Positions 1-64,000 of a DNA stretch of 64,000 nucleotides are shown here, piece by piece. The stretch lies in the NCBI GenBank assembly GCA_963932905.1, contig CAWVRN010000003.1:220386-284385 (forward strand), written 5' to 3'. The stretch is from an uncultured Bdellovibrio sp. (GTDB lineage Bacteria; Bdellovibrionota; Bdellovibrionia; Bdellovibrionales; Bdellovibrionaceae). The translations under genes and the position numbers were made by a program. Positions within the stretch are counted from its first letter, which is position 1; every line of letters begins with the position of its first letter. The notes under the pieces are model-generated. The model did not search any database and had not been told where the DNA came from. It saw only the letters and a list, made by a program, of their open reading frames with translations.

Positions 1-1672
1 GAGATGCAAACAATACAACACCCACCACAACGGAAGCTACGGCTAGTGCCATTGTCATTTTCGCGCGTTTAAATGCAAAATTAAAGATTGGGATATAGAT
101 TGCGCGAATCCACTCCATCAATTTAGGCTCTTTATCCGCAGCTTTTCCTGACAAGAACACACTCGCTAAAGCTGGTGCTGTAGTAAACGACATTATCAAT
201 GAAGCCGCCACCGCAAAAATGAACGTAGAAGCCATTGGTTGGAACATTTTGCCTTCAACGCCAGTCAAAGCAAATACTGGTAGGAACACCATGATGATGA
301 TTAACTCACCAAAACCGGCCGCCGTTCTGATTTCCACTGTTGCTTCGTAAACTGCTTCTTTCACTTCTTCACGAGACAGCGACCTTCCGAACTCTTGAGA
401 GCGCTTATGAATATAGCGAACGCAGTTATCCAAGACAATTACCGTACCGTCGACGATAATACCGAAATCTAGCGCACCTAAGCTCATTAGGTTTCCAGAG
501 ATTCCCATTGGCTTCATCACCAAGAATGTTGCTAATAGAGAGAATGGAATCGTCACAGCCGTAATAATAGCCGCTCGAATATTTCCTAATAGAATCAAAA
601 GAATGATCGTTACAAGCAAAGCACCCATAATTAAATTATGTTCTACTGTGCCAAGAGTTGCGTTCACTAGATCAGAACGATTGTATACAGTTGTGATCGA
701 TACGCCTTCTGGAAGTTGTTTATTGATCTCGGCCATTTTTTCATGAACACGAGTTGATACTGTCCGGCTGTTTTCACCTAACAACATCATAACCGTTCCA
801 AGAACCGCTTCCTCACCGTCAAAAGTTGCCGATCCAGTTCGTAATTCTTTTCCTAGAGTTACTTTTGCAATATCAGCGATAGTGATCGTTCTAAAAGACT
901 CTAAGGTCTTTACGGGAACTCGACCGATCTCATCAGGGTTCTTAATCAAACCCACACCCTGAATTAAAAACTGCTCGGCAGTTTGTTCTACGTATCCTCC
1001 GCCGACGTTTCTATTAACTTTCTCAAGAGCTTGAACGATGTCATCAAAATGAATTCCGTTCGCGGCCATTTTCTTTGGATCTGGTTGAACATGAAATTGT
1101 TTCTCAAATCCACCAGAAGTATTAATCTCAGCAACACCTTCAACCGTTAACAATCGCGGTTTAACAAACCAATCTTGCAAAGATTTTAACTCCATTAGCT
1201 GGCGAGTGCGTTCATCACCGGATTTTTTCTCTTTGAAATCGATCACGTACTGATAGATTTCTCCAAGACCCGTTGAAATTGGACCCAAACCTGGCTTCGC
1301 AGATGGTGGCAAATCCGACGCAATCCCTTGAAGCCGCTCAGACACAAGCTGACGCGCTCGATAGATATCAAGTCCATCTTTGAACACGACTGTGACTTGT
1401 GAAAGACCGAATCGAGTAATCGATCGAACCTGCTGAACACCAGCGATACCTCGCATAGATGATTCAATCGGAAACGTAATTGTTCTTTCAATCTCTTCAG
1501 GAGCTAGGCCTTCAATGACCGTGTTTACTTGCACCTGATTATTTGTGATATCAGGAACAGCATCAATCGGAAGACTTTGAAAACTGTAAATCCCAGCTAC
1601 AACCATTAGGAGTGTTAACAATAGAATCACTCCTCGATTGAATATGGAAAAACGTATAATTTTGTTTAACAT
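1..1672 (-). CDS. czcA: CzcA/CusA family heavy-metal efflux RND transporter (5' part; runs off window start)
   Basis: Manual translation from ATG 1672: MLNKIIRFSIFNRG...LPIDAVPDITNNQVQVNT...GLAPEEIE...GPISTGLGEIYQY...DFGIIVDGTVIVLDN, typical HME-RND motifs; absent from the ORF track, presumably because it has no stop inside the window. Confidence 0.93.
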   Translation of the reverse strand, partial: MLNKIIRFSIFNRGVILLLTLLMVVAGIYSFQSLPIDAVPDITNNQVQVNTVIEGLAPEEIERTITFPIESSMRGIAGVQQVRSITRFGLSQVTVVFKDGLDIYRARQLVSERLQGIASDLPPSAKPGLGPISTGLGEIYQYVIDFKEKKSGDERTRQLMELKSLQDWFVKPRLLTVEGVAEINTSGGFEKQFHVQPDPKKMAANGIHFDDIVQALEKVNRNVGGGYVEQTAEQFLIQGVGLIKNPDEIGRVPVKTLESFRTITIADIAKVTLGKELRTGSATFDGEEAVLGTVMMLLGENSRTVSTRVHEKMAEINKQLPEGVSITTVYNRSDLVNATLGTVEHNLIMGALLVTIILLILLGNIRAAIITAVTIPFSLLATFLVMKPMGISGNLMSLGALDFGIIVDGTVIVLDNCVRYIHKRSQEFGRSLSREEVKEAVYEATVEIRTAAGFGELIIIMVFLPVFALTGVEGKMFQPMASTFIFAVAASLIMSFTTAPALASVFLSGKAADKEPKLMEWIRAIYIPIFNFAFKRAKMTMALAVASVVVGVVLFAS

Positions 1673-1690
1673 ATATTTAATTCCTTATAA

Positions 1691-2296
1691 TTAATGAGAG
1701 TGACCTTCGGGAGCGCCACCAAAGGCGGCGATCTCGGCAATTCTAAGTAAGCCAGTTCCTTCGACTACAATTTGATCTCCTGCTTTTAAATCTTTCGACT
1801 TAATAACAGCTTTCTTGTCAGTTTTACTGACGAAGACAAAATCCACGCGTTTGTAGTGGCTATCTCGATAGCGATATAAATTTACTTCTGTCCCTGCGGT
1901 AACGATGGCAGTTTTAGGGATTTCAAACTGTGCAGAAGCAGGAACTTGAACTTTTTTAACATCAAAGTTCTTTTCCGCTTCAGGAGAAATCTGAAAACCT
2001 TCTTCTTCACTTGCGCTTACGATTCCTTTACCTGGGCCTATGTTCTCGTTACCTTCTTCGTGACCGTGGCCTCCATGGCCGCCGCCCTCGTCATGGTCAT
2101 CATGCTTCTCGCCTTCATCTGATCCATGATCGTGATCGTCATGCTTTTCATCGCCTTCTTTTCCATGGCCTTCTTGCTTCTCGCCTTTTTCATGTTTGTG
2201 CTCGTCTTTCTTCGATTCGTTAGCCATTCCAACGTTTTCGTAGAAACAGAACATAACTAGAGCACTAAATAAGATCGTTAAAAATCTTGATCTCAT
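1691..2296 (-). CDS. His-rich, short CzcB-like periplasmic adaptor (efflux RND accessory protein)
   Basis: N-terminal signal/TM, long His/Asp/Glu/Gly tract, C-terminal IPKTAIV...LKAGDQIVVEGTGLL...GHSH like the CzcB C-terminus; lies between czcC-like and czcA. Confidence 0.75.
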   Translation of the reverse strand: MRSRFLTILFSALVMFCFYENVGMANESKKDEHKHEKGEKQEGHGKEGDEKHDDHDHGSDEGEKHDDHDEGGGHGGHGHEEGNENIGPGKGIVSASEEEGFQISPEAEKNFDVKKVQVPASAQFEIPKTAIVTAGTEVNLYRYRDSHYKRVDFVFVSKTDKKAVIKSKDLKAGDQIVVEGTGLLRIAEIAAFGGAPEGHSH

Positions 2297-3522
2297 AATA
2301 CAACCTCGCTGAATTTATTATCCATAATGAGAATTCGTCCGTATGTTTCCAAAGCTTCCAGCTCCGAAGCATTTCTTCGTTCTTCAAGATCAAACAACTG
2401 TCGATGCGCTTCAATCACCAAAGGACTAGAAACTAACCCTTTGAAAAATTGACGTTCAACCTTCTCATGTCTTTCTTCAAGCGCCTTCACACTTAAGGAA
2501 TTTTTTAGGCTCGCGATCATTTTATTGTATCTATTCACAAGCTCACTTCGAGACGCTGACAATTTTTTACGAGATTGGTCAGCAACTAATTCAGCCTCGA
2601 TAAGTTTTTGAGAACGATACTGACGATTACCGCTGTTTGTTGTTAGAACTGGAATCGGTAAAGAAAGTCCGACGCCAACAAAGGTTGTTGTTTCGCCGTT
2701 GTCCTTTGTGAGCTTCATAGATGGGCCAAGTTTCAAATCAGGCCAAGCTTCACTTTCTGCTCTATCTTTCTGGCTTCTGGCAAGTTTAAGATCAGCAACT
2801 GCTTGTCTCATTTGCGGAGAAGCTTCAATATCACCTTCAACAGAAACTTCAGCCCACTTTTCTTTTCTAGAAGGAAGACTTTTCAAGATTGCTTCCTTCG
2901 AAATTCCAGTTACGGCTGATAATCCCTGAACTAACTTTTCTTGATCCGCTTGGAGCTGAGTTAGCTTTAACTGGTGATCAGAAAGCGCCATTTTAAACAC
3001 CGTTAGCGACACATCCTGTTCGGGTGATAATGCCGGTCGTTTTTGAAACTGATCAACGATTTTGGTAAAGGTGTTAACAGACTCATTGCCTAGAGCAATT
3101 TCTGTTTTTAGATGGGAGAGGCGATACAGTGAAAGCATAATTTCTAGTCGAGTTTGATTCACTGAGAGATCACGAGAAGCTTGCGCTCTTTGAATCTCGC
3201 TCCTCGCTTCACTCACTAACGCATCTTTCTTTCCACCTAATCTCAAAGTAAAGAGTAATGCGGCAGAGGTCTCAGTTTTGTCAGAACCCTTCCAAACACT
3301 ATCTACATCTAAATCAGGATTGACCCATTGTTGGGCAGCGTCCTCTAGTTTTGATGCACTCTGTACCTGCTGCTCAGAAATTCTAATGTCCGAAGAGCTT
3401 TTCTCAGCGCATTTTACAAAATCGGCATAGGAATTAGGCTGGCAATTTGATGCCGCCTCAGCCGAGAACACCGGTTGGAACGCAATAGATAGCGCTACGA
3501 CAGTGCGAATAACATTGTTCAT
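2293..3522 (-). CDS. czcC: TolC/CzcC family outer-membrane efflux protein
   Basis: Signal peptide, two repeats with NPDL / WPDLKLG...GVGLSLPIPV...N.G motifs, helical content, position in RND operon. Confidence 0.85.
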   Translation of the reverse strand: MNNVIRTVVALSIAFQPVFSAEAASNCQPNSYADFVKCAEKSSSDIRISEQQVQSASKLEDAAQQWVNPDLDVDSVWKGSDKTETSAALLFTLRLGGKKDALVSEARSEIQRAQASRDLSVNQTRLEIMLSLYRLSHLKTEIALGNESVNTFTKIVDQFQKRPALSPEQDVSLTVFKMALSDHQLKLTQLQADQEKLVQGLSAVTGISKEAILKSLPSRKEKWAEVSVEGDIEASPQMRQAVADLKLARSQKDRAESEAWPDLKLGPSMKLTKDNGETTTFVGVGLSLPIPVLTTNSGNRQYRSQKLIEAELVADQSRKKLSASRSELVNRYNKMIASLKNSLSVKALEERHEKVERQFFKGLVSSPLVIEAHRQLFDLEERRNASELEALETYGRILIMDNKFSEVVL

Positions 3523-3638
3523 TGGAATACTCCAAAAGTAAAAAGTTGTTTGTTTCGAAATCCAAAACGAAAAGCAGTAGCTAATCGATAGACTATCGAA
3601 TCGTTAAAGTTGTCTTGAGATTGGAGCCTTATAGACTC

Positions 3639-3980
3639 TTAAGATATTGGAGGACGGAAAGGGCTTGATTTAAAATCTGAAAGATTAAAGTCACCTTTTA
3701 CTGGTACGAAACCAGATAATTCATGAGTCGAAAACAAAAGTAAATTAGCGGAAATAGTAAAAGAGCAGTGCCCTAGATGACAATTATGACATGCTCTGTG
3801 TTCGTGAGATGCTTCAGAATGATTCTCATCCTGGCAAGGAACAGCTGCTTTTAAAACAGACACTTTGTCTTCACTTGAAATAGAATTACGAGGGTGAGAG
3901 TCATCGCAAGAACCGTTCACAGGTTTTGAAACGCTAACCATAGTAATTAAGATGAATAGAAAAGCCAAAAATGTTTTCAA
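3639..3980 (-). CDS. Small exported His/Cys-rich metal-binding protein (CzcI/DUF2946-like)
   Basis: Signal peptide, HEHRACHNCHLGHC cluster, C-terminal PFRPPI motif; first gene of the efflux operon. Confidence 0.65.
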   Translation of the reverse strand: MKTFLAFLFILITMVSVSKPVNGSCDDSHPRNSISSEDKVSVLKAAVPCQDENHSEASHEHRACHNCHLGHCSFTISANLLLFSTHELSGFVPVKGDFNLSDFKSSPFRPPIS

Positions 3981-4000
3981 AAACGTCCTTTATTTACTTA

Positions 4001-4029
4001 AACTTACCTCGACCTATTTTATTTGTCAA
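4001..4029 (-). promoter_or_regulatory. Sigma70-type promoter of the czc operon
   Basis: Minus strand TTGACA-17 nt-TAAGTT, then AAGGA RBS and TTG start at 3980. Confidence 0.6.
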
Positions 4030-4154
4030 AGCCGGGATCTGATATTTCAATCTTATAATCGGTAAGTTGACTTTGAGACTTAACCTCAAGAAAACATAAA
4101 GGATTTTGATTCAGATTGAGACAATTGACCTTATTTGAAATAAATTAAATGTTT

Positions 4155-4931
4155 TTAGGAGTTCGGTCGCCAGACTTTTATTTCAGCCAGTTCTTCTTCT
4201 GTGGGAGTATCTTTCTGCCATTTGGATTTCAGGAATCTGTCCGTCTCAACTTTCCAAGGTAGCTCAACTCTATTTTCGAGTAAAAATTTATACCTTTCAA
4301 CTCCCGACATTTTCTTGTTCTTCAGCCAATCTTCATATGCTGACTCTCGAATGATAAAAATGCTTCTGTCATGTCCAGCATTAAAAAATGCTTCGTAAGG
4401 GTCATCTGTAATTAATGTGAATGTTTCCTTTACTTCCCCAGTTGTTCTATTCATCCAGTCTTCCCAGAGTCCCGCGACATAGTATGTTTCTTTGTTTTCA
4501 AGGCAGAATTGAACCATTTGGCCGCCATGAGTACCGAAATAACATGATTCAATCGCTGACGTTAATGGAACTAAACAAGTGTGCCCTTTATTGAATGAGT
4601 TTCTCCATGTAGGTACTTCATAAATATATTCAATAATTTTATTTCCGTTTTTGTCCAAGACCAACTCACCCATCCTGTTTCGCTTATAACGCCGCATACG
4701 AGCATTGTAAGTGGTGGGCTTAAACGGAAATTTGCTGGCCCACTCTGGACATATGGAAAAAATTAGCTCCCTTATTTGGGTTTTTCCATTTTTGTGAACT
4801 ACAACTGGAGCCGTCTCTGTCTTTGGATATCCTCTTATCCTGAAATCAAATTCTTGCTGGACATACTTTTCGACGTCGAATTTTTTTGCGATATCTTTTG
4901 CTTTAGCGACTAGAATATATGACTCACACAT
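4155..4931 (-). CDS. SOS response-associated peptidase (SRAP/YedK/HMCES family, abasic-site crosslinking)
   Basis: Cys at position 2 (MC), YNAR motif, CLVP, AGLWEDW, TFTLIT, GHDR motif. Confidence 0.85.
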   Translation of the reverse strand: MCESYILVAKAKDIAKKFDVEKYVQQEFDFRIRGYPKTETAPVVVHKNGKTQIRELIFSICPEWASKFPFKPTTYNARMRRYKRNRMGELVLDKNGNKIIEYIYEVPTWRNSFNKGHTCLVPLTSAIESCYFGTHGGQMVQFCLENKETYYVAGLWEDWMNRTTGEVKETFTLITDDPYEAFFNAGHDRSIFIIRESAYEDWLKNKKMSGVERYKFLLENRVELPWKVETDRFLKSKWQKDTPTEEELAEIKVWRPNS

Positions 4932-5081
4932 TTTGACCTTCTATTTATGGTCGATTGATTCCAATCTAACATCAACCTGCAAATAATCTTTTCCCTGTCT
5001 ATAAGTCTAATTCAACGACATCTTTAGTCATTTAACAGGAAAGCCGTTGATTTGCACTTACATATAATTTACATATTAATC

Positions 5082-5417
5082 ATGGAACCGAAAGAGTGGC
5101 AACATTTGCTGGATTTTTTTAAGCACGTTCAAGCCAAAATTTATCGTGTAAAGTTCCATGGGACGATAACGATGGCTGACCGTAGGCGATACCAACCTTT
5201 GCTTAACAGCATTGATATATTGGTTAAAGTGGCCTCCGGTGAAATTGAACAAAGCTATCGAAATTTTAAATATTGTAGAAATGCTTGGCTAAGAGTCGTT
5301 GACCTCCTTAAAAGAGATCGGGATTTTTTTGACGAGTATAAAAAAGACAAAGAGCTAAAATTGATTTTAAGGAAATTTTTAGAAAGGGGAACAAATGATC
5401 ACCACAAAGTATATTAG
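5082..5417 (+). CDS. Hypothetical protein
   Basis: ORF (track start 5052 TTG; ATG 5082 preferred); overlaps the next ORF. Confidence 0.5.
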   Translation: MEPKEWQHLLDFFKHVQAKIYRVKFHGTITMADRRRYQPLLNSIDILVKVASGEIEQSYRNFKYCRNAWLRVVDLLKRDRDFFDEYKKDKELKLILRKFLERGTNDHHKVY

Positions 5418-5631
5418 TCCAAAATTAGGTTTTTTGAAAAGCATGCCTGCATTACTGAGCTACGTCGAAAAAATGAAGTTCGATCTAGAATCTATAATTT
5501 CAATTGAAAAGAAAGATTTTGGATACGCATTTAATGGACTTCGTTTTTCGTATCATGTCCAAACAGATTCTCAATTCAGTTTTTTTAGATTGAACCTAGT
5601 AATAAACGAAATTCAGTGTGAGGCATCGTGA
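5395..5631 (+). CDS. Hypothetical protein
   Basis: AGGGGA RBS before ATG; coupled to neighbours. Confidence 0.55.
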   Translation: MITTKYISPKLGFLKSMPALLSYVEKMKFDLESIISIEKKDFGYAFNGLRFSYHVQTDSQFSFFRLNLVINEIQCEAS

Positions 5632-5918
5632 CTCGAAGACCTCAATATCATCCTCCTGTTCCTAAAAACCCTGTATGGAAAAAGGTTGGAAATTTCTATT
5701 ACGCGGATAAAACGGAGTTTGAGAAATTGCTCAGCGAATGTGTTTTCTTAGACAGCTATATACAAAAGACTCTAGGAAACGCATACAAATATATCGGGCA
5801 TGTCTTAGCTGGAATGGGGTTAGAAGCCTCCACTGCTGTATTTGTAGAAAGCGCATTAGATTCCTCGTTGAAAAAAAACGACCATTATCCAAGAGAGCAA
5901 GTTTACAAAAACCCGTAA
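5628..5918 (+). CDS. Hypothetical protein
   Basis: GAGG RBS, GTGA start/stop overlap with the previous ORF. Confidence 0.55.
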   Translation: MTRRPQYHPPVPKNPVWKKVGNFYYADKTEFEKLLSECVFLDSYIQKTLGNAYKYIGHVLAGMGLEASTAVFVESALDSSLKKNDHYPREQVYKNP

Positions 5919-5927
5919 ATACCGTTT

Positions 5928-6143
5928 ATGAGCCCCGTCGAAACATTTATTTCTGAAAAGACGAAATTAGCCAACATCTTAAAAAGGTGGTGGCAGTATG
6001 AAGATGAAGAAATCGACTTCGACCTCGTCTTAGGAAAACTGAGGTTGTTAGTTAATCAATGCCCTGACGAGTTTGCAGAACAGTTTCAACTTGAGCTGAT
6101 CGAAATAGAAAATGACCTGAGAGAATACGGACTAATCGAATAA
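5928..6143 (+). CDS. Hypothetical acidic helical protein
   Basis: 71-aa ORF, 9 nt after the previous stop. Confidence 0.5.
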   Translation: MSPVETFISEKTKLANILKRWWQYEDEEIDFDLVLGKLRLLVNQCPDEFAEQFQLELIEIENDLREYGLIE

Positions 6144-6165
6144 AGTCCGTACTTCGTAATAAACT

Positions 6166-6579
6166 CTAATAGAGATAAATTATTACCATAAAGTTATTTT
6201 TACACCAATGAGCCCAATCACCCTCTTTAACAACTCCATGTCCAGATCGGCAAGGACCTAAATCTTTTGGGCGCGGCCAAACATCCTCAACTAGATATCG
6301 ACCTCGATCAAAAATCATTCTTCCACTTTTATCGAAAACTGCAAACCGTTCAGAGGAAGTAATGTCATACAAAAATCCATAAGAAAGCTTGTCCTTGTTT
6401 GGGAGTTTTTCTATCTCGCCTTCAGACAACGCAACCACGCCAGCGTAACCACCTTCCATGCCGCTGTCATGGAAAGTGTTCAAAGTGCCTCTCAGAAACG
6501 ACCTCTGTTCTTGATTATTAAAATCATTCAGATGAATCGGCTTTTTAGAAAAAACATTTTTAATAAATTCAAACATCAA
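6166..6579 (-). CDS. Hypothetical protein
   Basis: Strong AGGAGG RBS just upstream; 137 aa. Confidence 0.6.
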   Translation of the reverse strand: MMFEFIKNVFSKKPIHLNDFNNQEQRSFLRGTLNTFHDSGMEGGYAGVVALSEGEIEKLPNKDKLSYGFLYDITSSERFAVFDKSGRMIFDRGRYLVEDVWPRPKDLGPCRSGHGVVKEGDWAHWCKNNFMVIIYLY

Positions 6580-6591
6580 TTCCTCCTATAT

Positions 6592-6771
6592 CTATTGTGA
6601 ACTTCCCACTAGCTGCTGATTCACTTTCCTCATACTCTCTAACCCCTTCCGTGTGCTATCTAAAGCTCTGCCTTGAAGATCTGTAAGAACTGATACAAGA
6701 AAGCCAGAAATAATGAGAATCCGAATCGCACCAAATAAAATAGTAAATGATCTAAAAACTATACTCTCCAA
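6592..6771 (-). CDS. Small single-TM hypothetical protein (59 aa, not in ORF track)
   Basis: GAGGG RBS + TTG: MESIVFRSFTILFGAIRILIISGFLVSVLTDLQGRALDSTRKGLESMRKVNQQLVGSSQ*; stop 12 nt before the next gene. Confidence 0.5.
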   Translation of the reverse strand: MESIVFRSFTILFGAIRILIISGFLVSVLTDLQGRALDSTRKGLESMRKVNQQLVGSSQ

Positions 6772-6826
6772 AATTCCCTCCTGATAGGAAAGGAAAGCTT
6801 CCTTTCAAACTGTAGTCCAATCTAGA

Positions 6827-8473
6827 TTAGCCAAATGCAATAGGTTCGGTCGTTGGTCTTAGTAGTTGACGCAAGCCAGTTGGATTTTTTCCTATAATGC
6901 TTTTAATTGAACTTGAAACCTTAATCGAGTCTTTACTGCTTGAAGTCGCTAAATGGATTGAGTCAAATCCCAAATCTGAAATCCTCTCTGCATACACTTC
7001 ACCTTTAAATTCAGCGCCAAGATTAGAGTCGATAAAAATTGGCGTACAATTCCCAATAGATTTCGATTCTTCGAAAAACGATTGTACATTAGAGTAAGTT
7101 TTTATTTTAAATCCATTTTTAGAACTCCAAATTTCCCATGTTGTCCTATGAATTTCTTCGTCATCGATTAATACAAGATCCAGAGAATTTAAGTCTATTA
7201 TTTCTCGAGTCTTAGAATCTAGAATTTCCGATACAGGAAATTGGATTGTAACCTGGGTTCCTTTTCCTAATTCTGAGGATAAAGAAAAACTACCGCCAAT
7301 CTCCTTCAAGGTTTTAATTGCCGAAAAAACTCCGCGTCCAGTCCCGGTACCATTGTTTCTATGCGAGAATCCTTTGGTTCCTACTTTTCTGATAACATCA
7401 TTTGATATTCCAACGCCAGTATCCGAAATTACAATTTTAACTTCGCCTGCGTTGCAACTCAGTTCGACTTCTATCTCTTTTTCTTTCAGGCAAGCATGAA
7501 TTGAGTTATCGATAACGTTGGATAAAATTCTCGCAAGCGAAGCACTGCTTAACTTCGTCTCGACATTGAAGTTAGGAGGTCCAATGTACTTAATATTCCC
7601 TCCCACAAATAGTGGGGACTTTTCAGTGATGATATCGTTAACAGCAGTTCCAAGATTAAAACTCCTGACGTCACTCAAATTATCAATCCTCATTTCTGCC
7701 TGAAGAAGAAAATTTGCAACTGATTTGGCACGGCTTACTGCCTGGTCTAAAGCCTTTTTCAATTGATTTTGAGGTAGATCCATCAATTCCACTAAAGCGC
7801 TGATAGCCGCAATCGGACTTCGAATATCATGTGCGACTTGTTGATTATTCTCTCGAATAGCTAGCATAACCGCTTTTTCAGCCTCTATGTCTTTAGAAGT
7901 CTTAATTTTGAGTCGCAATTCATTTAGTTCGTTTATTTCTAGTGATTTATCGCCTAAAAGATTATTTATCAAAGGATCGAAAATGTCTTTTGCAATTCTC
8001 TCTTTCGTAGATTGAATAAAATAAATTCCGACAAGAACAAGAATCAGCGACCACCCCAAACTTCTGAAGATTGACCAAAAGTCGTCTAAGTAACTAAACC
8101 TTGCGCGAATAACCTGAGTTCCGGACCCAGTAATTTTCACTTCTACAATTCGCTCAAATAGCTTGCGCGATTCTGTACATGAATTTAATGACCTGTTGGC
8201 CCCAATAACTTGCGTTTCTCCAGAACAAACTTCAGCCCCAGTAGCTCCTGCTTGAGTTAAAACCATTCCCAAAATACTCTCCGCTAACACGCGGTTATTC
8301 TGATTAAAAGCGAGACTCAAGAGATCAGCAGTTTGCTTAACGTATGTATCGTTTTTTACCTGTATCGCATAGAAAGATCGTACAGAAAAAAAGACCCAAA
8401 CAGAGATCATAAAAAGAGCCACGATCATTTGTGGTCTAGTGTGGTACTTTTTTAACCATTCTTTTAATGTCAT
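6827..8473 (-). CDS. Membrane hybrid sensor histidine kinase (2 TM, periplasmic domain, HisKA, HATPase_c, C-terminal receiver)
   Basis: H-box AHDIRSP, N-box NVIDNS, G1 DTGVG, G2 GTGRG; receiver LIDDE...FIDSNLG...LATS...IGK. Confidence 0.92.
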   Translation of the reverse strand: MTLKEWLKKYHTRPQMIVALFMISVWVFFSVRSFYAIQVKNDTYVKQTADLLSLAFNQNNRVLAESILGMVLTQAGATGAEVCSGETQVIGANRSLNSCTESRKLFERIVEVKITGSGTQVIRARFSYLDDFWSIFRSLGWSLILVLVGIYFIQSTKERIAKDIFDPLINNLLGDKSLEINELNELRLKIKTSKDIEAEKAVMLAIRENNQQVAHDIRSPIAAISALVELMDLPQNQLKKALDQAVSRAKSVANFLLQAEMRIDNLSDVRSFNLGTAVNDIITEKSPLFVGGNIKYIGPPNFNVETKLSSASLARILSNVIDNSIHACLKEKEIEVELSCNAGEVKIVISDTGVGISNDVIRKVGTKGFSHRNNGTGTGRGVFSAIKTLKEIGGSFSLSSELGKGTQVTIQFPVSEILDSKTREIIDLNSLDLVLIDDEEIHRTTWEIWSSKNGFKIKTYSNVQSFFEESKSIGNCTPIFIDSNLGAEFKGEVYAERISDLGFDSIHLATSSSKDSIKVSSSIKSIIGKNPTGLRQLLRPTTEPIAFG

Positions 8474-9993
8474 TATTTCACCTTATAAATATATAGATGA
8501 CCTTCACTACGTCTTAGAATTTTTTCGCTGATGGAGACCTTGTCATTTCTGTAAACAGCGACCGACTTTACAAAACCCAGGTGGACGATTGGTACTTCAT
8601 CGAGAATTACTTTACTTACTTTCTTATAGAAAGGGTCGATTTCATCACGCTTAACGATTTTTCGCCCCTCTTCAAGAATATCTCCAACCTTTTTATTCTT
8701 TAGCATTGGACTCGCGATGGCACCTTGTGGGCCAAGCAAATGATATATTCCATCCGGGTCGCCAGAGGCCACTCCGAAAGCTCCTGGAATAATGTCGGCT
8801 TCTTGGCCATCGTAAATCGCTTTAATTAAATCGCTTTTCGATACAATTCTGGATTTATCCGAAATGGTAAGTCCTACTGATTCAAGAAAATGTCGTATTG
8901 AGACTTCTTGAACTTCCAAAAGTACGATTGGATTTAGTTTTGAAGCATCCCTTAATTCATCAACAAACTTTTTACCCTGTTCAACTCGACTTAGAACTTC
9001 TGACTCATCTATTCTCCCCGCCTGGTAAGGTAGGTACACTTGAGGATCTTGATTAGAAAAGTTTGGGTTACCGAGCAACGAATGATCTTTTTTCGCAAAT
9101 TCATAAGCCAAATACTGCAACGCTTGTCGGTACTCCCTTTTTTCGAAAAGTCTTCCTTTTTGCTGGTTTGGATATATTGCCTTGTGAGCCGCATCTTGTC
9201 CTACCAACACTGATACTTTCTCGTTCGATGATACGGTTTCTGGAATGCTACTTCCCAATGCATAGGCCATGACGTCTAACTCTCCTCGGAGCAACGCTTG
9301 ATAGGAATCCGCGGTATTAATAACTCGAAGATCAATCTCGCCTTCCGGCGGTGTTTGAAATCGCATGTTTGGAACTAACCTTAAATGATCTTGACCCAAC
9401 TCACTAATCTCGTAGGCTCCGGTGCCAATAAATTTCCCTTGAACCTCACGATAGGCCGAAAATCTACTTCCAGCGAGGTGTTCCAATGCCATCCGAAAGG
9501 AGCTTGAAAAGTTCAACTCTAAGGTCTCATCATCGATAACTTTAATTCCCGAAATTGTTCCTGTTTTCTCGAATTCTGAAAATCCATCTATTTTATACAA
9601 AACATCTAACACACTATTATTCGAAGACTTCGGATCAAGCTTTAAGGCATTTTCCCATGAGCTCTTAAAATGTTTAGCTGACAACCGAACGCCATCAGCG
9701 AAAAATCTAGAAGTATCGATCTTAAAAGTTAGTTTTTTAAAATCTGGTGATGCCGACCACTCTTTGGAAGCTAGAGGAGCATACACGCCATTTTCATTGA
9801 AACTTACTAGAGCTTCAAATTGATTGCTTAAAGTTAAATCCCCAATAAGGGTATGCTGTAGTCCCGGACTAATACTTATCCAAGGACTGTTAAACGCGAT
9901 TCTTAATGGTCGAATTTCAGTAGTTGAGTTCATTTGAACAGCCCCAAATCCAAAAAGTGTTACTAATAATATAAGTCCTAATATTCTCTTCAT
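8473..9993 (-). CDS. Family-5 (Opp/Dpp-type) extracellular solute-binding protein with no permease or ATPase genes nearby
   Basis: Signal peptide; FEALV...PLASKEW..SPD...TFKI...FADG...SAKH; GTGAY; C-terminal ILDEVPIVHL. Confidence 0.88.
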   Translation of the reverse strand: MKRILGLILLVTLFGFGAVQMNSTTEIRPLRIAFNSPWISISPGLQHTLIGDLTLSNQFEALVSFNENGVYAPLASKEWSASPDFKKLTFKIDTSRFFADGVRLSAKHFKSSWENALKLDPKSSNNSVLDVLYKIDGFSEFEKTGTISGIKVIDDETLELNFSSSFRMALEHLAGSRFSAYREVQGKFIGTGAYEISELGQDHLRLVPNMRFQTPPEGEIDLRVINTADSYQALLRGELDVMAYALGSSIPETVSSNEKVSVLVGQDAAHKAIYPNQQKGRLFEKREYRQALQYLAYEFAKKDHSLLGNPNFSNQDPQVYLPYQAGRIDESEVLSRVEQGKKFVDELRDASKLNPIVLLEVQEVSIRHFLESVGLTISDKSRIVSKSDLIKAIYDGQEADIIPGAFGVASGDPDGIYHLLGPQGAIASPMLKNKKVGDILEEGRKIVKRDEIDPFYKKVSKVILDEVPIVHLGFVKSVAVYRNDKVSISEKILRRSEGHLYIYKVK

Positions 9994-9995
9994 GA

Positions 9996-10340
9996 CTAAC
10001 TCTGTATGATATGGCTAGCACCAGCCGTAATGATCGTTTTCTCGTCCATTTGGATATAACCGTTCTCCATCATGAATTGAATCGCCTTAGCAAAGCTTTC
10101 ATCAAGGATCTCACCATTCAATCCCGTTAGCTCAGAATACCTTTGACGAGCCGATTCTAGATCAATCTGCCTCTGTCCGGTGGGAAGTAAAAGATATCTG
10201 ATTTGTCTAGCTGTTTCCCGTAGAATCCACTTTTGATTCTCGCCCTCAATCTCACTTGCTTTCCCATAAGCAGCAACTGCGACAGATGAAATTGGCATGT
10301 AGCTCAATATCAAAAGCATAATCTTTAAAATTTTCTTCAT
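9996..10340 (-). CDS. Small secreted protein; candidate radical SAM substrate/precursor
   Basis: Sec signal (MKK..hydrophobic..AVA|A); ATGA overlap with the radical SAM gene; function inferred from context only. Confidence 0.6.
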   Translation of the reverse strand: MKKILKIMLLILSYMPISSVAVAAYGKASEIEGENQKWILRETARQIRYLLLPTGQRQIDLESARQRYSELTGLNGEILDESFAKAIQFMMENGYIQMDEKTIITAGASHIIQS

Positions 10341-11407
10341 AAAACCCCCGTCTTATTTAATTCAAAATTTTCTTTCCAGCACCCTGGGTCAGGACCCAAA
10401 AAATTTCCAGTAGCAGCATACGCCGCATTCCTATCGCCCCCACATACTTCATAATGAGGACACTTTCCGCAAACTTCTACATTGCCTGCCCTTAGTTCTT
10501 TATAAATTGAATTGTTCAAATAAACTGATTCAAGCCCGTCTCTCAATGAGTGCCCTAATTTAATTTTAGATCGGCTGCTTGCGATTATATAGCCCTGATA
10601 GTCCACAACTATTAGTTCCCAATATCGACCGCTCCGTCCTAATCCAGGAATTAGCAGCTCAAATAGTGGACTCTGCGTAGCGCTCCTTACTTGGTACTTT
10701 GTAATAAAATGAATGATATTTCGATAGGCCGCTTTTAGTTCAGCGCCTTCTAACGGACGATCTTCAGAAGCGTCCAGCAAACGTCTACCATATCCTTCTG
10801 GAACAAAACGAACGAAATTTACGGATTTAAACTTGAATTCCTTTGCAAGTTTAAAAAAGTCTTCCATCCACCCACTAGTGCGATAAGAAAGCACTGACAA
10901 CACATTTACATTCATATTAAGTGCGAGGAGGTTATTAATACCATCAAGAGCCTTATCAAAATTTCCTTCTCCCCGAATGCGATCATGTCGTTTAGAGTCT
11001 GGACCATCTAGGCTCACCTGAAATTCGATATCTCCCAATGATTTCAGCTTTCTTGCTAATTCTTTGGTAACAAGTGTTCCGTTTGTAAGGATACAAATCT
11101 TTGCTCCAGGAATATTCTCTCGAATGTATTCTAATATTGGAAATAAGTGGGGGCTTACCATAGGTTCACCCCCGCAAAGTACAATCCAAGGCCGATAGTA
11201 CATTTTGCGAATGAGTGCCTTGTACTGACGCAATATTTCTTTCCACTCATTCAAAGATAAAGCACCTTCATTTTTATGGTCAGGATGGTAACAATGCACA
11301 CAACGTAAGTTACATGAATTGGTAATGTCTAACTGAATAGGAAGATACCTATCGACATTGATGGTTTTTAGCAAAAAGGCCTCAAGAATGTTATTTAGAA
11401 ACTTCAT
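10337..11407 (-). CDS. Radical SAM enzyme with SPASM-type C-terminal domain (PqqE/NirJ-like)
   Basis: CNLRCVHC (CxxxCxxC), GGEP, TNGTL, SLDG..HD.IRG.G.F; C-terminal CGKC-x5-C...GNFLGPDPGC. Confidence 0.92.
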   Translation of the reverse strand: MKFLNNILEAFLLKTINVDRYLPIQLDITNSCNLRCVHCYHPDHKNEGALSLNEWKEILRQYKALIRKMYYRPWIVLCGGEPMVSPHLFPILEYIRENIPGAKICILTNGTLVTKELARKLKSLGDIEFQVSLDGPDSKRHDRIRGEGNFDKALDGINNLLALNMNVNVLSVLSYRTSGWMEDFFKLAKEFKFKSVNFVRFVPEGYGRRLLDASEDRPLEGAELKAAYRNIIHFITKYQVRSATQSPLFELLIPGLGRSGRYWELIVVDYQGYIIASSRSKIKLGHSLRDGLESVYLNNSIYKELRAGNVEVCGKCPHYEVCGGDRNAAYAATGNFLGPDPGCWKENFELNKTGVL

Positions 11408-11609
11408 TCCCGCTCACCTTTTGCTGTATTGATTCTAATTCCTTAGCAATCATTTCGATCTTAGCAATGGCCTGTTTGTGAATCTTTGAAGACAGTTCTT
11501 GCTCATCAGATTCGCTAAGCTCTCTAGAATATTCTAGAGGTCCAACGAGTCCGAGGATATCATGCTTTAAACTCTCGATATCGATAGATTTACCCTCTAA
11601 ATATTTCAT
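11391..11609 (-). CDS. 72-aa helical protein resembling a stand-alone HisKA/DHp phosphoacceptor
   Basis: LKHDI H-box-like motif followed by a helix-loop-helix pattern; ATGA overlap with the response regulator. Confidence 0.55.
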   Translation of the reverse strand: MKYLEGKSIDIESLKHDILGLVGPLEYSRELSESDEQELSSKIHKQAIAKIEMIAKELESIQQKVSGNEVSK

Positions 11610-13135
11610 AAAGAGCCCTCCATATTTATCGAGTATTGTCTCTGTTTGGTCGTGTAGGTGTTCGTTGAAATCTTCAACAACTCTGCACCTTTTCTAATAG
11701 ATGTCTCATTCCTGTGGAGTTCTTCAAAAATTCTTCTCTCAAAAATCTCTGTAGCTATCTTGAGGCCTGGGAAATCTGCGTCGATGAAATTAGTTCGCAT
11801 CGTTTGGAGATGAGCAATATTCAAAACTTCATTTCTTTTTAAAGCAACAGGAACAGTGAGACCTATTGTCTTTTTCCATTCCTTAAGGTTTGGGCGACCA
11901 CCTTCATCGTATTTGGTATGAGCAACAAGTCTCTCGACATCGTTTTCTATTCCGCGAATATTTCCCGGGATCTCATCTCTACCAAAATACTCAAGCAAGT
12001 CTTTCGGTAGATCATGAATTTCAATTTGTTTATTTTTGTGTTCAGCACACGCCCTATTGAGAAATCCAGAAATAAGCGCTGGAATATCTTCTTTCCGATC
12101 ACTTAGTTTCGGCATCATAATTTCAAAGATTGAAATACGCATATAGAGATCTTCTCTAAATTTTCCTTCAGCAACTAGCTTCTTCAGATCCTTGTTAGTT
12201 GCAAAAATAAAGCGGGCATTGGTTTTAATAGGACGATTTCCTCCAACTCTATAGTATTCTTTTTCTTCAACTACTTTTAATAATTTGAGTTGAAGTTCAA
12301 GAGAAGCATCCCCTACCTCGTCTAAGAAAATATCGCCATCTCTCGCAACATCCAGAAGGCCCGCCTTTGTCTGTTTTGAAGCATCCGTAAATGCTCCCGG
12401 TTCTGTGCCGAACAGAATGGCTTCGGCCATGTTACGCTCAGTCGCCCCTATATTTAACTGCACAAACTCACGCGCACTCTGTGATTTAGAATCTTTGCTG
12501 AACTCACTCAGTCTTCTTGCCGCCGCACCTTTTCCTAGGCCAGTATCCCCTAGTATAAGCACGGGTCTCGACGTTTCACTCAATGCATTTAATTTTTCGC
12601 TCAATCTTTGCATTACCGGAGACTCACAAACATACGTCGAATAAAGGCCTTTTTTTCCCGGAGAACTATTTTTAGTTTTTGCGAAATCTTCAAAAAAAGA
12701 CATGAATGATTTTTTAATTATTTCTAGTCTTAGTTCAGTAGACGCATCGTCAAATGATTTAAATAGATAATTTGATGCACCTAACTTAATTGCGCGAGCA
12801 ATTTCTCTCGTCGAAACATCTGAAGTTAAAACTAGAAACTGGGATAATGGTTGGATTGATTTCAATTCCACTAGAAAGTCGATACCGTTTAATTTCTTTC
12901 CCTTTTTATCAACTCCCAGATCTTTATCCAACAGTACTAAATGTATCTTACTATCCGCTAAGAGGTCCTTTGCATCGGTCACATTGCTTGCACAAAGGAA
13001 ATTAATTTGGTCAGTACTATTTAAAGTCTTCTCCTCAACCAATTTGGAAAATATTTTTCGGCACATACCTTCTGTTGTGGTCTGCCACATTGGCTCATCA
13101 TCAATAATTAGAACTTGAATATTTTTAGAAATCAC
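11606..13135 (-). CDS. Sigma54-dependent response regulator (REC-AAA+-HTH, NtrC/LuxO-like)
   Basis: IIDDE...LLDKDL...LTS..K receiver; Walker A GDTGLGK; GAFTDA loop; FLDEV; FREDLYMRI; PGNIR; C-terminal HTH. Confidence 0.93.
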   Translation of the reverse strand: MISKNIQVLIIDDEPMWQTTTEGMCRKIFSKLVEEKTLNSTDQINFLCASNVTDAKDLLADSKIHLVLLDKDLGVDKKGKKLNGIDFLVELKSIQPLSQFLVLTSDVSTREIARAIKLGASNYLFKSFDDASTELRLEIIKKSFMSFFEDFAKTKNSSPGKKGLYSTYVCESPVMQRLSEKLNALSETSRPVLILGDTGLGKGAAARRLSEFSKDSKSQSAREFVQLNIGATERNMAEAILFGTEPGAFTDASKQTKAGLLDVARDGDIFLDEVGDASLELQLKLLKVVEEKEYYRVGGNRPIKTNARFIFATNKDLKKLVAEGKFREDLYMRISIFEIMMPKLSDRKEDIPALISGFLNRACAEHKNKQIEIHDLPKDLLEYFGRDEIPGNIRGIENDVERLVAHTKYDEGGRPNLKEWKKTIGLTVPVALKRNEVLNIAHLQTMRTNFIDADFPGLKIATEIFERRIFEELHRNETSIRKGAELLKISTNTYTTKQRQYSINMEGSL

Positions 13136-13200
13136 TGAAGGCCCCCACCTTTTCGACGAGACTGACTCTAGTTTTTTTGTTTCAGTTTTTGAAGCGCAAA

Positions 13201-13264
13201 TGTCTCACTCTGTAAAGATTCTATGTCTCAATCTTTGCGTCTCAATGTCTGAGACATTGAGACA
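13201..13264. promoter_or_regulatory. Cluster of GTCTCA / TGAGAC half-sites; candidate activator (enhancer) binding sites
   Basis: TGTCTCA at 13201 and 13224, GTCTCA at 13239, TGAGACA at 13250 and 13258, in the divergent intergenic region. Confidence 0.55.
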
Positions 13265-13354
13265 CCCATTTCAATTCTCCAAAAAACGTACTTTTCGATC
13301 ATTACCTCAGAATTCTAACCAGTTAGGCCCTCATGCAAACATTGATTGAAGCCG

Positions 13355-13369
13355 TGGCATGGTACTTGT
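13355..13369 (+). promoter_or_regulatory. Candidate sigma54 (-24/-12) promoter for the transfer operon
   Basis: TGGCATGGTACTTGT = GG-N10-GT (one mismatch to GG-N10-GC), ~60 nt upstream of ATG 13428. Confidence 0.5.
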
Positions 13370-13427
13370 CGTAAAACTATGCCAACACCTTTTCCGAGCT
13401 GAAAAGTGACAATATTTGGGGGTAAAT

Positions 13428-13730
13428 ATGAAAAACAAAATCACGAAAATTGATACTAAGACTAAGGAATTTTTATTCAAAAAGTGTCCTTCATGCCAAA
13501 GCACTGAAATTCTAAAACTCGAAGAAGATACAATTTGCCTAAGCTGCGATTGGAACTCCGCTCAAATGGATGTTACTTCGGGAAACTTCGAGAAGCGCCT
13601 CGCACTTAACGCCTTCGCCGCCAAACAAGAGAAACCAATTCGAGTAAGATCCAAGATTCTGCACCTTGATACTCCGGAATCAGACGCCACTCCAAATCAA
13701 GAGCATTTATCATTAGCGGCCTGTGAGTAA
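13428..13730 (+). CDS. Small zinc-ribbon protein
   Basis: CPSC-x13-CLSC; GGGGG RBS before ATG 13428. Confidence 0.65.
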   Translation: MKNKITKIDTKTKEFLFKKCPSCQSTEILKLEEDTICLSCDWNSAQMDVTSGNFEKRLALNAFAAKQEKPIRVRSKILHLDTPESDATPNQEHLSLAACE

Positions 13731-13733
13731 CTC

Positions 13734-13943
13734 ATGCTGGCTTATATTCTTGAAAATTCAGACGCAACCGATTCTCAAGACGGTTCGATTTTGGTGAATT
13801 CAAAAAATTGGTCATCAGAAGATTGGGAAAACTATTTGAAAACAATTGAATCTGAAAATCCCGAGGAGGAAGTATATGTTGGTACTGCAAACGATCTCGA
13901 AAATTTCGTCGCGTACAAAAAGAACAATTCGAGACTATATTAA
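13734..13943 (+). CDS. Hypothetical acidic protein
   Basis: ORF 3 nt after the previous stop. Confidence 0.5.
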   Translation: MLAYILENSDATDSQDGSILVNSKNWSSEDWENYLKTIESENPEEEVYVGTANDLENFVAYKKNNSRLY

Positions 13944-14073
13944 TGGTTGGATCTCCCATCATTCGATTGAGCATCAATGGAATTCTAGAGAGGCCGTCAC
14001 TAAGTGGAGAAACGGAGACAAAATTAACGTAGCTCTCTAACCGCTCCAATCCAAGCCACTTTTTCAAATTCAA

Positions 14074-14490
14074 ATGAGCAAAGGAATACCTATGACAACT
14101 ATTGATATTAAAAATCGATTTCACGTTTATACCGGCTTCAAAGAAGCGGCTGGAGTGAGGAACGCACTTCAGGCAGGAGAAGCCTACGAGGTTAATTCTC
14201 CTGAAAAACCACACTATATAGTTAAGATGTGGGCGTTTCCAAGAGAGCTGTTCTATTTGGTAGCTAACAAGACAGGAGACGGAAATTTCACTCTGTTTGC
14301 GAAAAAGGTTATCGGAAATGATGTTCCAACTTTTCGCCGCCCAGTCGGATTCGGTTTTGTTTCCAAAGATCTAAAGAGGCATCTTGAAATTCAATTCACG
14401 TTTCCAAGACAGCGAGTATTTATGAGCTTGTTTCCCGATCAGGTAACAATCGACAGTCTTATTTCGGAAAGTGGCGGAGTTGACCTATGA
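14074..14490 (+). CDS. Hypothetical beta-rich basic protein (possibly nucleic-acid binding); start may be 14092
   Basis: AAGGA RBS before ATG 14092; ATGA overlap with the next gene. Confidence 0.6.
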   Translation: MSKGIPMTTIDIKNRFHVYTGFKEAAGVRNALQAGEAYEVNSPEKPHYIVKMWAFPRELFYLVANKTGDGNFTLFAKKVIGNDVPTFRRPVGFGFVSKDLKRHLEIQFTFPRQRVFMSLFPDQVTIDSLISESGGVDL

Positions 14491-14807
14491 GTTCGTTCGG
14501 CAATATTCCCGTAACACTACTATTTCGATGTGATCTTAGAGACACGGCAGCGCTCGTTGGACTTGTTGAAATGAAAAAAAGAATTGGCACCATCGCCTAC
14601 ACTGGCCCCCTAGAGATGAAGAATCTGGATTATATTGGACTTCTTAATTCCTGGCTTCGCCTTCGCGGGCAGCCAATTATTTCGATTCACCCGCATTTAA
14701 AGGTCGAACAACTTGAACGAATAGTAGATCCAATTTCCGAATGGGGTTGGAAAACTTCAGAGTGTGTTGCTGCCATCAACTTAGCCGGACTGCCCTTACC
14801 AAATTAA
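14487..14807 (+). CDS. Hypothetical protein
   Basis: GGAG RBS, coupled ORF. Confidence 0.6.
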   Translation: MSSFGNIPVTLLFRCDLRDTAALVGLVEMKKRIGTIAYTGPLEMKNLDYIGLLNSWLRLRGQPIISIHPHLKVEQLERIVDPISEWGWKTSECVAAINLAGLPLPN

Positions 14808-14825
14808 TTTTTATCAGGAGAAAAA

Positions 14826-15191
14826 ATGGAAAAGAAAATTTCAAACTCGATTAGTGCCTTGTACCTATCCGCTATCGCTACAACTTTGTGGTCGTTTATG
14901 GCTTTCCTTGAAATTCAACAGCTAAATGCTGGATTTGAACTCGAACCATTCACTACCCCATTCACAGCCATTCGTTTCGCATTCGGACCGATCCTATTTG
15001 GAGTTTTAACCTTTTTCGTTGCGCAAGAGCTCAGAAAAAAAACTAAGTGGTCGTGGATTTGCGCAATTGCTCTGTTCGTTTTCAATTCCGTCGGCTTCGC
15101 ATTCGTATTTTCAATTTATGGAATAGTACAATTGTGCGACCAGGAAGTAAGGGAATATTTTCTAAAGCAAATGGACTTTAACCTGAATTAG
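14826..15191 (+). CDS. Small multi-TM membrane protein
   Basis: Three to four hydrophobic segments; AGGAG RBS. Confidence 0.65.
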   Translation: MEKKISNSISALYLSAIATTLWSFMAFLEIQQLNAGFELEPFTTPFTAIRFAFGPILFGVLTFFVAQELRKKTKWSWICAIALFVFNSVGFAFVFSIYGIVQLCDQEVREYFLKQMDFNLN

Positions 15192-15252
15192 CCTCAACGA
15201 AATCATTTCGTAAATTTAAGAGCCACTTAACCCACAAACAAAGGAATGGAAC

Positions 15253-15534
15253 ATGAAAATGTCCAACGGTTTGTTTGCGATTGTGTTGGCTCTATCGTTG
15301 TTTATGCCACTTACAGGTTTCTGTAGTGTCGAATCCACCCTAGGGACAATTCAATCCAAACTAATAAATCAAATTCTACCACTATGCGCGGTACTGGGAC
15401 TGGTGTTTGCCGCTTTCTCATTTTTTACGGGAAATGCAAATGCTCGGTCCCATCTATGGCTCGCGATTATGGGAATGGTCATTGGTTTCGGTGCGCCTAG
15501 TATTATGACCTTTATTCGCGGCTTAGTTAACTAA
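15253..15534 (+). CDS. virB2: VirB2/TrbC-like conjugative pilin
   Basis: Signal peptide plus two hydrophobic helices ending IIGFGAPSI-like (MVIGFGAPSIM); precedes VirB3/VirB4. Confidence 0.8.
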   Translation: MKMSNGLFAIVLALSLFMPLTGFCSVESTLGTIQSKLINQILPLCAVLGLVFAAFSFFTGNANARSHLWLAIMGMVIGFGAPSIMTFIRGLVN

Positions 15535-15573
15535 ATTCGAAATCTCATTAGCCACTCTACCCTTTTTTGCGGG

Positions 15574-15897
15574 ATGCAAATGCCATTAAAAACGGAACCA
15601 ACTAGCCACAGTTTAGAAAGAAAATTATTAATATTAGGATACGAAGTTCCGGACGTCCTGGCTATTTTTCTGCTACTCTCAATCCTTAATTTTTTATTCG
15701 GATCAACAAACCAAAAATTACTTCTGGTCTGGCTTCCCGTCGTCGTTGTGGCGCTGGTACTAAAAATAGGTAAACGAGGAAAACCAGATAATTATTTAAT
15801 TCATCTTGCAAAATTTCAGTTTAATCCAAAATACCTGTCTGCCTTCAGTGAGCCGTCGAACTCAAAACCTTCACCAAAAATAGGAAAAACAAAATGA
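15574..15897 (+). CDS. VirB3/TraL-like inner-membrane T4SS protein
   Basis: Two TM, SL.R.LLILG motif, GKPDNYL; ATGA overlap with VirB4. Confidence 0.7.
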   Translation: MQMPLKTEPTSHSLERKLLILGYEVPDVLAIFLLLSILNFLFGSTNQKLLLVWLPVVVVALVLKIGKRGKPDNYLIHLAKFQFNPKYLSAFSEPSNSKPSPKIGKTK

Positions 15898-18296
15898 TTT
15901 CTGCATTGGCCGACCATCTTCAAATATGGGGATTCGAAGAAGATGCTATTATCTACACGGACGGCTCGCTTGGTTTTGCTCTAGAAGCCACTCCGGTCGA
16001 CGTATCCACATGGAGTGACGAAAGACTAAATGATCTCTCTATCAATATCCAACAATTCCTAAATGGTCTTTCCCCAAACATCGATATCCAATTTGTTCAG
16101 GACATTCTGCCGGGAAACCAAAAGGTAATTGAACATCATCTTTTATTGGGAAGCGAATCCCACAATGAGGTGGCAAAATCACTGTGCAATGAGAGAGCAC
16201 AGCTACTTAGGAAAGATGATGAACTTGGTTTTTTACCGACTCATCAGCTTAAAGTAATTGTCCGAAAACCCCTTAGTAGTTCCCTTATTTCAACCCCGAA
16301 ACTATTTTCGAAAGAAAACAATTTTCAAGAAATTTCTGAAGCTAGACTTAAAAGCGAAATCGACAGCCTGCTTCGCTTAAGAGATAACATTGTCCAAGGA
16401 TTAACATTACTAGGCGTCACCTGCCGATCATTCACATCCGACGAAATTGCTTCGATACTTTATAAACAGTGGAATCCTTCCCGTCGAATACCATTTCAGT
16501 CCTATGACCCCGAAGAAGTACGGCAAACATTGCTGTATTCAGACGTTGCGATAAGTTTGGCGGGGTTCGCGATTGGTCAGACTCAATTTCGAGTGATTTC
16601 TCTGAAACAACTTCCAGAGCAAACGTACTCGTCGATGGCATCTCAGCTAAGAGAACTTCCCTTTAAATCGCGATTGTATACAACGATACATGTCCCTGAC
16701 CAAATGAAAGAAATCCAAAATTTGCAAACTCAGAGAAGAATCGCGTATTCCATGGCAGTTGGAAAACGCACCGGCGTATCCGACATTGAAAGTTCGGCAA
16801 AGTTCCAAGACCTAGAAACTTTGCTGGAACAAATGATTGCCCAGGGGCAAAAAGTATTTCACGTCTCAACTACAGTTCTTCTTCAAAGCGAAGACGAAAC
16901 GGATCTAGAAAACCAAGTGGATCTTACGCTTTCGAAATTCAGAGAAATGGGAGGAGCCGAAGGACTAACTGAATCACTAGCTAGTTTTGACATTTTTGCG
17001 CAGGTCGCGCTTCCGAACTCGCGCTGTAAAGAGCGGGTCAAAAAAATTAAAACCTCGAACCTTTGTGATTTACTTCCCATTTACGGTCCATGGCCGGGTC
17101 ACAAAAAACCGAGCATTATTTTAAAGTCCCGAATGGGCAACATATTGAGCTTTGATCCGTTTGATCCTTCTCTTTCAAACTTCAACTCACTAGTCAGCGG
17201 AGCCAGCGGAAGTGGAAAGTCAGCGATGACTAATCTCTTACTAATGCAAATGCTTAAAGAAAACGTAAAGGTATTCTTTTGCGACGTAGGCGGCTCGTAC
17301 AAAAAATTAACCGAAAATCTCTCAGGCCAATATGTTGAATTGGGGACAAACGATCATTTAGCAGTGAATCCCTTCGATTTGCTGCCTGGTGAATCGCTAC
17401 CTTCTCCTCAAAAAATCAAATTTCTATTGGGATTGGTCGAATTAATGACTAGAGAGGACGGCTCTGAGCGTATTCCCAAATTAGCTAGATCCGAAATTGA
17501 ATCTGCCATTCAGAAAGTTTATGATACACAAAAGAGCCCTACTTTATCACATCTTCGCACACTACTGCTCGAACACCCTGAGAAGGAAATCAAAAACTAC
17601 GGGAGAATTCTTTCTACTTGGTGTGGCGATACACCCTATGGCCGATTCATCGACAAGCCTACAAACGTTGAATTCCAGAAGGATATAGTCGCGTTTGATT
17701 TGAAGGGCTTAGAAAACTATCCTGATTTGCAGGGAGTATGCCTATACATTATTACCGACCTTGTTTGGCGAGAGGTTCAGAAAGATCGGTCCCGAAAAAA
17801 ATTTATCGTTTTTGACGAATGCTGGAGGCTTCTGCGCGACGATGCCGCAATTCTATTTATTGAAGAAGTTTTTCGGACTGTTAGAAAGTATTATTGTAGT
17901 GCCATCGCAATAAGCCAGGATTTATCGGATTTTCTAAACTCCAAAATTTCGTCAGCGCTACTGCCAAACTGCACTATAAAATGGATACTCACTCAAAACC
18001 AGAGCGACTTTTCAAAAATGAAAGAATCATTAGGATTAAATGATAACGAAATTTCATTGATCCAATCACTTCATCAAAAAAAGGGTGAGTATGCGGAAGC
18101 ATTTCTGGTCGCAGGCGCCGAAAGACGAACTGTCGCTGTTATTGAGCCAACACCGCTTGAACTTTGGATTGCGACGACCGATCCTCGTGATTTGGCTGAA
18201 ATCGAGCAATTTAAGAAAACAGAACCTCAACTAAGCCAACTTGAAATCTTAAAGCATCTAGCCAACAAATTTCCAAGGGGCGTCGCCGCTTCCTAG
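15894..18296 (+). CDS. virB4: VirB4/TraC family conjugative ATPase
   Basis: Walker A GASGSGKS, D.GGSY, NPFD, Walker B FDECW, RKY...ISQ; 800 aa. Confidence 0.92.
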   Translation: MISALADHLQIWGFEEDAIIYTDGSLGFALEATPVDVSTWSDERLNDLSINIQQFLNGLSPNIDIQFVQDILPGNQKVIEHHLLLGSESHNEVAKSLCNERAQLLRKDDELGFLPTHQLKVIVRKPLSSSLISTPKLFSKENNFQEISEARLKSEIDSLLRLRDNIVQGLTLLGVTCRSFTSDEIASILYKQWNPSRRIPFQSYDPEEVRQTLLYSDVAISLAGFAIGQTQFRVISLKQLPEQTYSSMASQLRELPFKSRLYTTIHVPDQMKEIQNLQTQRRIAYSMAVGKRTGVSDIESSAKFQDLETLLEQMIAQGQKVFHVSTTVLLQSEDETDLENQVDLTLSKFREMGGAEGLTESLASFDIFAQVALPNSRCKERVKKIKTSNLCDLLPIYGPWPGHKKPSIILKSRMGNILSFDPFDPSLSNFNSLVSGASGSGKSAMTNLLLMQMLKENVKVFFCDVGGSYKKLTENLSGQYVELGTNDHLAVNPFDLLPGESLPSPQKIKFLLGLVELMTREDGSERIPKLARSEIESAIQKVYDTQKSPTLSHLRTLLLEHPEKEIKNYGRILSTWCGDTPYGRFIDKPTNVEFQKDIVAFDLKGLENYPDLQGVCLYIITDLVWREVQKDRSRKKFIVFDECWRLLRDDAAILFIEEVFRTVRKYYCSAIAISQDLSDFLNSKISSALLPNCTIKWILTQNQSDFSKMKESLGLNDNEISLIQSLHQKKGEYAEAFLVAGAERRTVAVIEPTPLELWIATTDPRDLAEIEQFKKTEPQLSQLEILKHLANKFPRGVAAS

Positions 18297-18306
18297 AGGT
18301 GTAAAG

Positions 18307-18993
18307 ATGAAAAAAATCATAATTCCAATTTTTGTTATAGCGCTGTGTGGCTCGAAACCGGCCAAAGCTAGCATGTTCGGAGAGGAAAACGCTGTATTAG
18401 CCCAAATCCTAGCAAATGCAGTCCAACAGTTAACTCAGCTCAGAAATATTCTTCAGACCGAGCGAGACAACGTAAACCTTATCCGTGATCTTAATCGAGG
18501 TATCAACGACTCGCTATATTTGATGAAAACAATTAGTCCGAATTCGAATCCAGGAATATATAAGGATTGGGAGAAAGTATCAGACGCCATTTACAAACTA
18601 GAGTCTATTTACGGAGTTGCAGTTGAATCTCGAGATCGAAAAGTACAAAACGATACTGATCAAAGTATTGCCGAAGCTGTTTCGATGAATAATACCATTT
18701 ATAAGTATACAAAAGAAATAGATGAAATCGGCGAACGGATCAAAAATTACAGCCATTCAGTTTCTCCCGGTGGGGCAGCTAAACTGACCGCCCAGTCAAT
18801 GGGTGTAATGATCAATCTCCAAAACGAAATGTTAAGGACTCAAGCTTCAGGCCTAAAGCTACAAGCTCAATCGCTTGCAATCCAGAATCGTAAAGACAAA
18901 GAGAGAACTCGGCAAATGCTAGCTAGCGCTGAAGGACTAAATACAGCCCTTCAATCCGCTAAGCCTCAATTTAAACTTCCCAAATTTGAATAG
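18307..18993 (+). CDS. VirB5/TrbJ-like secreted helical T4SS protein
   Basis: Signal peptide, Gln-rich coiled coils, position between VirB4 and VirB6. Confidence 0.6.
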   Translation: MKKIIIPIFVIALCGSKPAKASMFGEENAVLAQILANAVQQLTQLRNILQTERDNVNLIRDLNRGINDSLYLMKTISPNSNPGIYKDWEKVSDAIYKLESIYGVAVESRDRKVQNDTDQSIAEAVSMNNTIYKYTKEIDEIGERIKNYSHSVSPGGAAKLTAQSMGVMINLQNEMLRTQASGLKLQAQSLAIQNRKDKERTRQMLASAEGLNTALQSAKPQFKLPKFE

Positions 18994-19001
18994 AGAATTT
19001 T

Positions 19002-19961
19002 ATGGACATTAGTTGGATATCATCTCAGGCAAAAGAAATTCACGATTTTTTCGTTCAGATATTCTATTCACTAGCAGTATTGCTCATCTTGGTTGGAGTA
19101 ATTCTAGATTATTTCAAATTACCTATTGGAGGAGTGCCTTCTTTTGCAGTTTTAGTTGGCCGAGCACTAGTGGCGTCGATTTTACTTATCGCCTATCCTC
19201 AGATTTCCAATTGGGTTTCCACAATCGCCGACGCGGTTGCCGATCATCTTGGAAGTGCAAATCATTACTCAAAAGTCCTCGATGCTGCTGGGGAAACATT
19301 AATGAATCACTCCTGGTCTTGGACATCTATTGGTGACACAGTACTATCAGTCGCGGCAATGGCCTCTTACGGGATCTTGTTCCTTTCAGTGTATTTTTTC
19401 GACGCCGCTATAATTTACTGCCTCGTTCTTTTATACATTTTCTCTCCGTTACTAATTGCTTTCTACATTTTGCCGCAAACAGCCAGTATGACCACAGGAG
19501 CTTTTCGAACGCTATTTGAAATCGCTGCCTGGAAAATTGTCTTTGCCGTAATGGGCACACTCCTTTGGAGTACAGCGCTGAATAGTTTTGAGCAAAAAGG
19601 CCAAAACTTTATCACTCTCCTCGCACTAACCTTAATGTTAGCTTTCTCAATTCTCCTCACTCCTATAGTTGTAAAAAACTTAATATCAGGAGCGATTTCA
19701 AATATTGCAACTCAAACGGCCGGGCTCGCGGCAATGGGAATAACGGCTGGATATGCGTCTCCCGCAGTTTTGGCTGGGCTTGCAAAAAAAGGCTCTGGGA
19801 ATGCGTACAAATTTGGTTACAGACTGACTAAAGAAAAATTTAATCAATTTCGATCATCCTCAGATGAAAATAAGAAAAAACCAAAAGAGTATTCCAGAAC
19901 GATTAAGGCGAAGAAAACTTCCGCCGCTACTTCTAAACCTAAACCTGCGGAGTCAAAATGA
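19002..19961 (+). CDS. VirB6/TrbL-like polytopic membrane protein
   Basis: Five to six TM with the SPLLIAFYILP segment and a Gly/Ala-rich tail. Confidence 0.75.
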   Translation: MDISWISSQAKEIHDFFVQIFYSLAVLLILVGVILDYFKLPIGGVPSFAVLVGRALVASILLIAYPQISNWVSTIADAVADHLGSANHYSKVLDAAGETLMNHSWSWTSIGDTVLSVAAMASYGILFLSVYFFDAAIIYCLVLLYIFSPLLIAFYILPQTASMTTGAFRTLFEIAAWKIVFAVMGTLLWSTALNSFEQKGQNFITLLALTLMLAFSILLTPIVVKNLISGAISNIATQTAGLAAMGITAGYASPAVLAGLAKKGSGNAYKFGYRLTKEKFNQFRSSSDENKKKPKEYSRTIKAKKTSAATSKPKPAESK

Positions 19962-20503
19962 AGTTTACTACAGCATGGGCAAATATCGCATCACAAAACA
20001 TCTCACTTAAACTTGCGACCGTCACCCTTGCGGTAACAAGTATTGTACAACTTATTGCTATAATTAATTTCACATCTAAGGATCTGCCGGTTATCGAAAG
20101 AGGATGTTTCTCCAGAGCAATTATCGCGAAACCCCTTGAAAACGGCAAAAACGAAATTGAATCGTTTTTAGCTGAAGCCCTACCTATGCGCTTTGATACC
20201 CACTCCTACATCCGTGACGGTTTCCTTTCGCTGGAACAGCTCACCATTCGAGAAAAAGAGCTGTCCTCCTTAAAACAGAAAGAGATCTCCCAAAAATTAA
20301 TTATTAGTGAAATCAAGAGTGACACCAAAGAAATCACGGTCAGGGCAGATAGATTAATGTCAGTGGGAAAGATTAAATCGGTATTGCCAATTCAGCTTAC
20401 CATCGCTCTACAAAAAACTAACAGGACAGAGTCCAATCCATACGGTCTAGTTCTAAGCTCGGTTACGCAGGTAGAAATCAACGACAAAGATAACAGTCGA
20501 TAA
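19958..20503 (+). CDS. VirB8/TraE/TraK-like bitopic T4SS protein
   Basis: Single N-terminal TM; C-terminal RT..NPYGL motif characteristic of VirB8 folds. Confidence 0.75.
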   Translation: MKFTTAWANIASQNISLKLATVTLAVTSIVQLIAIINFTSKDLPVIERGCFSRAIIAKPLENGKNEIESFLAEALPMRFDTHSYIRDGFLSLEQLTIREKELSSLKQKEISQKLIISEIKSDTKEITVRADRLMSVGKIKSVLPIQLTIALQKTNRTESNPYGLVLSSVTQVEINDKDNSR

Positions 20504-20544
20504 CAAATCATAAGAGACACAAATTTCAAAAGCTTGGACAAAAA

Positions 20545-20913
20545 ATGAAATACTTGTGTTTCTTTGCAATGCCTCTGTTTTCTATGAATTTGTATGCAGA
20601 AAGCGTTAAAACCATAAAACTCTGCGAGAAAAGCGTCGCAAACATTTCCATTTCTTCAAAAGGTACGGTGCTGGATTTCCCGTCCGAGCCGGAAAAGATT
20701 GTCTTGGGTACAAAGAACTCCTTTTCCATCGAATATATCAGGAATGACCTTGCGATTTCTCCAAGTGCTATCGGATCGGCTTCCAATCTGTTTGTATACC
20801 TGCAAGGTAGACGATTTGTACTAAACCTCTCGACTTCTCAGGGTGGTACAACTTTATACTTCATTAAAGACTGTGACGATGACAGAAGAGTGGTAAAAAA
20901 AAATGGAAAATAA
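20545..20913 (+). CDS. Short VirB9/TrbG-like protein
   Basis: Signal peptide; GTVLDFP.EPEKIVLG...SNLFVY...RFVLNL pattern. Confidence 0.65.
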   Translation: MKYLCFFAMPLFSMNLYAESVKTIKLCEKSVANISISSKGTVLDFPSEPEKIVLGTKNSFSIEYIRNDLAISPSAIGSASNLFVYLQGRRFVLNLSTSQGGTTLYFIKDCDDDRRVVKKNGK

Positions 20914-21784
20914 TAATGTTGAGTTGGTTGCAGAACCAAAAATCGAATCAAGATTCGGATTCGGGCAAAAAACGAGCTATGCTAAAAGCAGAACGGCGAA
21001 AATCGGCGCCGCAGTTAGCTTGGTTTCAATAATTTCCGTTTTCTTATTTGATAGTCCCACACCCGTAGCTATCAAAGAAGAAGGAATCCTAATACCCGAC
21101 TCTAGTCAAATTACATCTAGCTATAATACTCTTGATATAGAAACCTACTCCCCCGTAAAGGAGTCGATCAATCAAGACAAAAATAAAAAAATTGCAAGTA
21201 CGACCAAAGCGAGAAATTTCCCCGGCTTGCAAAGAATTGAACGCAAAAGGATTGGCAGTGTCCCGCCTGGTACAATAATTAGAGCGAGGCTAATTACTGG
21301 TGCATCAAATGGTTTAGTTCGAGCTGAAACTCTCGAAGCCATAAGAATTCTAGGAGAAACCTATCTTCCTTCAAATACCACATTGCTTGGAGTCGGCCAG
21401 TCTGGCGAAGAACGATTGACAGTGAAATTCACTAAAGCCGTTTTTAGGGATGGAAACGTTCAGTCAATCGAGGCACAGGCCGCTGACATGGAAGATCAAA
21501 CTGTCGGACTCACTGGTTCAAAAGTCGGAAAGTACGCGACAAAATATGCTTCGGCTGTCGGATTAAATTTTGTTGGCGGAATGGCTGAAGGCCTTCAAGA
21601 CCGAGAAATCGTTGGACAACAAGTCCTTACAAAACCAAATGCGAAAAATGCCTTGCTCAATGGAGCAAGCAAAGCGGCACTTGAAATGGCAAACGAAACT
21701 ATGTCGGATTTGAAAAATTCAAATCCCGCAATTCAAGTTCCCGCCGGGCAAGAAATTTTAGTGCTGTTTGAAGACAAAAACTAA
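20903..21784 (+). CDS. VirB10/TrbI/TraM-like core-complex protein
   Basis: N-terminal TM; VPPGTIIRARLITG, LPSNTTLLG, GLTG, IQVPAGQEILVLF. Confidence 0.8.
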   Translation: MENNNVELVAEPKIESRFGFGQKTSYAKSRTAKIGAAVSLVSIISVFLFDSPTPVAIKEEGILIPDSSQITSSYNTLDIETYSPVKESINQDKNKKIASTTKARNFPGLQRIERKRIGSVPPGTIIRARLITGASNGLVRAETLEAIRILGETYLPSNTTLLGVGQSGEERLTVKFTKAVFRDGNVQSIEAQAADMEDQTVGLTGSKVGKYATKYASAVGLNFVGGMAEGLQDREIVGQQVLTKPNAKNALLNGASKAALEMANETMSDLKNSNPAIQVPAGQEILVLFEDKN

Positions 21785-21839
21785 ACTCTCATTAAAAAAA
21801 GATTCTTAATAAGTCACTACCTTAAAAAAAGCGGTAAAT

Positions 21840-23309
21840 ATGCAAAATTCAAATGGATTCGATAAGGCGCCAATAATTATTGAAACCATATTTAAATTTA
21901 TTTCGACTCCTTCAAAAGAGATGTTCTACGGAATTAAATCTAGAACAATTCCATGGACCTTTTGCTCAGCTTGGGCCGGAATATTTGGTCTCATACTTTT
22001 TTTTAAAATTGATCACTACTTTTTTCAATATATGCCATTTAGAAAACTGTACCCCTATCATCCAATTCTCTATAAAATATATTGTTTTTCACTGGTGACA
22101 TTCTCATTTTGGCTCTGGTCTTTAAATCAAGCTCGGCTGAAAAAACAAAAACTTTCTACGCTGACGGCCGCATTCAAAAGCGCAGGACTAGTTTCAAAAA
22201 TCGGACGTCTGCCAAACTTAGTTTCAGATTACCCCATCGATGGAACAACCAGAAAGATGCGCCTAACAAACGCAGGATTTCCCGTCGCAAGTTTTAAAGA
22301 TCAGTCTCGGTTTGTCGAAAGCGAACTGGGAATTTTTATCGATGAAGTAAGAGAAGATCGCGAAACTCGAACTGTAGATTACATCTATTCGCATTTTCCT
22401 ATCCCTTCGGAAATTATCTACACTCCCGATTTGGCGTCAAAGACTTACGAATTTCCAGTTGGTCAAACACGTGCAAATACCATTACTGCCAATTTGAAAT
22501 CCTGTCCTCATCTTTTGGTTGCGGGACAAACTGGAGGAGGAAAATCGACTTTCTTAAGACAGGTAATTGTTCATTTAGCTATTCAAAATAAAAACACTCA
22601 TTTTCTGCTGATTGATTTGAAAGGCGGCCTGGAATTCTCGCTCTTTGAAAATCGAAAACAGTTTGAGGTTGTTCCCAGTGTTAAGGTGGCGATCGCGCAC
22701 CTACACAAGATCGAAGCCAAAATTAATCAGAGACTTGAATTCTTAAAAGTTCAGGACTGTAAAGATGTCGATGCTTACTATTCTAAAGCTAACAAACCCA
22801 AAGAATCTATCGACCTCAATAGATTCGTGGTTGTGATTGACGAAGCAGCAGAAATGTTTTTGGCTGGGCACCACGCAAAGGCAAATGAAATTCAGCAAGC
22901 TCGAGCCGTTTTGAGTAAAATTGCACGACAAGGTCGAGCCCTGGGAATTCACCTAATCGTTGCGACCCAAAGACCCGATGTCAAATCCCTTGACCCTCAG
23001 GTGAAAGCAAATCTCGTTGGCGTAATATGTTTTCAGATGATGAACGACGCTTCCAGTATTGCGGTGCTAGGAAATGGTAGAGCTACCGACCTTCCTAAAG
23101 TACCGGGCCGCGCAATTTGGAAAAACGGCGCGGACATGATTGAAGTACAAACGCCGTATCTGGCACCCGAGCTTTTAGATAGCTTAATTGGAAAACCTGA
23201 CAACACTTCGAAATCAAAAGAGGCAGCTAACGAGGTTTCAAAATACTCAAATGAAGAGGTAACTGCCGAAATCGAACCGCTACACGATAGCTCAAACCCG
23301 AAGGGATAG
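21840..23309 (+). CDS. FtsK/SpoIIIE-family ATPase (TcpA-like coupling protein)
   Basis: Two N-terminal TM; PHLLVAGQTGGGKS, IDLKGG.E, VVIDEAA, GRALGIHLIVATQRP, GRAI. Confidence 0.9.
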   Translation: MQNSNGFDKAPIIIETIFKFISTPSKEMFYGIKSRTIPWTFCSAWAGIFGLILFFKIDHYFFQYMPFRKLYPYHPILYKIYCFSLVTFSFWLWSLNQARLKKQKLSTLTAAFKSAGLVSKIGRLPNLVSDYPIDGTTRKMRLTNAGFPVASFKDQSRFVESELGIFIDEVREDRETRTVDYIYSHFPIPSEIIYTPDLASKTYEFPVGQTRANTITANLKSCPHLLVAGQTGGGKSTFLRQVIVHLAIQNKNTHFLLIDLKGGLEFSLFENRKQFEVVPSVKVAIAHLHKIEAKINQRLEFLKVQDCKDVDAYYSKANKPKESIDLNRFVVVIDEAAEMFLAGHHAKANEIQQARAVLSKIARQGRALGIHLIVATQRPDVKSLDPQVKANLVGVICFQMMNDASSIAVLGNGRATDLPKVPGRAIWKNGADMIEVQTPYLAPELLDSLIGKPDNTSKSKEAANEVSKYSNEEVTAEIEPLHDSSNPKG

Positions 23310-23311
23310 GC

Positions 23312-24181
23312 ATGAAAGAAAACATACTTATAACCGAACGAGATTTTTTGATTCTGAAATATTTATGGAAATGGAAACTACTTTCCACCAAAGCAATTTC
23401 TATTAAATTTTTTCCGAATTCAAATGATGATACTGCTTACAAGCGAATGATGCTTTTAACGAAAGCTGGTTACCTGAAGCCCCGTTATGTGAATGACGAA
23501 AGTCCTCGGGGACAAATTCGTCAACAAGTATGGGGCTTGAATCGCAAAGGATTTCATCGTATTCTTCAATATCTAGGCGAATTAAAAATCAAGGGATACT
23601 TCTCTTCTAATTCCACTCATGATTACTTGGCAACATCTCTTCATCTTGGCGAATGGCTACTAAGACAGCCGCCAGATAGTCAAACATGGAGCGAGCAAGA
23701 GTTAAATTCGATTCCAACAGAACTGTGGCCGAACTGGGTTCCCAAATCAGACCTTCACCGCCCCGACGGTTTTACTGCATTCAACTATAAGAATCGTCGA
23801 CACGTACTTGCTTTTGAAGTCGAACTACATGTCAAATCTTCAGCGAGGTACGAGGCAATTGCCGCCTATTACGATAGCTGTGAGGAAATCAATCACGTTA
23901 TCTGGCTGGTGAAATCAATTGGAAATTACAAGTCCATCAAAAAACATCTTAACAAGCACGGACTTAGAAATACGGATAAGCACCGATTTCTCAGTCTTAA
24001 AGAGTTTGAAAAACACGGTTGGAATTCTAATTTCATAGATTGTGCAAACGTCACTTTGAAACTTCAAGACCTAATAATAACTCTACCTCCGACAACGCCC
24101 CGACAAAGCCCTCCCGGCCTTCTGACTCTAGACATGTTAAACGCCCGGAAAAGACCAAAAATTACAAGAACTTGCAAATAA
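23312..24181 (+). CDS. Replication-relaxation (Replic_Relax-like) protein: wHTH plus PD-(D/E)XK domain; candidate relaxase
   Basis: ITERD..IL..L N-terminus, H(D)Y motif, RPDG...AFEVEL..KS..RY; directly after the FtsK ATPase. Confidence 0.7.
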   Translation: MKENILITERDFLILKYLWKWKLLSTKAISIKFFPNSNDDTAYKRMMLLTKAGYLKPRYVNDESPRGQIRQQVWGLNRKGFHRILQYLGELKIKGYFSSNSTHDYLATSLHLGEWLLRQPPDSQTWSEQELNSIPTELWPNWVPKSDLHRPDGFTAFNYKNRRHVLAFEVELHVKSSARYEAIAAYYDSCEEINHVIWLVKSIGNYKSIKKHLNKHGLRNTDKHRFLSLKEFEKHGWNSNFIDCANVTLKLQDLIITLPPTTPRQSPPGLLTLDMLNARKRPKITRTCK

Positions 24182-24343
24182 TCAAAATTTCCAAATTGTC
24201 CTGCCCTATATAACTCATCCTTTCGTCTTCGTACTCAATCAAATCAATCCTCATCAAATCTCTCGATACTATTTCCAAAATCACTTCACCCTAATCAAAA
24301 AAGAAGAATTGGAGACACTAAACTAAAAAAGAAAGGAATTTGA

Positions 24344-24742
24344 ATGTTAGAAAAAAAAGAAATTGCGGCTCTCATGATACTACCTCTGATACTGAACGCA
24401 TGCTCAACAGCTCCTAAATCAATGTTAACCGGGGCAATTGCCGGAGGCGTCGTCGGAGCTGGGGTTGGTCAGGCTCACTCTCAAAATTCCGGAGGAACCG
24501 CAGTCGGAGCAGTTGTCGGTATGGGCCTGGGTTCACTGATTGGATACCTCTCACACAAAGATAAAATAAAAACCCAAGAGCCTAAAGTTCTTGGTGATAA
24601 ACCAATTGAAGAGTGGTCCCCCTCGATAACAAAACCAAAGATCCGATCTTACATGGTTCCAGACACAATTGATGGGAACAAGTACATTAAAGGCCATCGA
24701 GTGTTCGTTCTCGAAAGCCCTGGCGAATGGTCTAAGGACTAA
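24344..24742 (+). CDS. Glycine-zipper lipoprotein with TraV-like C-terminus
   Basis: Lipobox LNAC, GxxxG zipper, P.IR..VPD..DG...GH.V.V...PG.W tail. Confidence 0.65.
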   Translation: MLEKKEIAALMILPLILNACSTAPKSMLTGAIAGGVVGAGVGQAHSQNSGGTAVGAVVGMGLGSLIGYLSHKDKIKTQEPKVLGDKPIEEWSPSITKPKIRSYMVPDTIDGNKYIKGHRVFVLESPGEWSKD

Positions 24743-24785
24743 AATTTCAAATCAAGAGCCACCGAAATTACATCAAGGATAACTT

Positions 24786-26084
24786 GTGAACTTTACCATT
24801 CTCAACGGCGATTCTCGTGAAGTGCTGAGATCACTACCACCTATTTCTGTAGATTCTCTTTTAACGGACCCTCCTGCAGGCATCGGTCTTAGAGGTCTAT
24901 CATGGGATTCTAGTAACGGCGGAAGACAACAATGGATTTCATCGATGACTGAAATTTTCGCCGAATGTTTCCGGGTTTTAAAACCGGGAGCACATGGCTT
25001 CATCTGGGCAATACCTCGTACATCGCATTGGACAGCCACTGCTCTCGAGGATTCTGGTTTCCAGGTTCGAGATGTCGTTACCCATATATTCGGCAGTGGC
25101 TTTCCAAAAAGCATTGCCATCGATAAATCCATTCAAAGATCAAAATATTTAGACACCGAGGATCTCTATAAAGCGACAGATTGGATTCGTAAAAGAAGAG
25201 ACCAACTAAAATTAACGAATCGTACAATGGATGAAGTCGCTGGCGTTACAGGTGGGGCATGTCATTGGACCGCACTTCCTCCAAATGGAAATCCTCACGT
25301 GCCGACTTACGAAAGGTGGATCAAACTTCGTCCCCTGCTCGGTCCCGCACCAGAGTGGCTAGAAGAAATGATAAAACCCAGTTGGGTCGAACCAGAAAAT
25401 TGGAACCTCGGAAAATTAACAACCCGAAATAACTCCGTCTCAGAAAAATGGAAAGGCTGGGGAACTTCGCTGAAACCAGCGAGTGAGCATTGGATTTTAG
25501 TTCAAAAACCAATATCCGAACACAACATAGCCGCGAATGTTCTCAGGTATGGAGTTGGTGGTATTAACATTGACGACGCTAGAACACCAGTAAACGGCAA
25601 AATTCCATCTACCTCAAATTTGAATTTTAAGAATGGCGGTTTAATTTGGGAGACCTCTGAACGTAGCAAAACTTCCGTCTATCACCAACACCCAAAGGGC
25701 CGATTTCCTTCCAACCTTCTCATTACGAAATCGAACGAAGGTATTTGTCCGACGAAGCTCATTGACGACCAAGGAGAACGTGAAGTCGAAGTTTCCAATT
25801 ACTTTAAGCTTTTTTCTCCCGAGGTTCCTTTCTTCTATTCAAAGAAGGCTAATCAAACTGAAAAGGAGATCTTCAACACGCACCCGACAGTGAAACCAAT
25901 TAGACTAATGCGCTATCTCGCTAAAATAATTACGCCACCAAACGGGACGATTTTAGATCCCTTTATGGGATCTGGAACAACTGGTATGGCCGCCATAAAA
26001 GACAACTTTAAATTTATAGGTATCGAAAAAGACGAATCGTACTTTCAAATCGCAAAGCAGAGACTAGAAGGAGAGAGTAAATGA
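24786..26084 (+). CDS. Orphan beta-class amino (N4-C/N6-A) DNA methyltransferase with an internal HTH-like insertion
   Basis: DPPA motif IV, RVLKPG, GSGFPK, LKPA.E, HPTVKP, DPFMGSGTTG; no cognate endonuclease adjacent. Confidence 0.88.
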   Translation: MNFTILNGDSREVLRSLPPISVDSLLTDPPAGIGLRGLSWDSSNGGRQQWISSMTEIFAECFRVLKPGAHGFIWAIPRTSHWTATALEDSGFQVRDVVTHIFGSGFPKSIAIDKSIQRSKYLDTEDLYKATDWIRKRRDQLKLTNRTMDEVAGVTGGACHWTALPPNGNPHVPTYERWIKLRPLLGPAPEWLEEMIKPSWVEPENWNLGKLTTRNNSVSEKWKGWGTSLKPASEHWILVQKPISEHNIAANVLRYGVGGINIDDARTPVNGKIPSTSNLNFKNGGLIWETSERSKTSVYHQHPKGRFPSNLLITKSNEGICPTKLIDDQGEREVEVSNYFKLFSPEVPFFYSKKANQTEKEIFNTHPTVKPIRLMRYLAKIITPPNGTILDPFMGSGTTGMAAIKDNFKFIGIEKDESYFQIAKQRLEGESK

Positions 26085-26437
26085 GTGACGCAAATGAGCC
26101 CATTGAAAAGGAAAAAAATAGCAGATGCCACATATCACTCTCTGAAATTTCAGTAAGAAAGATCGATGGATGGTATGACCAAATCAACTCCAAAAAGCGA
26201 ATAAAAATTCCCAGAAAAGATTTCGTAAATTGGATCATAGAGGGAAAACCAGACAATTTACCTAATAGCGAAATCAACGCAATCATCGAACATTTCTACG
26301 ACGAAGAGAAATTCCTTAAACAGCTTTTAGTAGATATTAGAAAGGCCAAGTCTACTGGAATTTCTGAAAATTTAGAAGTAATTGTGCGCCCCAAAAAGTC
26401 CGAAATCAGGAAAGAAAACAGCGATTCAACGGCATAA
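26081..26437 (+). CDS. Hypothetical protein (possible regulator or directionality factor upstream of the integrase)
   Basis: ATGA overlap with the MTase; role inferred from position only. Confidence 0.55.
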   Translation: MSDANEPIEKEKNSRCHISLSEISVRKIDGWYDQINSKKRIKIPRKDFVNWIIEGKPDNLPNSEINAIIEHFYDEEKFLKQLLVDIRKAKSTGISENLEVIVRPKKSEIRKENSDSTA

Positions 26438-26534
26438 ATCCGCATGTGCATTTGCACGTATGATTTCATCGAAAAAGCTCGACTTACTTTCAAGTGGAGC
26501 TATTTGTACAGATAACTTAACAGTGAGTTTCAGA

Positions 26535-27821
26535 ATGGAATCGAAAAATAAAACCGGTATTAAGGGCTTAACAGAAAGATGGAGATCCCATCAATTTCAT
26601 GACTCTTATCAAGTGGGAAACTCGTCCGTAAAACCTACCAAGTGGATTTCCCCCAAAGACCATTTGACTGCAAATCAAATTGACAAGTACTTGAAAAACA
26701 AAAAATTGAGAAAAGAATCCGCGCTAGAAGACCAAGAATTTTTGACTTTAAGAAGCAGAATTTTATCAGAATTGACTTCAGAGTTCGGATTTAAGATATA
26801 TAAAATTCAAGAAAAACTAAATTTAGAAACTAAGAAGTATAATTTTGAAGAATCCGTCGACCTGTTTGTGAACTTCAAATCTGACACCAGTGTTCCAATG
26901 AAACACAAATCAATCCTCCAAAACGTCTGGCTGCCTTTCTATTTAGAAAAAGGCTGCGAGCATCCTAGGGAGTTTCGGCTTTGGAAAAAGCATGCTCAAA
27001 TACACCTAAAGACTGTCAAAAAATTGAATTCAAACGAAAAATACTCAGTGAACAGTCTTAGTACCCTCACAAATACTCACAATGAGTATATGACGTTTTT
27101 GTTGGACAATGATGACATCACTGAAGCGGAACATTTCAAGATTTTTGGACGAATAACTACAGAGATGAAAAAACGAGGACTCTCGTCAGTATCAAGAAAA
27201 AAAGATACTTATACTGAAGAAGACTTACTTTCGATTAAATTAAAAATAGACAAAAGATACTCCGGAGACCTCCGTATGAAAGCGCGAGCTTACGCTATCT
27301 ATTTTGGCGTATGCACCGGCCTTAGGAGAGGCAACCTGCTAGGTTTACGTATTAAGAATCTCCGTCCTAACGGTGACGTTCCTCATTTTGAAACGTGTGA
27401 CAACATCGTACCAGGATGGAGTCGCGGCATAAAAGGAACTGTCATTTTAGAAAATAGCACAAAGACATTTGTGGGCACGATAAAATTGCCCTTCGTTCAA
27501 CCCTCTAGAGAAATACTTTGTGAAGTAACCAAATTCCTAATCGAATACTGCAAACCTAACGATAGACTTCTAAATTGTAGTCCTCGAACTGTTGCAGACT
27601 GGTGGTCAGAAATTGCAAAAGATTGCGGGTTTAAATATTTAACTCCCCATGACTGGAAACATTCTTATGCAACAATAGGCGCATTACATTTGAAAGATTG
27701 GTATGATCGAAATCCGTACCTTTTGCAGATGTGCTGCTTACACCAGAAATATGAAACCACTCTTCAATATATAAATCAGAAGTCAGATCCATTCCTGGCT
27801 TCATTTAAACGAGCCGATTAG
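26535..27821 (+). CDS. Tyrosine recombinase / integrase (track start 26382; ATG 26535 preferred)
   Basis: TGLRRG (Arg I), K in NSTK, HDWKH box, LH..YETT.QY catalytic Tyr; next to a tRNA 3' end. Confidence 0.85.
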   Translation: MESKNKTGIKGLTERWRSHQFHDSYQVGNSSVKPTKWISPKDHLTANQIDKYLKNKKLRKESALEDQEFLTLRSRILSELTSEFGFKIYKIQEKLNLETKKYNFEESVDLFVNFKSDTSVPMKHKSILQNVWLPFYLEKGCEHPREFRLWKKHAQIHLKTVKKLNSNEKYSVNSLSTLTNTHNEYMTFLLDNDDITEAEHFKIFGRITTEMKKRGLSSVSRKKDTYTEEDLLSIKLKIDKRYSGDLRMKARAYAIYFGVCTGLRRGNLLGLRIKNLRPNGDVPHFETCDNIVPGWSRGIKGTVILENSTKTFVGTIKLPFVQPSREILCEVTKFLIEYCKPNDRLLNCSPRTVADWWSEIAKDCGFKYLTPHDWKHSYATIGALHLKDWYDRNPYLLQMCCLHQKYETTLQYINQKSDPFLASFKRAD

Positions 27822-27838
27822 TAAACCAATAAATTAAG

Positions 27839-27872
27839 AAAAGCCCAGACTAAACATCTGGGCTTTTTTTTT
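27839..27872 (+). terminator. Rho-independent terminator after the integrase (possibly bidirectional)
   Basis: AAAAGCCCAGA-CTAAACA-TCTGGGCTTTT followed by a T run. Confidence 0.85.
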
Positions 27873-27977
27873 GTTTTTTCCGAAATTCAAACTGAATTAA
27901 GTAGCTTGTATGGGGATATAGAGTTTTTCAAAGCGACGAACTTTAAATACTCAGACCGAATTAAATTACAAATGGTG

Positions 27978-28050
27978 AGTTTACCAGTATACCAAAATAG
28001 ACAAAAAGTTTACCAAAACGACTTTTGTGTTTTCATCTAAATTATTGATT
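27978..28050. repeat. att-arm region: three AGT(T/A)TACCA direct repeats plus an IHF consensus
   Basis: Repeats at 27978, 27986 and 28007; TAAATTATTGATT at 28038-28050 matches YAANNNNTTGATW. Confidence 0.55.
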
Positions 28051-28064
28051 TTATTTATGAAAAT

Positions 28065-28140
28065 TGGTGCGAATAACTGGACTTGAACCAGTGACCTCTT
28101 CCATGTCAAGGAAGCGCGCTACCAACTACGCTATATCCGC
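28065..28140 (-). tRNA. tRNA-Val(GAC)
   Basis: GCGGATATAGCGTAGTTGGTAGCGCGCTTCCTTGACATGGAAGAGGTCACTGGTTCAAGTCCAGTTATTCGCACCA: 76-nt cloverleaf, anticodon GAC, GGTTCAA T-loop, encoded CCA. Confidence 0.97.
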
Positions 28141-28920
28141 CCGTTTTGAATTGGCTTTAATTGTTACTGGTTCTTTAGCTGATTGTAAACTGCAAACCTC
28201 ATTATTAGCTCTTTGCACTAAATCTAGTTCGCGCCCGAATTCGATCATCCATTTTTCAAACACTGATTTTAAATCCATCGGTAATAACGTTTCATAGTTG
28301 CCGACTCGATCAATTGCTGCCGATGTCACCCCACAGCTGCGAATCGCCGTGAACTGAGCCACATCGTTCATCACATTCAGCGATAATCCGTGGCGAACAA
28401 CCCCCCGATCCAATCTAATCCCGATAAATGCTATTTTTCCATGCACCGTGTACAGTCCCGGTGCCTCGTCAGACGAAAAGGCCTTAATTCCATAGTTTTT
28501 CAAAGTTGATGACGTCGCCTTGCTCATCACACACACGAAATCTCGCACACCAATACCGTAGGCTTTAAGATCGATCATTGGGTACACCACCAGCTGACCC
28601 GGCATATGCATCGTCGCCTGACCGCCCCTATCTGTTTTCACCACCGGGATTTTGGATTCGGCCGCCAAAACTAAATCATCTTCGGCACGGCCTCGAACAC
28701 CCAAGGTAATCACCGGGTGAAATTCCATGGCCAGCACGTGAACCTGTTTGGTCCCGCGTACTGAATTGGACAATTCTAACTGTTGAGCCAGAACTTGATC
28801 ATAAACCTGTAAACCCAGGTATTCTGAATGAATTAAATTTAAATCAGTATAACTCAACTCGGTCGTTCTCCCTAAATCCACCACCTGAATGAGTGACGGC
28901 GATGGCCCCATCTTGGCCAA
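28126..28920 (-). CDS. lipB: Lipoyl(octanoyl) transferase LipB (start uncertain)
   Basis: PVITLG, TDRGGQATMHMPGQLVVYP, KIAFIGI, HGLSLNV, CG motifs. Confidence 0.9.
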   Translation of the reverse strand: MAKMGPSPSLIQVVDLGRTTELSYTDLNLIHSEYLGLQVYDQVLAQQLELSNSVRGTKQVHVLAMEFHPVITLGVRGRAEDDLVLAAESKIPVVKTDRGGQATMHMPGQLVVYPMIDLKAYGIGVRDFVCVMSKATSSTLKNYGIKAFSSDEAPGLYTVHGKIAFIGIRLDRGVVRHGLSLNVMNDVAQFTAIRSCGVTSAAIDRVGNYETLLPMDLKSVFEKWMIEFGRELDLVQRANNEVCSLQSAKEPVTIKANSKRADIA

Positions 28921-29779
28921 AGAAACTGACGACTTCCAATGTCCCTTTTAATCGTCCCGGGCTTTTTCCGATAAAGCCTCCGGTCTCTGTATCAAAAATC
29001 TCTTCACCATCTTCGGTGACTCTTAATAAATCGCCTACATTTAGGCCCGATACTTTGCCTACGTTTAGAAACACGCGCTCACCTTGCAGTGAAGCAATTC
29101 GTCCTTCCCACACTAACGTTTCTAATGATTTTGTGATTTGCGGAACAAATTCAAATAATGTGTCTTTCACTAACGTCGGCACAATGGGATTACCGCCGCC
29201 ACTGACATCACCTTTTAGCAATTCTTCAGCCGCCGTTCCATTATCCTTGTACGTTACGACCTTCATGTGATTCATTAATTCGCGACCACCCTGATTGATC
29301 ACGCGAACAACCAGCGAGCATTCATATTCCGTTGTTACCGATTTCATAATGCCTTTAGCCGGTACCGATCGTTTTACTTTTAATTCCTTGATCTCGGCTT
29401 CTAAAGCACTGTGAACCGTGTATTCCTTCAAAGACTTCGTGATATCTTTTAAATCGTAAGGTCCTTGCGGCGTTTTCTTAACGTTTTCAATTCCTAGGTC
29501 TTTACTATCAAACGCGACAATTTCCTGCGAGCGGTTCAATTCATTGATCAATGATTTTTTAATTGCGCGGTTCATATCCGACGATAAAATCGATTTAGAA
29601 TCATTAAATGGTAAAATCATCAGACGTTTTTTCATCTGACCCTGATCAATCCGCGGATTCACCGGAATGTCTTTGACCATTTTCACCGGTTGACTGGTGC
29701 GCTTTTCAATATTTTGGCAGGCGCCCACTAAAAACAACGATCCAATCAGAAATAAGATTTTACTATTGCTTAAGTTCAA
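28844..29779 (-). CDS. Lipoprotein with TolB-N/CsgG-like fold and FlgT-C-like domain
   Basis: Lipobox LVGAC; ILPF.D; C-terminal WEGRI...VFLNVG..SGL.VGD.L.V...E.I.D.ETG. Confidence 0.6.
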   Translation of the reverse strand: MNLSNSKILFLIGSLFLVGACQNIEKRTSQPVKMVKDIPVNPRIDQGQMKKRLMILPFNDSKSILSSDMNRAIKKSLINELNRSQEIVAFDSKDLGIENVKKTPQGPYDLKDITKSLKEYTVHSALEAEIKELKVKRSVPAKGIMKSVTTEYECSLVVRVINQGGRELMNHMKVVTYKDNGTAAEELLKGDVSGGGNPIVPTLVKDTLFEFVPQITKSLETLVWEGRIASLQGERVFLNVGKVSGLNVGDLLRVTEDGEEIFDTETGGFIGKSPGRLKGTLEVVSFFGQDGAIAVTHSGGGFRENDRVELY

Positions 29780-30935
29780 ACGAAATCTCCTCGGGCTGAG
29801 TATTTGTTAGTTCTACTTTCGCATAGCTTAGGCTCTTCACATCCATCGCCAAAAGCTTGTCCTGTATATCTTTAATGTTACCAACAAAATCCACTTCGTA
29901 AACTATACTATTGGCCGAAATCGACTTTTCTTTTACATTTTTTATATTACCGCTTTGAGCCTTCACGCGTTCTTTTAAAAGTTCAATCTTTTGCGGCTGA
30001 GAAGCCATGATAAACTTAACACGGATCTTTTGCGAGTTAACTAGACCTCTTTGCAGGGCATCCGTCATCAGTGATACAATTTCGCCGCCAATCGATTCCG
30101 CTTCATCTGCTACTTTTTTGCTTATTTCGCTATCTAATTTACCGGCATCTTTTGCCAGTGGCATATCATAGATGCGTTTAATGTCGGCTAGCATTTTACC
30201 ATTTTCTGCTTGAATCAAATTTAAATGAATTTCTAAACGCATTTGATCCATTTGACGATCTGACCGTTTAGCCAATACATGACCGGATAACACATACGGC
30301 GTCTGCAGCAATCGCGCTAATTTCAAGGTTTCTTCTGCGTTTAATTGCGATTTATTGTACGATGTTGGCAGAGCCGCTGACAAGCCCACTTGGGCGGCTG
30401 GCGCTAGGTAAAAACCGCCACGTAGGAAAATTTCTCCCAGTTTTTCTTCCATCACCGAAAGGGATTTACTGTTATTGTCATCGTCCTTATTCCACCATGA
30501 AGACGTCTTTTGCTGAATCGCATTTTCATAGCGCACCAACGGCAGAATGGACTGGTTTTTATCGATCTCTTCTAACTGGCCGATTGATTTTAAAACATTT
30601 CTAAATTCAGCTAAGTTAATTTTAAACATCAACGTTTGTTTTAATATTTTATCGGTTTGTTTAGACTCTGTTATATTTGAAAACGGTATAAACCGCGCGG
30701 ATTTGTTAGCAAGCGTCGCACTGAGTGTTTTCTTGTTTTTGGCAAAACGTGCTTCACCTAAAACTTCATTTCCCAGCTCTTCTACAATCTGCGCAATGGC
30801 TTTTTCTTGAATTTCTTTTTTTGCTTCGGCGGGTGATTCCTTATCACTTTCAAACGTGTAGGAACGTTCTAGCAAACTAACCTGTGCATACAAAGAAAAC
30901 GAGACCACTAAGCTTAAGAAAATTTTTAAAAACAT
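29763..30935 (-). CDS. Exported hypothetical protein
   Basis: Signal peptide; 390-aa ORF in the operon. Confidence 0.7.
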   Translation of the reverse strand: MFLKIFLSLVVSFSLYAQVSLLERSYTFESDKESPAEAKKEIQEKAIAQIVEELGNEVLGEARFAKNKKTLSATLANKSARFIPFSNITESKQTDKILKQTLMFKINLAEFRNVLKSIGQLEEIDKNQSILPLVRYENAIQQKTSSWWNKDDDNNSKSLSVMEEKLGEIFLRGGFYLAPAAQVGLSAALPTSYNKSQLNAEETLKLARLLQTPYVLSGHVLAKRSDRQMDQMRLEIHLNLIQAENGKMLADIKRIYDMPLAKDAGKLDSEISKKVADEAESIGGEIVSLMTDALQRGLVNSQKIRVKFIMASQPQKIELLKERVKAQSGNIKNVKEKSISANSIVYEVDFVGNIKDIQDKLLAMDVKSLSYAKVELTNTQPEEISFELKQ

Positions 30936-30943
30936 AAATCCCT

Positions 30944-33900
30944 CTAATTATTTTTAATTTCCAGAAAGTCCGTTCGTCCAAAACGGGAATGAATTTTTTC
31001 AAACAGATCGTTATTCACACTGACACCCGTAATGTCCGGATGATCAATTTCGATCACGCGATCATAATCTTGCAATTTCATTTTTAACGTCAGCGGCGTG
31101 TTACCTTTACTTTCAATCAGTAGATCACTTAATAATTTAAGTTCGTCCTCCGTGAACGATTCTAAATTAAACACCACTCGTTTTGATTTTTTAATAATAT
31201 CTTCTAACGGCACCATGTTATCGACGATAATTTTAATGGCACCTTCAGAATCTTCTAAATTTCCGCCCACAAGTAGCGGTTTATCCGATTTCAAATCCCC
31301 TTCATGTTTGGCAAACACATCTGGGAAAATGACCAGTTCGCACGATCCATACAGATCTTCTAATTTACCGAACGCCATACGCGTTCCTTTTTTCGTGATC
31401 ATTTCTTTGAATTCAGCAATGATTCCCGACAGGATCACACGACGTTTTGGCTCGCGACGTTTATCACGATCTGACAACGGCGGCGTCCCCGCATCTTCCG
31501 CAGCTTGACGTTTCTTTCGCAGATCTTCAGCGATTGTGCCCAAATTTCCGTTCGTCCACACTTCCGCTAGTTTTTCATATCCATTCAGCGGGTGGTCACT
31601 GAGGTAGAACCCCAGAACTTCTTTCTCGTAGGAAAGTGTCGTCGTCCGACCCCATTTTTCAATATCGGGTAACACCGTCGATTTATCGGCTGTTTCATCC
31701 AAATCAAAGAACGAGGATTGACCCAGTTCACGATTTTTTTGAGTCACAAGTGCCGCATCTAAGAACGCTGAATAGCCAGACAATAACTGCGCCCGGTGGA
31801 ATCCAAAACCATCCATTGCCCCGGCTTTAATTAAATTCTCGATGACCTTTTTATTTACTTTACGAAGATCCACGCTTTCAAAGAAATCATCTAGGCTGGC
31901 AAATTTTTTACCTTCTTTTTTATTACGCGCTTCTAGAATCGAATCCACCGCTGCGGACCCCACACCTTTGATCGCACCTAAACCAAAGAAGACACCTTCG
32001 GATGTTACGTTGAACAAATATTCCGACACATTGATATGCGGAGGTAAAACTTTAATACCATGTTTCTGACAGTCCTTAACGTACTTAACGACTTTGTCGG
32101 TATCACCAATCTCGGTCGATAGTAACGCAGCAAAAAATTCGCCCGGGTAATGATGCTTTACCCACGCCGTTTGTGCGGTGATAACTGAATACGCGGCCGC
32201 ATGCGATTTATTGAAACCGTAGTCGGCGAATTTATACATTAACTCGAATAATTCTTCTGATTTTTTTACATCATGGCCCTTTTCTTTGGCCCCTTTTAAG
32301 AAACGGATACGATGCTGATCCATTTCTTCTTTGATTTTTTTACCCATCGCACGGCGAAGCATATCGGCTTCACCCAGGGAATAGCCCGCAATAATCGAGG
32401 CAATACCCATAACTTGCTCTTGGTAGACCATGATACCATAGGTCTCTTCTAAGACTTTCTTTGTATCCTCTAACAGGTATTCGATCGGAGCTTCTTTATG
32501 TTTACGTTTTGTGTATTCCGGGATGTTCGCCATCGGACCCGGTCGGTACAGCGACGTGATCGCTGTGATATCAGCAAAACTCGATGGTTTAATTTTACGA
32601 GTCGCATCCGTGATACCTTCACCCTCGAACTGGAAAATCCCAGCCGTGTCACCGCGTGAAAGCAGTTCGTAGATTTTAGGGTCATTGATGTTTATAAGAT
32701 TACTTTTTATTTCTTTGCCATGATTCTTTTTAATCATCTGCAAAGCATAGTGAATATGAGTCAGGGTCTTTAAACCCAAGAAGTCGAACTTGATCAGTCC
32801 AATTTTTTCAGCATGCTTCATGTCGTACTGAACGACGTTTTCACCATCAGCACCTTTGTACAGTGGTGCATGAGTCACCAGCTGACCATCAGCAATGATT
32901 ACACCAGCCGCATGGATACCCGCATGACGAACAAGACCTTCCACACGTTGAGCTAAATCTAACAACGTTGCGACGGTCGGATTCATATCCGCCATCTCTT
33001 GAATTCGCGGCTCCATCTCCAGAGCTTCTTTCAAATTGATACCTAATTTGTCGGGAATTAGTTTTGTTACCAAATCCACTTCGGCAAATGTCAAACCAAG
33101 CACGCGACCGACGTCTTTGATCGCCGCACGCGCTTGTAATTTTCCATACGTGATGATTTGCGATACCGATTGAACGCCGTATTTTTGCGTTACGTAATTG
33201 ATCACTTCGCCACGACGATCTTGACAGAAATCGATATCGAAATCGGGCATGCTGATACGTTCAGGATTTAAGAAACGCTCAAACAGTAGGAAATTAGGAA
33301 GAGGATCTAAATCCGTAATTCTTAACGAGTACGCGACGATCGAGCCCGCACCCGAACCCCGGCCAGGGCCAACAGGGATATCATTATTTTTCGCCCAATT
33401 GATAAAGTCTTGGACGATCAAGAAGTAACCGTTGAAACCCATCTTGTCGATGACAGCTAATTCGAAATTTAAGCGATCGATGTAAACAGGCTCTTGCTCT
33501 TTAGGAATTTCTTCACCGCGCAATTTCGCTTCTTCAAATCTCTGTTTTAATCCTTCAAGGGACTTAACCGCCATCTCTTCTTTAACAGAACGACCGCCTT
33601 CCGTTGGGAACGTAGGCAAATGGTAAATGGCTTTACCGTTGGCATCCTTTAGATTGAATTTAATATTAATGCTATCGGCGATCAATTGCGTGTTCGTCAC
33701 CGCTTCAGGGATATCGGCGAACAATTCATGCATTACATGCGGTGCTTTGAAATAAAATTCATTGCTGCCTAGTTTATAACGAGACTCATCGGATAAAGTT
33801 CTATTCGTACCAATACAAATCAAAACTTCCTGTGCGACTTGATCTTCTTGATTCAAATAATGAACATCATTACCCGCCACGACTGGAATTTCCAATTTTC

Positions 33901-34492
33901 GGCTTAAACCAATCAAGAAATTATCTACGTCAGAGCCACGCATATGAATCGTACGACTTAATTCGATATAAAAATTAGCACCAAAGATTTCTTTTAGGCG
34001 AACGGCTTTAGCTTCCGCCGCGTCGGCGCCTTCTTTTAAGAACGTATCGATCAATTCACCACGGTTACCACCGCTTAGGGCAATTAGATTTTCAGAGTAT
34101 TTCTTAAGAACTTCGTAATCAATACGTGGCTTCCAATAGAAACCCTCTTGATAACCGATCGAGCTTAATTGACATAGATTACGATAACCTTCGATATTTT
34201 TCGCCAGCAACACCAACCGTCTAGGCCCCATAAAGGCATCACGGTCTGCTTTTTTCTCTAACCGGTTTTCACAAACGTAGGCATCAAGACCCAGGATAGG
34301 ATTTACGCCCGCATCTTTACAGGCAAAATAAAACTCGATCGCACCGAACATAGAACCATTGTCCGTTAACGCCACCGCCGTCATACCCATCTCAGCTGCT
34401 TTTTTAGCAATCTGTTTTACGCGCGGTGAAGCTTCGAGTAACGAGTACTCGGAATGCACGTGTAAATGTACAAAAGGTATTTTTTCAGACAT
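30944..34492 (-). CDS. dnaE: DNA polymerase III subunit alpha
   Basis: PHP HLHVHSEYSLL, GPGRGSGAGS, MPDFDIDF, KFDFLGL, YGFNKSHAAAY. Confidence 0.99.
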   Translation of the reverse strand: MSEKIPFVHLHVHSEYSLLEASPRVKQIAKKAAEMGMTAVALTDNGSMFGAIEFYFACKDAGVNPILGLDAYVCENRLEKKADRDAFMGPRRLVLLAKNIEGYRNLCQLSSIGYQEGFYWKPRIDYEVLKKYSENLIALSGGNRGELIDTFLKEGADAAEAKAVRLKEIFGANFYIELSRTIHMRGSDVDNFLIGLSRKLEIPVVAGNDVHYLNQEDQVAQEVLICIGTNRTLSDESRYKLGSNEFYFKAPHVMHELFADIPEAVTNTQLIADSINIKFNLKDANGKAIYHLPTFPTEGGRSVKEEMAVKSLEGLKQRFEEAKLRGEEIPKEQEPVYIDRLNFELAVIDKMGFNGYFLIVQDFINWAKNNDIPVGPGRGSGAGSIVAYSLRITDLDPLPNFLLFERFLNPERISMPDFDIDFCQDRRGEVINYVTQKYGVQSVSQIITYGKLQARAAIKDVGRVLGLTFAEVDLVTKLIPDKLGINLKEALEMEPRIQEMADMNPTVATLLDLAQRVEGLVRHAGIHAAGVIIADGQLVTHAPLYKGADGENVVQYDMKHAEKIGLIKFDFLGLKTLTHIHYALQMIKKNHGKEIKSNLININDPKIYELLSRGDTAGIFQFEGEGITDATRKIKPSSFADITAITSLYRPGPMANIPEYTKRKHKEAPIEYLLEDTKKVLEETYGIMVYQEQVMGIASIIAGYSLGEADMLRRAMGKKIKEEMDQHRIRFLKGAKEKGHDVKKSEELFELMYKFADYGFNKSHAAAYSVITAQTAWVKHHYPGEFFAALLSTEIGDTDKVVKYVKDCQKHGIKVLPPHINVSEYLFNVTSEGVFFGLGAIKGVGSAAVDSILEARNKKEGKKFASLDDFFESVDLRKVNKKVIENLIKAGAMDGFGFHRAQLLSGYSAFLDAALVTQKNRELGQSSFFDLDETADKSTVLPDIEKWGRTTTLSYEKEVLGFYLSDHPLNGYEKLAEVWTNGNLGTIAEDLRKKRQAAEDAGTPPLSDRDKRREPKRRVILSGIIAEFKEMITKKGTRMAFGKLEDLYGSCELVIFPDVFAKHEGDLKSDKPLLVGGNLEDSEGAIKIIVDNMVPLEDIIKKSKRVVFNLESFTEDELKLLSDLLIESKGNTPLTLKMKLQDYDRVIEIDHPDITGVSVNNDLFEKIHSRFGRTDFLEIKNN

Positions 34493-34495
34493 TAA

Positions 34496-36034
34496 CTATT
34501 CCCATTCTATCGTTGACGGTGGTTTGCTAGTGATATCATACACCACGCGTGAAACACCTTTAACTTTGTTCGTGATACGACTTGAAATTTCTTTCAAATC
34601 TTTAGTTTCAAACTCAAACCAATCCGCTGTCATACCATCCGTCGCCGTGACGGCACGAATCGCTAGCACATTATCGTATGTGCGGCCATCGCCCATAACC
34701 CCAACCGTTTGCACTGGAGTCAACACACAGAAAGCCTGCCATATTTTTGGATACAATTTCTTTTCTTTTAAATAATCGATGTAAATCGCATCGGCTTCTT
34801 TTAAGACCGCTAGTTTGTCTTTCGTCACTTCACCGATCACACGAATGCACAGACCAGGACCTGGGAACGGATGACGACCAATTAATTCTTCCGTCAAACC
34901 TAGTGCCGTTCCTAACCGACGAACTTCATCTTTGAACAACATGCGAAACGGTTCCAGTAATTTGAAATTCAATTTTTCGGGCAGACCGCCTACGTTGTGA
35001 TGCGATTTAATTGTAACGGAAGATCCCGTGGTTGACACGCTTTCGATCACGTCTGGGTACAACGTCCCTTGCGCCAAGAAATGAATCGCGACTTTGTCTT
35101 GATCTAAAATACGCTTAACGGCTTTATCAAAAACTTCGATAAAGATACGGCCCACTGTTTTACGTTTTTTCTCAGGATCAGACAATCCCTTAAGACCTTC
35201 AAGAAATTCTTCAGACGCATCCACCGGATGCAAGTTCAGTCCCAGGCTTTCATAAGACTTAATTACAGTTTCAAATTCATTTTTTCGTAGCAACCCATTA
35301 TTCACAAAAACGCAGTACACGCGTTCTTTACCAAACACGCGTGTCAGCATCACAGCTAGAACGCTTGAATCCACGCCACCAGAAAGGGCACATAAGATAT
35401 TTCGACTAGGCCCAACTTCAGCACGCACGCGATCTTGAATTGATTTTAAGAAATCGTCGACTTGCCAATTTTTCTGAGCTTTTGTTTTATCGATAAAATA
35501 ATGAAGAATCTCATCACCACGTTGCGTGTGAACCACTTCCGGATGGAATTGAACGGCAAAAACAGAACCTTTTTCCATGGCGGCCGGATGATCATCGGTT
35601 TCTGCCGTGATCTGATAACCCGAAGGCACATTCACAACCACATCACCGTGACTCATCCACACCGGTTGTTCTTTAGCGCCATCTTTAAACGGCGACTTGT
35701 TCCATTTTACTGTTTTATATCCGTATTCGCGATGTTTTGCTGATTCTACTTTGCCGCCCAGATCATGACAGATCAACTGCATGCCATAACAGATCCCCAT
35801 GATCGGCGCTATATCCACCAGTTCTTTGATACTGCGATAAGGAGCACCGTCTTGATAAACGGAATGTGGCCCACCGCTAAGGATGATGCCGGCGTAGTTA
35901 CCTTTTTTAATCTCTTCAATTGGGTATGCAAAATGTCTGATCTCGCTATAGTAACCCATTTCACGCAATCTTCGCGCGATCAACTGAGTCACCTGCGATC
36001 CAAAATCTAAAATTAAAAACCCATTCGTTTGCAT
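34496..36034 (-). CDS. guaA: GMP synthase (glutamine-hydrolysing)
   Basis: LDFGSQ, GICYGMQ, QFHPEV, SGGVDS, IKSHHNVGGLP, KPPSTIEWE. Confidence 0.99.
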   Translation of the reverse strand: MQTNGFLILDFGSQVTQLIARRLREMGYYSEIRHFAYPIEEIKKGNYAGIILSGGPHSVYQDGAPYRSIKELVDIAPIMGICYGMQLICHDLGGKVESAKHREYGYKTVKWNKSPFKDGAKEQPVWMSHGDVVVNVPSGYQITAETDDHPAAMEKGSVFAVQFHPEVVHTQRGDEILHYFIDKTKAQKNWQVDDFLKSIQDRVRAEVGPSRNILCALSGGVDSSVLAVMLTRVFGKERVYCVFVNNGLLRKNEFETVIKSYESLGLNLHPVDASEEFLEGLKGLSDPEKKRKTVGRIFIEVFDKAVKRILDQDKVAIHFLAQGTLYPDVIESVSTTGSSVTIKSHHNVGGLPEKLNFKLLEPFRMLFKDEVRRLGTALGLTEELIGRHPFPGPGLCIRVIGEVTKDKLAVLKEADAIYIDYLKEKKLYPKIWQAFCVLTPVQTVGVMGDGRTYDNVLAIRAVTATDGMTADWFEFETKDLKEISSRITNKVKGVSRVVYDITSKPPSTIEWE

Positions 36035-36036
36035 TT

Positions 36037-37500
36037 CTATTCCAATCTATAGTTAGGAGCTTCTTTAGTGATACTGACGTCGTGAACGTGAGATTCGCGT
36101 AAACCTTGCGATGTGATTTGCACAAACTTGGCGCGGGCTTGCAACTCTTCGATGTTTTTTGCACCGATATAGCCCATACCCGATTTCAATCCACCCACTA
36201 ATTGATGAATAATAGCCGACGCGTTTCCTTTATACGGAACTTTGCCTTCAATACCTTCAGGTACTAATTTATCAAATTCAGATACATCAGCTTGTCCGTA
36301 ACGATCTTTTGAACCTTTTTGCATCGCTGCAAGAGAACCCATTCCACGGTACATTTTGTACGTACGGCCTTGGAATAAAATCGTCTCGCCTGGTGATTCT
36401 TCCGCACCGGCTAGCAAGTTACCGATCATGACAGTGTTCGCGCCTAATGCTAACGCTTTAGCAATATCACCCGAGAATTTAATACCACCATCTGCAATAA
36501 TTGTTTTCCCCAATTTTTTAGCAACTGCCGCGCATTCGATCACCGCAGAAATTTGCGGCATACCGACGCCCGCTACGATACGAGTAGTACAGATACTGCC
36601 GGGACCCACGCCCACTTTAACAACATCAACACCGGCCTTGATCAATGCCTCAGTAGCCTCAGCCGTTACCACATTACCCGCAACGATTGTCACATCTTTG
36701 TGAGCCGCACGAACTGACCTTACCATTTCTAAAACATTTTTCGAATGGCCATGAGCCGTATCAATACACAGGACATCTAAATGAGCTGCAATCAATGCAT
36801 CAGCACGATCACGCGCCTCAGCCCCAACACCGATAGCGGCACCCACAAACAAACGACCATGCGAATCTTTCGTTGCACCTGGGAAAGCTTGGGCTTTTTC
36901 GATATCTTTGATTGTGATTAAACCTTTCAGTTCACCTTTTTGATTTACGACAGGAACTTTTTCAATTCTGTGTTTTTGTAAAATCTTTTTCGCTTGTTCT
37001 AGTGTCGTACCTTCTTGAGTCGTCACTAGGTTTTCTTTCGTCATGATATTTTCGATTGGCTGGTCAATGTTAGTTTCAAAACGAAGATCACGATTCGTTA
37101 AAATACCAACTAACGTTTTTCCCATCGTGATCGGCACGCCGCTGATGGAATATTTAGACATCAAAGCCAGCGCCGTGCTGACTTTTTCTTTCGGACCTAG
37201 CGTGATCGGGTCTTGGATCATTCCGCTTTCGTATTTTTTTACTTTTTCTACTTCAAGAGCTTGTTTTTCGATATCCATGTTTTTGTGGATGATACCCAGT
37301 CCACCTAATTGCGCCATGATACGAGCAATTTTATTTTCCGTCACGGTATCCATAGCTGCCGAAATAATTGGCGTGTTTAAATACTTATCCCTAGCGAAAT
37401 AAGATCTTGGCGTAATCTCGGTCGGAACAATTTCCGAATACTGAGGCAGCAGCAAGATATCATCAAACGTTAAAGCATAAGGAATATTCTTATTATCCAT
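36037..37500 (-). CDS. guaB: IMP dehydrogenase
   Basis: LTFDD, SAAMDTVTE, CBS pair, GPGSICTTR, YRGMGS. Confidence 0.99.
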   Translation of the reverse strand: MDNKNIPYALTFDDILLLPQYSEIVPTEITPRSYFARDKYLNTPIISAAMDTVTENKIARIMAQLGGLGIIHKNMDIEKQALEVEKVKKYESGMIQDPITLGPKEKVSTALALMSKYSISGVPITMGKTLVGILTNRDLRFETNIDQPIENIMTKENLVTTQEGTTLEQAKKILQKHRIEKVPVVNQKGELKGLITIKDIEKAQAFPGATKDSHGRLFVGAAIGVGAEARDRADALIAAHLDVLCIDTAHGHSKNVLEMVRSVRAAHKDVTIVAGNVVTAEATEALIKAGVDVVKVGVGPGSICTTRIVAGVGMPQISAVIECAAVAKKLGKTIIADGGIKFSGDIAKALALGANTVMIGNLLAGAEESPGETILFQGRTYKMYRGMGSLAAMQKGSKDRYGQADVSEFDKLVPEGIEGKVPYKGNASAIIHQLVGGLKSGMGYIGAKNIEELQARAKFVQITSQGLRESHVHDVSITKEAPNYRLE

Positions 37501-37518
37501 GTGCGAACCCCTTTCAAG

Positions 37519-38028
37519 TTAGTACCACGTTGTGTACAAACGATAATTATCAGCTGATTGTTTTAAAAAATTTAATTCTTCAGTTTTTAATTTACGAATG
37601 GCCTTAGCTGGACGCCCCAGAACTAACCAACCTTCTTCTTCACAGCGGAAGCCTTCCGTCACTAACGAACCCGCACCGACGATGCAATTCTTTGCGATGA
37701 AACTGCCGTCCATCAAAATACTACCCATCCCAATTAAACAACGATCCGAAACTGTGGTTCCGTGCAAAACGACTTGATGACCGATCGTCACTTCGTTGCC
37801 GATAGTCGTTCCATATTTTCCAAATGTGCCGTGAATAATTGAGCCATCTTGAATGTTGGTTGAATTTCCAATTCTAATCGGCATCACATCCCCGCGAATA
37901 ACGGTTTGATACCAGACAGAACTGTTCTCGCCGATTTCAACATCGCCAATAATATTGGCGCTTTCGGCGACAAAAACACTAGTGTGAATTTTCGGTGTAA
38001 AGCCTCGAGCTGTGCGGATGAGTGACAT
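37519..38028 (-). CDS. Gamma carbonic anhydrase family protein
   Basis: Hexapeptide repeats, RGD, NIQDG..H, IGH...LHG. Confidence 0.93.
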   Translation of the reverse strand: MSLIRTARGFTPKIHTSVFVAESANIIGDVEIGENSSVWYQTVIRGDVMPIRIGNSTNIQDGSIIHGTFGKYGTTIGNEVTIGHQVVLHGTTVSDRCLIGMGSILMDGSFIAKNCIVGAGSLVTEGFRCEEEGWLVLGRPAKAIRKLKTEELNFLKQSADNYRLYTTWY

Positions 38029-38036
38029 GCCCTAGT

Positions 38037-38576
38037 CTATTGAAGATAGGTGGTGTTTTTCAATAACAATTTTTGATTTTCGATAAGATTTTTTGCAAGT
38101 GGGTCACCTTGAACATGCACCACTTTACTTTTGTGAATAAAATCTAAAGTCGCATATATTGGCACTCTAAGGGCGATGCACAAACTCATGGCTTGATCGG
38201 CATATAATTTTATAGAGCTCGCGCTCTTACTACCGGTAAAATACAAACGAACCAGCTGACGAGTGCCTTTTGTTTGCACAAAAACACATTGGCGCAGCTC
38301 TACTCCCAGGGTTGACAACATCACCGCCATAGCTCGATGAGGCTGCGCCAGCTGCATATCCGGAGCTAAATTCAGCTGAGCTAGAATTAAACTGGCTTCT
38401 ACGGGGTTTACCATCACGGGAAGGGTCAAATTCTGAGTTTTATCCTTTAGAAAAAAGAACGTGTTCCTTAAATCAGGCGCGACCGAGACACCATAAGGTA
38501 ACATATGAATTAAGTCATTCTGGTGAAAGGATTCCTCTTCCTGAGTCTCTTCGATTTGAATCCCCGGCGCCATCAT
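38037..38576 (-). CDS. Bifunctional nuclease / DUF151-like protein (start uncertain; track ORF starts at 38693, overlapping miaB)
   Basis: LKD...LPV...EA..I, PH, A..L....PIYA pattern, degenerate relative to DUF151. Confidence 0.6.
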   Translation of the reverse strand: MMAPGIQIEETQEEESFHQNDLIHMLPYGVSVAPDLRNTFFFLKDKTQNLTLPVMVNPVEASLILAQLNLAPDMQLAQPHRAMAVMLSTLGVELRQCVFVQTKGTRQLVRLYFTGSKSASSIKLYADQAMSLCIALRVPIYATLDFIHKSKVVHVQGDPLAKNLIENQKLLLKNTTYLQ

Positions 38577-38613
38577 TTTGGCCAAATCAGGAAATTCAAT
38601 TTTTAAACGTTTC

Positions 38614-40038
38614 TTAGTTGATTGATCCAACCATTTCTCCTCTAAAAACTGCTGGGTAGGCTTTGGTGATTTTAACATTGACCGTGCGGCCAATCATACC
38701 CTGTTCAGTTTCTGGTGCTTCAAAATACACCAGCTTGTTCTGACGACTGCGGCCTGAATATTTAATCATGCCTTCGCGTGGTTTGTCGTCATCGTCATGT
38801 TTCTTTTCTACTAAAATATCTAATACGCGATTTTCATAAGCACGCGCTAACTCAAAGGCCATCTTATTATGTGAATCAAATAAGCGTTGTAAACGTTCGG
38901 ATTTAACATTTTCTGGAACTTGATCTTCAAATTTAGCCGCTTTGGTGTTTGGACGAGGTGAATACATAAACGCAAATATTGTTTCATAACCCACTTCTTG
39001 AACCAAAGATAACGTATCTTCGAATTCAGCGTCGGTTTCACCTGGGAAACCACAAATGATGTCTGTGGAAAGCACTACATTCGGTATTGTTTTTTTAATC
39101 ATCGCGATTTTTTCCAGGTACTCTTCACGGGTGTAACCGCGATTCATTAGATTTAAAATACGTGAATTACCACTTTGGAAAGGCAAATGAATGTATTCGC
39201 ACACTTTATCTGGGTGTTGAGCAATCACGTCCATTAATTCTTGGTCGAAATCTTTCGGGTGCGACGTCGTAAAACGAATACGCTCGATCGGAGTCTCCAC
39301 GGCAATCGCTTTCATCAATTGCGCTAGATTTGTTCCGCATTCGCTTTCGTATGAGTTTACATTTTGTCCCAACAGCGTGATTTCCTTAACCCCGCGTTTA
39401 GCTAGCGTTTGGATATCGTTCATGATGTGCGCCTTAGGACGACTTTTTTCACGACCGCGCGTGAAAGGAACCACACAGAAAGTACAGAAATTATCGCAGC
39501 CTTTAGTGATGTTCACGAATGTTGATACACCAGGATTACGAACTAACGTTTCTACATGGTACGGTTCTCTGTGCGCAAAACCCGCTTTAATGATTTTGCT
39601 TTTTTCTTCTTTACGTTTTGATTCTTGCTCGATCAGGTTTTGTAAAATATCGGGCAATGTATCAATAGTATCTGTTCCGAAAACGAAATCGATCAAAGGT
39701 TGATTTTTAATTAGTTTTTCTTTTTCTTGCTGACCGACGCAGCCACCGATGCCAATTTTAAGTTTTGGATTTTGATCTTTTAATTTTTTATATTTACCCA
39801 CTTCTGAGTAAACTTTATGAACCGGTTTTTCACGGATTGAGCACGAATTGATGATGATAACAGAAGCCTCAAGTGGGCTATCCACCGGTGTAAAATTCGC
39901 CATTTCTAGCAAGCTGTACATGCGATCAGAATCGTTCACGTTCATCTGACAACCATAGGTTGAAATATAAACACCGCGACCGTTGCCAATATCTTGATTT
40001 TTATAAGAAAATGGTTGATTTTCGATTGTAGTTTCCAC
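38614..40038 (-). CDS. miaB: tRNA-2-methylthio-N6-dimethylallyladenosine synthase
   Basis: TYGCQMN.DS, NSCSIRE, GCDNFCTFCVVP, LLGQNVNSY, TRAM domain. Confidence 0.97.
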   Translation of the reverse strand: METTIENQPFSYKNQDIGNGRGVYISTYGCQMNVNDSDRMYSLLEMANFTPVDSPLEASVIIINSCSIREKPVHKVYSEVGKYKKLKDQNPKLKIGIGGCVGQQEKEKLIKNQPLIDFVFGTDTIDTLPDILQNLIEQESKRKEEKSKIIKAGFAHREPYHVETLVRNPGVSTFVNITKGCDNFCTFCVVPFTRGREKSRPKAHIMNDIQTLAKRGVKEITLLGQNVNSYESECGTNLAQLMKAIAVETPIERIRFTTSHPKDFDQELMDVIAQHPDKVCEYIHLPFQSGNSRILNLMNRGYTREEYLEKIAMIKKTIPNVVLSTDIICGFPGETDAEFEDTLSLVQEVGYETIFAFMYSPRPNTKAAKFEDQVPENVKSERLQRLFDSHNKMAFELARAYENRVLDILVEKKHDDDDKPREGMIKYSGRSRQNKLVYFEAPETEQGMIGRTVNVKITKAYPAVFRGEMVGSIN

Positions 40039-40141
40039 GCTTTACCGCCTACGATTGGGAAAAAAAGTCATATGGGGAAAAACCCATTGTGTCAAACGGA
40101 AGTTTCATATATAGGAAATCCTCTGAACGACCTATCTAGGA

Positions 40142-40765
40142 GTGTTTATGCAGCCTCGCCGAAGTGACTCTAAAAAATGGACCAGCCTTCCAAAAGAATA
40201 CCTAGAAAATATTCACACAGCGATCACGGCTCAGTACAAAAAAGAGCTTAAAAACGTTGAGGTCGTAGTAGAGGGTCGCGTGTACGATCGCGAAGTCCTA
40301 GTTCGCATTGGTTTTCTGCCTAACGGCCGCTTAAAACAGCATAATTTTGAATTGGCCTTTGATGTTCCTGAAGCCAAAGACCAGGTCCTTACTAAATTAA
40401 ACACATCCCTAGATTTTTTGGGCTCAGTCTTTATCGAGTTTTTTGCTAAAGACGGCTTTGAGAATTCCGAATATGAAGAAACGCTGCCCATTTTGTGGAA
40501 ACCGGTTTCGTTCAGTAAGGATGTGCTTCACTTTCAATACTCGACTGTGAACTCAAAACTTGAATCCCTAGCTGACGAATGGTTATCTAAACAAGATGAA
40601 GCTTTAGTGAATGAAAATCGCACTGAAGACAGCGGGATGGATGCCTACAATTTTGCCGAACAATATGACGCTGAAACTCTAGAAAAAATCATTGAGCTAA
40701 AAAAAACAGAGAAAGCGCTCACTGATGACAACACAACATTAGAAGGTGACCAGCACCTTCACTAA
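40142..40765 (+). CDS. Hypothetical protein
   Basis: 207-aa ORF; AGGAG RBS (start may be ATG 40148). Confidence 0.7.
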   Translation: MFMQPRRSDSKKWTSLPKEYLENIHTAITAQYKKELKNVEVVVEGRVYDREVLVRIGFLPNGRLKQHNFELAFDVPEAKDQVLTKLNTSLDFLGSVFIEFFAKDGFENSEYEETLPILWKPVSFSKDVLHFQYSTVNSKLESLADEWLSKQDEALVNENRTEDSGMDAYNFAEQYDAETLEKIIELKKTEKALTDDNTTLEGDQHLH

Positions 40766-40941
40766 AAACAAAGGAGCTTGTCATGAAACTGTTTCTCCGA
40801 AATCGACGGATGAGTTTCATGCGACATGGGACGAAGGTTTCTATTTTCATGGCGAGTGTGTGAATCTTGCAAAAGCCGATCGCAATAAAGCAGCGGCAAA
40901 ACCAGCAGCTGATCCAGCCTCTGGGCCACAAACTAAATAAT

Positions 40942-41799
40942 TTATTCTTTTTTATTGAGCGTGGTGTTGATCCAAGATCTATGGGTCTGCACCTTGATCA
41001 ACATACCGTGCGATTTGCATGATTCTTGTTTGCCTTCATCGACGGAAAAACCGTGCGTGATACCCACTAAATATAACTTACCTTTACTTTGAACAAAGGT
41101 AGGACCGCCAGAATCACCTCTGCACACACCCGACCCTTTCGACTGATCCACAAAGAAAAACGTACCCCAGTCTTCTAAGATCTTCAGACCCACCGACTTA
41201 TTTAATTTATAATCAGCTGTTGGTGACGTCGGCATAGACAAATCCAAAGTGCGTCCGTAACCTGCAGGAAAAACCAAATCGCCAACTTTAAGTTCTACAT
41301 TGTTAGGTAAAATAGAAATGGGCTCATACCCGTTTGGAATTTCGCTATTTAAACTCACAACTGCTAAATCAAAATGCCGAGATAAATCGTTTTCACCATA
41401 ATAAGGGTGCTTAATGATGAAAGTTCCAAAAGCTTTTGGCGCCGTTTCTAAATTGGCAGATGATCGCGTAAAAAAAACCTCCATAACATTAACTTTCTTG
41501 GATTGTTCATTTTTTCCAAAACAATGGGCGGCTGTTAGAATTGACTTTTTCCCAATGATCACGCCGGTGCATAAACTAAATTTAGCTGGTTTTGGATCCG
41601 TGTTTTTTTCAAGTCGAAAGGAATGAATTATCACCGTGTATTTAGCAATAGGATCGGATTCCGTGACTTCAAGGCCGCCAATAATGCCTGTCTTAGTCTC
41701 AATTTGAAGTCCCGAATTCATTTCTGAAGAAATATTTTTTTGATTACAACCGACGTTGAAAATTAGAAAAGTCCCCAAAAATAAAAAAACTGTTTTCAT
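40942..41799 (-). CDS. Secreted trypsin-like (S1) serine protease, probable lipoprotein
   Basis: IIGG, LTAAHC, DLAV, GDSGGP; ATG 41799 after a GGGGTGG RBS. Confidence 0.93.
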   Translation of the reverse strand: MKTVFLFLGTFLIFNVGCNQKNISSEMNSGLQIETKTGIIGGLEVTESDPIAKYTVIIHSFRLEKNTDPKPAKFSLCTGVIIGKKSILTAAHCFGKNEQSKKVNVMEVFFTRSSANLETAPKAFGTFIIKHPYYGENDLSRHFDLAVVSLNSEIPNGYEPISILPNNVELKVGDLVFPAGYGRTLDLSMPTSPTADYKLNKSVGLKILEDWGTFFFVDQSKGSGVCRGDSGGPTFVQSKGKLYLVGITHGFSVDEGKQESCKSHGMLIKVQTHRSWINTTLNKKE

Positions 41800-41828
41800 A
41801 CCCACCCCGATACAGAGTAAATACTTAA

Positions 41829-41842
41829 GCAAATGAAATGCC
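41829..41842 (-). promoter_or_regulatory. Sigma54 promoter of the S1 protease gene
   Basis: Minus strand CGGCATTTCATTTGC = exact GG-N10-GC, 30 nt upstream of the ATG. Confidence 0.65.
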
Positions 41843-42019
41843 GTCGGTTCAAGGGTTTAACGCAAACTCACCCGTTCCAAACCTAAATTTTCAAACGCAA
41901 AACTGTCCAAATATTTTACAGCAAGAATATTTTTCAGACCGTTAGAGTGAGCGCTCTAACTACTTGCGAGAAAAAAATATTTGTACCTTTCCAAAACAAA
42001 TTGTGACACCAATTTAACT

Positions 42020-43630
42020 ATGCAAAAAAACACAGTTCAAAAAAATTTCGTTTTCAAAAATTATTCACACGAAAATTTCAATTTAGATGAACAACAAATC
42101 AGTGACGTCGTTCTGACCCCTGACGCACTTAAGTTTTTAGAAAAACTGCACACGCAGTTCAATCCGACTCGAAAAAAACTTCTTCAAGATCGTTTTACGT
42201 TAGCAAAAAAAATCGATTCGGGTTACATCCCGACATTCCCAAACGAAACCGCCTATATCCGCAATTCAAACTGGAAAGTAGCTAGTTGCCCACCCGATTT
42301 AAGTAAACGCAAAGTGGAAATCACAGGTCCAGCAGAAGCCAAAATGATCGTGAATGCACTGAATTCTGGCGCCGATGTATTTATGGCTGACCTAGAAGAT
42401 GCTCTCTCGCCAACCTGGGAAAATATTGTTGTCGGCCATTATAGCTTGATGTTGGCTGCTGGTAAAAATTTGAATTTCAATGGCGGCAAAGGCAAATCGT
42501 ACACGTTAAACCCACAAGGTGCGACATTATTAGTACGTCCTCGTGGCTGGCATTTAGAAGAGAAAAATGTTGAATTCGCTGGTGAACCTATGAGCGCATC
42601 ACTATTTGATTTCGGCTTAAACTTCTTCTTAACAGCTAAATTAAAAATCAAACACGGATCTGGTCCCTACTACTATCTTCCTAAAATGGAATCGTATTTA
42701 GAAGCGCAGTTGTGGAATGATGTATTCGAATTCGCACAAGCTGAACTGAACATCCCAAAAGGCACAATCCGAGCTACTGTTTTGATCGAAACGTGTTTAG
42801 CTGCCTTACAGATGGACGAAATTCTGTATTCATTAAAAGACCACATGGCGGGACTAAACGCCGGACGCTGGGATTATATTTTTAGCTTCATCAAAAAATT
42901 CAAAGATAACAAGAAATTCATTTTTCCAGATCGTCAGCAAGTAACAATGAATCTGCCGTTTATGAAAGCCTATTGTGAATTATTAGTTAAAACATGCCAT
43001 CAGCGCGAAGCTCACGCAATCGGCGGCATGGCCGCCTTTATTCCGAATCGTAATGAACCAGAAGTAACCGCAAAAGCTATCGACCAAATCAAAGCAGATA
43101 AAAAACGCGAAGCGATTTTAGGTTTTGACGGCACTTGGGTGGCCCACCCTGACTTAATCGCGATTGCACGTGCTGAATTTGATTCAATCCTTGGCCAAAA
43201 CGATAATCAAAAACAAAAACAATTATCTCTGCAAATCACTCCAGATCAAATCCTAGACACTCATGTTCCTGAAGGAAAAATCACAGAAAATGGTGTACGC
43301 ACAAATATCAATGTGTCTTTATTGTATCTAGACCGCTGGTTAAGTGGCACCGGCGCGGCCGCACTTTATAATTTGATGGAAGACGCGGCCACAGCCGAGA
43401 TTTCACGAAGTGAATTATGGCAGTGGTTAAAATTTAACGTTGTTCTAGCTGATGGACGTACGTTAACAACCGACATCTACCATGCATTAAAGGAACAAGA
43501 GTTGACCAAAATTCGCGAACAATTTACGACGCTTCATTTGGATAAAGCATCTGAAATTTTAGATCAATTAGTTCTATCGAAAGAATTCAGCGAATTTTTA
43601 ACGACTCATAGCTATAAATTTTTAAACTAA
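42020..43630 (+). CDS. aceB: Malate synthase A
   Basis: VEITGP, FMADLED, RPRGWHL, GLNAGRWDYIFS, MEDAATAEISR. Confidence 0.97.
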   Translation: MQKNTVQKNFVFKNYSHENFNLDEQQISDVVLTPDALKFLEKLHTQFNPTRKKLLQDRFTLAKKIDSGYIPTFPNETAYIRNSNWKVASCPPDLSKRKVEITGPAEAKMIVNALNSGADVFMADLEDALSPTWENIVVGHYSLMLAAGKNLNFNGGKGKSYTLNPQGATLLVRPRGWHLEEKNVEFAGEPMSASLFDFGLNFFLTAKLKIKHGSGPYYYLPKMESYLEAQLWNDVFEFAQAELNIPKGTIRATVLIETCLAALQMDEILYSLKDHMAGLNAGRWDYIFSFIKKFKDNKKFIFPDRQQVTMNLPFMKAYCELLVKTCHQREAHAIGGMAAFIPNRNEPEVTAKAIDQIKADKKREAILGFDGTWVAHPDLIAIARAEFDSILGQNDNQKQKQLSLQITPDQILDTHVPEGKITENGVRTNINVSLLYLDRWLSGTGAAALYNLMEDAATAEISRSELWQWLKFNVVLADGRTLTTDIYHALKEQELTKIREQFTTLHLDKASEILDQLVLSKEFSEFLTTHSYKFLN

Positions 43631-43660
43631 AAACGTATTAACAATACACAAGGAGCTCAC

Positions 43661-44971
43661 ATGCAACCATGGGAACAACAACAAGCACAAACACTAAAAC
43701 AGTCATGGACTACAGAACCTCGTTGGAAAGGTATCACAAGAAATTACACGCCGGAGCATGTAGTTTCATTGCGCACAACTCTTCCTATCGAGCACACAAT
43801 CGCGACTCATGGTTCTAAAAAACTATGGACGTATTTAAACACTGAAGCGTATGTAAATACATTCGGTGCATTGACAGGCGCACAGGCCGTTCAAATGGTA
43901 AAAGGTGGATTAAAATCTATCTACTTATCTGGTTGGCAAGTAGCCGCTGATAACAATATGTCTGGTCAAACGTACCCTGACCAATCTTTATATCCTTCAA
44001 ATTCAGTCCCTCAAGTTGTTCAACGCATTAACAACGCATTCCAACGCGCGGATCAAATCGATCGTCAAAACACAAAAGGTCCTCAAAAAGGAACTGATTG
44101 GTATGCACCTATCGTAGCTGACGCTGAAGCGGGCTTCGGTGGCCCTTTACACGCGTTCGAATTAATGAAATCAATGATCACTGCGGGCGCATCGGGCGTT
44201 CACTTTGAAGATCAATTAGCTGCAGAAAAAAAATGCGGTCACTTGGCTGGTAAAGTTCTAGTTCCAACGTCAACTTTCGTACGCACTCTACAATCCGCTC
44301 GTCTAGCCGCTGACGTATTGAACGTGCCTTCAGTTATCATTGCTCGTACAGATGCTCAGTCAGCTAACTTGATGACATCTGATATCGATCCAGCAGATAA
44401 ACCTTTCTTGACTGGCGAACGCACTCCAGAAGGCTACTACATGATCAAAGGTGGTAACGACTACGCTATTGCAAGAAGCTTAGCCTACGCTGAATACGCG
44501 GACGTACTATGGTTCGAAACTTCGACTCCAAACTTGAAAGAAGCAGAAGCGTTTGCAAAAGCAATCCACGCAAAATACCCAGGTAAATTACTTGCGTACA
44601 ACTGCTCGCCTTCATTCAACTGGAAAAAGAACTTATCAGATGCTGATATCGCTCGCTTCCAAAAACAATTGGGCGAATGGGGATTCAAATTCCAATTCAT
44701 CACATTAGCTGGATGGCATTTAATCAATTATCATACTTTCAATTTGGCTCAAGGTTACGCAGCGACTGGAATGCCAGCCTACGTAGACTTACAAGAAAAA
44801 GAATTCGCAGCCGCACCAGAAGGATACACTGCTGTGAAACATCAACAGGAAGTGGGAACTGGATACTTTGACCAAGTATTGAATGTTATCACTGAAGGAA
44901 CAGGATCGACTTCGGCATTGAAAGGCTCGACTGAGCATGATCAATTCCAAGAAACTCACCACACACACTAG
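43661..44971 (+). CDS. aceA: Isocitrate lyase
   Basis: [45 protein letters not shown]. Confidence 0.98.
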
Positions 44972-45002
44972 AGATTCTAGTTTAGCGGGATTTATTTATC
45001 TC

Positions 45003-45033
45003 AAAGGCTTCCGTGAAAACGGAGGCCTTTTTT
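45003..45033 (+). terminator. Rho-independent terminator after aceA
   Basis: AAAGGCTTCCG-TGAAAA-CGGAGGCCTTT plus T run. Confidence 0.85.
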
Positions 45034-45041
45034 CTTTCTTG

Positions 45042-45485
45042 TTAATTATCGTCGTTCACTAACGATTTTCGCGAGCCAAGACTATATTGTCCTTTCTGCC
45101 TTCGACTAACCCCACTACCCGAATCATATTCAAAGTACAAAATTTTATGACCCGTGCGATTGCTGACTTTGAAATTTCTCGCAACGCCGCCGCCGAACGC
45201 TTTACATAATAGGACCAAGCGATCTCTATCGATCATCGCCGTATAACCAGCTGTAAAATCAGAGAACGAGAACACACGATATTCCCCAGTATCATTCAAT
45301 TCAGTCAGATGCAGATCCCCTGCCTTCTGCGCTCGCTTCGCTAAATTCTCGCCCAAGTCACCATCTTTGATTGCTTTTTCTATCGTCTTCAAATCTGCTT
45401 TTGGATCGATTTCATTTCCCATTGCCACCCCCAAAAATAAGAACACTATCAAACAGAACAGTTTCATAACTGCCTCCCTCGACAC
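45042..45485 (-). CDS. Small exported hypothetical protein
   Basis: Signal peptide MKLFCLIVFLFLGVAMG; GGAGG RBS before the internal ATG. Confidence 0.6.
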   Translation of the reverse strand: MSREAVMKLFCLIVFLFLGVAMGNEIDPKADLKTIEKAIKDGDLGENLAKRAQKAGDLHLTELNDTGEYRVFSFSDFTAGYTAMIDRDRLVLLCKAFGGGVARNFKVSNRTGHKILYFEYDSGSGVSRRQKGQYSLGSRKSLVNDDN

Positions 45486-45634
45486 TAGACCTTAGATTAT
45501 CGCACCTCGACTCTACCTGTCGATTCCCGTTTGTTGGCTCCTTACCAATGTAGAGTAAATTGGATCAACTATTCAGTCCTTAAGCGTCCTGCCGATCCCT
45601 ATATGTGTCTTTATAATTATAGAAAGGACTGTAT

Positions 45635-48600
45635 ATGAAGAATTTCGTCATATTAGCGTGCTTCTTTTCAATCTTAATCTCGTGTGTATCCAGCCAGAAA
45701 GCAACTGACCGGGATCCTCAATCTGAATCTGCTGTGAAAAAAGAATATTTAGAAGTCTATCAATCTCGTTTACTTCCAAAAATCGCGGAGTCGTTAGCTT
45801 GGCGACAAAAGAGCTTGAAGCTCGACGCCATTATTAAAGAACGCGTTAGTAAAGACACACCGATGTCATCCCAAGAAACCGATGATTTTTTTGAAACCGC
45901 GCGGGAATATCTAAGTATACGCAAACCATTATTTGGCATCGTTAATCAGTTTCAGTATTTAGTGGCTCCAAAAGCACAAACAAAAGTCACCTTGAGCGAA
46001 GCCTCGGTAGATAAAACTACCGGCGATTTAACGTTTATTTTGAATCCAAAAGATGCCAAGGGTCGCGACACTCTATTTGGATTAAGAATGTCATTGGCAG
46101 CTGCACTTGTCCTGTATGATAATTTTCTAGTAGGCATCAATCCTCACTATGATAATCCAGCGGCACGTAAGAAACTAAAATTTGATACGAAGCCAATTTA
46201 CAAAAGTGCATTTGATGAAATCACAAAAAGTTTTGTCGATCCTGACCAACGAAAAATGTTGGCACGGGCAATGAACTTATTCGCTGCTGATAACAATTTA
46301 AAAAATCAGTACAAAATTGAAGTGTCTAAAGAGGAAGAAAATCTAAACACGCTTATCCTAAACAGTGCGTTCTACAACTTTATGCTAAAAGATGGCGATC
46401 TAGCAGATCCTTGGAGTGAACGTTGGGAGCGCCGTAAGCGCGACCTGTCCGATATGACAAACTACGCAGCCCGTGCGAGCACTTTTGCCATTAGCTTCCT
46501 GTTTGGGAACGCGGCCGGAGCCGTAAAAATTGAAAACAGAGACGGCTACCTTAGCAAGCTGTCTAATCAAGAAAAGAACTATATCAAATCAAAACTTCAA
46601 CCATTCGATATTCTTTTAGAAAAAACTCCCTTCCGTGCGACTGACAAATTCATCCCAGGCTACTATGGCCACGTTGCAGTCTATTTGGGCTCAAAAGAAC
46701 AATTAGTGTCCGCTGGACTATGGAACTACTTCCGACCTGAAATGAAAAAGCAAATCGAAAAAGGAGAAACTATTCTAGAAGCGCTTCGTTATGATCCACG
46801 CAAAGGCTTATCTAGAAAGGCATTAGAAGGCGTTCAATTGAATTCACTAGAACACTTCTTAGATATCGATGAATTGCTTGTTCTTCGCAGCGTTCAACCA
46901 CTAACCGAAGATCAAAAAGTAATGTACGCTAAAAATGCGGCTGAGCAATTCGGTAAGCCTTACGATTTTAACTTTGACGTTAACACGAAAGAGAAAATCG
47001 TTTGTTCTGAATTAGCTTATGTTATCTTTACGGACTTAAGCTGGCCAACCGCAAAAAGTGCTGGTCGTCACACCATCAGTCCGGATCACGTAATGGCGCA
47101 AGCTTTTCCAAATAAACCCCTACATCCGATTTTAATGTACGACAAAAATCGCGAATTAAAAGAACACTCAGAAAAGCTTGATCTTGCAAAAGAACTTTAC
47201 CGCAACATTCAAGGTACATACTCAAGCATGGTTTACAAAGAAGAAAGCATTTATAGAAGATACATGAATGATCCACAAGAAATTATCCACCTATCAAGCG
47301 GTATTGCGGCATTAGAAAAACGACTTCAAATGATTCGTTCAGCAAAAAATACGATTGATTTAGAGTACTTTATTTATAAAGCAGACTCAGACCCCGCCGC
47401 ACGCATTTTGACTCAAGCGTTAATTGAAAAAGCCAAAGAGTCTTCTCAAGCCGATCCGTCAAAAAATATTTCGGTCCGCGTTCTTATTGATGCCTCAGCC
47501 ACGGTATTAAAACTAAAGGACGACTATGCCACAGTACTCAAAGAAAATAACATCAAGGTTCGTTATTACAATAATGAAGAGAGTCCGATCTCTAATTTCA
47601 TGAAAGTAAATCAACGCAACCACAGAAAATCGTTAGTTGTTGACGGCAAAGAAGCAATTACCGGAGGACGTAATATTGGCTCCGAGTATTTTGATCTATC
47701 ACCGGAATACAATTTTCTAGATACAGACATATACATCAAAGGAACAATGGCACAAGTTCTACAAGAAAGCTTCGAAGCCTACTGGCACAGTCCATTAAGT
47801 GCAGAACCACTCTATGTCCTTCCAAAGGGTAAAAACGGAAAAGACGATCCATCTTATAAAAAGAAAATGCAAAGAGCACATAGCTTGATTGTTCCTGACC
47901 CCCGCGACTATGCCTTCAAAAAGACAATCGAATCATGGGGGCAAAAATTATTAGCGACACAATACAAGGGCGTATGCACAGATTCAACGTTTGCATCTGA
48001 CTTTCCTAGCGACACAAAAGATTCTCGTCGCACATTCAACACAATTAAAGATATCGTATCTAATGCCAAGCAATCTTTGGATATAGAATCGCCCTACTTC
48101 GTAATTACAGAAAAGGGAAAGAACATATTTGGTGCGCTATTAGCAATCCCTGGTTTCAAAATGTCTGTTCAAACAAACAGTCTACAATCCACAGATGCCA
48201 GTTACACGGTGGCCGCTCTTCAACCCATGGTTAGTCAATTAACATCGGCAGGTATCAATATGTACTTATACCGCGGGGATGCTCCCAATTATATTGAATA
48301 TCCAACCTTCCAAAATAGAGAGCCAGCCACCTGGGGAACACACTCTAAACGCGCCGTTGTTGATGGCCACACAACTTTAATTGGCACGTATAACGTGGAC
48401 CCTCGTTCAACGAACTTGAATAACGAAATGGTTTTTGTTTGCCATAACAATCCAGGACTTGCCCAAAATGTTTTAGCTGACATGAATGCTCGTCGTAACC
48501 AGTCAGTACTATTAGGGAAAGATGGCTTACCGATAGATAAATCAAACAAATTTCAAGGCGCTTCGACAAACAAAAAAATTCAGTACTATCTTTTTAAAGG

Positions 48601-48637
48601 CATAGTTAAAATCCCGGCTTTCAAACAACTTCTGTGA
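45635..48637 (+). CDS. Lipoprotein fusion: permuted papain-like (YiiX/YebB, C92) domain plus phospholipase D (two HKD) domain
   Basis: Lipobox LISC; PGYYGHVAVY, YDFNFD...IVCSEL; HRKSLVVD and HSKRAVVD with GGRN / GTYN.DPRS..LN.E. Confidence 0.85.
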   Translation: MKNFVILACFFSILISCVSSQKATDRDPQSESAVKKEYLEVYQSRLLPKIAESLAWRQKSLKLDAIIKERVSKDTPMSSQETDDFFETAREYLSIRKPLFGIVNQFQYLVAPKAQTKVTLSEASVDKTTGDLTFILNPKDAKGRDTLFGLRMSLAAALVLYDNFLVGINPHYDNPAARKKLKFDTKPIYKSAFDEITKSFVDPDQRKMLARAMNLFAADNNLKNQYKIEVSKEEENLNTLILNSAFYNFMLKDGDLADPWSERWERRKRDLSDMTNYAARASTFAISFLFGNAAGAVKIENRDGYLSKLSNQEKNYIKSKLQPFDILLEKTPFRATDKFIPGYYGHVAVYLGSKEQLVSAGLWNYFRPEMKKQIEKGETILEALRYDPRKGLSRKALEGVQLNSLEHFLDIDELLVLRSVQPLTEDQKVMYAKNAAEQFGKPYDFNFDVNTKEKIVCSELAYVIFTDLSWPTAKSAGRHTISPDHVMAQAFPNKPLHPILMYDKNRELKEHSEKLDLAKELYRNIQGTYSSMVYKEESIYRRYMNDPQEIIHLSSGIAALEKRLQMIRSAKNTIDLEYFIYKADSDPAARILTQALIEKAKESSQADPSKNISVRVLIDASATVLKLKDDYATVLKENNIKVRYYNNEESPISNFMKVNQRNHRKSLVVDGKEAITGGRNIGSEYFDLSPEYNFLDTDIYIKGTMAQVLQESFEAYWHSPLSAEPLYVLPKGKNGKDDPSYKKKMQRAHSLIVPDPRDYAFKKTIESWGQKLLATQYKGVCTDSTFASDFPSDTKDSRRTFNTIKDIVSNAKQSLDIESPYFVITEKGKNIFGALLAIPGFKMSVQTNSLQSTDASYTVAALQPMVSQLTSAGINMYLYRGDAPNYIEYPTFQNREPATWGTHSKRAVVDGHTTLIGTYNVDPRSTNLNNEMVFVCHNNPGLAQNVLADMNARRNQSVLLGKDGLPIDKSNKFQGASTNKKIQYYLFKGIVKIPAFKQLL

Positions 48638-48656
48638 CAACAAAGTGTCGGCAGAA

Positions 48657-49238
48657 CTAATGTTTCTTGCCGACTTTAGCACGACATTCAAAAACTTTTG
48701 CCGGTGGGGCGTTTAAAAACACCCATCGCGATGTGACTTCAAACCGCTCTTCCAATTGTCGACGAAACTGCTTACCGGCTGGAGTTAAAAGCGCATTACA
48801 AACCATATAGGTTTTAAAATAGCCACCCTTCTCAAGGTGGTTCGCAATTTCATTTAAGATATTTTTCCTCATGTAGTCGTCAAACAACGACCAAGGCAAA
48901 GTCGATACGATCAAATCGAACTTTCTATTTTTTGTGTAGTCAGAAATAGATTCCGCCGAGGCACAAACAAACTGAAAGTCTTTGTATTCTTTTGTAACGT
49001 AATTAAATAGATCACTATTGATTTCAAATCCCAAGTACTTGTCTTTACTTTTCATCACTGAGTAGGCGCGTTTGGTAACGGCCCCTGCCCCCACACCCAA
49101 CTCTAAAACCGAGCAGTGATTGTCTAGCTTCAACGGCGACAATAATCGATTCACTGTCGCCGGTGCGGTTTGAAACAAAGTGGAAATTTGAAGCGGTTCC
49201 TTAATAGCAGCTTTTAGAAAATGTAACGATGCCGACAT
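48657..49238 (-). CDS. SAM-dependent methyltransferase, phospholipid N-methyltransferase (PmtA-like)
   Basis: VLELGVGAGAVT, EIN, VSTLPW, N.PPA motifs. Confidence 0.8.
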   Translation of the reverse strand: MSASLHFLKAAIKEPLQISTLFQTAPATVNRLLSPLKLDNHCSVLELGVGAGAVTKRAYSVMKSKDKYLGFEINSDLFNYVTKEYKDFQFVCASAESISDYTKNRKFDLIVSTLPWSLFDDYMRKNILNEIANHLEKGGYFKTYMVCNALLTPAGKQFRRQLEERFEVTSRWVFLNAPPAKVFECRAKVGKKH

Positions 49239-49241
49239 AGC

Positions 49242-50303
49242 CTATTCAAACTCTTCTTCGATACTTGTGCCTTCATTTACACCGCGAACTTCGTCAATAA
49301 AGCTCTGTGTTTCTTCTTCAAAATCTCCATCCAGATTCGACTCATCGATCTCCAGTTCTTGGATAGCGGCTAAGAAATCTTTTTGGCTGCGTAAATCACG
49401 TCGGATCATTTCTAGGAATTTATCTGGGTAACGTGATGTTAATTCTTCGATATAACGACCAAGTTTGCCATCCTGAAGGATTTTTTTACGTACTTGGATA
49501 TTTTTCCAGAACAACAAGTAATGGAAACGGCAATACCCGTCTACCGTAGAAACCTGATCGCAATCACGTGAACGGCAAAGTTTATTACCATCCGCATCTG
49601 TTAACTCGATGTCTTCGTATTTTTTCTCTTTTGTTTCTGCTTCCAGCAACAAATCATCATCAGTTTCGTTATCAAGTTCTTCAACGGCTTTTAACTCGTC
49701 CTCATACTCTTCGATCTCGTTACTGCCTGAATCATCGATAAATACGTCGTCTAGTTCGTTTTCTTCTTTAGGTTTTTTTGCTTTACGGCCCGGTGACGAT
49801 GCCACCTTGGCATCTGCTTTTTTAGCTTTATTAGCCTCAGCTACTACCGCCGGCGTTTTACCTTTAGCCACGACCGGAGTCGCTTCTGGTTTTCCACCTT
49901 GTTGCTTACGAAGAAGCTGAGACTTCTCATGCTCTTTTTTCTTCAATTCTTTTTTATTTAGGTATTCTTGTTTGCTCGATTGCTCGATGCGAACTTCTTT
50001 TTTGGCGAACTTAGGAGCTGGCTGATGGCCGGCGCCTGTTTTTTTAGCATCGAACTTTTTACCGTTGAAGCCAGGGTTTGGCGCAAACTTTTGAGGTTTG
50101 CTGTCTTTAGCGCCCTTCTGCATAGGCTTTTGCGTCTTGTCAAATTTGCCGGTGGGCTTGAAGTCTTTCTTTTTCAGGTCCAGCTTCTTTTTAGGCCCTT
50201 TATTGATAACTGTAGGCTTTGCCGCCATTTTTGGGGCTGGCTTAGCCTTGTTACTTGATGCGTTAGCTTTGTGCGTCGGTTTTTTCTTGTCTATTTTTGC
50301 CAT
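49242..50303 (-). CDS. Hypothetical protein: Lys-rich N-terminus, acidic linker, Cys/His zinc-finger-like C-terminal domain
   Basis: Composition; LCRSRDC...GYCRFHY. Confidence 0.75.
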   Translation of the reverse strand: MAKIDKKKPTHKANASSNKAKPAPKMAAKPTVINKGPKKKLDLKKKDFKPTGKFDKTQKPMQKGAKDSKPQKFAPNPGFNGKKFDAKKTGAGHQPAPKFAKKEVRIEQSSKQEYLNKKELKKKEHEKSQLLRKQQGGKPEATPVVAKGKTPAVVAEANKAKKADAKVASSPGRKAKKPKEENELDDVFIDDSGSNEIEEYEDELKAVEELDNETDDDLLLEAETKEKKYEDIELTDADGNKLCRSRDCDQVSTVDGYCRFHYLLFWKNIQVRKKILQDGKLGRYIEELTSRYPDKFLEMIRRDLRSQKDFLAAIQELEIDESNLDGDFEEETQSFIDEVRGVNEGTSIEEEFE

Positions 50304-50345
50304 GAATAAGCCTTCATTTACAATCGAACTTAAGTCAACCCCAAG

Positions 50346-51317
50346 TTATCGCACGATAATCGCCGCGTTAACAGTTTTTGCTTCCAACCGCGCCGCCGAC
50401 TTTTCACCCGATGTACGGCCTTTGTAAAAGGTCTCAGCTTTTACTTTCTGAGGCTTCATGGGTGATGGCAAATAGATATCACCCTCTTTAGAATTCAGAC
50501 TTAACCAAACCCCACCCACGCCGCTGGTGCCGTAGTTTAATTTTCCGTTCTTCATCTTGACGTTAAAGTCAGACTCTTTCGTCGCCTTTAAATCAATGTT
50601 CACTTCGTCGGTAACAATATCATGCCGTCCCTGCGATTGAGCAATAGCAACAGTGCCTTTCATCAACTCGATCTGTGAGCTGCCCGTGACGTCTTTTAAT
50701 GTCACGCCACCTTGGTAGTTAAATATAGAGCTATGACCGGTGTTCTTTTCCAGAACCACCGTTCCAGAATAGTTATTCACCTTGATGTCCGAGGACGAAT
50801 TTTTCATCCCAAATTTCACTTGCGACCCATTTAAAAACAGTGGCGCTGAGTGAGCATCTAAACTGACTTCGCCAGAATTTAAAAACACGCGCAGCTCACC
50901 TTGCGTTTTGAAACCCTTAACACTACCTTTAAACACAACCAATTTCACCGTGTTACGCAAATTATCTAACGTCACATCCAGGTCATTACCGCTGACAAAC
51001 AAAGGTAGCGCCGGCACTTTTAGCACTAGCCGCTCTTTTGGGCCTTCCTTAACACCTTCCGTAGGCGTGTGAAACAACTTAGAATCATAGTCTTTTTCTT
51101 CAACTATAAGGACACCATTGTCCTTGCGAAAATTCCAATTGCCTTTATCTTTCATCCCGACAAATTGGATTTTGGCAGCTCCCGATTCCTGAATTTTCAC
51201 ATCATGGCGATTTAATTTTATTTGTATAGAATTGTACTCTGAACCGATGGGCAGTTCCAAATTTTGAGCGTTTATTCTAAATCCGACAAGTAATAAGAGT
51301 ATGGCTTTTATGATCAT
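50346..51317 (-). CDS. Exported beta-repeat protein (DUF4097/adhesin-like)
   Basis: Signal peptide; repeated beta-strand x-G-x-V-x-L units. Confidence 0.7.
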   Translation of the reverse strand: MIIKAILLLLVGFRINAQNLELPIGSEYNSIQIKLNRHDVKIQESGAAKIQFVGMKDKGNWNFRKDNGVLIVEEKDYDSKLFHTPTEGVKEGPKERLVLKVPALPLFVSGNDLDVTLDNLRNTVKLVVFKGSVKGFKTQGELRVFLNSGEVSLDAHSAPLFLNGSQVKFGMKNSSSDIKVNNYSGTVVLEKNTGHSSIFNYQGGVTLKDVTGSSQIELMKGTVAIAQSQGRHDIVTDEVNIDLKATKESDFNVKMKNGKLNYGTSGVGGVWLSLNSKEGDIYLPSPMKPQKVKAETFYKGRTSGEKSAARLEAKTVNAAIIVR

Positions 51318-51371
51318 TGACTCTTATTTCAAGATTAATCATAGTCCTTGTCAAATAGTAAAGGAGAGATC

Positions 51372-52547
51372 ATGGATTCCGTTGTTATCGTAAATTCTAA
51401 AAGAACTGCAGTAGGTTCTTTTCAAGGCAGTTTATCTTCATTACCAGCACCAAAATTAGGCGCTCAAGTAATCAAAAACTTATTAGAAACAACTAACATC
51501 AAAAAAGAAGAAGTTGATGAAGTTATCATGGGCGAAGTTTTAACAGCAGGCGTAGGACAAGCTCCGGCTCGTCAAGCGGCGATCTATGCAGGATTAACTC
51601 CAGCTACTGTTTGTATGACCATCAACAAAGTGTGCGGATCGGGTTTAAAAGCCGTGATGCTAGCTGCGGATTCTATCCGCCTTGGCCATTCTAAAATCGC
51701 TATTGCCGGTGGACAAGAATCTATGTCCCTAGCGCCTCACTTACTTGAAAATTCACGCTCGGGTTTCCGCATGGGGCCGGCCAGCATGACAGACTCAATG
51801 ATCAAAGACGGTCTTTGGGATCCATATGGAAATGTACATATGGGTAACTTAGGCGACCTATGCGCGACTGAATTCCATTTCACACGCGAAATGCAAGATC
51901 AATTCACAGTAGAATCTTACAAAAATGCACAAGCCGCTGTAGAAAAAGGTGTTTTCAAAAATGAAATCGTTCCCGTTTCTATCGAAACTAAAAAAGGAAC
52001 CACGATCGTTGAAAAAGACGATGAGCCGTTCAACACTCAATTCGAAAAAATTCCGACATTAAAACCAGTTTTCAATAAAGATGGTTCTATCACGGCAGCC
52101 AATGCTTCTAAAATCAATGATGGCGCGGCTGCTCATGTTTTAATGTCAGAAGAAACGGCGAAGCAAAAAGGCATCAAACCCTTGGCGCGTATCGTAGCGC
52201 AAGCAACGTTCGCTCAAGATCCTAAATACTTCACAACAGCTCCGGTCGGCGCGATCAAAAAAGCGTTAAACCAAGCTAACTTAAAAGTAGCTGACATCAA
52301 CATGTGGGAAATCAACGAAGCATTCAGCGTTGTAACGCTTGCGGCGATGAAGCAGCTTGAGATTCCTCGCGATCGCGTAAACGTTCACGGCGGCGCGGTT
52401 TCTATTGGTCACCCCATCGGCGCTAGCGGTGCTCGTATATTGACTACGTTAGTTCATGGTTTACACACTCGCAATCAACGTTATGGTTTAGCTACCCTAT
52501 GTATTGGTGGCGGCGAAGCCGTAGCTGTGATCATCGAAAAAATGTAA
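51372..52547 (+). CDS. Acetyl-CoA C-acetyltransferase (thiolase)
   Basis: INKVCGSG, EINEAF, GHPIGASG, LCIGGG; AAGGAG RBS before ATG 51372. Confidence 0.97.
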   Translation: MDSVVIVNSKRTAVGSFQGSLSSLPAPKLGAQVIKNLLETTNIKKEEVDEVIMGEVLTAGVGQAPARQAAIYAGLTPATVCMTINKVCGSGLKAVMLAADSIRLGHSKIAIAGGQESMSLAPHLLENSRSGFRMGPASMTDSMIKDGLWDPYGNVHMGNLGDLCATEFHFTREMQDQFTVESYKNAQAAVEKGVFKNEIVPVSIETKKGTTIVEKDDEPFNTQFEKIPTLKPVFNKDGSITAANASKINDGAAAHVLMSEETAKQKGIKPLARIVAQATFAQDPKYFTTAPVGAIKKALNQANLKVADINMWEINEAFSVVTLAAMKQLEIPRDRVNVHGGAVSIGHPIGASGARILTTLVHGLHTRNQRYGLATLCIGGGEAVAVIIEKM

Positions 52548-52577
52548 CTTAGATTATTTTAAAATCCCCTTTCGGGT

Positions 52578-52615
52578 AAAAAAAAAGACTAGGCTATAAA
52601 CCTAGTCTTTTTTTT
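52578..52615. terminator. Bidirectional rho-independent terminator
   Basis: A run-GACTAGG-CTATAAA-CCTAGTC-T run between convergent genes. Confidence 0.88.
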
Positions 52616-52635
52616 ATTTTAAGATTCGTTGCCTC

Positions 52636-54417
52636 TTAGAAAGAAACGATATCAAGGTCAGACAATGTGATTTTGACCTTTTTTGATTTTTCTAGAATAG
52701 ATTTACGAGCATCATTTGATTTTAACACTTTCGTATCCGATGCCAGCGCCACTTTCATTTGGCTCGATGTCGGCACGATAGTTTTATACAATTCCGTCGC
52801 TTCGTTTTGATTGTTTTTCAATACAGCGATACGAGCCAACAATAACGAATGAATCGCTTTATCGTTCTCGCCCTTAAAGACCGCTTTTGAACGCTCAAGA
52901 ACGGCTTGCGCTTCTGTTAAATACTGCTCAGACTTACCTTCTGTCGACGCGTAGAGTTTTAACAACATCGCCGCATAAACTGAATTCAACCCTGCATCCT
53001 TTGAATAGGCAGCGACGGCTTGTTTTAGATGGTTCGACATAACCGCAAGATCAGCTTTTTGACTACTTTCTGTCATTGCGGCGCGAACATGATGATCGAC
53101 TTCTAAAACAGCGGCATCATAAACTACCGAAGGGTGATGAACAGCAGCTTCATAGGTCGAAAAATCAGTTTTAAAATCTAGAGGTAACTTTACGTACACC
53201 CCCGAAGATGGTTTCGTATTAATTCTAGATGCTAAACCGTAATATAAAGTGTGGTCCTTAGCCGAAACAACAACAGACATGATATTGCTAAATTTCGAAA
53301 GAGAAATAAAACTATTAGCCCCTGTTGCTGGCTGAGTACGTCGCCCTAATAAATTGATAGCACTATCGGGATCAATGATTTTGTTGGCGTCTAAAGCTTC
53401 ACGCAATGCCGCTTTTCTCATAATCGAGCTTTGAATGTAATTGTAGTTAGCAAAGAACTCATCCGATTTGATTTCTTTTGAAATGGCGTGATTTGTTTCA
53501 CCTAAACCGGAACCTTGAAGTTCGTGAAAGAATTCACCTTTAGGTGAAACTTCGGCCAGAAAACCAGAGTTATCTGATTCCGACCCTACGATGATTTTCC
53601 ATGGGGTTGTGAATTTTTTAGATTGAATGATTTGACGAGCTTCTGCCAAACTATGGGCGCGACGGGCCACTTCATCCACCACATTTAGAATCAAATCACC
53701 CACTGGATTTAATTGATTAGCGGTTAACTGATGCAATGAAATCATTACGCCACTTTGATTGTAGGCCGTGTGCGTACCGGGTAAACCCAGAGCCGTCATT
53801 TGAATATAAGGAATATCTTTAGGATCCGTAGAATGAAGATAAACAACCGCCGGGTAACGATCGAAATAACCCACACCGCCAAATTCTAAATTTCTACCAA
53901 ACAACAATCCAGGATTTTGCGCTGACTTTGGAGCGACAAACGAAGAACAACCAAACTCAGGAACCTCAACCGCTGTTTCGTTTTTGCCATATTGGACTGA
54001 CGCCAACATTTCGCCGAAATCAGGATAGTACAGTGCTTTAAAAACTTGTTTAGCCGGCACGTTCATACCTTGAGCAAATGCAATGTAAGCTTTCTGATCT
54101 TCTTTGCTCATTTTCATTTTTAATAAAACATCTAACGAGCCAGAAACAACGCCAACACCGAGTTTACTTTTTAGCTTTTCATCTAAGGCTTTATCCATTA
54201 CAGAGGAAAAAAACTGCAGCGGTGAATTAGCTTGAATATTTTTCGCTGCAAAGAAACCATGCGCGCGCATCATTTCTTCACGTGTACCGTGCAGATCTAA
54301 AACGTATAGACCATTGTAATAGTGTAGAGTGGAATTTTCATAAAAATCTATCTTCTTAGCCTGTGCTGACGAAAAACCAACAAACAGCGCTAAGGCTAAA
54401 AACAAAATATTCTTCAT
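52636..54417 (-). CDS. Secreted C45 family (AAT-like) Ntn-hydrolase with helical C-terminal extension
   Basis: Signal peptide; G|CSSF autoprocessing site, FGRNLEF, N..G, ETNH. Confidence 0.8.
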   Translation of the reverse strand: MKNILFLALALFVGFSSAQAKKIDFYENSTLHYYNGLYVLDLHGTREEMMRAHGFFAAKNIQANSPLQFFSSVMDKALDEKLKSKLGVGVVSGSLDVLLKMKMSKEDQKAYIAFAQGMNVPAKQVFKALYYPDFGEMLASVQYGKNETAVEVPEFGCSSFVAPKSAQNPGLLFGRNLEFGGVGYFDRYPAVVYLHSTDPKDIPYIQMTALGLPGTHTAYNQSGVMISLHQLTANQLNPVGDLILNVVDEVARRAHSLAEARQIIQSKKFTTPWKIIVGSESDNSGFLAEVSPKGEFFHELQGSGLGETNHAISKEIKSDEFFANYNYIQSSIMRKAALREALDANKIIDPDSAINLLGRRTQPATGANSFISLSKFSNIMSVVVSAKDHTLYYGLASRINTKPSSGVYVKLPLDFKTDFSTYEAAVHHPSVVYDAAVLEVDHHVRAAMTESSQKADLAVMSNHLKQAVAAYSKDAGLNSVYAAMLLKLYASTEGKSEQYLTEAQAVLERSKAVFKGENDKAIHSLLLARIAVLKNNQNEATELYKTIVPTSSQMKVALASDTKVLKSNDARKSILEKSKKVKITLSDLDIVSF

Positions 54418-54572
54418 TGAGCCTCCATGAACCCTGAACGTTAAGATAAATTTAAAAAGTCATCAAGACAAAAAAGCACCTTCTTTCGCAAAATCCGTCA
54501 CCGATCTACCAGCAACGTCTCACTCAAGGACAAACTTCGTTTTAAATTGAGACAGTTTACAGTTATAACACA

Positions 54573-54586
54573 GGCCCGCTCCTTGC
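54573..54586 (+). promoter_or_regulatory. Sigma54 promoter
   Basis: AGGCCCGCTCCTTGC = GG-N10-GC with TTGC, 33 nt before ATG 54620; GTCTCA and TGAGAC half-sites upstream (54517, 54548). Confidence 0.6.
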
Positions 54587-54619
54587 TCTAACAATCTATA
54601 AGAAAACAAAGAGGTAGTT

Positions 54620-55459
54620 ATGAAGTATGTAATTGTTATACTGCCATTAGTGATGTCAGCTTTAAACGCATTTGCCATAAAGCTTGAGCATGTACCAATG
54701 GATAAAATGAATTTTGATGTTCAACCTAAAAATCGCACCTATCGCGACTGGATTGTAACGAAAATTCCAAGCAAATCACCACATTCAATTACCGATTATC
54801 GGTTAGATATCAAAATCAATAAAATGGATCGCAAGAAATTCAATCTATATAATTTTAGATTTTACGGCGATCGCATTGCGCCTTACTATTCAGAAAAAAC
54901 GTATAAAGCAGAGAACTTTTTGCCTAATTTCTTATCGCCAATATCAGCTCCTAGTTCAGAGGCTCGTTTACCTGAAACATCGACACTGGCAAGTGCAGTA
55001 CACTGGATGGAATGGCGCACAGGTAACCAAAAAAGTTATTTAAAAGATTCTCTTAATAATGTGCCGTCTGCCGACGTATCTCCTGATTTATTTGAACGTC
55101 TTATCGCCGATTTCGGCCAAGAAGTGACCCCAGAGAAAATGAAAACTGGCGACGTGGTTGTTATTTATGGAACTGACGACATTGACCAAATCCAAATGCC
55201 GTTAGCTAGCTATCTATACATCGGAAATGGTATTGTTTTAGAATCTAAAAAATCTAAAAATAAAAACTTTTCTAAATTTATTTACTTAAAGGATGTTCAG
55301 TCCTATTTCAAAACTCGATTAATAGACTATAGAATCAAAAGCTTCTCTGTTTTAACGAAAAAACCTTTATACTTATCTGAATACGTTAAGGATTCAAAAG
55401 AACAAGACTTAAATCTGGACCGACAGGCCGCCAAGGTTTTTAACGAAGACGTTTTATAA
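54620..55459 (+). CDS. Exported hypothetical protein
   Basis: Signal peptide (AFA), GAGG RBS. Confidence 0.7.
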   Translation: MKYVIVILPLVMSALNAFAIKLEHVPMDKMNFDVQPKNRTYRDWIVTKIPSKSPHSITDYRLDIKINKMDRKKFNLYNFRFYGDRIAPYYSEKTYKAENFLPNFLSPISAPSSEARLPETSTLASAVHWMEWRTGNQKSYLKDSLNNVPSADVSPDLFERLIADFGQEVTPEKMKTGDVVVIYGTDDIDQIQMPLASYLYIGNGIVLESKKSKNKNFSKFIYLKDVQSYFKTRLIDYRIKSFSVLTKKPLYLSEYVKDSKEQDLNLDRQAAKVFNEDVL

Positions 55460-55584
55460 AATAATATCAAATTGATACAGACACAACACGGCCAGATGCG
55501 TAGAGCATTTGGCCTTTTACTTTTCTGGACCCACACCAATGGGTTTGGTTTGCGCAAATCTAGTCCGTACGTCATAATAGGACT

Positions 55585-56562
55585 GTGGCTGAATCAAAGC
55601 GTATAACTAAAGATAGTTACCTATTTCGTGACGGTGATGCTCCCGATTATATGTATATTGTTAAATCCGGTCAGCTGGCTATCACTAAAACCAAAGGAAC
55701 AGCTGAAATCGTACTTGCCGAAATCAAAGCCGGCGCGATGGTTGGCGAAATGGCTATCTTTGATAAAAAACCGCGCTCAGCAAATGTTAAAGCCCTAAAA
55801 GATTCCGAAGTCATCGCCCTGCCTTATGAGACACTCAATCAACAATTAGAAGTCCTTCCCGTTTGGGTCAAAGCCATCATGCGTACCATGAATGAAAATC
55901 TTCGTGAAGCCAACAAACGCATCAAACTTTTAGAAAACTCTAATCCAGATGAGGATCGCTTTCCACCGCATACGTTAAACAAACTATTGTCGATTTTAAA
56001 TTTCGTTGGCTTAAAATATGGAACGAAAGAAAATGATGTTTTAATTCTTCCGCAGAACCGTTTGCGAAATACGACCATTCAAATTTTTCAAGAAGCCACA
56101 AACAAAATGCAAGCCGTGACAACGGCCTTAGAAGCCATGAATCTTTTTAAAATTGAAGATTTAGGTGAAGGTAAACAGAAAATTCAAAATTTGAATCCTA
56201 ACTTGTTATTTGATTTCGTTGATTGGTACAATGACTGGCTATTTAAAGCCGACAAAGATAAAGTTTCTTATTCTAACGAAGAAATCAAAACTTTAACTGG
56301 CGTAATCAACTACTCACGCAAATTAGAGGCGAATGCCAAAGGTGCGCGCAAAGTAAATATCAACGATCTGCAAAATGATTCAATGAAAGAGCTAGGTTTC
56401 CTTTTAAAAGTAGAAGACCTAAATCCACTTATCGAAAAAAATCTTTTAAGCGAAAAAATCATGGAAGAATCGGGCGTATATGTGAACCTAATTCTTGATG
56501 ATGTCGAAAAGACCGCTACATATTGGCAAATGATTTGGGATTTCAAGAAACACCTAAGATAA
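55585..56562 (+). CDS. Cyclic-nucleotide-binding domain protein (Crp/Fnr-like)
   Basis: LFRDGD...YIVKSG...GEMAIFD..PRSANVKA. Confidence 0.88.
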   Translation: MAESKRITKDSYLFRDGDAPDYMYIVKSGQLAITKTKGTAEIVLAEIKAGAMVGEMAIFDKKPRSANVKALKDSEVIALPYETLNQQLEVLPVWVKAIMRTMNENLREANKRIKLLENSNPDEDRFPPHTLNKLLSILNFVGLKYGTKENDVLILPQNRLRNTTIQIFQEATNKMQAVTTALEAMNLFKIEDLGEGKQKIQNLNPNLLFDFVDWYNDWLFKADKDKVSYSNEEIKTLTGVINYSRKLEANAKGARKVNINDLQNDSMKELGFLLKVEDLNPLIEKNLLSEKIMEESGVYVNLILDDVEKTATYWQMIWDFKKHLR

Positions 56563-56565
56563 TGT

Positions 56566-58314
56566 CTATTTTGCTTGTCCGATAACGTTTATCTTCCAAC
56601 CGTTAATAGTTCCCGCAGTACCTGAACGACCATCAACTACTTTCATAGTCCACGTTCCAACTGAAGATTCTTGATAGAAGGCATTCGTTAAAAAACGCAT
56701 ACTACGAATATTGGCTGTTTTATCCAATGAATTGTTCATTGGAACAACAACACTTCTTAAGCCACGTGGTGAAATCAACTCAACGGCCAACTCACCGGCA
56801 TTCGCGTGGGTAACATCTGGGGTGATTTGGATCGCTTCAATTGTAATATCTTGTGAAAATTCAATCGTCGAAGTCGCCCCTGTCGATGAAAAATCGGGAA
56901 CTGAAATACTAAGCCCAGTCACTGATTGACTGGCTTCAATCAACGGCGAAGTAAATAGAGATTTATAAGTCGAAGCGAACTCAACAGCCTTGTCGACATC
57001 GATCTTTCCAAATCCATAATAATTGCTAAAACGGAACCCAGCTGCATTGGTTACCCAGTCTTCATCCCACTTATACCCTGCCGGTGATTTCTGACTTAAA
57101 TACGTAGTGTGATTCAACGAGTACAAATAGTTGTCGGTGTTATCAAAATCCAAAGCAGCTTCTTTGGCTGTTTTCGCCAGGATATATTTCACATCGCGCC
57201 AATTTAATTTGGGATATGCACTTAATAACAAGGCCACCGCACCGGCTGTGGTAGGTGCTGCACTCGATGTACCATTAAATTGAACTGTGTAGTTGCAACC
57301 CGTGTTTCCGTTGTTACCTTTTTGGAAGCCTGATCCAATATTGCCAGAGTTTCCTGTCAGTGCAGAATTAGCATATCCTAAAGCACAACCTTTTCTATCC
57401 GTTGTTACCATCGCCGGCGCTTTTACACCGTCATAGCCACCGGCTGAAGAAACCCACAGATTCGAACCAGGTGAGCTATAATTTGTTACGATACCAGTCG
57501 CAAGGTAGCCACCCACAATAATCGTATACGGCGTATTACTGTAGTCATCAAACACAGAAAATCCAAGGCGATAATCATTCACTCCACGAGTGATTTCTTC
57601 TACGCGCGAATTTCCGGACGATTTGACATAAATTTTTCCTTTACCATTGCGACCGTTACTAACACCCTCTTTAAGCTGATCTTCAAATGAAGGATCCACC
57701 GAATAGTAATTACTTTGCGGATACCCCCAACTCATGTTCACAACATCCACATCACCTTTTGGTTGATCAGCAATAACATCAGATGTTTTAGAAACTTCAT
57801 CTGACATAAAATTAGTTGCGATTAACTTTGCCTCCGGCGCCACACCTGTGCTACCCAAGCCGTTTCCGCCAATGGCGGCAATTAATCCCGCCACAGATGT
57901 TCCGTGAAAATCGGAATCAGTAGGCGGCGCATTCGTAGATGCCCACACAGTATTAAAATAATCTCGCGATCCACCAGATAGATTGTAATTTCCAGACAAA
58001 TCGTCGTGGGAATACTCAACACCATCATCACTGACTTGCACAGTGATGCCTTTACCGTAAACTCCGGAATTCCATGTTTTTAATAAATTCATGTCCATGC
58101 CGGATACTCCGCCCGAAGACGCAAAAATAGACTGACCTTTATTATTCAAATGCCAGGCATAACTAAACAAAGGGTCGCTTTGAGGTAGACCTAAAATTGA
58201 AGACCCATCCACTGGCGGCGTGGCAACACCAAAGCCTTTCTGATCGCAGTTTTGAAACGCGACAATCAGAACAAAGCCAATTAAAGAAAGAACTATCTTC
58301 TTTGTCATATTCAC
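56566..58314 (-). CDS. Kexin/furin-like S8 serine protease with P domain, lipoprotein
   Basis: AFQNC lipobox; DDG, HGTSVAG, SSGN, NGTSSAAP, YGFG; C-terminal P domain. Confidence 0.93.
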   Translation of the reverse strand: MNMTKKIVLSLIGFVLIVAFQNCDQKGFGVATPPVDGSSILGLPQSDPLFSYAWHLNNKGQSIFASSGGVSGMDMNLLKTWNSGVYGKGITVQVSDDGVEYSHDDLSGNYNLSGGSRDYFNTVWASTNAPPTDSDFHGTSVAGLIAAIGGNGLGSTGVAPEAKLIATNFMSDEVSKTSDVIADQPKGDVDVVNMSWGYPQSNYYSVDPSFEDQLKEGVSNGRNGKGKIYVKSSGNSRVEEITRGVNDYRLGFSVFDDYSNTPYTIIVGGYLATGIVTNYSSPGSNLWVSSAGGYDGVKAPAMVTTDRKGCALGYANSALTGNSGNIGSGFQKGNNGNTGCNYTVQFNGTSSAAPTTAGAVALLLSAYPKLNWRDVKYILAKTAKEAALDFDNTDNYLYSLNHTTYLSQKSPAGYKWDEDWVTNAAGFRFSNYYGFGKIDVDKAVEFASTYKSLFTSPLIEASQSVTGLSISVPDFSSTGATSTIEFSQDITIEAIQITPDVTHANAGELAVELISPRGLRSVVVPMNNSLDKTANIRSMRFLTNAFYQESSVGTWTMKVVDGRSGTAGTINGWKINVIGQAK

Positions 58315-59075
58315 TAGTTTCTAATCCAATCTGTTTTCACAACTTCAAAATAAAATCGTTCAATTCGCTGATCACCCCTAAGTGTCGCGTTCAACTTGGA
58401 ATAGGCGCCTAAGTGTGAGGCCTCCAGGTAAGCCGTTTTAATTTCTGTAGAGACTAAATCAATTTTCAAACCGTATTCTTTTACGATCGCATCCATGTCA
58501 GAAAGATCCCGAACCTTTAAAACCACACGCCCAGTTAGAATGCCGTAAAATTGCTGGTTTTCCTCAAAGATCAAACCCATGGCCTTGCCAGACGATGAAT
58601 CTTCTTTTCGTGAGACATGATATGGTCCCATTGTGAATAACGAATTTTGACTCGGGTCCTTGCTGACTTGCAAATCAGAAAACAGACTCCATGTTCCATT
58701 ACCAACAATTTGCAAATCAATATTTTCACGTTTCTCAGCTTTAATTAAAGTGAACACGGCGCTGCTCGCTTGGTTTCGCTTTTTTTGTTCAGCTAAAAAA
58801 AGATTTGATAATGGATCCAAGCGATCGTCACCACCACCTTCTGATGTCGGTACACGTGCACTCGCAGCAACAGCTTCTTTCGATACGGCATTTGGGTGTT
58901 TACTTTCATCTTGCGATTTTTCGTTTGGCTTCATGACTGTGTTACCATTTGTGCGCGGCATTTTCACAATAGAACGATCCGTTAAATCGTCTTTTATACG
59001 AGGCGAATTAACAAGGTAAACAGATAGAATGACAAGCGAAACAACTACGTAAGGAACCCACTTCATACCCATCAT
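58314..59075 (-). CDS. Membrane-anchored protein coupled to the S8 protease; possible external chaperone
   Basis: N-terminal TM; stop/start overlap at 58314; C-terminal GILTG.VVLK...Y domain. Confidence 0.6.
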   Translation of the reverse strand: MMGMKWVPYVVVSLVILSVYLVNSPRIKDDLTDRSIVKMPRTNGNTVMKPNEKSQDESKHPNAVSKEAVAASARVPTSEGGGDDRLDPLSNLFLAEQKKRNQASSAVFTLIKAEKRENIDLQIVGNGTWSLFSDLQVSKDPSQNSLFTMGPYHVSRKEDSSSGKAMGLIFEENQQFYGILTGRVVLKVRDLSDMDAIVKEYGLKIDLVSTEIKTAYLEASHLGAYSKLNATLRGDQRIERFYFEVVKTDWIRN

Positions 59076-59206
59076 TTTATTATAAATTTTATTGAAAGAA
59101 TGTGGAATTTAATGAAATTTTATATCTCAAAACAAGTCGTTTAGCCGGAACTGTTCTGAAGCGACGTAATGCTTATCTATAACTGATTAGACTGAATCAC
59201 ATCGCC

Positions 59207-60679
59207 TTATCTGTAGCGCAATGGGATCAATTGATCGTGCAGTTTTTCAGTCGAGGTCTCGCCCAAAATGTGAACATAGAGAGCGTTTGTTTTACTGCCA
59301 CTATCCACCGGTTGTCCCAAAGTGAGAATTATGCGGTCGCCTGGTTTGGCTAGACCATAACTGACCATCACGTTATCTAATTGAGCCAAGATATCCATCA
59401 ACGATTTATATTCACTGATTTTCAGAGTTTGCAGTCCCCACGTCAACTCAAGACGGTTCAATACTTCAAGCTGACTAGTCATCGCATAGATTGGCACTTG
59501 AGGTCTAAACCCAGAGATAATCTGTGCTGTCTTACCTGATGTCGTTAAACACACGATGGCCTTGGCATTCAGCTTCAAAGCACTTAGACAGGCGCTGGCG
59601 CCGATACTACTCGGAATACTTAAAAATTCATTTTCGAGCGAGATACGATAATACTTCTCTTCGTTCTTTTCCACTTCAGCAATAATTTCATGCATCGTTT
59701 GAATAGTTTTAAACGGATGCTTACCACTTGCACTCTCTGCAGATAACATTAGCGCATCTGTTCCATCTAAAACAGCATTCGCCACGTCGGTGATTTCCGC
59801 ACGAGTAGGACGCGGATTTTCAACCATAGAATCTAACATCTGAGTCGCCGTGATAACCGGTTTATTCATATCATTACACATGGTAATGATTTTCTTTTGA
59901 ATGCCTGGCAAACGAGTTTGACCGACTTCAACGGCCAAGTCACCACGTGCTACCATAACAGCGTCAGATAAACGAATAATTTCATCCAAGTTTTCCAAAG
60001 CTTCTAACATTTCAATCTTGGCTACAATTTTTGCGCTGCTGTTTTCAAGTTCTATCAATTCTCGCAAATAACGAATATCGCGTCCATGTCGGACAAAACT
60101 AAGCGCCACATAATCAACATCATTTTTTAAACCAAACTTTAAATCTTGAAGATCTTTTTCCGTTAACGATTTAATAGGCAATTTCGCTTCAGGTATATTG
60201 ATACCTTTGCGATCTTTCAGTAAACCACCATAAATCACACGCAAAACAATTGAAGTCTCTTTAACTTTTTCGATAACAAGTTCAATCAATCCGTCATCAA
60301 GCAAAACTTTATAACCAACTGATACGATAGACAGAAGTTCTTTTAAGTCACAGGGAATTAGTTTTTCATTACCTTCTACCGGGTCAGGTGTCATTTCGAC
60401 GATGTCACCAACTTTTAAAACGATGGATCCATTGGGAAAGCGGCCCACGCGAATTTTCGGACCTTGCAAATCTTGCAAAATAGCAACGGGAACATTCAGT
60501 TCTTGTGATAAAGCACGAATATACTCGATATTTTTCAAATGACCTTCGTGATTACCATGGCTGAAATTTAATCGCGCCACATTCATCCCCGACTCAATCG
60601 CTTGTTTGATAGTTTCTTTAGTGCTTGTAGATGGCCCTAGTGTAGCCACGATCTTTGCCTTACGAGTATATAATTTCAT
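59207..60679 (-). CDS. pyk: Pyruvate kinase
   Basis: KIVATLGP, ARLNFSHG, DLQGPKIR, MVARGDL, ATQMLDSM...PTRAE. Confidence 0.99.
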   Translation of the reverse strand: MKLYTRKAKIVATLGPSTSTKETIKQAIESGMNVARLNFSHGNHEGHLKNIEYIRALSQELNVPVAILQDLQGPKIRVGRFPNGSIVLKVGDIVEMTPDPVEGNEKLIPCDLKELLSIVSVGYKVLLDDGLIELVIEKVKETSIVLRVIYGGLLKDRKGINIPEAKLPIKSLTEKDLQDLKFGLKNDVDYVALSFVRHGRDIRYLRELIELENSSAKIVAKIEMLEALENLDEIIRLSDAVMVARGDLAVEVGQTRLPGIQKKIITMCNDMNKPVITATQMLDSMVENPRPTRAEITDVANAVLDGTDALMLSAESASGKHPFKTIQTMHEIIAEVEKNEEKYYRISLENEFLSIPSSIGASACLSALKLNAKAIVCLTTSGKTAQIISGFRPQVPIYAMTSQLEVLNRLELTWGLQTLKISEYKSLMDILAQLDNVMVSYGLAKPGDRIILTLGQPVDSGSKTNALYVHILGETSTEKLHDQLIPLRYR

Positions 60680-60681
60680 TT

Positions 60682-62382
60682 TTAAGCTTTCCGGCTATAA
60701 TTTTGCATCTTCACAGAGAGCTCTTTCATATCTTCTTGGTGCCTATCGTTCATACGATCAATCTGCGCCCGATATTGCTCCTGCAAAGTCTTCAACTTTT
60801 CCTCGTATTTATCTTGGACTTCATTGCGAGTATTGACAATGGCTTTGTTCTTTTCTGACATTGCCGCTTCGGATTGTTTGCTAAATGACTTCATTTCTTT
60901 CGCATGCTCGTCATTCAAACGAGCAATTTTCTCTTCGAAGCCACGCGTCGTTCTATCTAACCGTTGCTCATAAGTCGTTTTAAGTTTTCTAAACTTCTCA
61001 CCCATCAAATTTGTTAAATTGGCTAAATCTCTGTCATGCTTTTCGCGTTGCTCGAAAATTTTACCAAGATAGCCTTCCTTCATCTGATCCAAGTACTCGT
61101 CATAATATTCAGTGATACGGCCTTCATTTTCATTGGCAATACGTTGAATGGTTTCGACACGCTTTTCTGCCGAATTTTTAACATTATACACTTCATTTTT
61201 ATTCTGTTCTTGTATCGCGTTACGATCTTGACGATGCTTTTCATCTGACAACGCTTGCCCCATACGCGCTTTTAAAGTCGCCTCTTGCAATATATCCGCA
61301 TTTGTCTGATTTACCTTGGAAATTCGCTTATCGTTGACATCTTTTAAAACATCACGCTGCTCGTTCAAATTATTTTCGTAGATATCAAGTTTCTTTTCGT
61401 AACTGTCCACAATATGTTGCTTTTCAATGCCGTCCATTTTCTTCTGATTTAACCGATCTACATACATACGATTTTTTAAACGATAGATCTCGTTATCTTT
61501 GACTCGAACTTGATTATTCAACTTTTCGCCAACACTATCACGCAAATTGTCGCTATTGCCATCCAAGCGTTCTTCCAACGCCATATACTTGTTTTCAAAC
61601 TTTTCACGGGCCTTATTCACTTCCTGTTTTAGCATCTCATCACGAGTTTTGATCTCGTCAGAATACTGTTCGTTCATAGTCTGAACAGTATTTGAATACT
61701 TACTTGCCCAATTATCATTTTCACGTTGATTCGTTTTCTTATAGTTGCCAATTTCTGATTCGTAATAACGTCTTAACTTTGCGCGCTCATCATAGGATTT
61801 CTGTTTTTCATCTTCGCTAGCGGACACCAACACTCGTTTTTCTTTATCATGAGCCGCACGCATTTTTTCATTACGCTCAGCTAACGTTTCCTGCATTGCG
61901 GAACGACTGGTTTGATGGATATTATCAATTTGTTCGTTACGCTTGTTGATCTCGTCGTTAAATTTACGTTGAATTAAGTTTTTTTGACTTTCCGTGACCT
62001 TGTTCTGATGCTGTTTTTCGGATTCGTAATTTTCAACTAAATGATCTCGTTCGCTTTGTGAATCTTCCATTTTTTTACGCAGTTGACTGGCATAAACACC
62101 ACGCACATCTTCGATTTGTTTTTGGTGACTGCGATCACGATCAGTTAGGCGATCATAGAACTTGCCTTGCATGTCGTTGATTTTTGCTTCGTAAGTCTCA
62201 CGAGTTTCTTTCAACTCTTCCTGATGCTTTTGCTGATTGCGTTTAATTTCCGCATTTTTCTTTTTCAGATTCGCCGTTTCACGCGACTCATACTCTTCTT
62301 TTAAATCCGCAATGCGACTCGTTTCATTAGCGCGATCAGATCGTGAAATGGCCATTATATCCCTCCTGGATATACTCTCCAT
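60682..62382 (-). CDS. Long coiled-coil hypothetical protein
   Basis: E/K/R/Q-rich heptads over >500 aa, no Pro and few Gly. Confidence 0.8.
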   Translation of the reverse strand: MESISRRDIMAISRSDRANETSRIADLKEEYESRETANLKKKNAEIKRNQQKHQEELKETRETYEAKINDMQGKFYDRLTDRDRSHQKQIEDVRGVYASQLRKKMEDSQSERDHLVENYESEKQHQNKVTESQKNLIQRKFNDEINKRNEQIDNIHQTSRSAMQETLAERNEKMRAAHDKEKRVLVSASEDEKQKSYDERAKLRRYYESEIGNYKKTNQRENDNWASKYSNTVQTMNEQYSDEIKTRDEMLKQEVNKAREKFENKYMALEERLDGNSDNLRDSVGEKLNNQVRVKDNEIYRLKNRMYVDRLNQKKMDGIEKQHIVDSYEKKLDIYENNLNEQRDVLKDVNDKRISKVNQTNADILQEATLKARMGQALSDEKHRQDRNAIQEQNKNEVYNVKNSAEKRVETIQRIANENEGRITEYYDEYLDQMKEGYLGKIFEQREKHDRDLANLTNLMGEKFRKLKTTYEQRLDRTTRGFEEKIARLNDEHAKEMKSFSKQSEAAMSEKNKAIVNTRNEVQDKYEEKLKTLQEQYRAQIDRMNDRHQEDMKELSVKMQNYSRKA

Positions 62383-62475
62383 TTTAATAGAGTCCCTGTG
62401 TTTTTATGATCCAATTTTTAAGATTTCAGCAAAATACGTCTTTGGTCTGTATCATAAGGATCGACGTTCATCGAG

Positions 62476-63171
62476 TTATCGCTCGAAAACCTTATTAAAA
62501 TAATCGAGCTTACGTTTTTCTTGCGCGACCTGCGCTCGCTGCTTGGCTTCTCGTGCTTGACGCTCAAGCTTTTGGTCATGAGCAATAGATCTCTTTATTA
62601 AATTTTGATTTAACTCTTCAGCCCACGCAAGATAGTTTTTATGTTTTGGCAAAAACTCGTCCATGTACTCGCTCGCTTCCTTATGGTTTAGATGCTTCGT
62701 ATTCACATAGCGAACCAGATGTTCTTTCAAATTAATCACCTGCAGAGGATCAAAATTCACTACGTCTGAAACCATCGAAAACGATCCTTGAAAACCTTCT
62801 GTGACTTTATAACTGCCCATCGCAAACACACCATCTAGAACGTCAACTTTTAAGGCGCCTTCACTTCCGAAAAATAGATATTTTCCTTTTTGCAAGGTGA
62901 TTTGTTTTTTCTTAAAATAAACAGAGGATTTTGATTCGACTTCAAATAGAACCGGGCCATAGACCCATTCCAATTGATCGTTTTCTTTTTTCAGAAGAGT
63001 TTCTTTTCCCATAAACACGTGTAAATTTTCAGTATTGTAAGAAGACACTTTTTTTACTGTTCCGAAATGACAAACTGGCAACGATGATGATAAACAACTT
63101 TTAGGAAATTCGACATATCCCATCGCGATTTGGCTACAAATAAAAATAAAAATAGCGACGGCAAATTTCAT
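62476..63171 (-). CDS. Exported hypothetical protein
   Basis: Signal peptide, beta-rich N-terminal half, helical tail. Confidence 0.7.
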   Translation of the reverse strand: MKFAVAIFIFICSQIAMGYVEFPKSCLSSSLPVCHFGTVKKVSSYNTENLHVFMGKETLLKKENDQLEWVYGPVLFEVESKSSVYFKKKQITLQKGKYLFFGSEGALKVDVLDGVFAMGSYKVTEGFQGSFSMVSDVVNFDPLQVINLKEHLVRYVNTKHLNHKEASEYMDEFLPKHKNYLAWAEELNQNLIKRSIAHDQKLERQAREAKQRAQVAQEKRKLDYFNKVFER

Positions 63172-63173
63172 AA

Positions 63174-63854
63174 CTATTCTTCTAATCTAGTAATTCTATG
63201 TTCAGCCTCAGCGACCAAACTTTTGTCTTTAAACTGTGTCTTGATTATTTTATAAATAGAAATTGCTTCTGCTGTTTGGTCCGCTTTCTCGCTGATCTGA
63301 CCTAGCCTTAACAAGGCGTATCCAGTCATAATATGATCAGGGAATAAATTCGTCATCTTTTCAATTGAATTGATCGCTTTGTCGAACTGACGATTTAAGA
63401 AATAGGACTCACTGGCAAAAAAAGTAACCTCGGGAACCATTACACTTTGTGAATTTTTATCTAAAAACTCCTCGGCCATCTCTGTAACTTCGAAGTAATT
63501 TTTTGCTCGAAATGCTTTTTTAATCTTTTCGGCCTCTAACAGACTCATATCAATCTGCGGCAACGATGCCGGACTTCGTAGTTGTGAACGCAAGTTTTGC
63601 AAGGCCAAGCTATTGGCCGGTATCGCGCCTTCTTTTTCTAAAACCGCAAGTGTTTCTGATTTAACCTCTTCCATCTGCGCGCGAACCACCCGCAATTCGA
63701 ACTCTTTCTTTTCAAGCTGTTCAGAATTATCTTTGGGCATTTCAGCCAGTAGCTGCTGCCTATCGAAGTAATTTTCTGATTTGAAGTAGACGATGGTCAG
63801 GCCTAGCAGCAAAAGCAAACAAAACTGTGTGAATATACCTATTGAAACTCGCAT
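63174..63854 (-). CDS. Membrane-anchored TPR protein (YbgF/CpoB-like)
   Basis: N-terminal TM, coiled coil, TPRs (A...F...FP......ALLRLG). Confidence 0.75.
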   Translation of the reverse strand: MRVSIGIFTQFCLLLLLGLTIVYFKSENYFDRQQLLAEMPKDNSEQLEKKEFELRVVRAQMEEVKSETLAVLEKEGAIPANSLALQNLRSQLRSPASLPQIDMSLLEAEKIKKAFRAKNYFEVTEMAEEFLDKNSQSVMVPEVTFFASESYFLNRQFDKAINSIEKMTNLFPDHIMTGYALLRLGQISEKADQTAEAISIYKIIKTQFKDKSLVAEAEHRITRLEE

Positions 63855-63861
63855 ACAGACT

Positions 63862-63888
63862 AGATCGGCTAGACTTAGGAAAAGCTTA
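63862..63888 (-). promoter_or_regulatory. Sigma28 (FliA)-type promoter
   Basis: Minus strand TAAG-N15-GCCGATCT versus consensus TAAA-N15-GCCGATAA. Confidence 0.55.
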
Positions 63889-64000
63889 GCTGAAAAATCT
63901 TGGTTTCAAGGTCCAGGAAAATGTCTAAAAAAAAGACATATTCTAAAGAACTGGCCCCTTACTTTGCATTTGGAATAGTATTTGTTTAAGGCTCATTTAT

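Follow-up and report, generated by a model that had tools for sequence, protein, structure and literature searches.

A candidate peptide signal-and-receptor module beside the transfer genes of a conjugative element in an uncultured Bdellovibrio

A six-gene operon in the genome of an uncultured Bdellovibrio sp. probably forms the signal-and-receptor module of an ICE, in which, judging from its sequence, a modified secreted peptide would control conjugative T4SS genes. The operon lies in a window of 64,000 nt (assembly GCA_963932905.1, contig CAWVRN010000003.1, positions 220,386-284,385, forward strand), and all positions given here are numbered within this 64-kb window. The original prediction was of a relay that makes, exports and senses its own modified peptide and may thereby gate ICE transfer by cell density. 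Conservation of the genes as a unit, a binding protein without a permease, linkage to T4SS genes and a promoter-like element speak for it, whereas a full SPASM motif and a recognition domain are missing from the enzyme.

Six minus-strand ORFs (6827-8473, 8473-9993, 9996-10340, 10337-11407, 11391-11609 and 11606-13135) make up the operon. The ORF listing reproduces every tight junction named earlier: overlaps of 1 nt at 8473, 4 nt at 10337-10340, 17 nt at 11391-11407 and 4 nt at 11606-11609, and a 2-nt gap at 9994-9995 between the binding-protein and 114-aa genes. No terminator-like sites were found on the operon strand within 6827-13135. Short RNA-library contigs from two studies map onto the cassette, one of them covering 9893-10412; such contigs may derive from DNA, and they give neither strand nor level. 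The six-gene unit contains no protease or exporter genes and no immunity or ABC-export gene. Its head-to-head placement with the transfer genes was correctly described, the plus-strand genes from 13416 onwards including VirB2, VirB3-like, VirB4/TraC, VirB6, VirB10 and an FtsK-like ATPase.

Conservation of the genes as a unit, set beforehand as a point on which the proposal could fall, is found: the core order of radical SAM enzyme, small signal-peptide protein, family-5 binding protein and hybrid kinase recurs in 28 other Bdellovibrionota loci (29 orthologous loci with the window). A small signal-peptide ORF lies directly 3′ of the enzyme gene in 27 of the 29, the binding-protein gene comes next in 23, the kinase gene follows in 22 of those 23, and the activator is directly upstream in 13 of the 29. 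The enzyme occurs in 5 of 60 related genomes, in none of nine of the same genus and in 15 of the 400 genomes that were sampled from the phylum. The proposed linkage to the T4SS is borne out in part: VirB4 lies within the fetched stretch in six loci (the window, L018, L038, L026, L117 and L121) and a coupling protein at L012 raises the loci with a T4SS link to seven, whereas tblastn found no T4SS genes in about half of the radical SAM-type loci with long flanks.

The radical SAM enzyme (10337-11407, minus strand; 356 aa; Pfam Radical_SAM PF04055, E = 9e-27) carries a CX3CX2C motif whose cysteines, C32, C36 and C39, are invariant in the family alignment. The SPASM motif, which the enzyme had also been credited with, has seven cysteines and two auxiliary clusters. 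We reject the full motif here and regard the region as degenerate: in the family alignment the conserved C-terminal cysteines are limited to C313-X2-C316-X5-C322-X20-C343, a single auxiliary-cluster motif (CX2CX5CX20C), the cysteines of the first cluster are absent, and Ser277 occupies the position of the GX4C cysteine. A PqqD-like peptide-recognition domain is neither fused to the enzyme, whose cluster motif starts at residue 32, nor encoded by a separate gene of the unit. None of the NCBIfam models reached its cut-off; the best curated-family matches, AhbD (127 of 500 bits), TIGR04053 and NirJ, all lie far below theirs and cover mainly the generic core. AhbD and NirJ are haem-pathway enzymes. 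By profile search, the nearest solved relatives are the maturases SkfB (E = 3.5e-21), anSME (4.9e-19) and PqqE (full length), with which the enzyme is also compared for its adjoining small ORF, but from which it differs in its one auxiliary cluster, its lack of a recognition domain, its scores below every curated-family cut-off and a candidate substrate without Cys.

The identity of the curated matches, the single auxiliary-cluster motif with no peptide-recognition domain, and the metal chelates bound by some family-5 binding proteins would all suit an enzyme that makes a small non-peptide molecule sensed by the binding protein, the small protein being unrelated to the chemistry. We hold this to be highly improbable, since the curated matches are so far under their cut-offs and mainly of the generic core, the genes for the enzyme and the small protein overlap in 27 of the 29 loci, and a YcaO-like enzyme, of a peptide-acting class, replaces the radical SAM enzyme in the sister modules described below.

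The 114-aa protein (9996-10340, minus strand) is, from its context and a structure model, the candidate precursor or signal protein. As first proposed, it is predicted to be secreted: a Sec-type signal peptide, with an N-terminal hydrophobic segment at residues 4-26 ending in AVA-A, precedes a pro-domain and a disordered C-terminal tail, and the protein has no Cys. Pfam, NCBIfam and further family searches gave no match. The model (pLDDT 82, below 50 in the tail) suggests a helical or winged-helix-like pro-domain. The tail ends ...AGASHIIQS, with a conserved Ser, and a C-terminal Ser motif, which was defined after inspecting the sequences, matches 14 of 23 small proteins against a shuffle mean of 3.2. 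The mature part is poorly conserved among orthologues, and in forms of 49-60 aa (L023, L027, L032 and L119) the folded domain is replaced or absent and the signal peptide and C-terminal tail are kept.

Sister modules at 19 loci (L128, L129 and L131-L147), on ICE-like elements of the same genome and genus, comprise an activator, a small secreted protein, an SBP_bac_5 protein, a 267-aa YcaO-like protein and a kinase, with VirB2-B3-B4 alongside in 13 of the 19. Likeness to YcaO comes from an Atlas structure (TM 0.85, feature score 0.94), and Pfam YcaO matches 5 of 18 members of this family of about 100 proteins (best E = 1.2e-5). The sister kinases share 29% identity with the window kinase through DHp, CA and REC, the binding-protein families match by hhalign at 97%, and the window small-protein family aligns to the YcaO-type precursors (hhalign E = 9e-5). 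The two module types are thus alike in layout, in kinase and binding-protein families, in a homologous small protein and in their place beside the Zn-ribbon and T4SS genes. They differ in that the YcaO-like gene lies between those for the binding protein and the kinase, whereas in the window the radical SAM gene precedes the peptide gene; the sisters are also without the 72-aa protein, and in all 19 the small protein has a Cys, located 3-17 residues from its C-terminus, where the window protein has its tail Ser. Position beside the Zn-ribbon and T4SS leader genes is fixed across the two module types and three T4SS lineages, and on the VirB4 tree the module type must have changed at least twice, as branches supported at 100/100 require. 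Because two unrelated peptide-modifying enzyme classes occupy one slot, a self-made modified peptide signal is the best reading of the module, and because the YcaO-type sisters have a homologous precursor, it is much stronger than it would be from the window alone.

The presumed receptor begins with a family-5 (OppA-like) solute-binding protein (8473-9993, minus strand; 506 aa; Pfam SBP_bac_5, E = 2.6e-25) that has an N-terminal hydrophobic anchor and whose nearest solved relatives are OppA, DppE, MppA, NikA and PrgZ. These relatives bind oligopeptides, murein tripeptide and nickel complexes. It had been described as lacking transporter partners, and a Pfam survey indeed found no permease or ATPase gene beside it, either in the window or among the neighbours of the orthologous loci. 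The sensor histidine kinase (6827-8473, minus strand; 548 aa; Pfam HisKA and HATPase_c, and family alignment) has two hydrophobic segments, 13-37 and 132-153, that flank a periplasmic domain of ~95 aa with conserved Cys83 and Cys99; these are followed by an H-box at His215, HATPase_c and a C-terminal REC-like domain. H215, D438, D482, P531 and the Lys beside P531 are invariant in an alignment of 10 orthologues. The proposed two-TM hybrid architecture stands for the segments and the kinase core, whereas its receiver domain fails by Pfam in the window copy (REC at E = 0.28 only) and is recovered by alignment, by a Pfam REC match in orthologue L023 and by a C-terminal profile whose top PDB matches are receiver domains (4mld, E = 0.0014). 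We assign the C-terminus of the window kinase as a predicted receiver domain, and the kinase as hybrid, on this evidence.

Binding protein and kinase might instead detect a ligand of foreign origin, for instance peptides or fragments of cell wall from prey or potential recipients, with the small protein serving as a periplasmic accessory or inhibitor matured by the enzyme. The ligands of the solved relatives would be compatible with such a role, the unit encodes no protease for peptide release, and in the model the small protein folds over most of its mature length into a small domain, which is unusual in a leader peptide. That domain, however, is replaced or absent in many orthologues in which the signal peptide and tail persist, and the tail residue switches between Cys and Ser with the class of enzyme, which suggests that the enzyme acts on the tail, so that we consider a foreign ligand unlikely.

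Under the favored reading of a self-made peptide signal, the phosphorelay may include the 72-aa protein (11391-11609, minus strand), modelled as a helical hairpin (pLDDT 90; helices 11-33 and 37-70) with an invariant His16-Asp17...Pro24. Its sequences define a genuine family (24 representatives, of which 21 measure 67-85 aa), and the motif L(K/R)HD..L..P is invariant in 22 members. The motif agrees with the H-box first seen in it, whereas Pfam HisKA matches none of the 22; for the protein itself, Pfam Hpt and PDB searches gave no match. The family aligns to the DHp region of the kinases with His on His (hhalign probability 65%, E = 5.9e-5), making it a candidate DHp-like phosphotransfer or connector protein whose kinase-like nature is only suggested. 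Among the orthologous modules it is limited to the window, L018 and L038, though all the orthologous kinases are hybrid.

The sixth gene (11606-13135, minus strand) encodes a sigma-54 enhancer-binding response regulator of 509 aa with Pfam matches to Response_reg and Sigma54_activat (PF00158, E = 1.1e-49), a Walker A motif (GDTGLGKG), an AAA+ GAFTDA loop (EPGAFTDA) and a C-terminal HTH-like end. REC and AAA+ were thus rightly named, whereas the HTH has no Pfam match in the window copy and is matched (HTH_50) in orthologues. NtrC, RtcR and LuxO models matched well under their cut-offs, and a LuxO-type assignment (NCBIfam NF041946 equivalog) was rejected at 162.8 bits against a cut-off of 800; by its domains the protein is a generic REC-AAA+ activator.

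The best sigma-70-like promoter match of the region, found by consensus scan only (TTGAGA-16-TAGAAT; 13218-13245, minus strand), lies upstream of the gene for the regulator. It overlaps a perfect 12+1+12 palindrome identified by sequence inspection, GTCTCAATGTCT-G-AGACATTGAGAC (13239-13263), besides which further TGTCTCA half-sites occur at about 13200 and 13224. The palindrome is a candidate binding site for the activator, about 105 bp upstream of the -24 part of a sigma-54 -24/-12-like element, TGGCATGGTACTTGTC (13355-13370, plus strand), that faces the Zn-ribbon/T4SS operon. This element is the single occurrence in the 64-kb window of the pattern TGGCA[CT]N5TTG[CT]; it reads TGGCAT-N5-TTGTC, with correct spacing and a -12 part of TTGT, not TTGC (GT at -12). 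It forms a conserved block in the window, L018 and L038, whose spacers have otherwise diverged, and an equivalent palindrome is found at the same position in L018 and L038. The genome encodes rpoN. A looser sigma-54 pattern shows no enrichment genome-wide (58 found vs about 69 expected from uniform base frequencies), and no -24/-12 element was found before the T4SS genes in most YcaO-type loci.

The transfer-side operon opens with a small Zn-ribbon protein (CxxC...CxxC-DW; 13416-13730, plus strand), whose gene is conserved before the T4SS genes of sister elements too. The plus-strand T4SS genes (14074-23309), assigned by Pfam and NCBIfam, start with three small leader genes and include VirB2 pilin (15253-15534), VirB3-like (15574-15897), VirB4/TraC (15894-18296; 298 bits, below the equivalog cut-off), VirB5-like (18307-18993), VirB6 (19002-19961), VirB10 (20903-21784) and an FtsK-like ATPase (21840-23309). 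The element is hence predicted to carry a conjugative T4SS that includes both VirB4 and a coupling ATPase. Family searches placed the element backbone at 23312-27821 (plus strand), with a weak MobC-like match (23312-24181, E = 1.6e-5), a Gly-zipper lipoprotein, a DNA methylase (24786-26084) and a tyrosine integrase (26382-27821; PHROG integrase, E = 2.6e-13); beyond the weak MobC-like match, no relaxase family was found in the element. A tRNA-Val(GAC) gene (28065-28140, minus strand), 244 nt from the integrase gene, is the likely integration site and right end. A search of the window for direct repeats of the tRNA end gave none, and 41 kb to the left there is a tRNA fragment of 27 nt. In genome G003 the same tRNA flank is occupied by a related integrase/methylase module (88% identity), and a stretch of 18 kb, which takes in the kinase gene and the binding-protein gene in part, is 98% identical in another species (G001) whose chromosomal flank is 70-72% identical; together with the patchy distribution, these comparisons indicate that the element is horizontally mobile. 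The copy in G001 may be partial or unassembled, because this genome has no match to window positions 9808-28060.

The unit might instead be an auto-induced modified-peptide cluster carried as ICE cargo, with an antimicrobial, exclusion or predation factor as its product and only incidental nearness to the T4SS. Lantibiotic clusters likewise carry their own kinase/regulator pair, in L012, L029 and L117 the activator gene is immediately preceded by sigma-54 motifs, which suggests self-activation of the cassette, T4SS genes are absent near many loci, and a preprint (10.64898/2026.08.04.741601) reports RiPP clusters as ICE cargo in Porphyromonas. Cargo nevertheless seems to us quite improbable: the unit has none of the immunity, ABC-export or protease genes, its place beside the Zn-ribbon/T4SS leader genes is the same in both module types and across three T4SS lineages, and the promoter-like element in the window faces the transfer operon and not the cassette.

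For a module that signals to its own transfer genes, we propose the following course. In the cytoplasm, the radical SAM enzyme would modify the small protein encoded downstream, most likely in the C-terminal tail around the conserved Ser; the product would leave through Sec by its own signal peptide and be trimmed outside. The membrane-anchored OppA-like protein would capture it and, having no permease to feed, would signal to the periplasmic domain of the hybrid kinase, from which phosphate would reach the receiver domain of the sigma-54 activator, possibly via the 72-aa His-Asp protein. The activator would then bind the palindrome at 13239-13263 and act on the putative sigma-54 promoter at 13355, driving the Zn-ribbon and T4SS genes. 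Transfer machinery would thus be set by the number of neighbors making the same peptide, which could turn transfer either on (density sensing) or off (neighbors already carrying the element).

More tentatively, each conjugative element of Bdellovibrionota might have a peptide 'pheromone' channel to itself, and such channels would form a Gram-negative counterpart of Rap-Phr and pheromone-plasmid signaling made of different parts. The C-terminal tail of a Sec-exported precursor would be tailored by one of two exchangeable enzymes, a radical SAM enzyme acting on Ser or a YcaO-like one acting on Cys; an element-encoded OppA-like receptor, hybrid kinase and sigma-54 activator would switch the T4SS genes, and variants of enzyme and tail would keep channels apart among the five to seven such elements per genome. 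The natural swap of two enzyme classes lends itself to testing how mobile elements that share a host evolve signal specificity. If true, the proposal would give a function to the radical SAM family (at least 242 proteins), the YcaO-like family (about 100) and the 72-aa family, none of which has more than a generic or 'hypothetical' annotation.

A close parallel to the proposed component logic is the Vibrio LuxP-LuxQ-LuxU-LuxO relay. There a self-made signal is read by a periplasmic binding protein that has no transporter, and a hybrid kinase passes it by way of a small His phosphotransfer protein to a sigma-54 REC-AAA+ activator. The window module differs in that its binding protein is of family 5 (OppA-like) and not LuxP-like, its 72-aa protein is a predicted helical hairpin with an H-box-like motif and not an Hpt four-helix bundle like LuxU, its signal would be a ribosomal peptide and its output a T4SS operon. 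The AioX-AioS-AioR arsenite sensor links a binding protein in the periplasm to a kinase in the membrane and to a sigma-54 activator (PMC7565993, PMC5908839). That three-component logic would be common to both systems, but the ligand of AioX-AioS-AioR is an environmental oxyanion, its binding protein is of another family, and it is not known to involve an enzyme or secreted peptide or to lie on a conjugative element.

Cell-signal control of conjugation uses acyl-homoserine lactones in Proteobacteria and unmodified imported peptides in Firmicutes. In Firmicutes, ICEBs1 (RapI-PhrI) and pCF10 (PrgZ/PrgX) use unmodified peptides that enter the cell through Opp and find their receptors in the cytoplasm. 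The window module resembles these systems in an element-encoded, predicted Sec-secreted peptide with a presumed C-terminal active part, in an OppA-family protein (PrgZ is among its PDB matches) and in a signal that would inform the element whether neighbors carry it; it differs in having no permease, in its proposed detection by a membrane kinase, in its proposed sigma-54 output and in its Gram-negative host. If true, a modified ribosomal peptide sensed at the Gram-negative membrane and passed through sigma-54 to a T4SS would constitute a third design.

An ORF listing confirmed the operon as originally predicted, with six minus-strand genes and every overlapping or closely spaced stop-start junction as described. 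In order of transcription these encode a REC and sigma-54 AAA+ activator (11606–13135), a 72-aa protein (11391–11609), a radical SAM enzyme (10337–11407), a 114-aa protein (9996–10340), a family-5 solute-binding protein (8473–9993), and a kinase with HisKA and HATPase_c domains (6827–8473). No terminator-like site was found on the operon strand within 6827–13135. Pfam and NCBIfam identify four of the six products (activator, radical SAM enzyme, binding protein, and kinase), and the 114-aa and 72-aa products matched no family in Pfam, NCBIfam, or further profile searches. The activator carries a Walker A motif (GDTGLGKG) and a sigma-54 contact loop (GAFTDA), while a hydropathy script places two membrane segments in the kinase (residues 13–37 and 132–153) and an N-terminal hydrophobic segment in both the binding protein and the 114-aa protein.

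Alignment of 13 of the radical SAM enzymes shows that C32, C36, C39, C313, C316, C322, and C343 are invariant and C78 nearly so; the first SPASM cysteine pair is absent from these sequences, and Ser277 stands there after Gly272. Because its domain starts at about residue 25, the enzyme lacks a recognition domain. The CX2CX5CX20C spacing is presumably also found in the haem synthase AhbD, whose model is the best-scoring curated NCBIfam match, at 127 of 500 bits; none of these models reaches its cut-off for the enzyme, its closest relatives among solved structures are SkfB, anSME, and PqqE, and we rank a function in the haem pathway low. Searches at E ≤ 1e-30 recovered 242 family members, all with generic names, and the named sources are Bdellovibrionota. 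The distribution is patchy: the enzyme occurs in 5 of 60 related genomes, in 0 of 9 of the same genus, and in 15 of 400 sampled genomes of the phylum.

The unit around this enzyme is conserved. Across the window and 28 further orthologous loci (19 + 9; 29 in total), a small ORF with a signal-peptide-like start lies directly 3′ of the enzyme gene in 27 and is lacking in two (L033 and L034); two of the 27 ORFs run off the contig, one is frame-split, and an insertion sequence interrupts another. The binding-protein gene comes next at 23/29 loci, the other six being accounted for by contig ends, insertion sequences, L033, and L034, and it is followed by the kinase in 22 of the 23 cases, with a contig end as the single exception. 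An activator is found directly upstream at 13/29 loci, and Pfam detects no permease or ATPase among 83 neighbouring ORFs. Some genomes carry a decaying cassette: the activator gene of L028 (5314–9995) is split by an IS21-type insertion (an IstB match plus a 534-aa ORF), an insertion sequence cuts the small-protein and binding-protein genes of L013 and L120, and the binding-protein gene of L035 and L125 lies in two frames.

Across 23 orthologues of the small protein, conservation is highest in the signal peptide (LP-I/V-S/A-S/A-V-A/S-F/V-A-A). The mature part is about 25 to 110 residues long, its middle domain being of at least two unrelated kinds, and the last 14 positions usually contain, in this order, a small residue, a Ser, and an aromatic or aliphatic residue. 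This tail pattern, picked post hoc after the sequences had been viewed, is present in 14/23 orthologues; 2000 shuffles gave 3.2 on average and never more than 9. The window's own protein is modelled (pLDDT 82) with a signal helix, a long helix, a small beta-alpha-alpha-beta-beta domain, and a disordered tail (residues 106–114). Foldseek returned weak winged-helix matches only (E ~0.02), and the mature part of the 114-aa protein is accordingly described as a putative "small helical/winged-helix-like domain", with nothing more specific claimed.

When the window's proteins were searched by tblastn against the same genome, activator and kinase matches were found beside other T4SS operons. These belong to sister modules on contigs C22 (L128, C22:11001–30000, at 3478–10600 of that stretch) and C1 (L129, C1:528001–546000, at 8212–14975), with 17 more loci in relatives. 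The order on C22 and C1 is an activator (REC-AAA+-HTH_8), a 91–101-aa secreted protein with a C-terminal Cys, an SBP_bac_5 binding protein, a 267–269-aa protein, and a hybrid-type kinase, followed by two small genes with the same Zn-ribbon protein and by VirB2-B3-B4. The 267-aa protein has 102 relatives, all unnamed, and itself matches no Pfam family; Pfam YcaO is matched by 5 of 18 members of its family (best E 1.2e-5), its feature score against YcaO clusters of the ESM Atlas is 0.94, and its structure aligns to a Bdellovibrionota YcaO-like cluster of the Atlas with a TM of 0.85. PDB sequence searches with this YcaO-like protein gave no match. It is present in 11 of 60 related genomes and, within the genus, in 7 of 9. 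The five-gene order holds in 19/19 fetched loci of this YcaO type, with VirB2-B3-B4 in the fetched stretch in 13/19.

The two module types are related in their other parts. The YcaO-type small proteins carry a tail Cys 3–17 residues from the end in 19/19 loci, usually as (S/T)(I/V)C, and their profile matches the family of the window's small protein (E 9e-5, 59% probability) over the signal peptide, the helix, and an L..G.I motif before the tail. Kinases of the two types share 29% identity from DHp to receiver, and the binding proteins match at profile level (97%). Two unrelated enzyme classes, both known for tailoring ribosomal peptides, thus occupy the same slot.

A VirB4 tree of 18 rows (L026 and L121 were excluded, their VirB4 matches being split or partial) places the window with L018 and L038, all of the radical SAM type, in a 100/100 clade nested within a 100/100 clade that includes three YcaO-type rows. 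The remaining ten YcaO-type rows group apart from these, with 100/100 support, together with L130, which has neither module, and L117, of the radical SAM type, stands alone on a long branch. The tree requires at least two changes of module type. At L130 (C12:1–16000 of the same genome), a 469-aa ORF (7129–8538) is oriented divergently from the T4SS leader genes. VirB4 was found at six loci of this genome (on C1, C3, C12, and C22), with 2–7 matches each in 8 of 9 other genomes of the genus, and the load of conjugative elements is unusually high for a 4.5-Mb genome.

In an alignment of ten orthologous kinases, the periplasmic domain has an NR..LE motif and invariant Cys83 and Cys99. All ten also have His215, and in their shared C-terminal domain D438, D482, and P531 are invariant, the last with a Lys next to it. 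The top PDB matches of the C-terminal-domain profile are receiver domains (E 0.0014), and Pfam recognises two receiver stretches in the kinase of L023; on these grounds we regard the kinases as hybrid. The 72-aa protein has tblastn relatives in L018 and L038 only, and a word-based homologue search returned only itself; an HMM search of the whole library gave 24 representatives, 21 of them 67–85 aa long. His16, Asp17, and Pro24 are invariant in 22 aligned members, and the protein is modelled with confidence as a helical hairpin (pLDDT 90). Compared with the DHp region of the kinases, the family profile aligns His on His (E 5.9e-5, 65% probability; E 1.9e-4 with three family sequences). Pfam HisKA matched none of the 22 members, PDB profile searches with 3 or 22 members were empty, and Foldseek gave only unspecific helical matches to the model (all E > 1). 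The 72-aa protein may be a minimal DHp-like phosphotransfer protein or connector; it is the weakest link of the proposed relay, since other hybrid-kinase modules lack it.

Downstream of the spacer that separates them from the activator gene, the transfer genes run on the plus strand from 13416, with a Zn-ribbon protein, three small proteins, and a T4SS set identified by Pfam and NCBIfam (VirB2, VirB3-like, VirB4/TraC, VirB5-like, VirB6, VirB10, and an FtsK-like ATPase). Comparison of this spacer with those of L018 and L038 revealed one conserved block, TGGCA(T/C)-N5-TTGTC, facing the transfer genes, and about 105 bp upstream of it a palindrome, CAATGT-N5-ACATTG, in the window and L018, with a different palindrome in the same place in L038. 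The pattern TGGCA[CT]N5TTG[CT] occurs once in the 64-kb window (~0.5 expected by simple arithmetic), and rpoN is present in the genome. Two findings speak against a sigma-54 promoter: a looser pattern is not enriched genome-wide (58 found vs. ~69 expected), and the −12 of the promoter-like element reads GT. In L012, L029, and L117 a comparable element precedes the activator gene at close range, and in L012 and L121 such elements are found upstream of transfer-side genes. Among YcaO-type loci, L143, L144, and L145 share a TGGCA[CT]-N5-CTGCC block, and ten others showed no consistent sigma-54 element. The sigma-70-like sequence that scores best in the region lies on the cassette strand and overlaps the palindrome, so binding of the activator might also affect the cassette's own promoter. 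VirB4 lies within the fetched stretch in the window, L018, L038, L026, L117, and L121, and in L012 a gene for a TraG/TrwB-like coupling protein follows the kinase at a distance of 1.3 kb, giving linkage to T4SS or coupling-protein genes at 7 of the 18 loci that either contain T4SS genes or have a length of at least 14 kb. In the remaining loci, tblastn with the window's proteins found no T4SS genes, and several loci of this kind adjoin integrases, insertion sequences, or toxin-antitoxin genes.

Beyond the T4SS set lie genes for a MobC-like protein (weak match), a DNA methylase, and an integrase (PHROG integrase, E 2.6e-13), with tRNA-Val 244 nt past the integrase; no att repeats were found in the window, and profile searches of the element genes there found no relaxase family. 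The left end could be bracketed only, between positions 7100 and 11785 of the adjoining stretch L102. A second tRNA-Val(GAC) of different sequence (L102:6856–6931) and a 27-nt stretch (L102:7073–7099) that matches the central part of the tRNA-Val in the window both lie ~41 kb left of the integrase-side tRNA, and may represent a remnant or the element's far end. Element genes on the left encode an outer-membrane efflux protein and a SRAP peptidase in the window, and copper and redox genes and an RND pump beyond it. This cargo (L102:11762–19986 and window 2293–4931) comprises a Cu P-type ATPase, SCO1, PCuAC, DsbA/DsbB, an AcrB-type RND pump, the outer-membrane efflux protein, and the SRAP peptidase, and is mostly 98% identical in G001, the genome of another species of the genus. 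Identity of 98% to G001 extends over 18 kb (L102:11785–20000 and window 1–9807) to its contig end, with no match to window 9808–28060, and its chromosomal flank beyond the tRNA is only 70–72% identical. A further genome, G003, has a related integrase/methylase module (88% identity) at the same tRNA flank. Neither is usable as a cassette-free comparison, as their contigs end inside the binding-protein gene (G001) and the T4SS region (G003). To the right of the tRNA (28126–40038) lies ordinary chromosome, with genes for lipoate ligase, DnaE, GuaA, GuaB, a hexapeptide transferase, and a MiaB-like radical SAM enzyme.

A metagenome scan recovered a single identical scaffold (L103) without adding any close relative, and near-identical DNA was found in runs of 13 studies. 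Short RNA-library contigs from two studies match the cassette at 95–100% identity, one of them (520 nt) reaching from the beginning of the binding-protein gene across the small gene into the end of the enzyme gene, and in one study such contigs also fall on the Zn-ribbon, VirB2, and VirB4 genes. As RNA libraries can contain DNA, and as the contigs show neither strand nor level, they hint only weakly at transcription. Contigs of this kind from two studies, at 13330–13695 and 13878–14104, also span the Zn-ribbon gene and the region that follows, in which ORFs overlap on both strands (13732–14214, minus; 13734–13943, plus). The RNA-library contigs of X14 and X15 leave the DNA past 14340 uncovered, an absence that carries no weight.

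The original prediction held that the operon makes, exports, and senses its own modified peptide and may gate transfer of the element by cell density. The comparative evidence considerably strengthens this interpretation and supports it in part, in that the unit is conserved, repeatedly T4SS-linked, and accompanied by sister modules. Both enzyme classes are paired with small proteins that are homologous and Sec-exported, and the conserved residue in the tail differs between the classes, as expected if the small protein is the substrate. A binding protein that lacks a permease, is followed by a kinase with a periplasmic domain, and is paired with a sigma-54 activator is what a receptor would look like. 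The module's constant position next to the T4SS leader genes, together with a promoter-like element directed at them, suggests that the transfer genes are the output. We infer a mechanism in which the small protein would be modified, exported and trimmed, and bound by the binding protein, after which phosphotransfer, with the 72-aa step as its least secure part, would lead to activation or repression.

Full-text searches of literature outside subscription journals gave no description of this architecture, and the module would be a variant of signal-controlled conjugation that is not described in the literature covered. The set of binding protein, kinase, and activator follows the same receptor logic as LuxPQ and AioXSR, and RiPP clusters are described as cargo of Porphyromonas ICEs, without a sensor, in a 2026 preprint (10.64898/2026.08.04.741601).

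Follow-up and report, generated by a model that had tools for sequence, protein, structure and literature searches.

A predicted ICE transfer module from Bdellovibrio with a diderm-type channel, a putative FtsK/TcpA-like coupling ATPase and a distantly MOBC-like protein

We think it likely that the eleven-gene cluster described here serves DNA transfer in an ICE of about 54.5 kb that is seated in the 3' end of a tRNA-Val gene, and that it uses FtsK/TcpA-like coupling and MOBC-like cutting of the DNA. The cluster lies in a stretch of 64,000 nucleotides from an uncultured Bdellovibrio sp. (the window; positions are those of the window unless a contig is named). The module is real and, as far as its sequence can tell, probably active. 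What appears to be new in it is that a putative coupling protein of the FtsK/TcpA type accompanies a diderm channel and is paired with a MOBC-like protein; such a pairing of an FtsK/TcpA-like motor and a nuclease-like protein has so far been described only in parts, in other bacteria.

The element, its ends and its regulation

The element is bounded by perfect 60-nt direct repeats that lie 54.45 kb apart; attR is in the window and attL is 26 kb beyond its left edge (Table 1). With these repeats at the tRNA-Val gene, a tyrosine recombinase gene at one end and T4SS genes inside, the ICE setting proposed in an earlier note on this DNA is borne out. The same note's description of the module as "minimal" is not, since the module is not self-contained: it forms the transfer region of an element that continues leftward to attL. 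In relatives of another genus the same chromosomal neighbours are only ~5 kb from the tRNA-Val gene. Within the 64-kb window the tRNA 3' end occurs only once, and the repeat was found only in the wider genome; upstream att matches, in 14 related loci as well as in the window, are at chance level (9-11 nt), and one 11-nt match at 3503-3513, which lies inside an efflux gene, was taken as chance. Near-identical contigs are present in four metagenomes from four studies, and none of these contigs contains a joint of the element ends (excision). A bin at 28756-29400 is without metagenome contig cover, which carries no weight as evidence.

Table 1. Features of the window and the ends of the element
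Feature	Position	Strand	Basis or remark
RND efflux pump cargo (AcrB-family C-terminal part, small Gly-rich protein, outer-membrane factor)	2..3522	-	Pfam
Sensor/regulator block (histidine kinase, solute-binding protein, small ORF, radical-SAM enzyme, small ORF, sigma-54 activator)	6827..13135	-	Pfam
Sigma-54 activator	11606-13135	-	Last of the sensor/regulator block
Palindrome, 12+1+12, perfect	13239-13263		Inverted-repeat scan; ahead of the transfer operon
Candidate -24/-12-like sigma-54 promoter element	13355-13369	+	By eye, without statistical score; ahead of the transfer operon
Four small leader ORFs (104, 138, 106, 121 aa)	13416..15191	+	No Pfam/NCBIfam match
VirB2/TrbC-type pilin (93 aa)	15253..15534	+	PF04956 5.4e-6
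VirB3/TraL-like small membrane protein (107 aa)	15574..15897	+	DUF3487 3.6e-4, TIGR03750 1.9e-4, TraL 6e-3 (weak)
VirB4/TraC ATPase (800 aa)	15894..18296	+	TIGR02746 1.5e-88, TIGR00929 2.9e-61, P-loop_TraG 1.5e-40
VirB5-like protein (228 aa)	18307..18993	+	TIGR02791 6.2e-5, residues 75-197
VirB6/TrbL-like polytopic membrane protein (319 aa)	19002..19961	+	PF04610 4e-4
VirB8/TraE-like protein (181 aa)	19958..20503	+	Homology to sibling proteins
VirB9 reduced to signal peptide and N-terminal domain (122 aa)	20545..20913	+	CagX 34-90 of 198, E 0.043
VirB10/TrbI (293 aa)	20903..21784	+	PF03743 2.2e-19
FtsK/TcpA-like ATPase (489 aa), putative coupling protein	21840..23309	+	PF01580 2.5e-23
wHTH + PD-(D/E)XK-like protein (289 aa), putative MOBC-like relaxase	23312..24181	+	NF041423 1.6e-5
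Glycine-zipper lipoprotein (132 aa)	24344..24742	+	Gly-zipper_Omp 1.7e-6; lipobox-like signal by eye
N6/N4 DNA methyltransferase (432 aa)	24786..26084	+	PF01555 1e-29
Conserved 118-aa ORF	26081..26437	+	No family match in Pfam/NCBIfam scans
Divergent tyrosine recombinase (integrase)	26382..27821	+	Phage_integrase 8e-4, residues 305-465; adjoins attR
attR (tRNA-Val 3' 60 nt)	28065-28124		Perfect copy at attL, contig C3:193999-194058
tRNA-Val(GAC)	28065..28140	-	ARAGORN
Whole element	contig C3:193999-248509		Between perfect 60-bp direct repeats

The cargo of the element consists of copper and arsenic resistance and an RND efflux pump (ACR_tran 1.9e-154, OEP 4.2e-24), whose block lies inside the repeats and whose pump gene runs on leftward past the window edge. 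Because it includes copper and arsenic resistance, the cargo could be used for selection in mating tests, and it shows a route by which metal resistance may spread among predatory bacteria. Homologues of the 118-aa ORF lie downstream of the lipoprotein or methylase gene in about 30 related loci, and our guess is that it encodes an excisionase or a regulator.

Of the 25 related loci that hold VirB4, 10 have a sigma-54 activator gene upstream on the other strand, and a solute-binding protein 60% identical to the one in the window is encoded just upstream of the module of locus L014, in another genome. The leader ORF of 138 aa is conserved before the pilin gene, with homologues in 19 loci by tblastn. 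An inverted-repeat scan for an oriT picked up nothing but a terminator and the upstream palindrome, and no clear inverted repeat is present in the Mob-lipoprotein or VirB10-ATPase spacers.

Channel genes and class assignment

All eleven ORFs of the module were confirmed on the + strand, at the coordinates given for them. The gene list of the earlier note stands for the pilin (conserved in 24 loci at 55-79% identity), VirB3, VirB4, VirB5, VirB6, VirB8, a short VirB9 and VirB10, of which VirB3 is matched weakly (the slot between pilin and VirB4 is conserved) and VirB8 and VirB9 are recognised through their families and sibling proteins. The lipoprotein, which had been called TraV-like, matches only glycine-zipper families in Pfam and NCBIfam; its position is conserved among related loci and it is a possible VirB7-like outer-membrane partner.

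Two sets of relatives are available for comparison. The same gene order is found in 49 Bdellovibrionota-type loci, and the family is present in 49 species-level genomes. In 18 of these loci a gene for a tRNA or tmRNA lies near the module, and at least 13 identities are represented among these genes. In addition, the same genome holds five sibling modules (C1:522-537 kb, C12, C22; C1:351-366 kb, C3:44-59 kb) that share the series pilin-B3-B4-B5-B6-B8-B9-B10, a coupling ATPase, a Mob-like protein and a glycine-zipper lipoprotein, with homologous proteins 24-49% identical to those of the window module. The VirB8-like family profile aligns with sibling proteins at 97.1% and 97.4% hhalign probability, and the siblings so aligned match VirB8 (1.4e-5) and TraE (3.9e-8); none of the 24 family members has a direct Pfam match. 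Half of the short-VirB9 family (12 of 24 members) matches CagX/VirB9, always in the N-terminal part and at best with 1.1e-4. VirB9 is 119-171 aa long in 33 related loci, as against 236-272 aa (full length) in all five siblings. Searches of the PDB with the VirB8-like and VirB9-like family profiles gave nothing useful.

No homologues of VirD4, VirB11, MOBP, MOBF or MOBQ were found across the whole 54.5-kb element: whole-genome family searches (PF00437, PF02534 and PF10412 included) gave no match on its contig, and tblastn with the same genome's VirD4, VirB11 and MOBP proteins found nothing inside it. The Pfam scan took in most cargo ORFs of at least 100 aa, and MOBH, MOBV, MOBT and MOBB were covered by these general Pfam scans of ORFs only. 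The absence of VirD4, VirB11 and an HUH relaxase noted earlier for the module therefore extends from the window to the whole element, by family searches, Pfam and tblastn alike, and a canonical T4CP or relaxase elsewhere in the element, which would have spoken against the earlier interpretation, was not found.

Does the module then belong to a described MPF class? Its VirB4 is below every curated NCBIfam cut-off (TIGR02746, 297.6 versus 567 bits; VirB4_CagE, 207.7 versus 643) and at most 26% identical to plasmid VirB4s. The F-specific genes are TraW, U, N, F, H and G, and none of these families was found in Pfam and NCBIfam scans of the module, which thus has neither these genes nor the TraC equivalog score by which MPF_F is recognised. 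Its gene order VirB2-3-4-5-6-8-9-10 is that of the minimal MPF_T systems (VirB/Trw/pKM101-type); compared with these, however, it is without VirB1, a VirB7 in place, VirB11, VirD4 and the C-terminal domain of VirB9, and its VirB4 has its highest score against the F-type TraC model, so that the MPF_T markers VirB11, VirD4 and full-length VirB9 are all missing. The misfit with described classes proposed earlier is accordingly upheld, and with it the earlier interpretation as a whole, while the observation behind that interpretation is confirmed in its genes and absences and not in "TraV-like" and "minimal". A VirB4 tree made by a quick method does not settle the deep branching among the three sibling lineages.

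The truncated VirB9 and the absent VirB11 could mean that the channel works differently or not at all. Together with the predatory lineage of the host, the missing VirB11 and VirB9 C-terminal domain might be taken to indicate that this T4SS is a contact-dependent device of the predator for protein delivery or adhesion, or else a decayed, non-functional remnant. We regard this as very unlikely: all ORFs are intact with their catalytic motifs conserved, the short VirB9 is kept in 33 loci and is not a one-off lesion, integrases, tRNA sites and att repeats go with the module, and it always includes an ATPase of the DNA-translocase type and a nuclease-like, DNA-binding protein.

The ATPase and the 289-aa protein

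The ATPase profile, built from its family and compared with the PDB, matches TcpA best (7.7e-46, 160 bits, residues 116-444) and FtsK next (1.5e-26, 96 bits), and VirD4/TrwB is absent at E<=1e-3 among the 15 PDB sequences matched. The best plasmid match is TcpA of pCPF4969 (29.5% identity over 94% of the length). TcpA is thus the closest match among solved structures and plasmids, in agreement with the earlier comparison to the coupling protein of pCW3. Walker A (G229-S236) and Walker B (D334/E335) are invariant in 13 sequences, and hydrophobic stretches at ~40-57 and ~76-96, a candidate membrane anchor, can be seen by eye in the N-terminal part of the translation. A 21-row tree splits the ATPase from VirD4 with 100% SH-aLRT, and the grouping among TcpA, FtsK, a Bacillaceae clade and two Bdellovibrio-type clades is not settled in this small tree, where TcpA was joined to chromosomal FtsK by long branches. 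Relatives of the ATPase form at least 120 clusters at 90% identity and are 45-98% identical to the window protein.

The gene that follows VirB10 encodes a VirD4-type T4CP in siblings L100 and L101 (TraG-D_C 5e-11 and 2.3e-12) and an FtsK-type protein in sibling L103 and the window module; for L102 and L104 these two patterns are seen in genome-search and tblastn matches only. Altogether three siblings have VirD4-type coupling proteins, with serine recombinases in the two that were scanned (L100 and L101), and two have an FtsK-type ATPase of a second, divergent kind, along with a Replic_Relax protein above the Pfam threshold (scanned in L103). The best evidence that the FtsK/TcpA-like ATPase is a putative coupling protein is that a VirD4-type protein holds exactly the same slot in these sibling modules.

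The siblings also allow another reading, in which the ATPase and the 289-aa protein are a captured mobilisation cassette that acts in trans, on a backbone that lost its VirD4 and relies on the three VirD4-type modules of the same genome. That genome does contain remnants (C11, C45) made up of only ATPase, Mob and lipoprotein genes, sometimes with a methylase, and TcpA + relaxase cassettes are described in streptococcal IMEs (PMC5357655). However, in all 25 VirB4-holding loci, which come from many different genomes, the ATPase gene is directly after VirB10 in one co-directional array, and tblastn found a VirD4 homologue in none of the 49 loci, over distances of up to 10 kb. This constant order and the lack of a nearby VirD4 point to a stable linkage and not to recent capture, and we consider the captured cassette unlikely.

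The partner of the putative coupling ATPase is the 289-aa protein, whose family comprises 501 clusters at 50% identity. Its gene is directly 3' of the ATPase gene in 48 of 49 loci, and the 49th locus ends within the ATPase gene; in the Bacillaceae FtsK-like loci (L059-L089) the family is adjacent in none. Against Replic_Relax (PF13814) the protein scores E 0.044 and 14.3 bits, with a threshold of 25.3, and against MobC_subf (NF041423) 24.3 bits, with a cut-off of 200, over positions 16-207 of 240. At family level 38 of 61 members match MobC_subf and 17 of 61 Replic_Relax, in both cases at E-value level only, and a tblastn search of plasmids gave no match at E<=0.01. Its AF2 model (pLDDT 92.5) resembles MarR/PadR-type wHTH domains at residues 4-93 (Z 9-10.2; Foldseek probability 1.00). 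Because these wHTH matches swamped the full-length fold search, the C-terminal part was folded alone; type II restriction enzymes fill its top seven Foldseek rows, and its top 27 VIA rows consist mostly of what we take to be PD-(D/E)XK nucleases, although these fold matches are moderate (Foldseek E >= 9e-3; VIA Z <= 7.1, where the bar is 8). H103, D104, E128, D152, G153 and E169 are invariant in the family, with E171 and K175 at least 90% conserved, and we read the arrangement D152/E169/E171/K175 as a candidate PD-(D/E)XK motif. The Replic_Relax identity given earlier thus stands as far as the wHTH and the family-level matches go and fails at the curated thresholds, and the protein appears to be a distant MOBC relative, outside the membership that those thresholds define.

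Could the 289-aa protein instead be a regulator, a replication protein or a restriction-like nuclease, with the tyrosine recombinase processing the DNA as TcpM does? The partner of TcpA in pCW3 is TcpM, a tyrosine-recombinase-like relaxase (PMC12857230), the integrase of the element is atypical (Phage_integrase only 8e-4), and the 289-aa protein falls below the curated thresholds for MOBC. Of the 49 loci, though, no more than 3 (L010, L011, L019) have a homologue of this integrase, as against 48 of 49 with the 289-aa type protein after the ATPase, and that protein type also accompanies VirD4-type siblings that use serine recombinases. A recombinase in the role of relaxase is in our estimation improbable.

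Proposed transfer route and related systems

Under the preferred reading, in which the ATPase couples and the 289-aa protein cuts, transfer would begin when the sigma-54 activator encoded upstream turns the transfer operon on and the integrase cuts the element out of the chromosome. The winged helix of the 289-aa protein would then bind an oriT, and its PD-(D/E)XK-like domain would cleave this site hydrolytically, as MOBC relaxases do. Finally, an FtsK/TcpA-like hexamer, to which we assign the coupling role from its position (the slot of the VirD4-type protein in siblings), would pass the DNA into the VirB4-powered channel.

How does this compare with what has been described? According to PMC3548315 TcpA homologues are present only in Firmicutes, and according to PMC12857230 the TcpA family is confined to a subset of MPF_FA systems and all Gram-negative T4SSs use VirD4-type coupling proteins. 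The family described here would break this rule across a large clade. Our search of the literature readable without subscription found nothing on a conjugative T4SS of Bdellovibrio and no FtsK/TcpA-type coupling protein in a Gram-negative T4SS. A bolder claim, to which we give a small chance, is that a whole clade of Gram-negative elements moves DNA with no covalently piloting HUH relaxase, VirD4 or VirB11, by means of a hydrolytic cut from a restriction-like nuclease and an FtsK-like pump working through a two-membrane T4SS with an outer core that is short of the VirB9 C-terminal domain. Double-stranded DNA pumping has been proposed for TcpA, and by analogy the FtsK-like pump of this clade possibly acts on double-stranded DNA. 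If true, T4SS channels would take FtsK-side or VirD4-side motors as interchangeable cassettes. The near-parallel modules with different types of coupling motor in one genome are a natural swap experiment, which makes it testable what a coupling protein needs for docking on VirB10/VirB4 and whether an FtsK-like, possibly double-strand, pump can feed a diderm T4SS.

The Tcp locus of pCW3 is alike in its single FtsK-type motor of ~490-540 aa, probably with an N-terminal membrane anchor (seen by eye in the window protein), in having the coupling gene beside a DNA-processing gene and in the absence of VirD4. It is unlike in being a monoderm MPF_FA system without VirB9 and VirB10, whereas the window module has a diderm-type channel, and in that its relaxase TcpM is tyrosine-recombinase-like where the partner in the window is a wHTH + nuclease-like protein. 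An FtsK-superfamily ATPase also replaces VirD4 in the Tn916/ICEBs1 family and in Streptomyces TraB (PMC3548315). Unlike the window module, the Tn916/ICEBs1 and TraB systems are found in monoderm hosts and have no outer-membrane core; the relaxases of Tn916/ICEBs1 are MOBT Rep_trans proteins, and TraB systems have none.

MOBC relaxases are already known in Gram-negatives. Those of CloDF13 (MobC) and pAD1 (TraX) share with the 289-aa protein an N-terminal winged helix, probably a restriction-endonuclease-like domain, and a location beside the (here putative) coupling protein. In streptococcal IMEs the partner of MobC relaxases is VirD4 and in no case TcpA (PMC5357655); the window protein differs from the MOBC relaxases in scoring far under the curated cut-offs and in having an FtsK/TcpA-type partner.

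Gene content of the transfer module

The genes of the module were assigned by family scans (table below), and all functional assignments made here rest on homology, position and conservation. The earlier note's description of a VirB-like channel joined with an FtsK-type ATPase and a Replic_Relax-like protein proved real and its reading largely right. Its very short VirB9 is borne out: the 122-aa ORF maps onto positions 34-90 of the 198 of CagX/VirB9, a family matched by 12 of 24 members of the ORF's own family (best 1.1e-4), and by sequence it is a VirB9 cut down to a predicted signal peptide plus the N-terminal domain. For the 181-aa ORF there is no direct family match, and none of 24 members of its family matches a relevant one; its family profile aligns over 161-165 columns (hhalign probabilities 97.1% and 97.4%) with the proteins at the same position in sibling modules of this genome, which match TraE (3.9e-8) and VirB8 (1.4e-5). 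We found no support for calling the lipoprotein TraV-like; it matches a glycine-zipper family. The 118-aa ORF that overlaps the integrase start in the window is without any family match, is kept after the lipoprotein or a methylase in ~30 loci, and could be an excisionase or regulator.

Features of the transfer module and its element (window positions, or positions on contig C3, which contains the window)
Feature	Position	Match or remark
Element (ICE)	C3:193999-248509	~54.5 kb
Degenerate third copy of tRNA-Val 3' end	C3:181692	
attL	C3:193999-194058	perfect copy of the 60 nt at the tRNA-Val 3' side (attR)
Second, different tRNA-Val(GAC) gene	C3:207241-207316	inside ICE cargo
Metal cargo		left of module; two heavy-metal P-type ATPases, MerR regulators, multicopper oxidase, CusF, cupredoxin, PCuAC, SCO1
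Arsenic cargo		left of module; ArsC/ArsH/ACR3-type genes
Further cargo		left of module; DsbA/DsbB, RND efflux pump
Sensor/regulator block		left of module; kinase, solute-binding protein, radical-SAM enzyme, sigma-54 activator
Perfect 25-nt palindrome	13239-13263	ahead of transfer operon's first ORF
-24/-12-like element	13355-13369	ahead of transfer operon; read by eye
Transfer module	15253-24742	11 close-packed, co-directional ORFs
Pilin		TrbC/VirB2, E 5.4e-6
Small membrane protein		VirB3/TraL-like, weak; DUF3487 3.6e-4, TIGR03750 1.9e-4
VirB4/TraC ATPase		TIGR02746 1.5e-88, TIGR00929 2.9e-61
VirB5-like protein		TIGR02791 6.2e-5
TrbL/VirB6-like protein		4e-4
TrbI/VirB10 protein		2.2e-19
FtsK_SpoIIIE ATPase, 489 aa	21840-23309	2.5e-23
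289-aa protein	23312-24181	putative MOBC-like relaxase
Glycine-zipper lipoprotein		1.7e-6
118-aa ORF	26081-26437	
tRNA-Val(GAC)	28065-28140	just beyond divergent tyrosine recombinase; only tRNA-Val(GAC) of window

That VirB11, a VirD4-type coupling protein and an HUH relaxase are absent, as had been claimed for the module, holds across the 54.5-kb element in both family searches and tblastn. Whole-genome family searches placed VirD4-type matches (PF02534, PF10412) on contigs C1, C12, C16 and C22 only, the relaxase PF03432 match on C16 only and T2SSE/VirB11 matches only on contigs other than C3, and gave zero TrwC or MobA_MobL matches genome-wide; MOBH, MOBV, MOBT and MOBB were covered in the element only by general Pfam scans of its ORFs. 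Used as tblastn queries, VirB11, the MOBP relaxase and three VirD4-type proteins from this genome had no match in the element (E<=1e-2) or in 49 related loci (E<=1e-3).

The ATPase and the 289-aa protein

Counting the window's, six complete modules with this gene order are spread over the 4.55 Mb genome: C1 and C3 (the window's contig) have two apiece, C12 and C22 a single one. Remnants lie on C11, C45 and the start of C1, and C16 encodes a further T4SS, unrelated to these, that comes with VirB11, VirD4 and a MOBP relaxase. Pfam scans covered siblings L100, L101 and L103, and L102 and L104 are described from genome-search and tblastn matches only. A VirD4-type coupling protein directly follows VirB10 in L100 (C1:522-537 kb) and L101 (C12) (TraG-D_C 5e-11 and 2.3e-12), with a Mob-like protein and a serine recombinase close to it, and L102 (C22) has the same order, with a T4SS-DNA_transf match after VirB10. 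The window's FtsK-type ATPase thus sits exactly at the coupling-protein position, and it is mainly for this reason that we regard it as a putative coupling protein. L103 (C1:351-366 kb) has a second, divergent FtsK-type ATPase after VirB10; next come a 247-aa protein whose 25.5 bits exceed the Pfam cut-off for Replic_Relax, a lipoprotein of glycine-zipper type and a tyrosine integrase. The match pattern of L104 (C3:44-59 kb) is as in L103. VirB9 is full-length (236-272 aa) in all five siblings. In a quick VirB4 tree the 24 rows of the window's family group together (81% support), as do, separately, the VirD4 siblings (100%), with deep nodes not resolved; the nearest plasmid VirB4, of Myxococcus pYRE (26.3% identity), has a VirD4-type protein beside it. 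Just past the serine recombinase of L101 lies a gene for an MbnB/TglH/ChrH-type RiPP-modifying enzyme (L101:14969-15868, 8.8e-61).

The ATPase has two hydrophobic stretches at its N-terminus (read by eye), and its Walker A and B residues are invariant among 13 diverse relatives. Searched with its family profile, the PDB gave 15 distinct sequences at E<=0.001, with no TrwB or VirD4 among them; pCW3 TcpA constructs come first (7.7e-46, 160 bits, residues 116-444), then FtsK (1.5e-26, 96 bits, residues 213-418) and YukB/EssC/EccC. Its best match among 72,556 plasmids is TcpA of C. perfringens pCPF4969 (29.5% identity over 94% of the query), identified as the gene directly 3' of tcpM. A 21-row tree sets the ATPase apart from the genome's VirD4-type proteins with 100% support, but joins TcpA and FtsK through long branches and leaves the order of TcpA, chromosomal FtsK, the Bacillaceae clade and two Bdellovibrio-type clades undecided, so the protein is called FtsK/TcpA-like only in predicted build and best match.

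Of the "wHTH-PD-(D/E)XK Replic_Relax" description of the 289-aa protein, the winged helix stands: the AF2 model (pLDDT 92.5) has a MarR/PadR-type winged helix at residues 4-93 (Z 9-10.2). The protein itself matches Replic_Relax only at E 0.044 and NCBIfam MobC_subf at 1.6e-5 (positions 16-207 of 240), both far under the curated cut-offs, and the nuclease fold matches are weak. An exhaustive search gave 501 representatives at E<=1e-3, and among 61 aligned family members 17 match Replic_Relax (best 4.6e-6) and 38 match MobC_subf (best 1.3e-9). With a separate model of the C-terminal part (pLDDT 90.2), the first seven Foldseek rows were type II restriction enzymes (FokI, BstEII, PaqCI; E of at least 9e-3), and in an independent search restriction or CRISPR-ancillary nucleases, including SdaI, BspD6I nickase subunits, BsaWI, Can2 and NgoMIV, made up most of the top 27 rows at Z 5.1-7.1, under that tool's bar of 8. 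H103, D104, E128, D152, G153 and E169 are invariant in the family and E171 and K175 at least 90% conserved; in our own reading, these residues lie on the strands expected of a PD-(D/E)XK site. The protein is considered a putative relaxase that may work like a MOBC relaxase, and is not filed as a MOBC family member.

Distribution of the module family

With each species represented by a single genome, a scan gave 80 loci. Forty-nine (L010-L058) are, by record title, Bdellovibrionota-type, a few oddly labelled MAGs included, with full-length or contig-cut ATPase relatives (38-96% identity), and 31 are Bacillota loci (L059-L089) whose match, at 29-40% identity, is confined to the motor domain. Gene order through VirB10 and the ATPase is the same in all 25 loci that reach VirB4, VirB9 is 119-171 aa long in all 33 loci that hold it, and the 289-aa family lies directly 3' of the ATPase in 48 of the 49 (the other stops within the ATPase gene) and after it in none of the 31 Bacillota loci. 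In 18 of the 49, the module has a tRNA or tmRNA gene nearby, with at least 13 different identities among them, a pattern characteristic of integrating elements whose integrases vary. Four metagenomes, each from its own study (two of activated sludge, one of groundwater, one aquatic), contain contigs that match positions 9500-28091 at 99% identity or more. This is a widespread, apparently active ICE family of Bdellovibrionota, which, as read from its genes, joins a VirB-like diderm channel with truncated VirB9 and without VirB11 to an FtsK/TcpA-like putative coupling ATPase and a MOBC-like nuclease.

Four of the 49 (L015, L017, L050 and L054) lie in MAGs whose labels read Chlamydiae, Streptomyces griseus, Curtissbacteria and Elusimicrobiota; errors of binning or labelling are a likelier explanation than true hosts of these kinds. 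The Bacillota loci, on Bacillaceae and Paenibacillaceae chromosomes and one plasmid, are the nearest FtsK-type relatives beyond Bdellovibrionota in a pattern scan, and their ATPases group as a clade of their own.

In published work, TcpA homologues are reported from Firmicutes only (PMC3548315), the TcpA family is confined to part of MPF_FA, with VirD4 serving every Gram-negative T4SS (PMC12857230), and MobC relaxases of streptococcal IMEs are never accompanied by TcpA (PMC5357655). A literature search, with most subscription papers outside its reach, found no description of this module family.

Possible control, integration site and cargo of the element

The gene for a sigma-54 activator, at 11606-13135 in the window, precedes the operon on the opposite strand here and in 10 of 25 long loci (L011, L014, L016, L028, L033, L034, L046, L047, L049 and L051). 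L014 is inserted close to another tRNA than the window's element, and in its genome a solute-binding protein with 60% identity is encoded immediately upstream of the module. This divergent activator, the palindrome and the -24/-12-like element together suggest that conjugation may be under sigma-54-dependent control.

The tRNA-Val repeat has no second copy within the 64-kb window; attL lies 54.45 kb left of attR, 26 kb beyond the window's left end. Genes matching C3:154-156.6 kb are only ~5 kb from tRNA-Val in relatives of other genera, which fits stacked insertions at this site. The 12.3 kb from the degenerate third copy to attL look like a second, older island at the same site.

The cargo seems, from sequence comparison, to travel between different backbones. 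The assembly of another species of the genus, G001, lacks a close counterpart of the T4SS module; its best matches are short stretches at 69-77%. Its contig C47 is 97.9% identical to 18 kb of cargo and sensor block (C3:212170-230192, window 1-9807), and the chromosomal protein flanking that match is only 77% identical.
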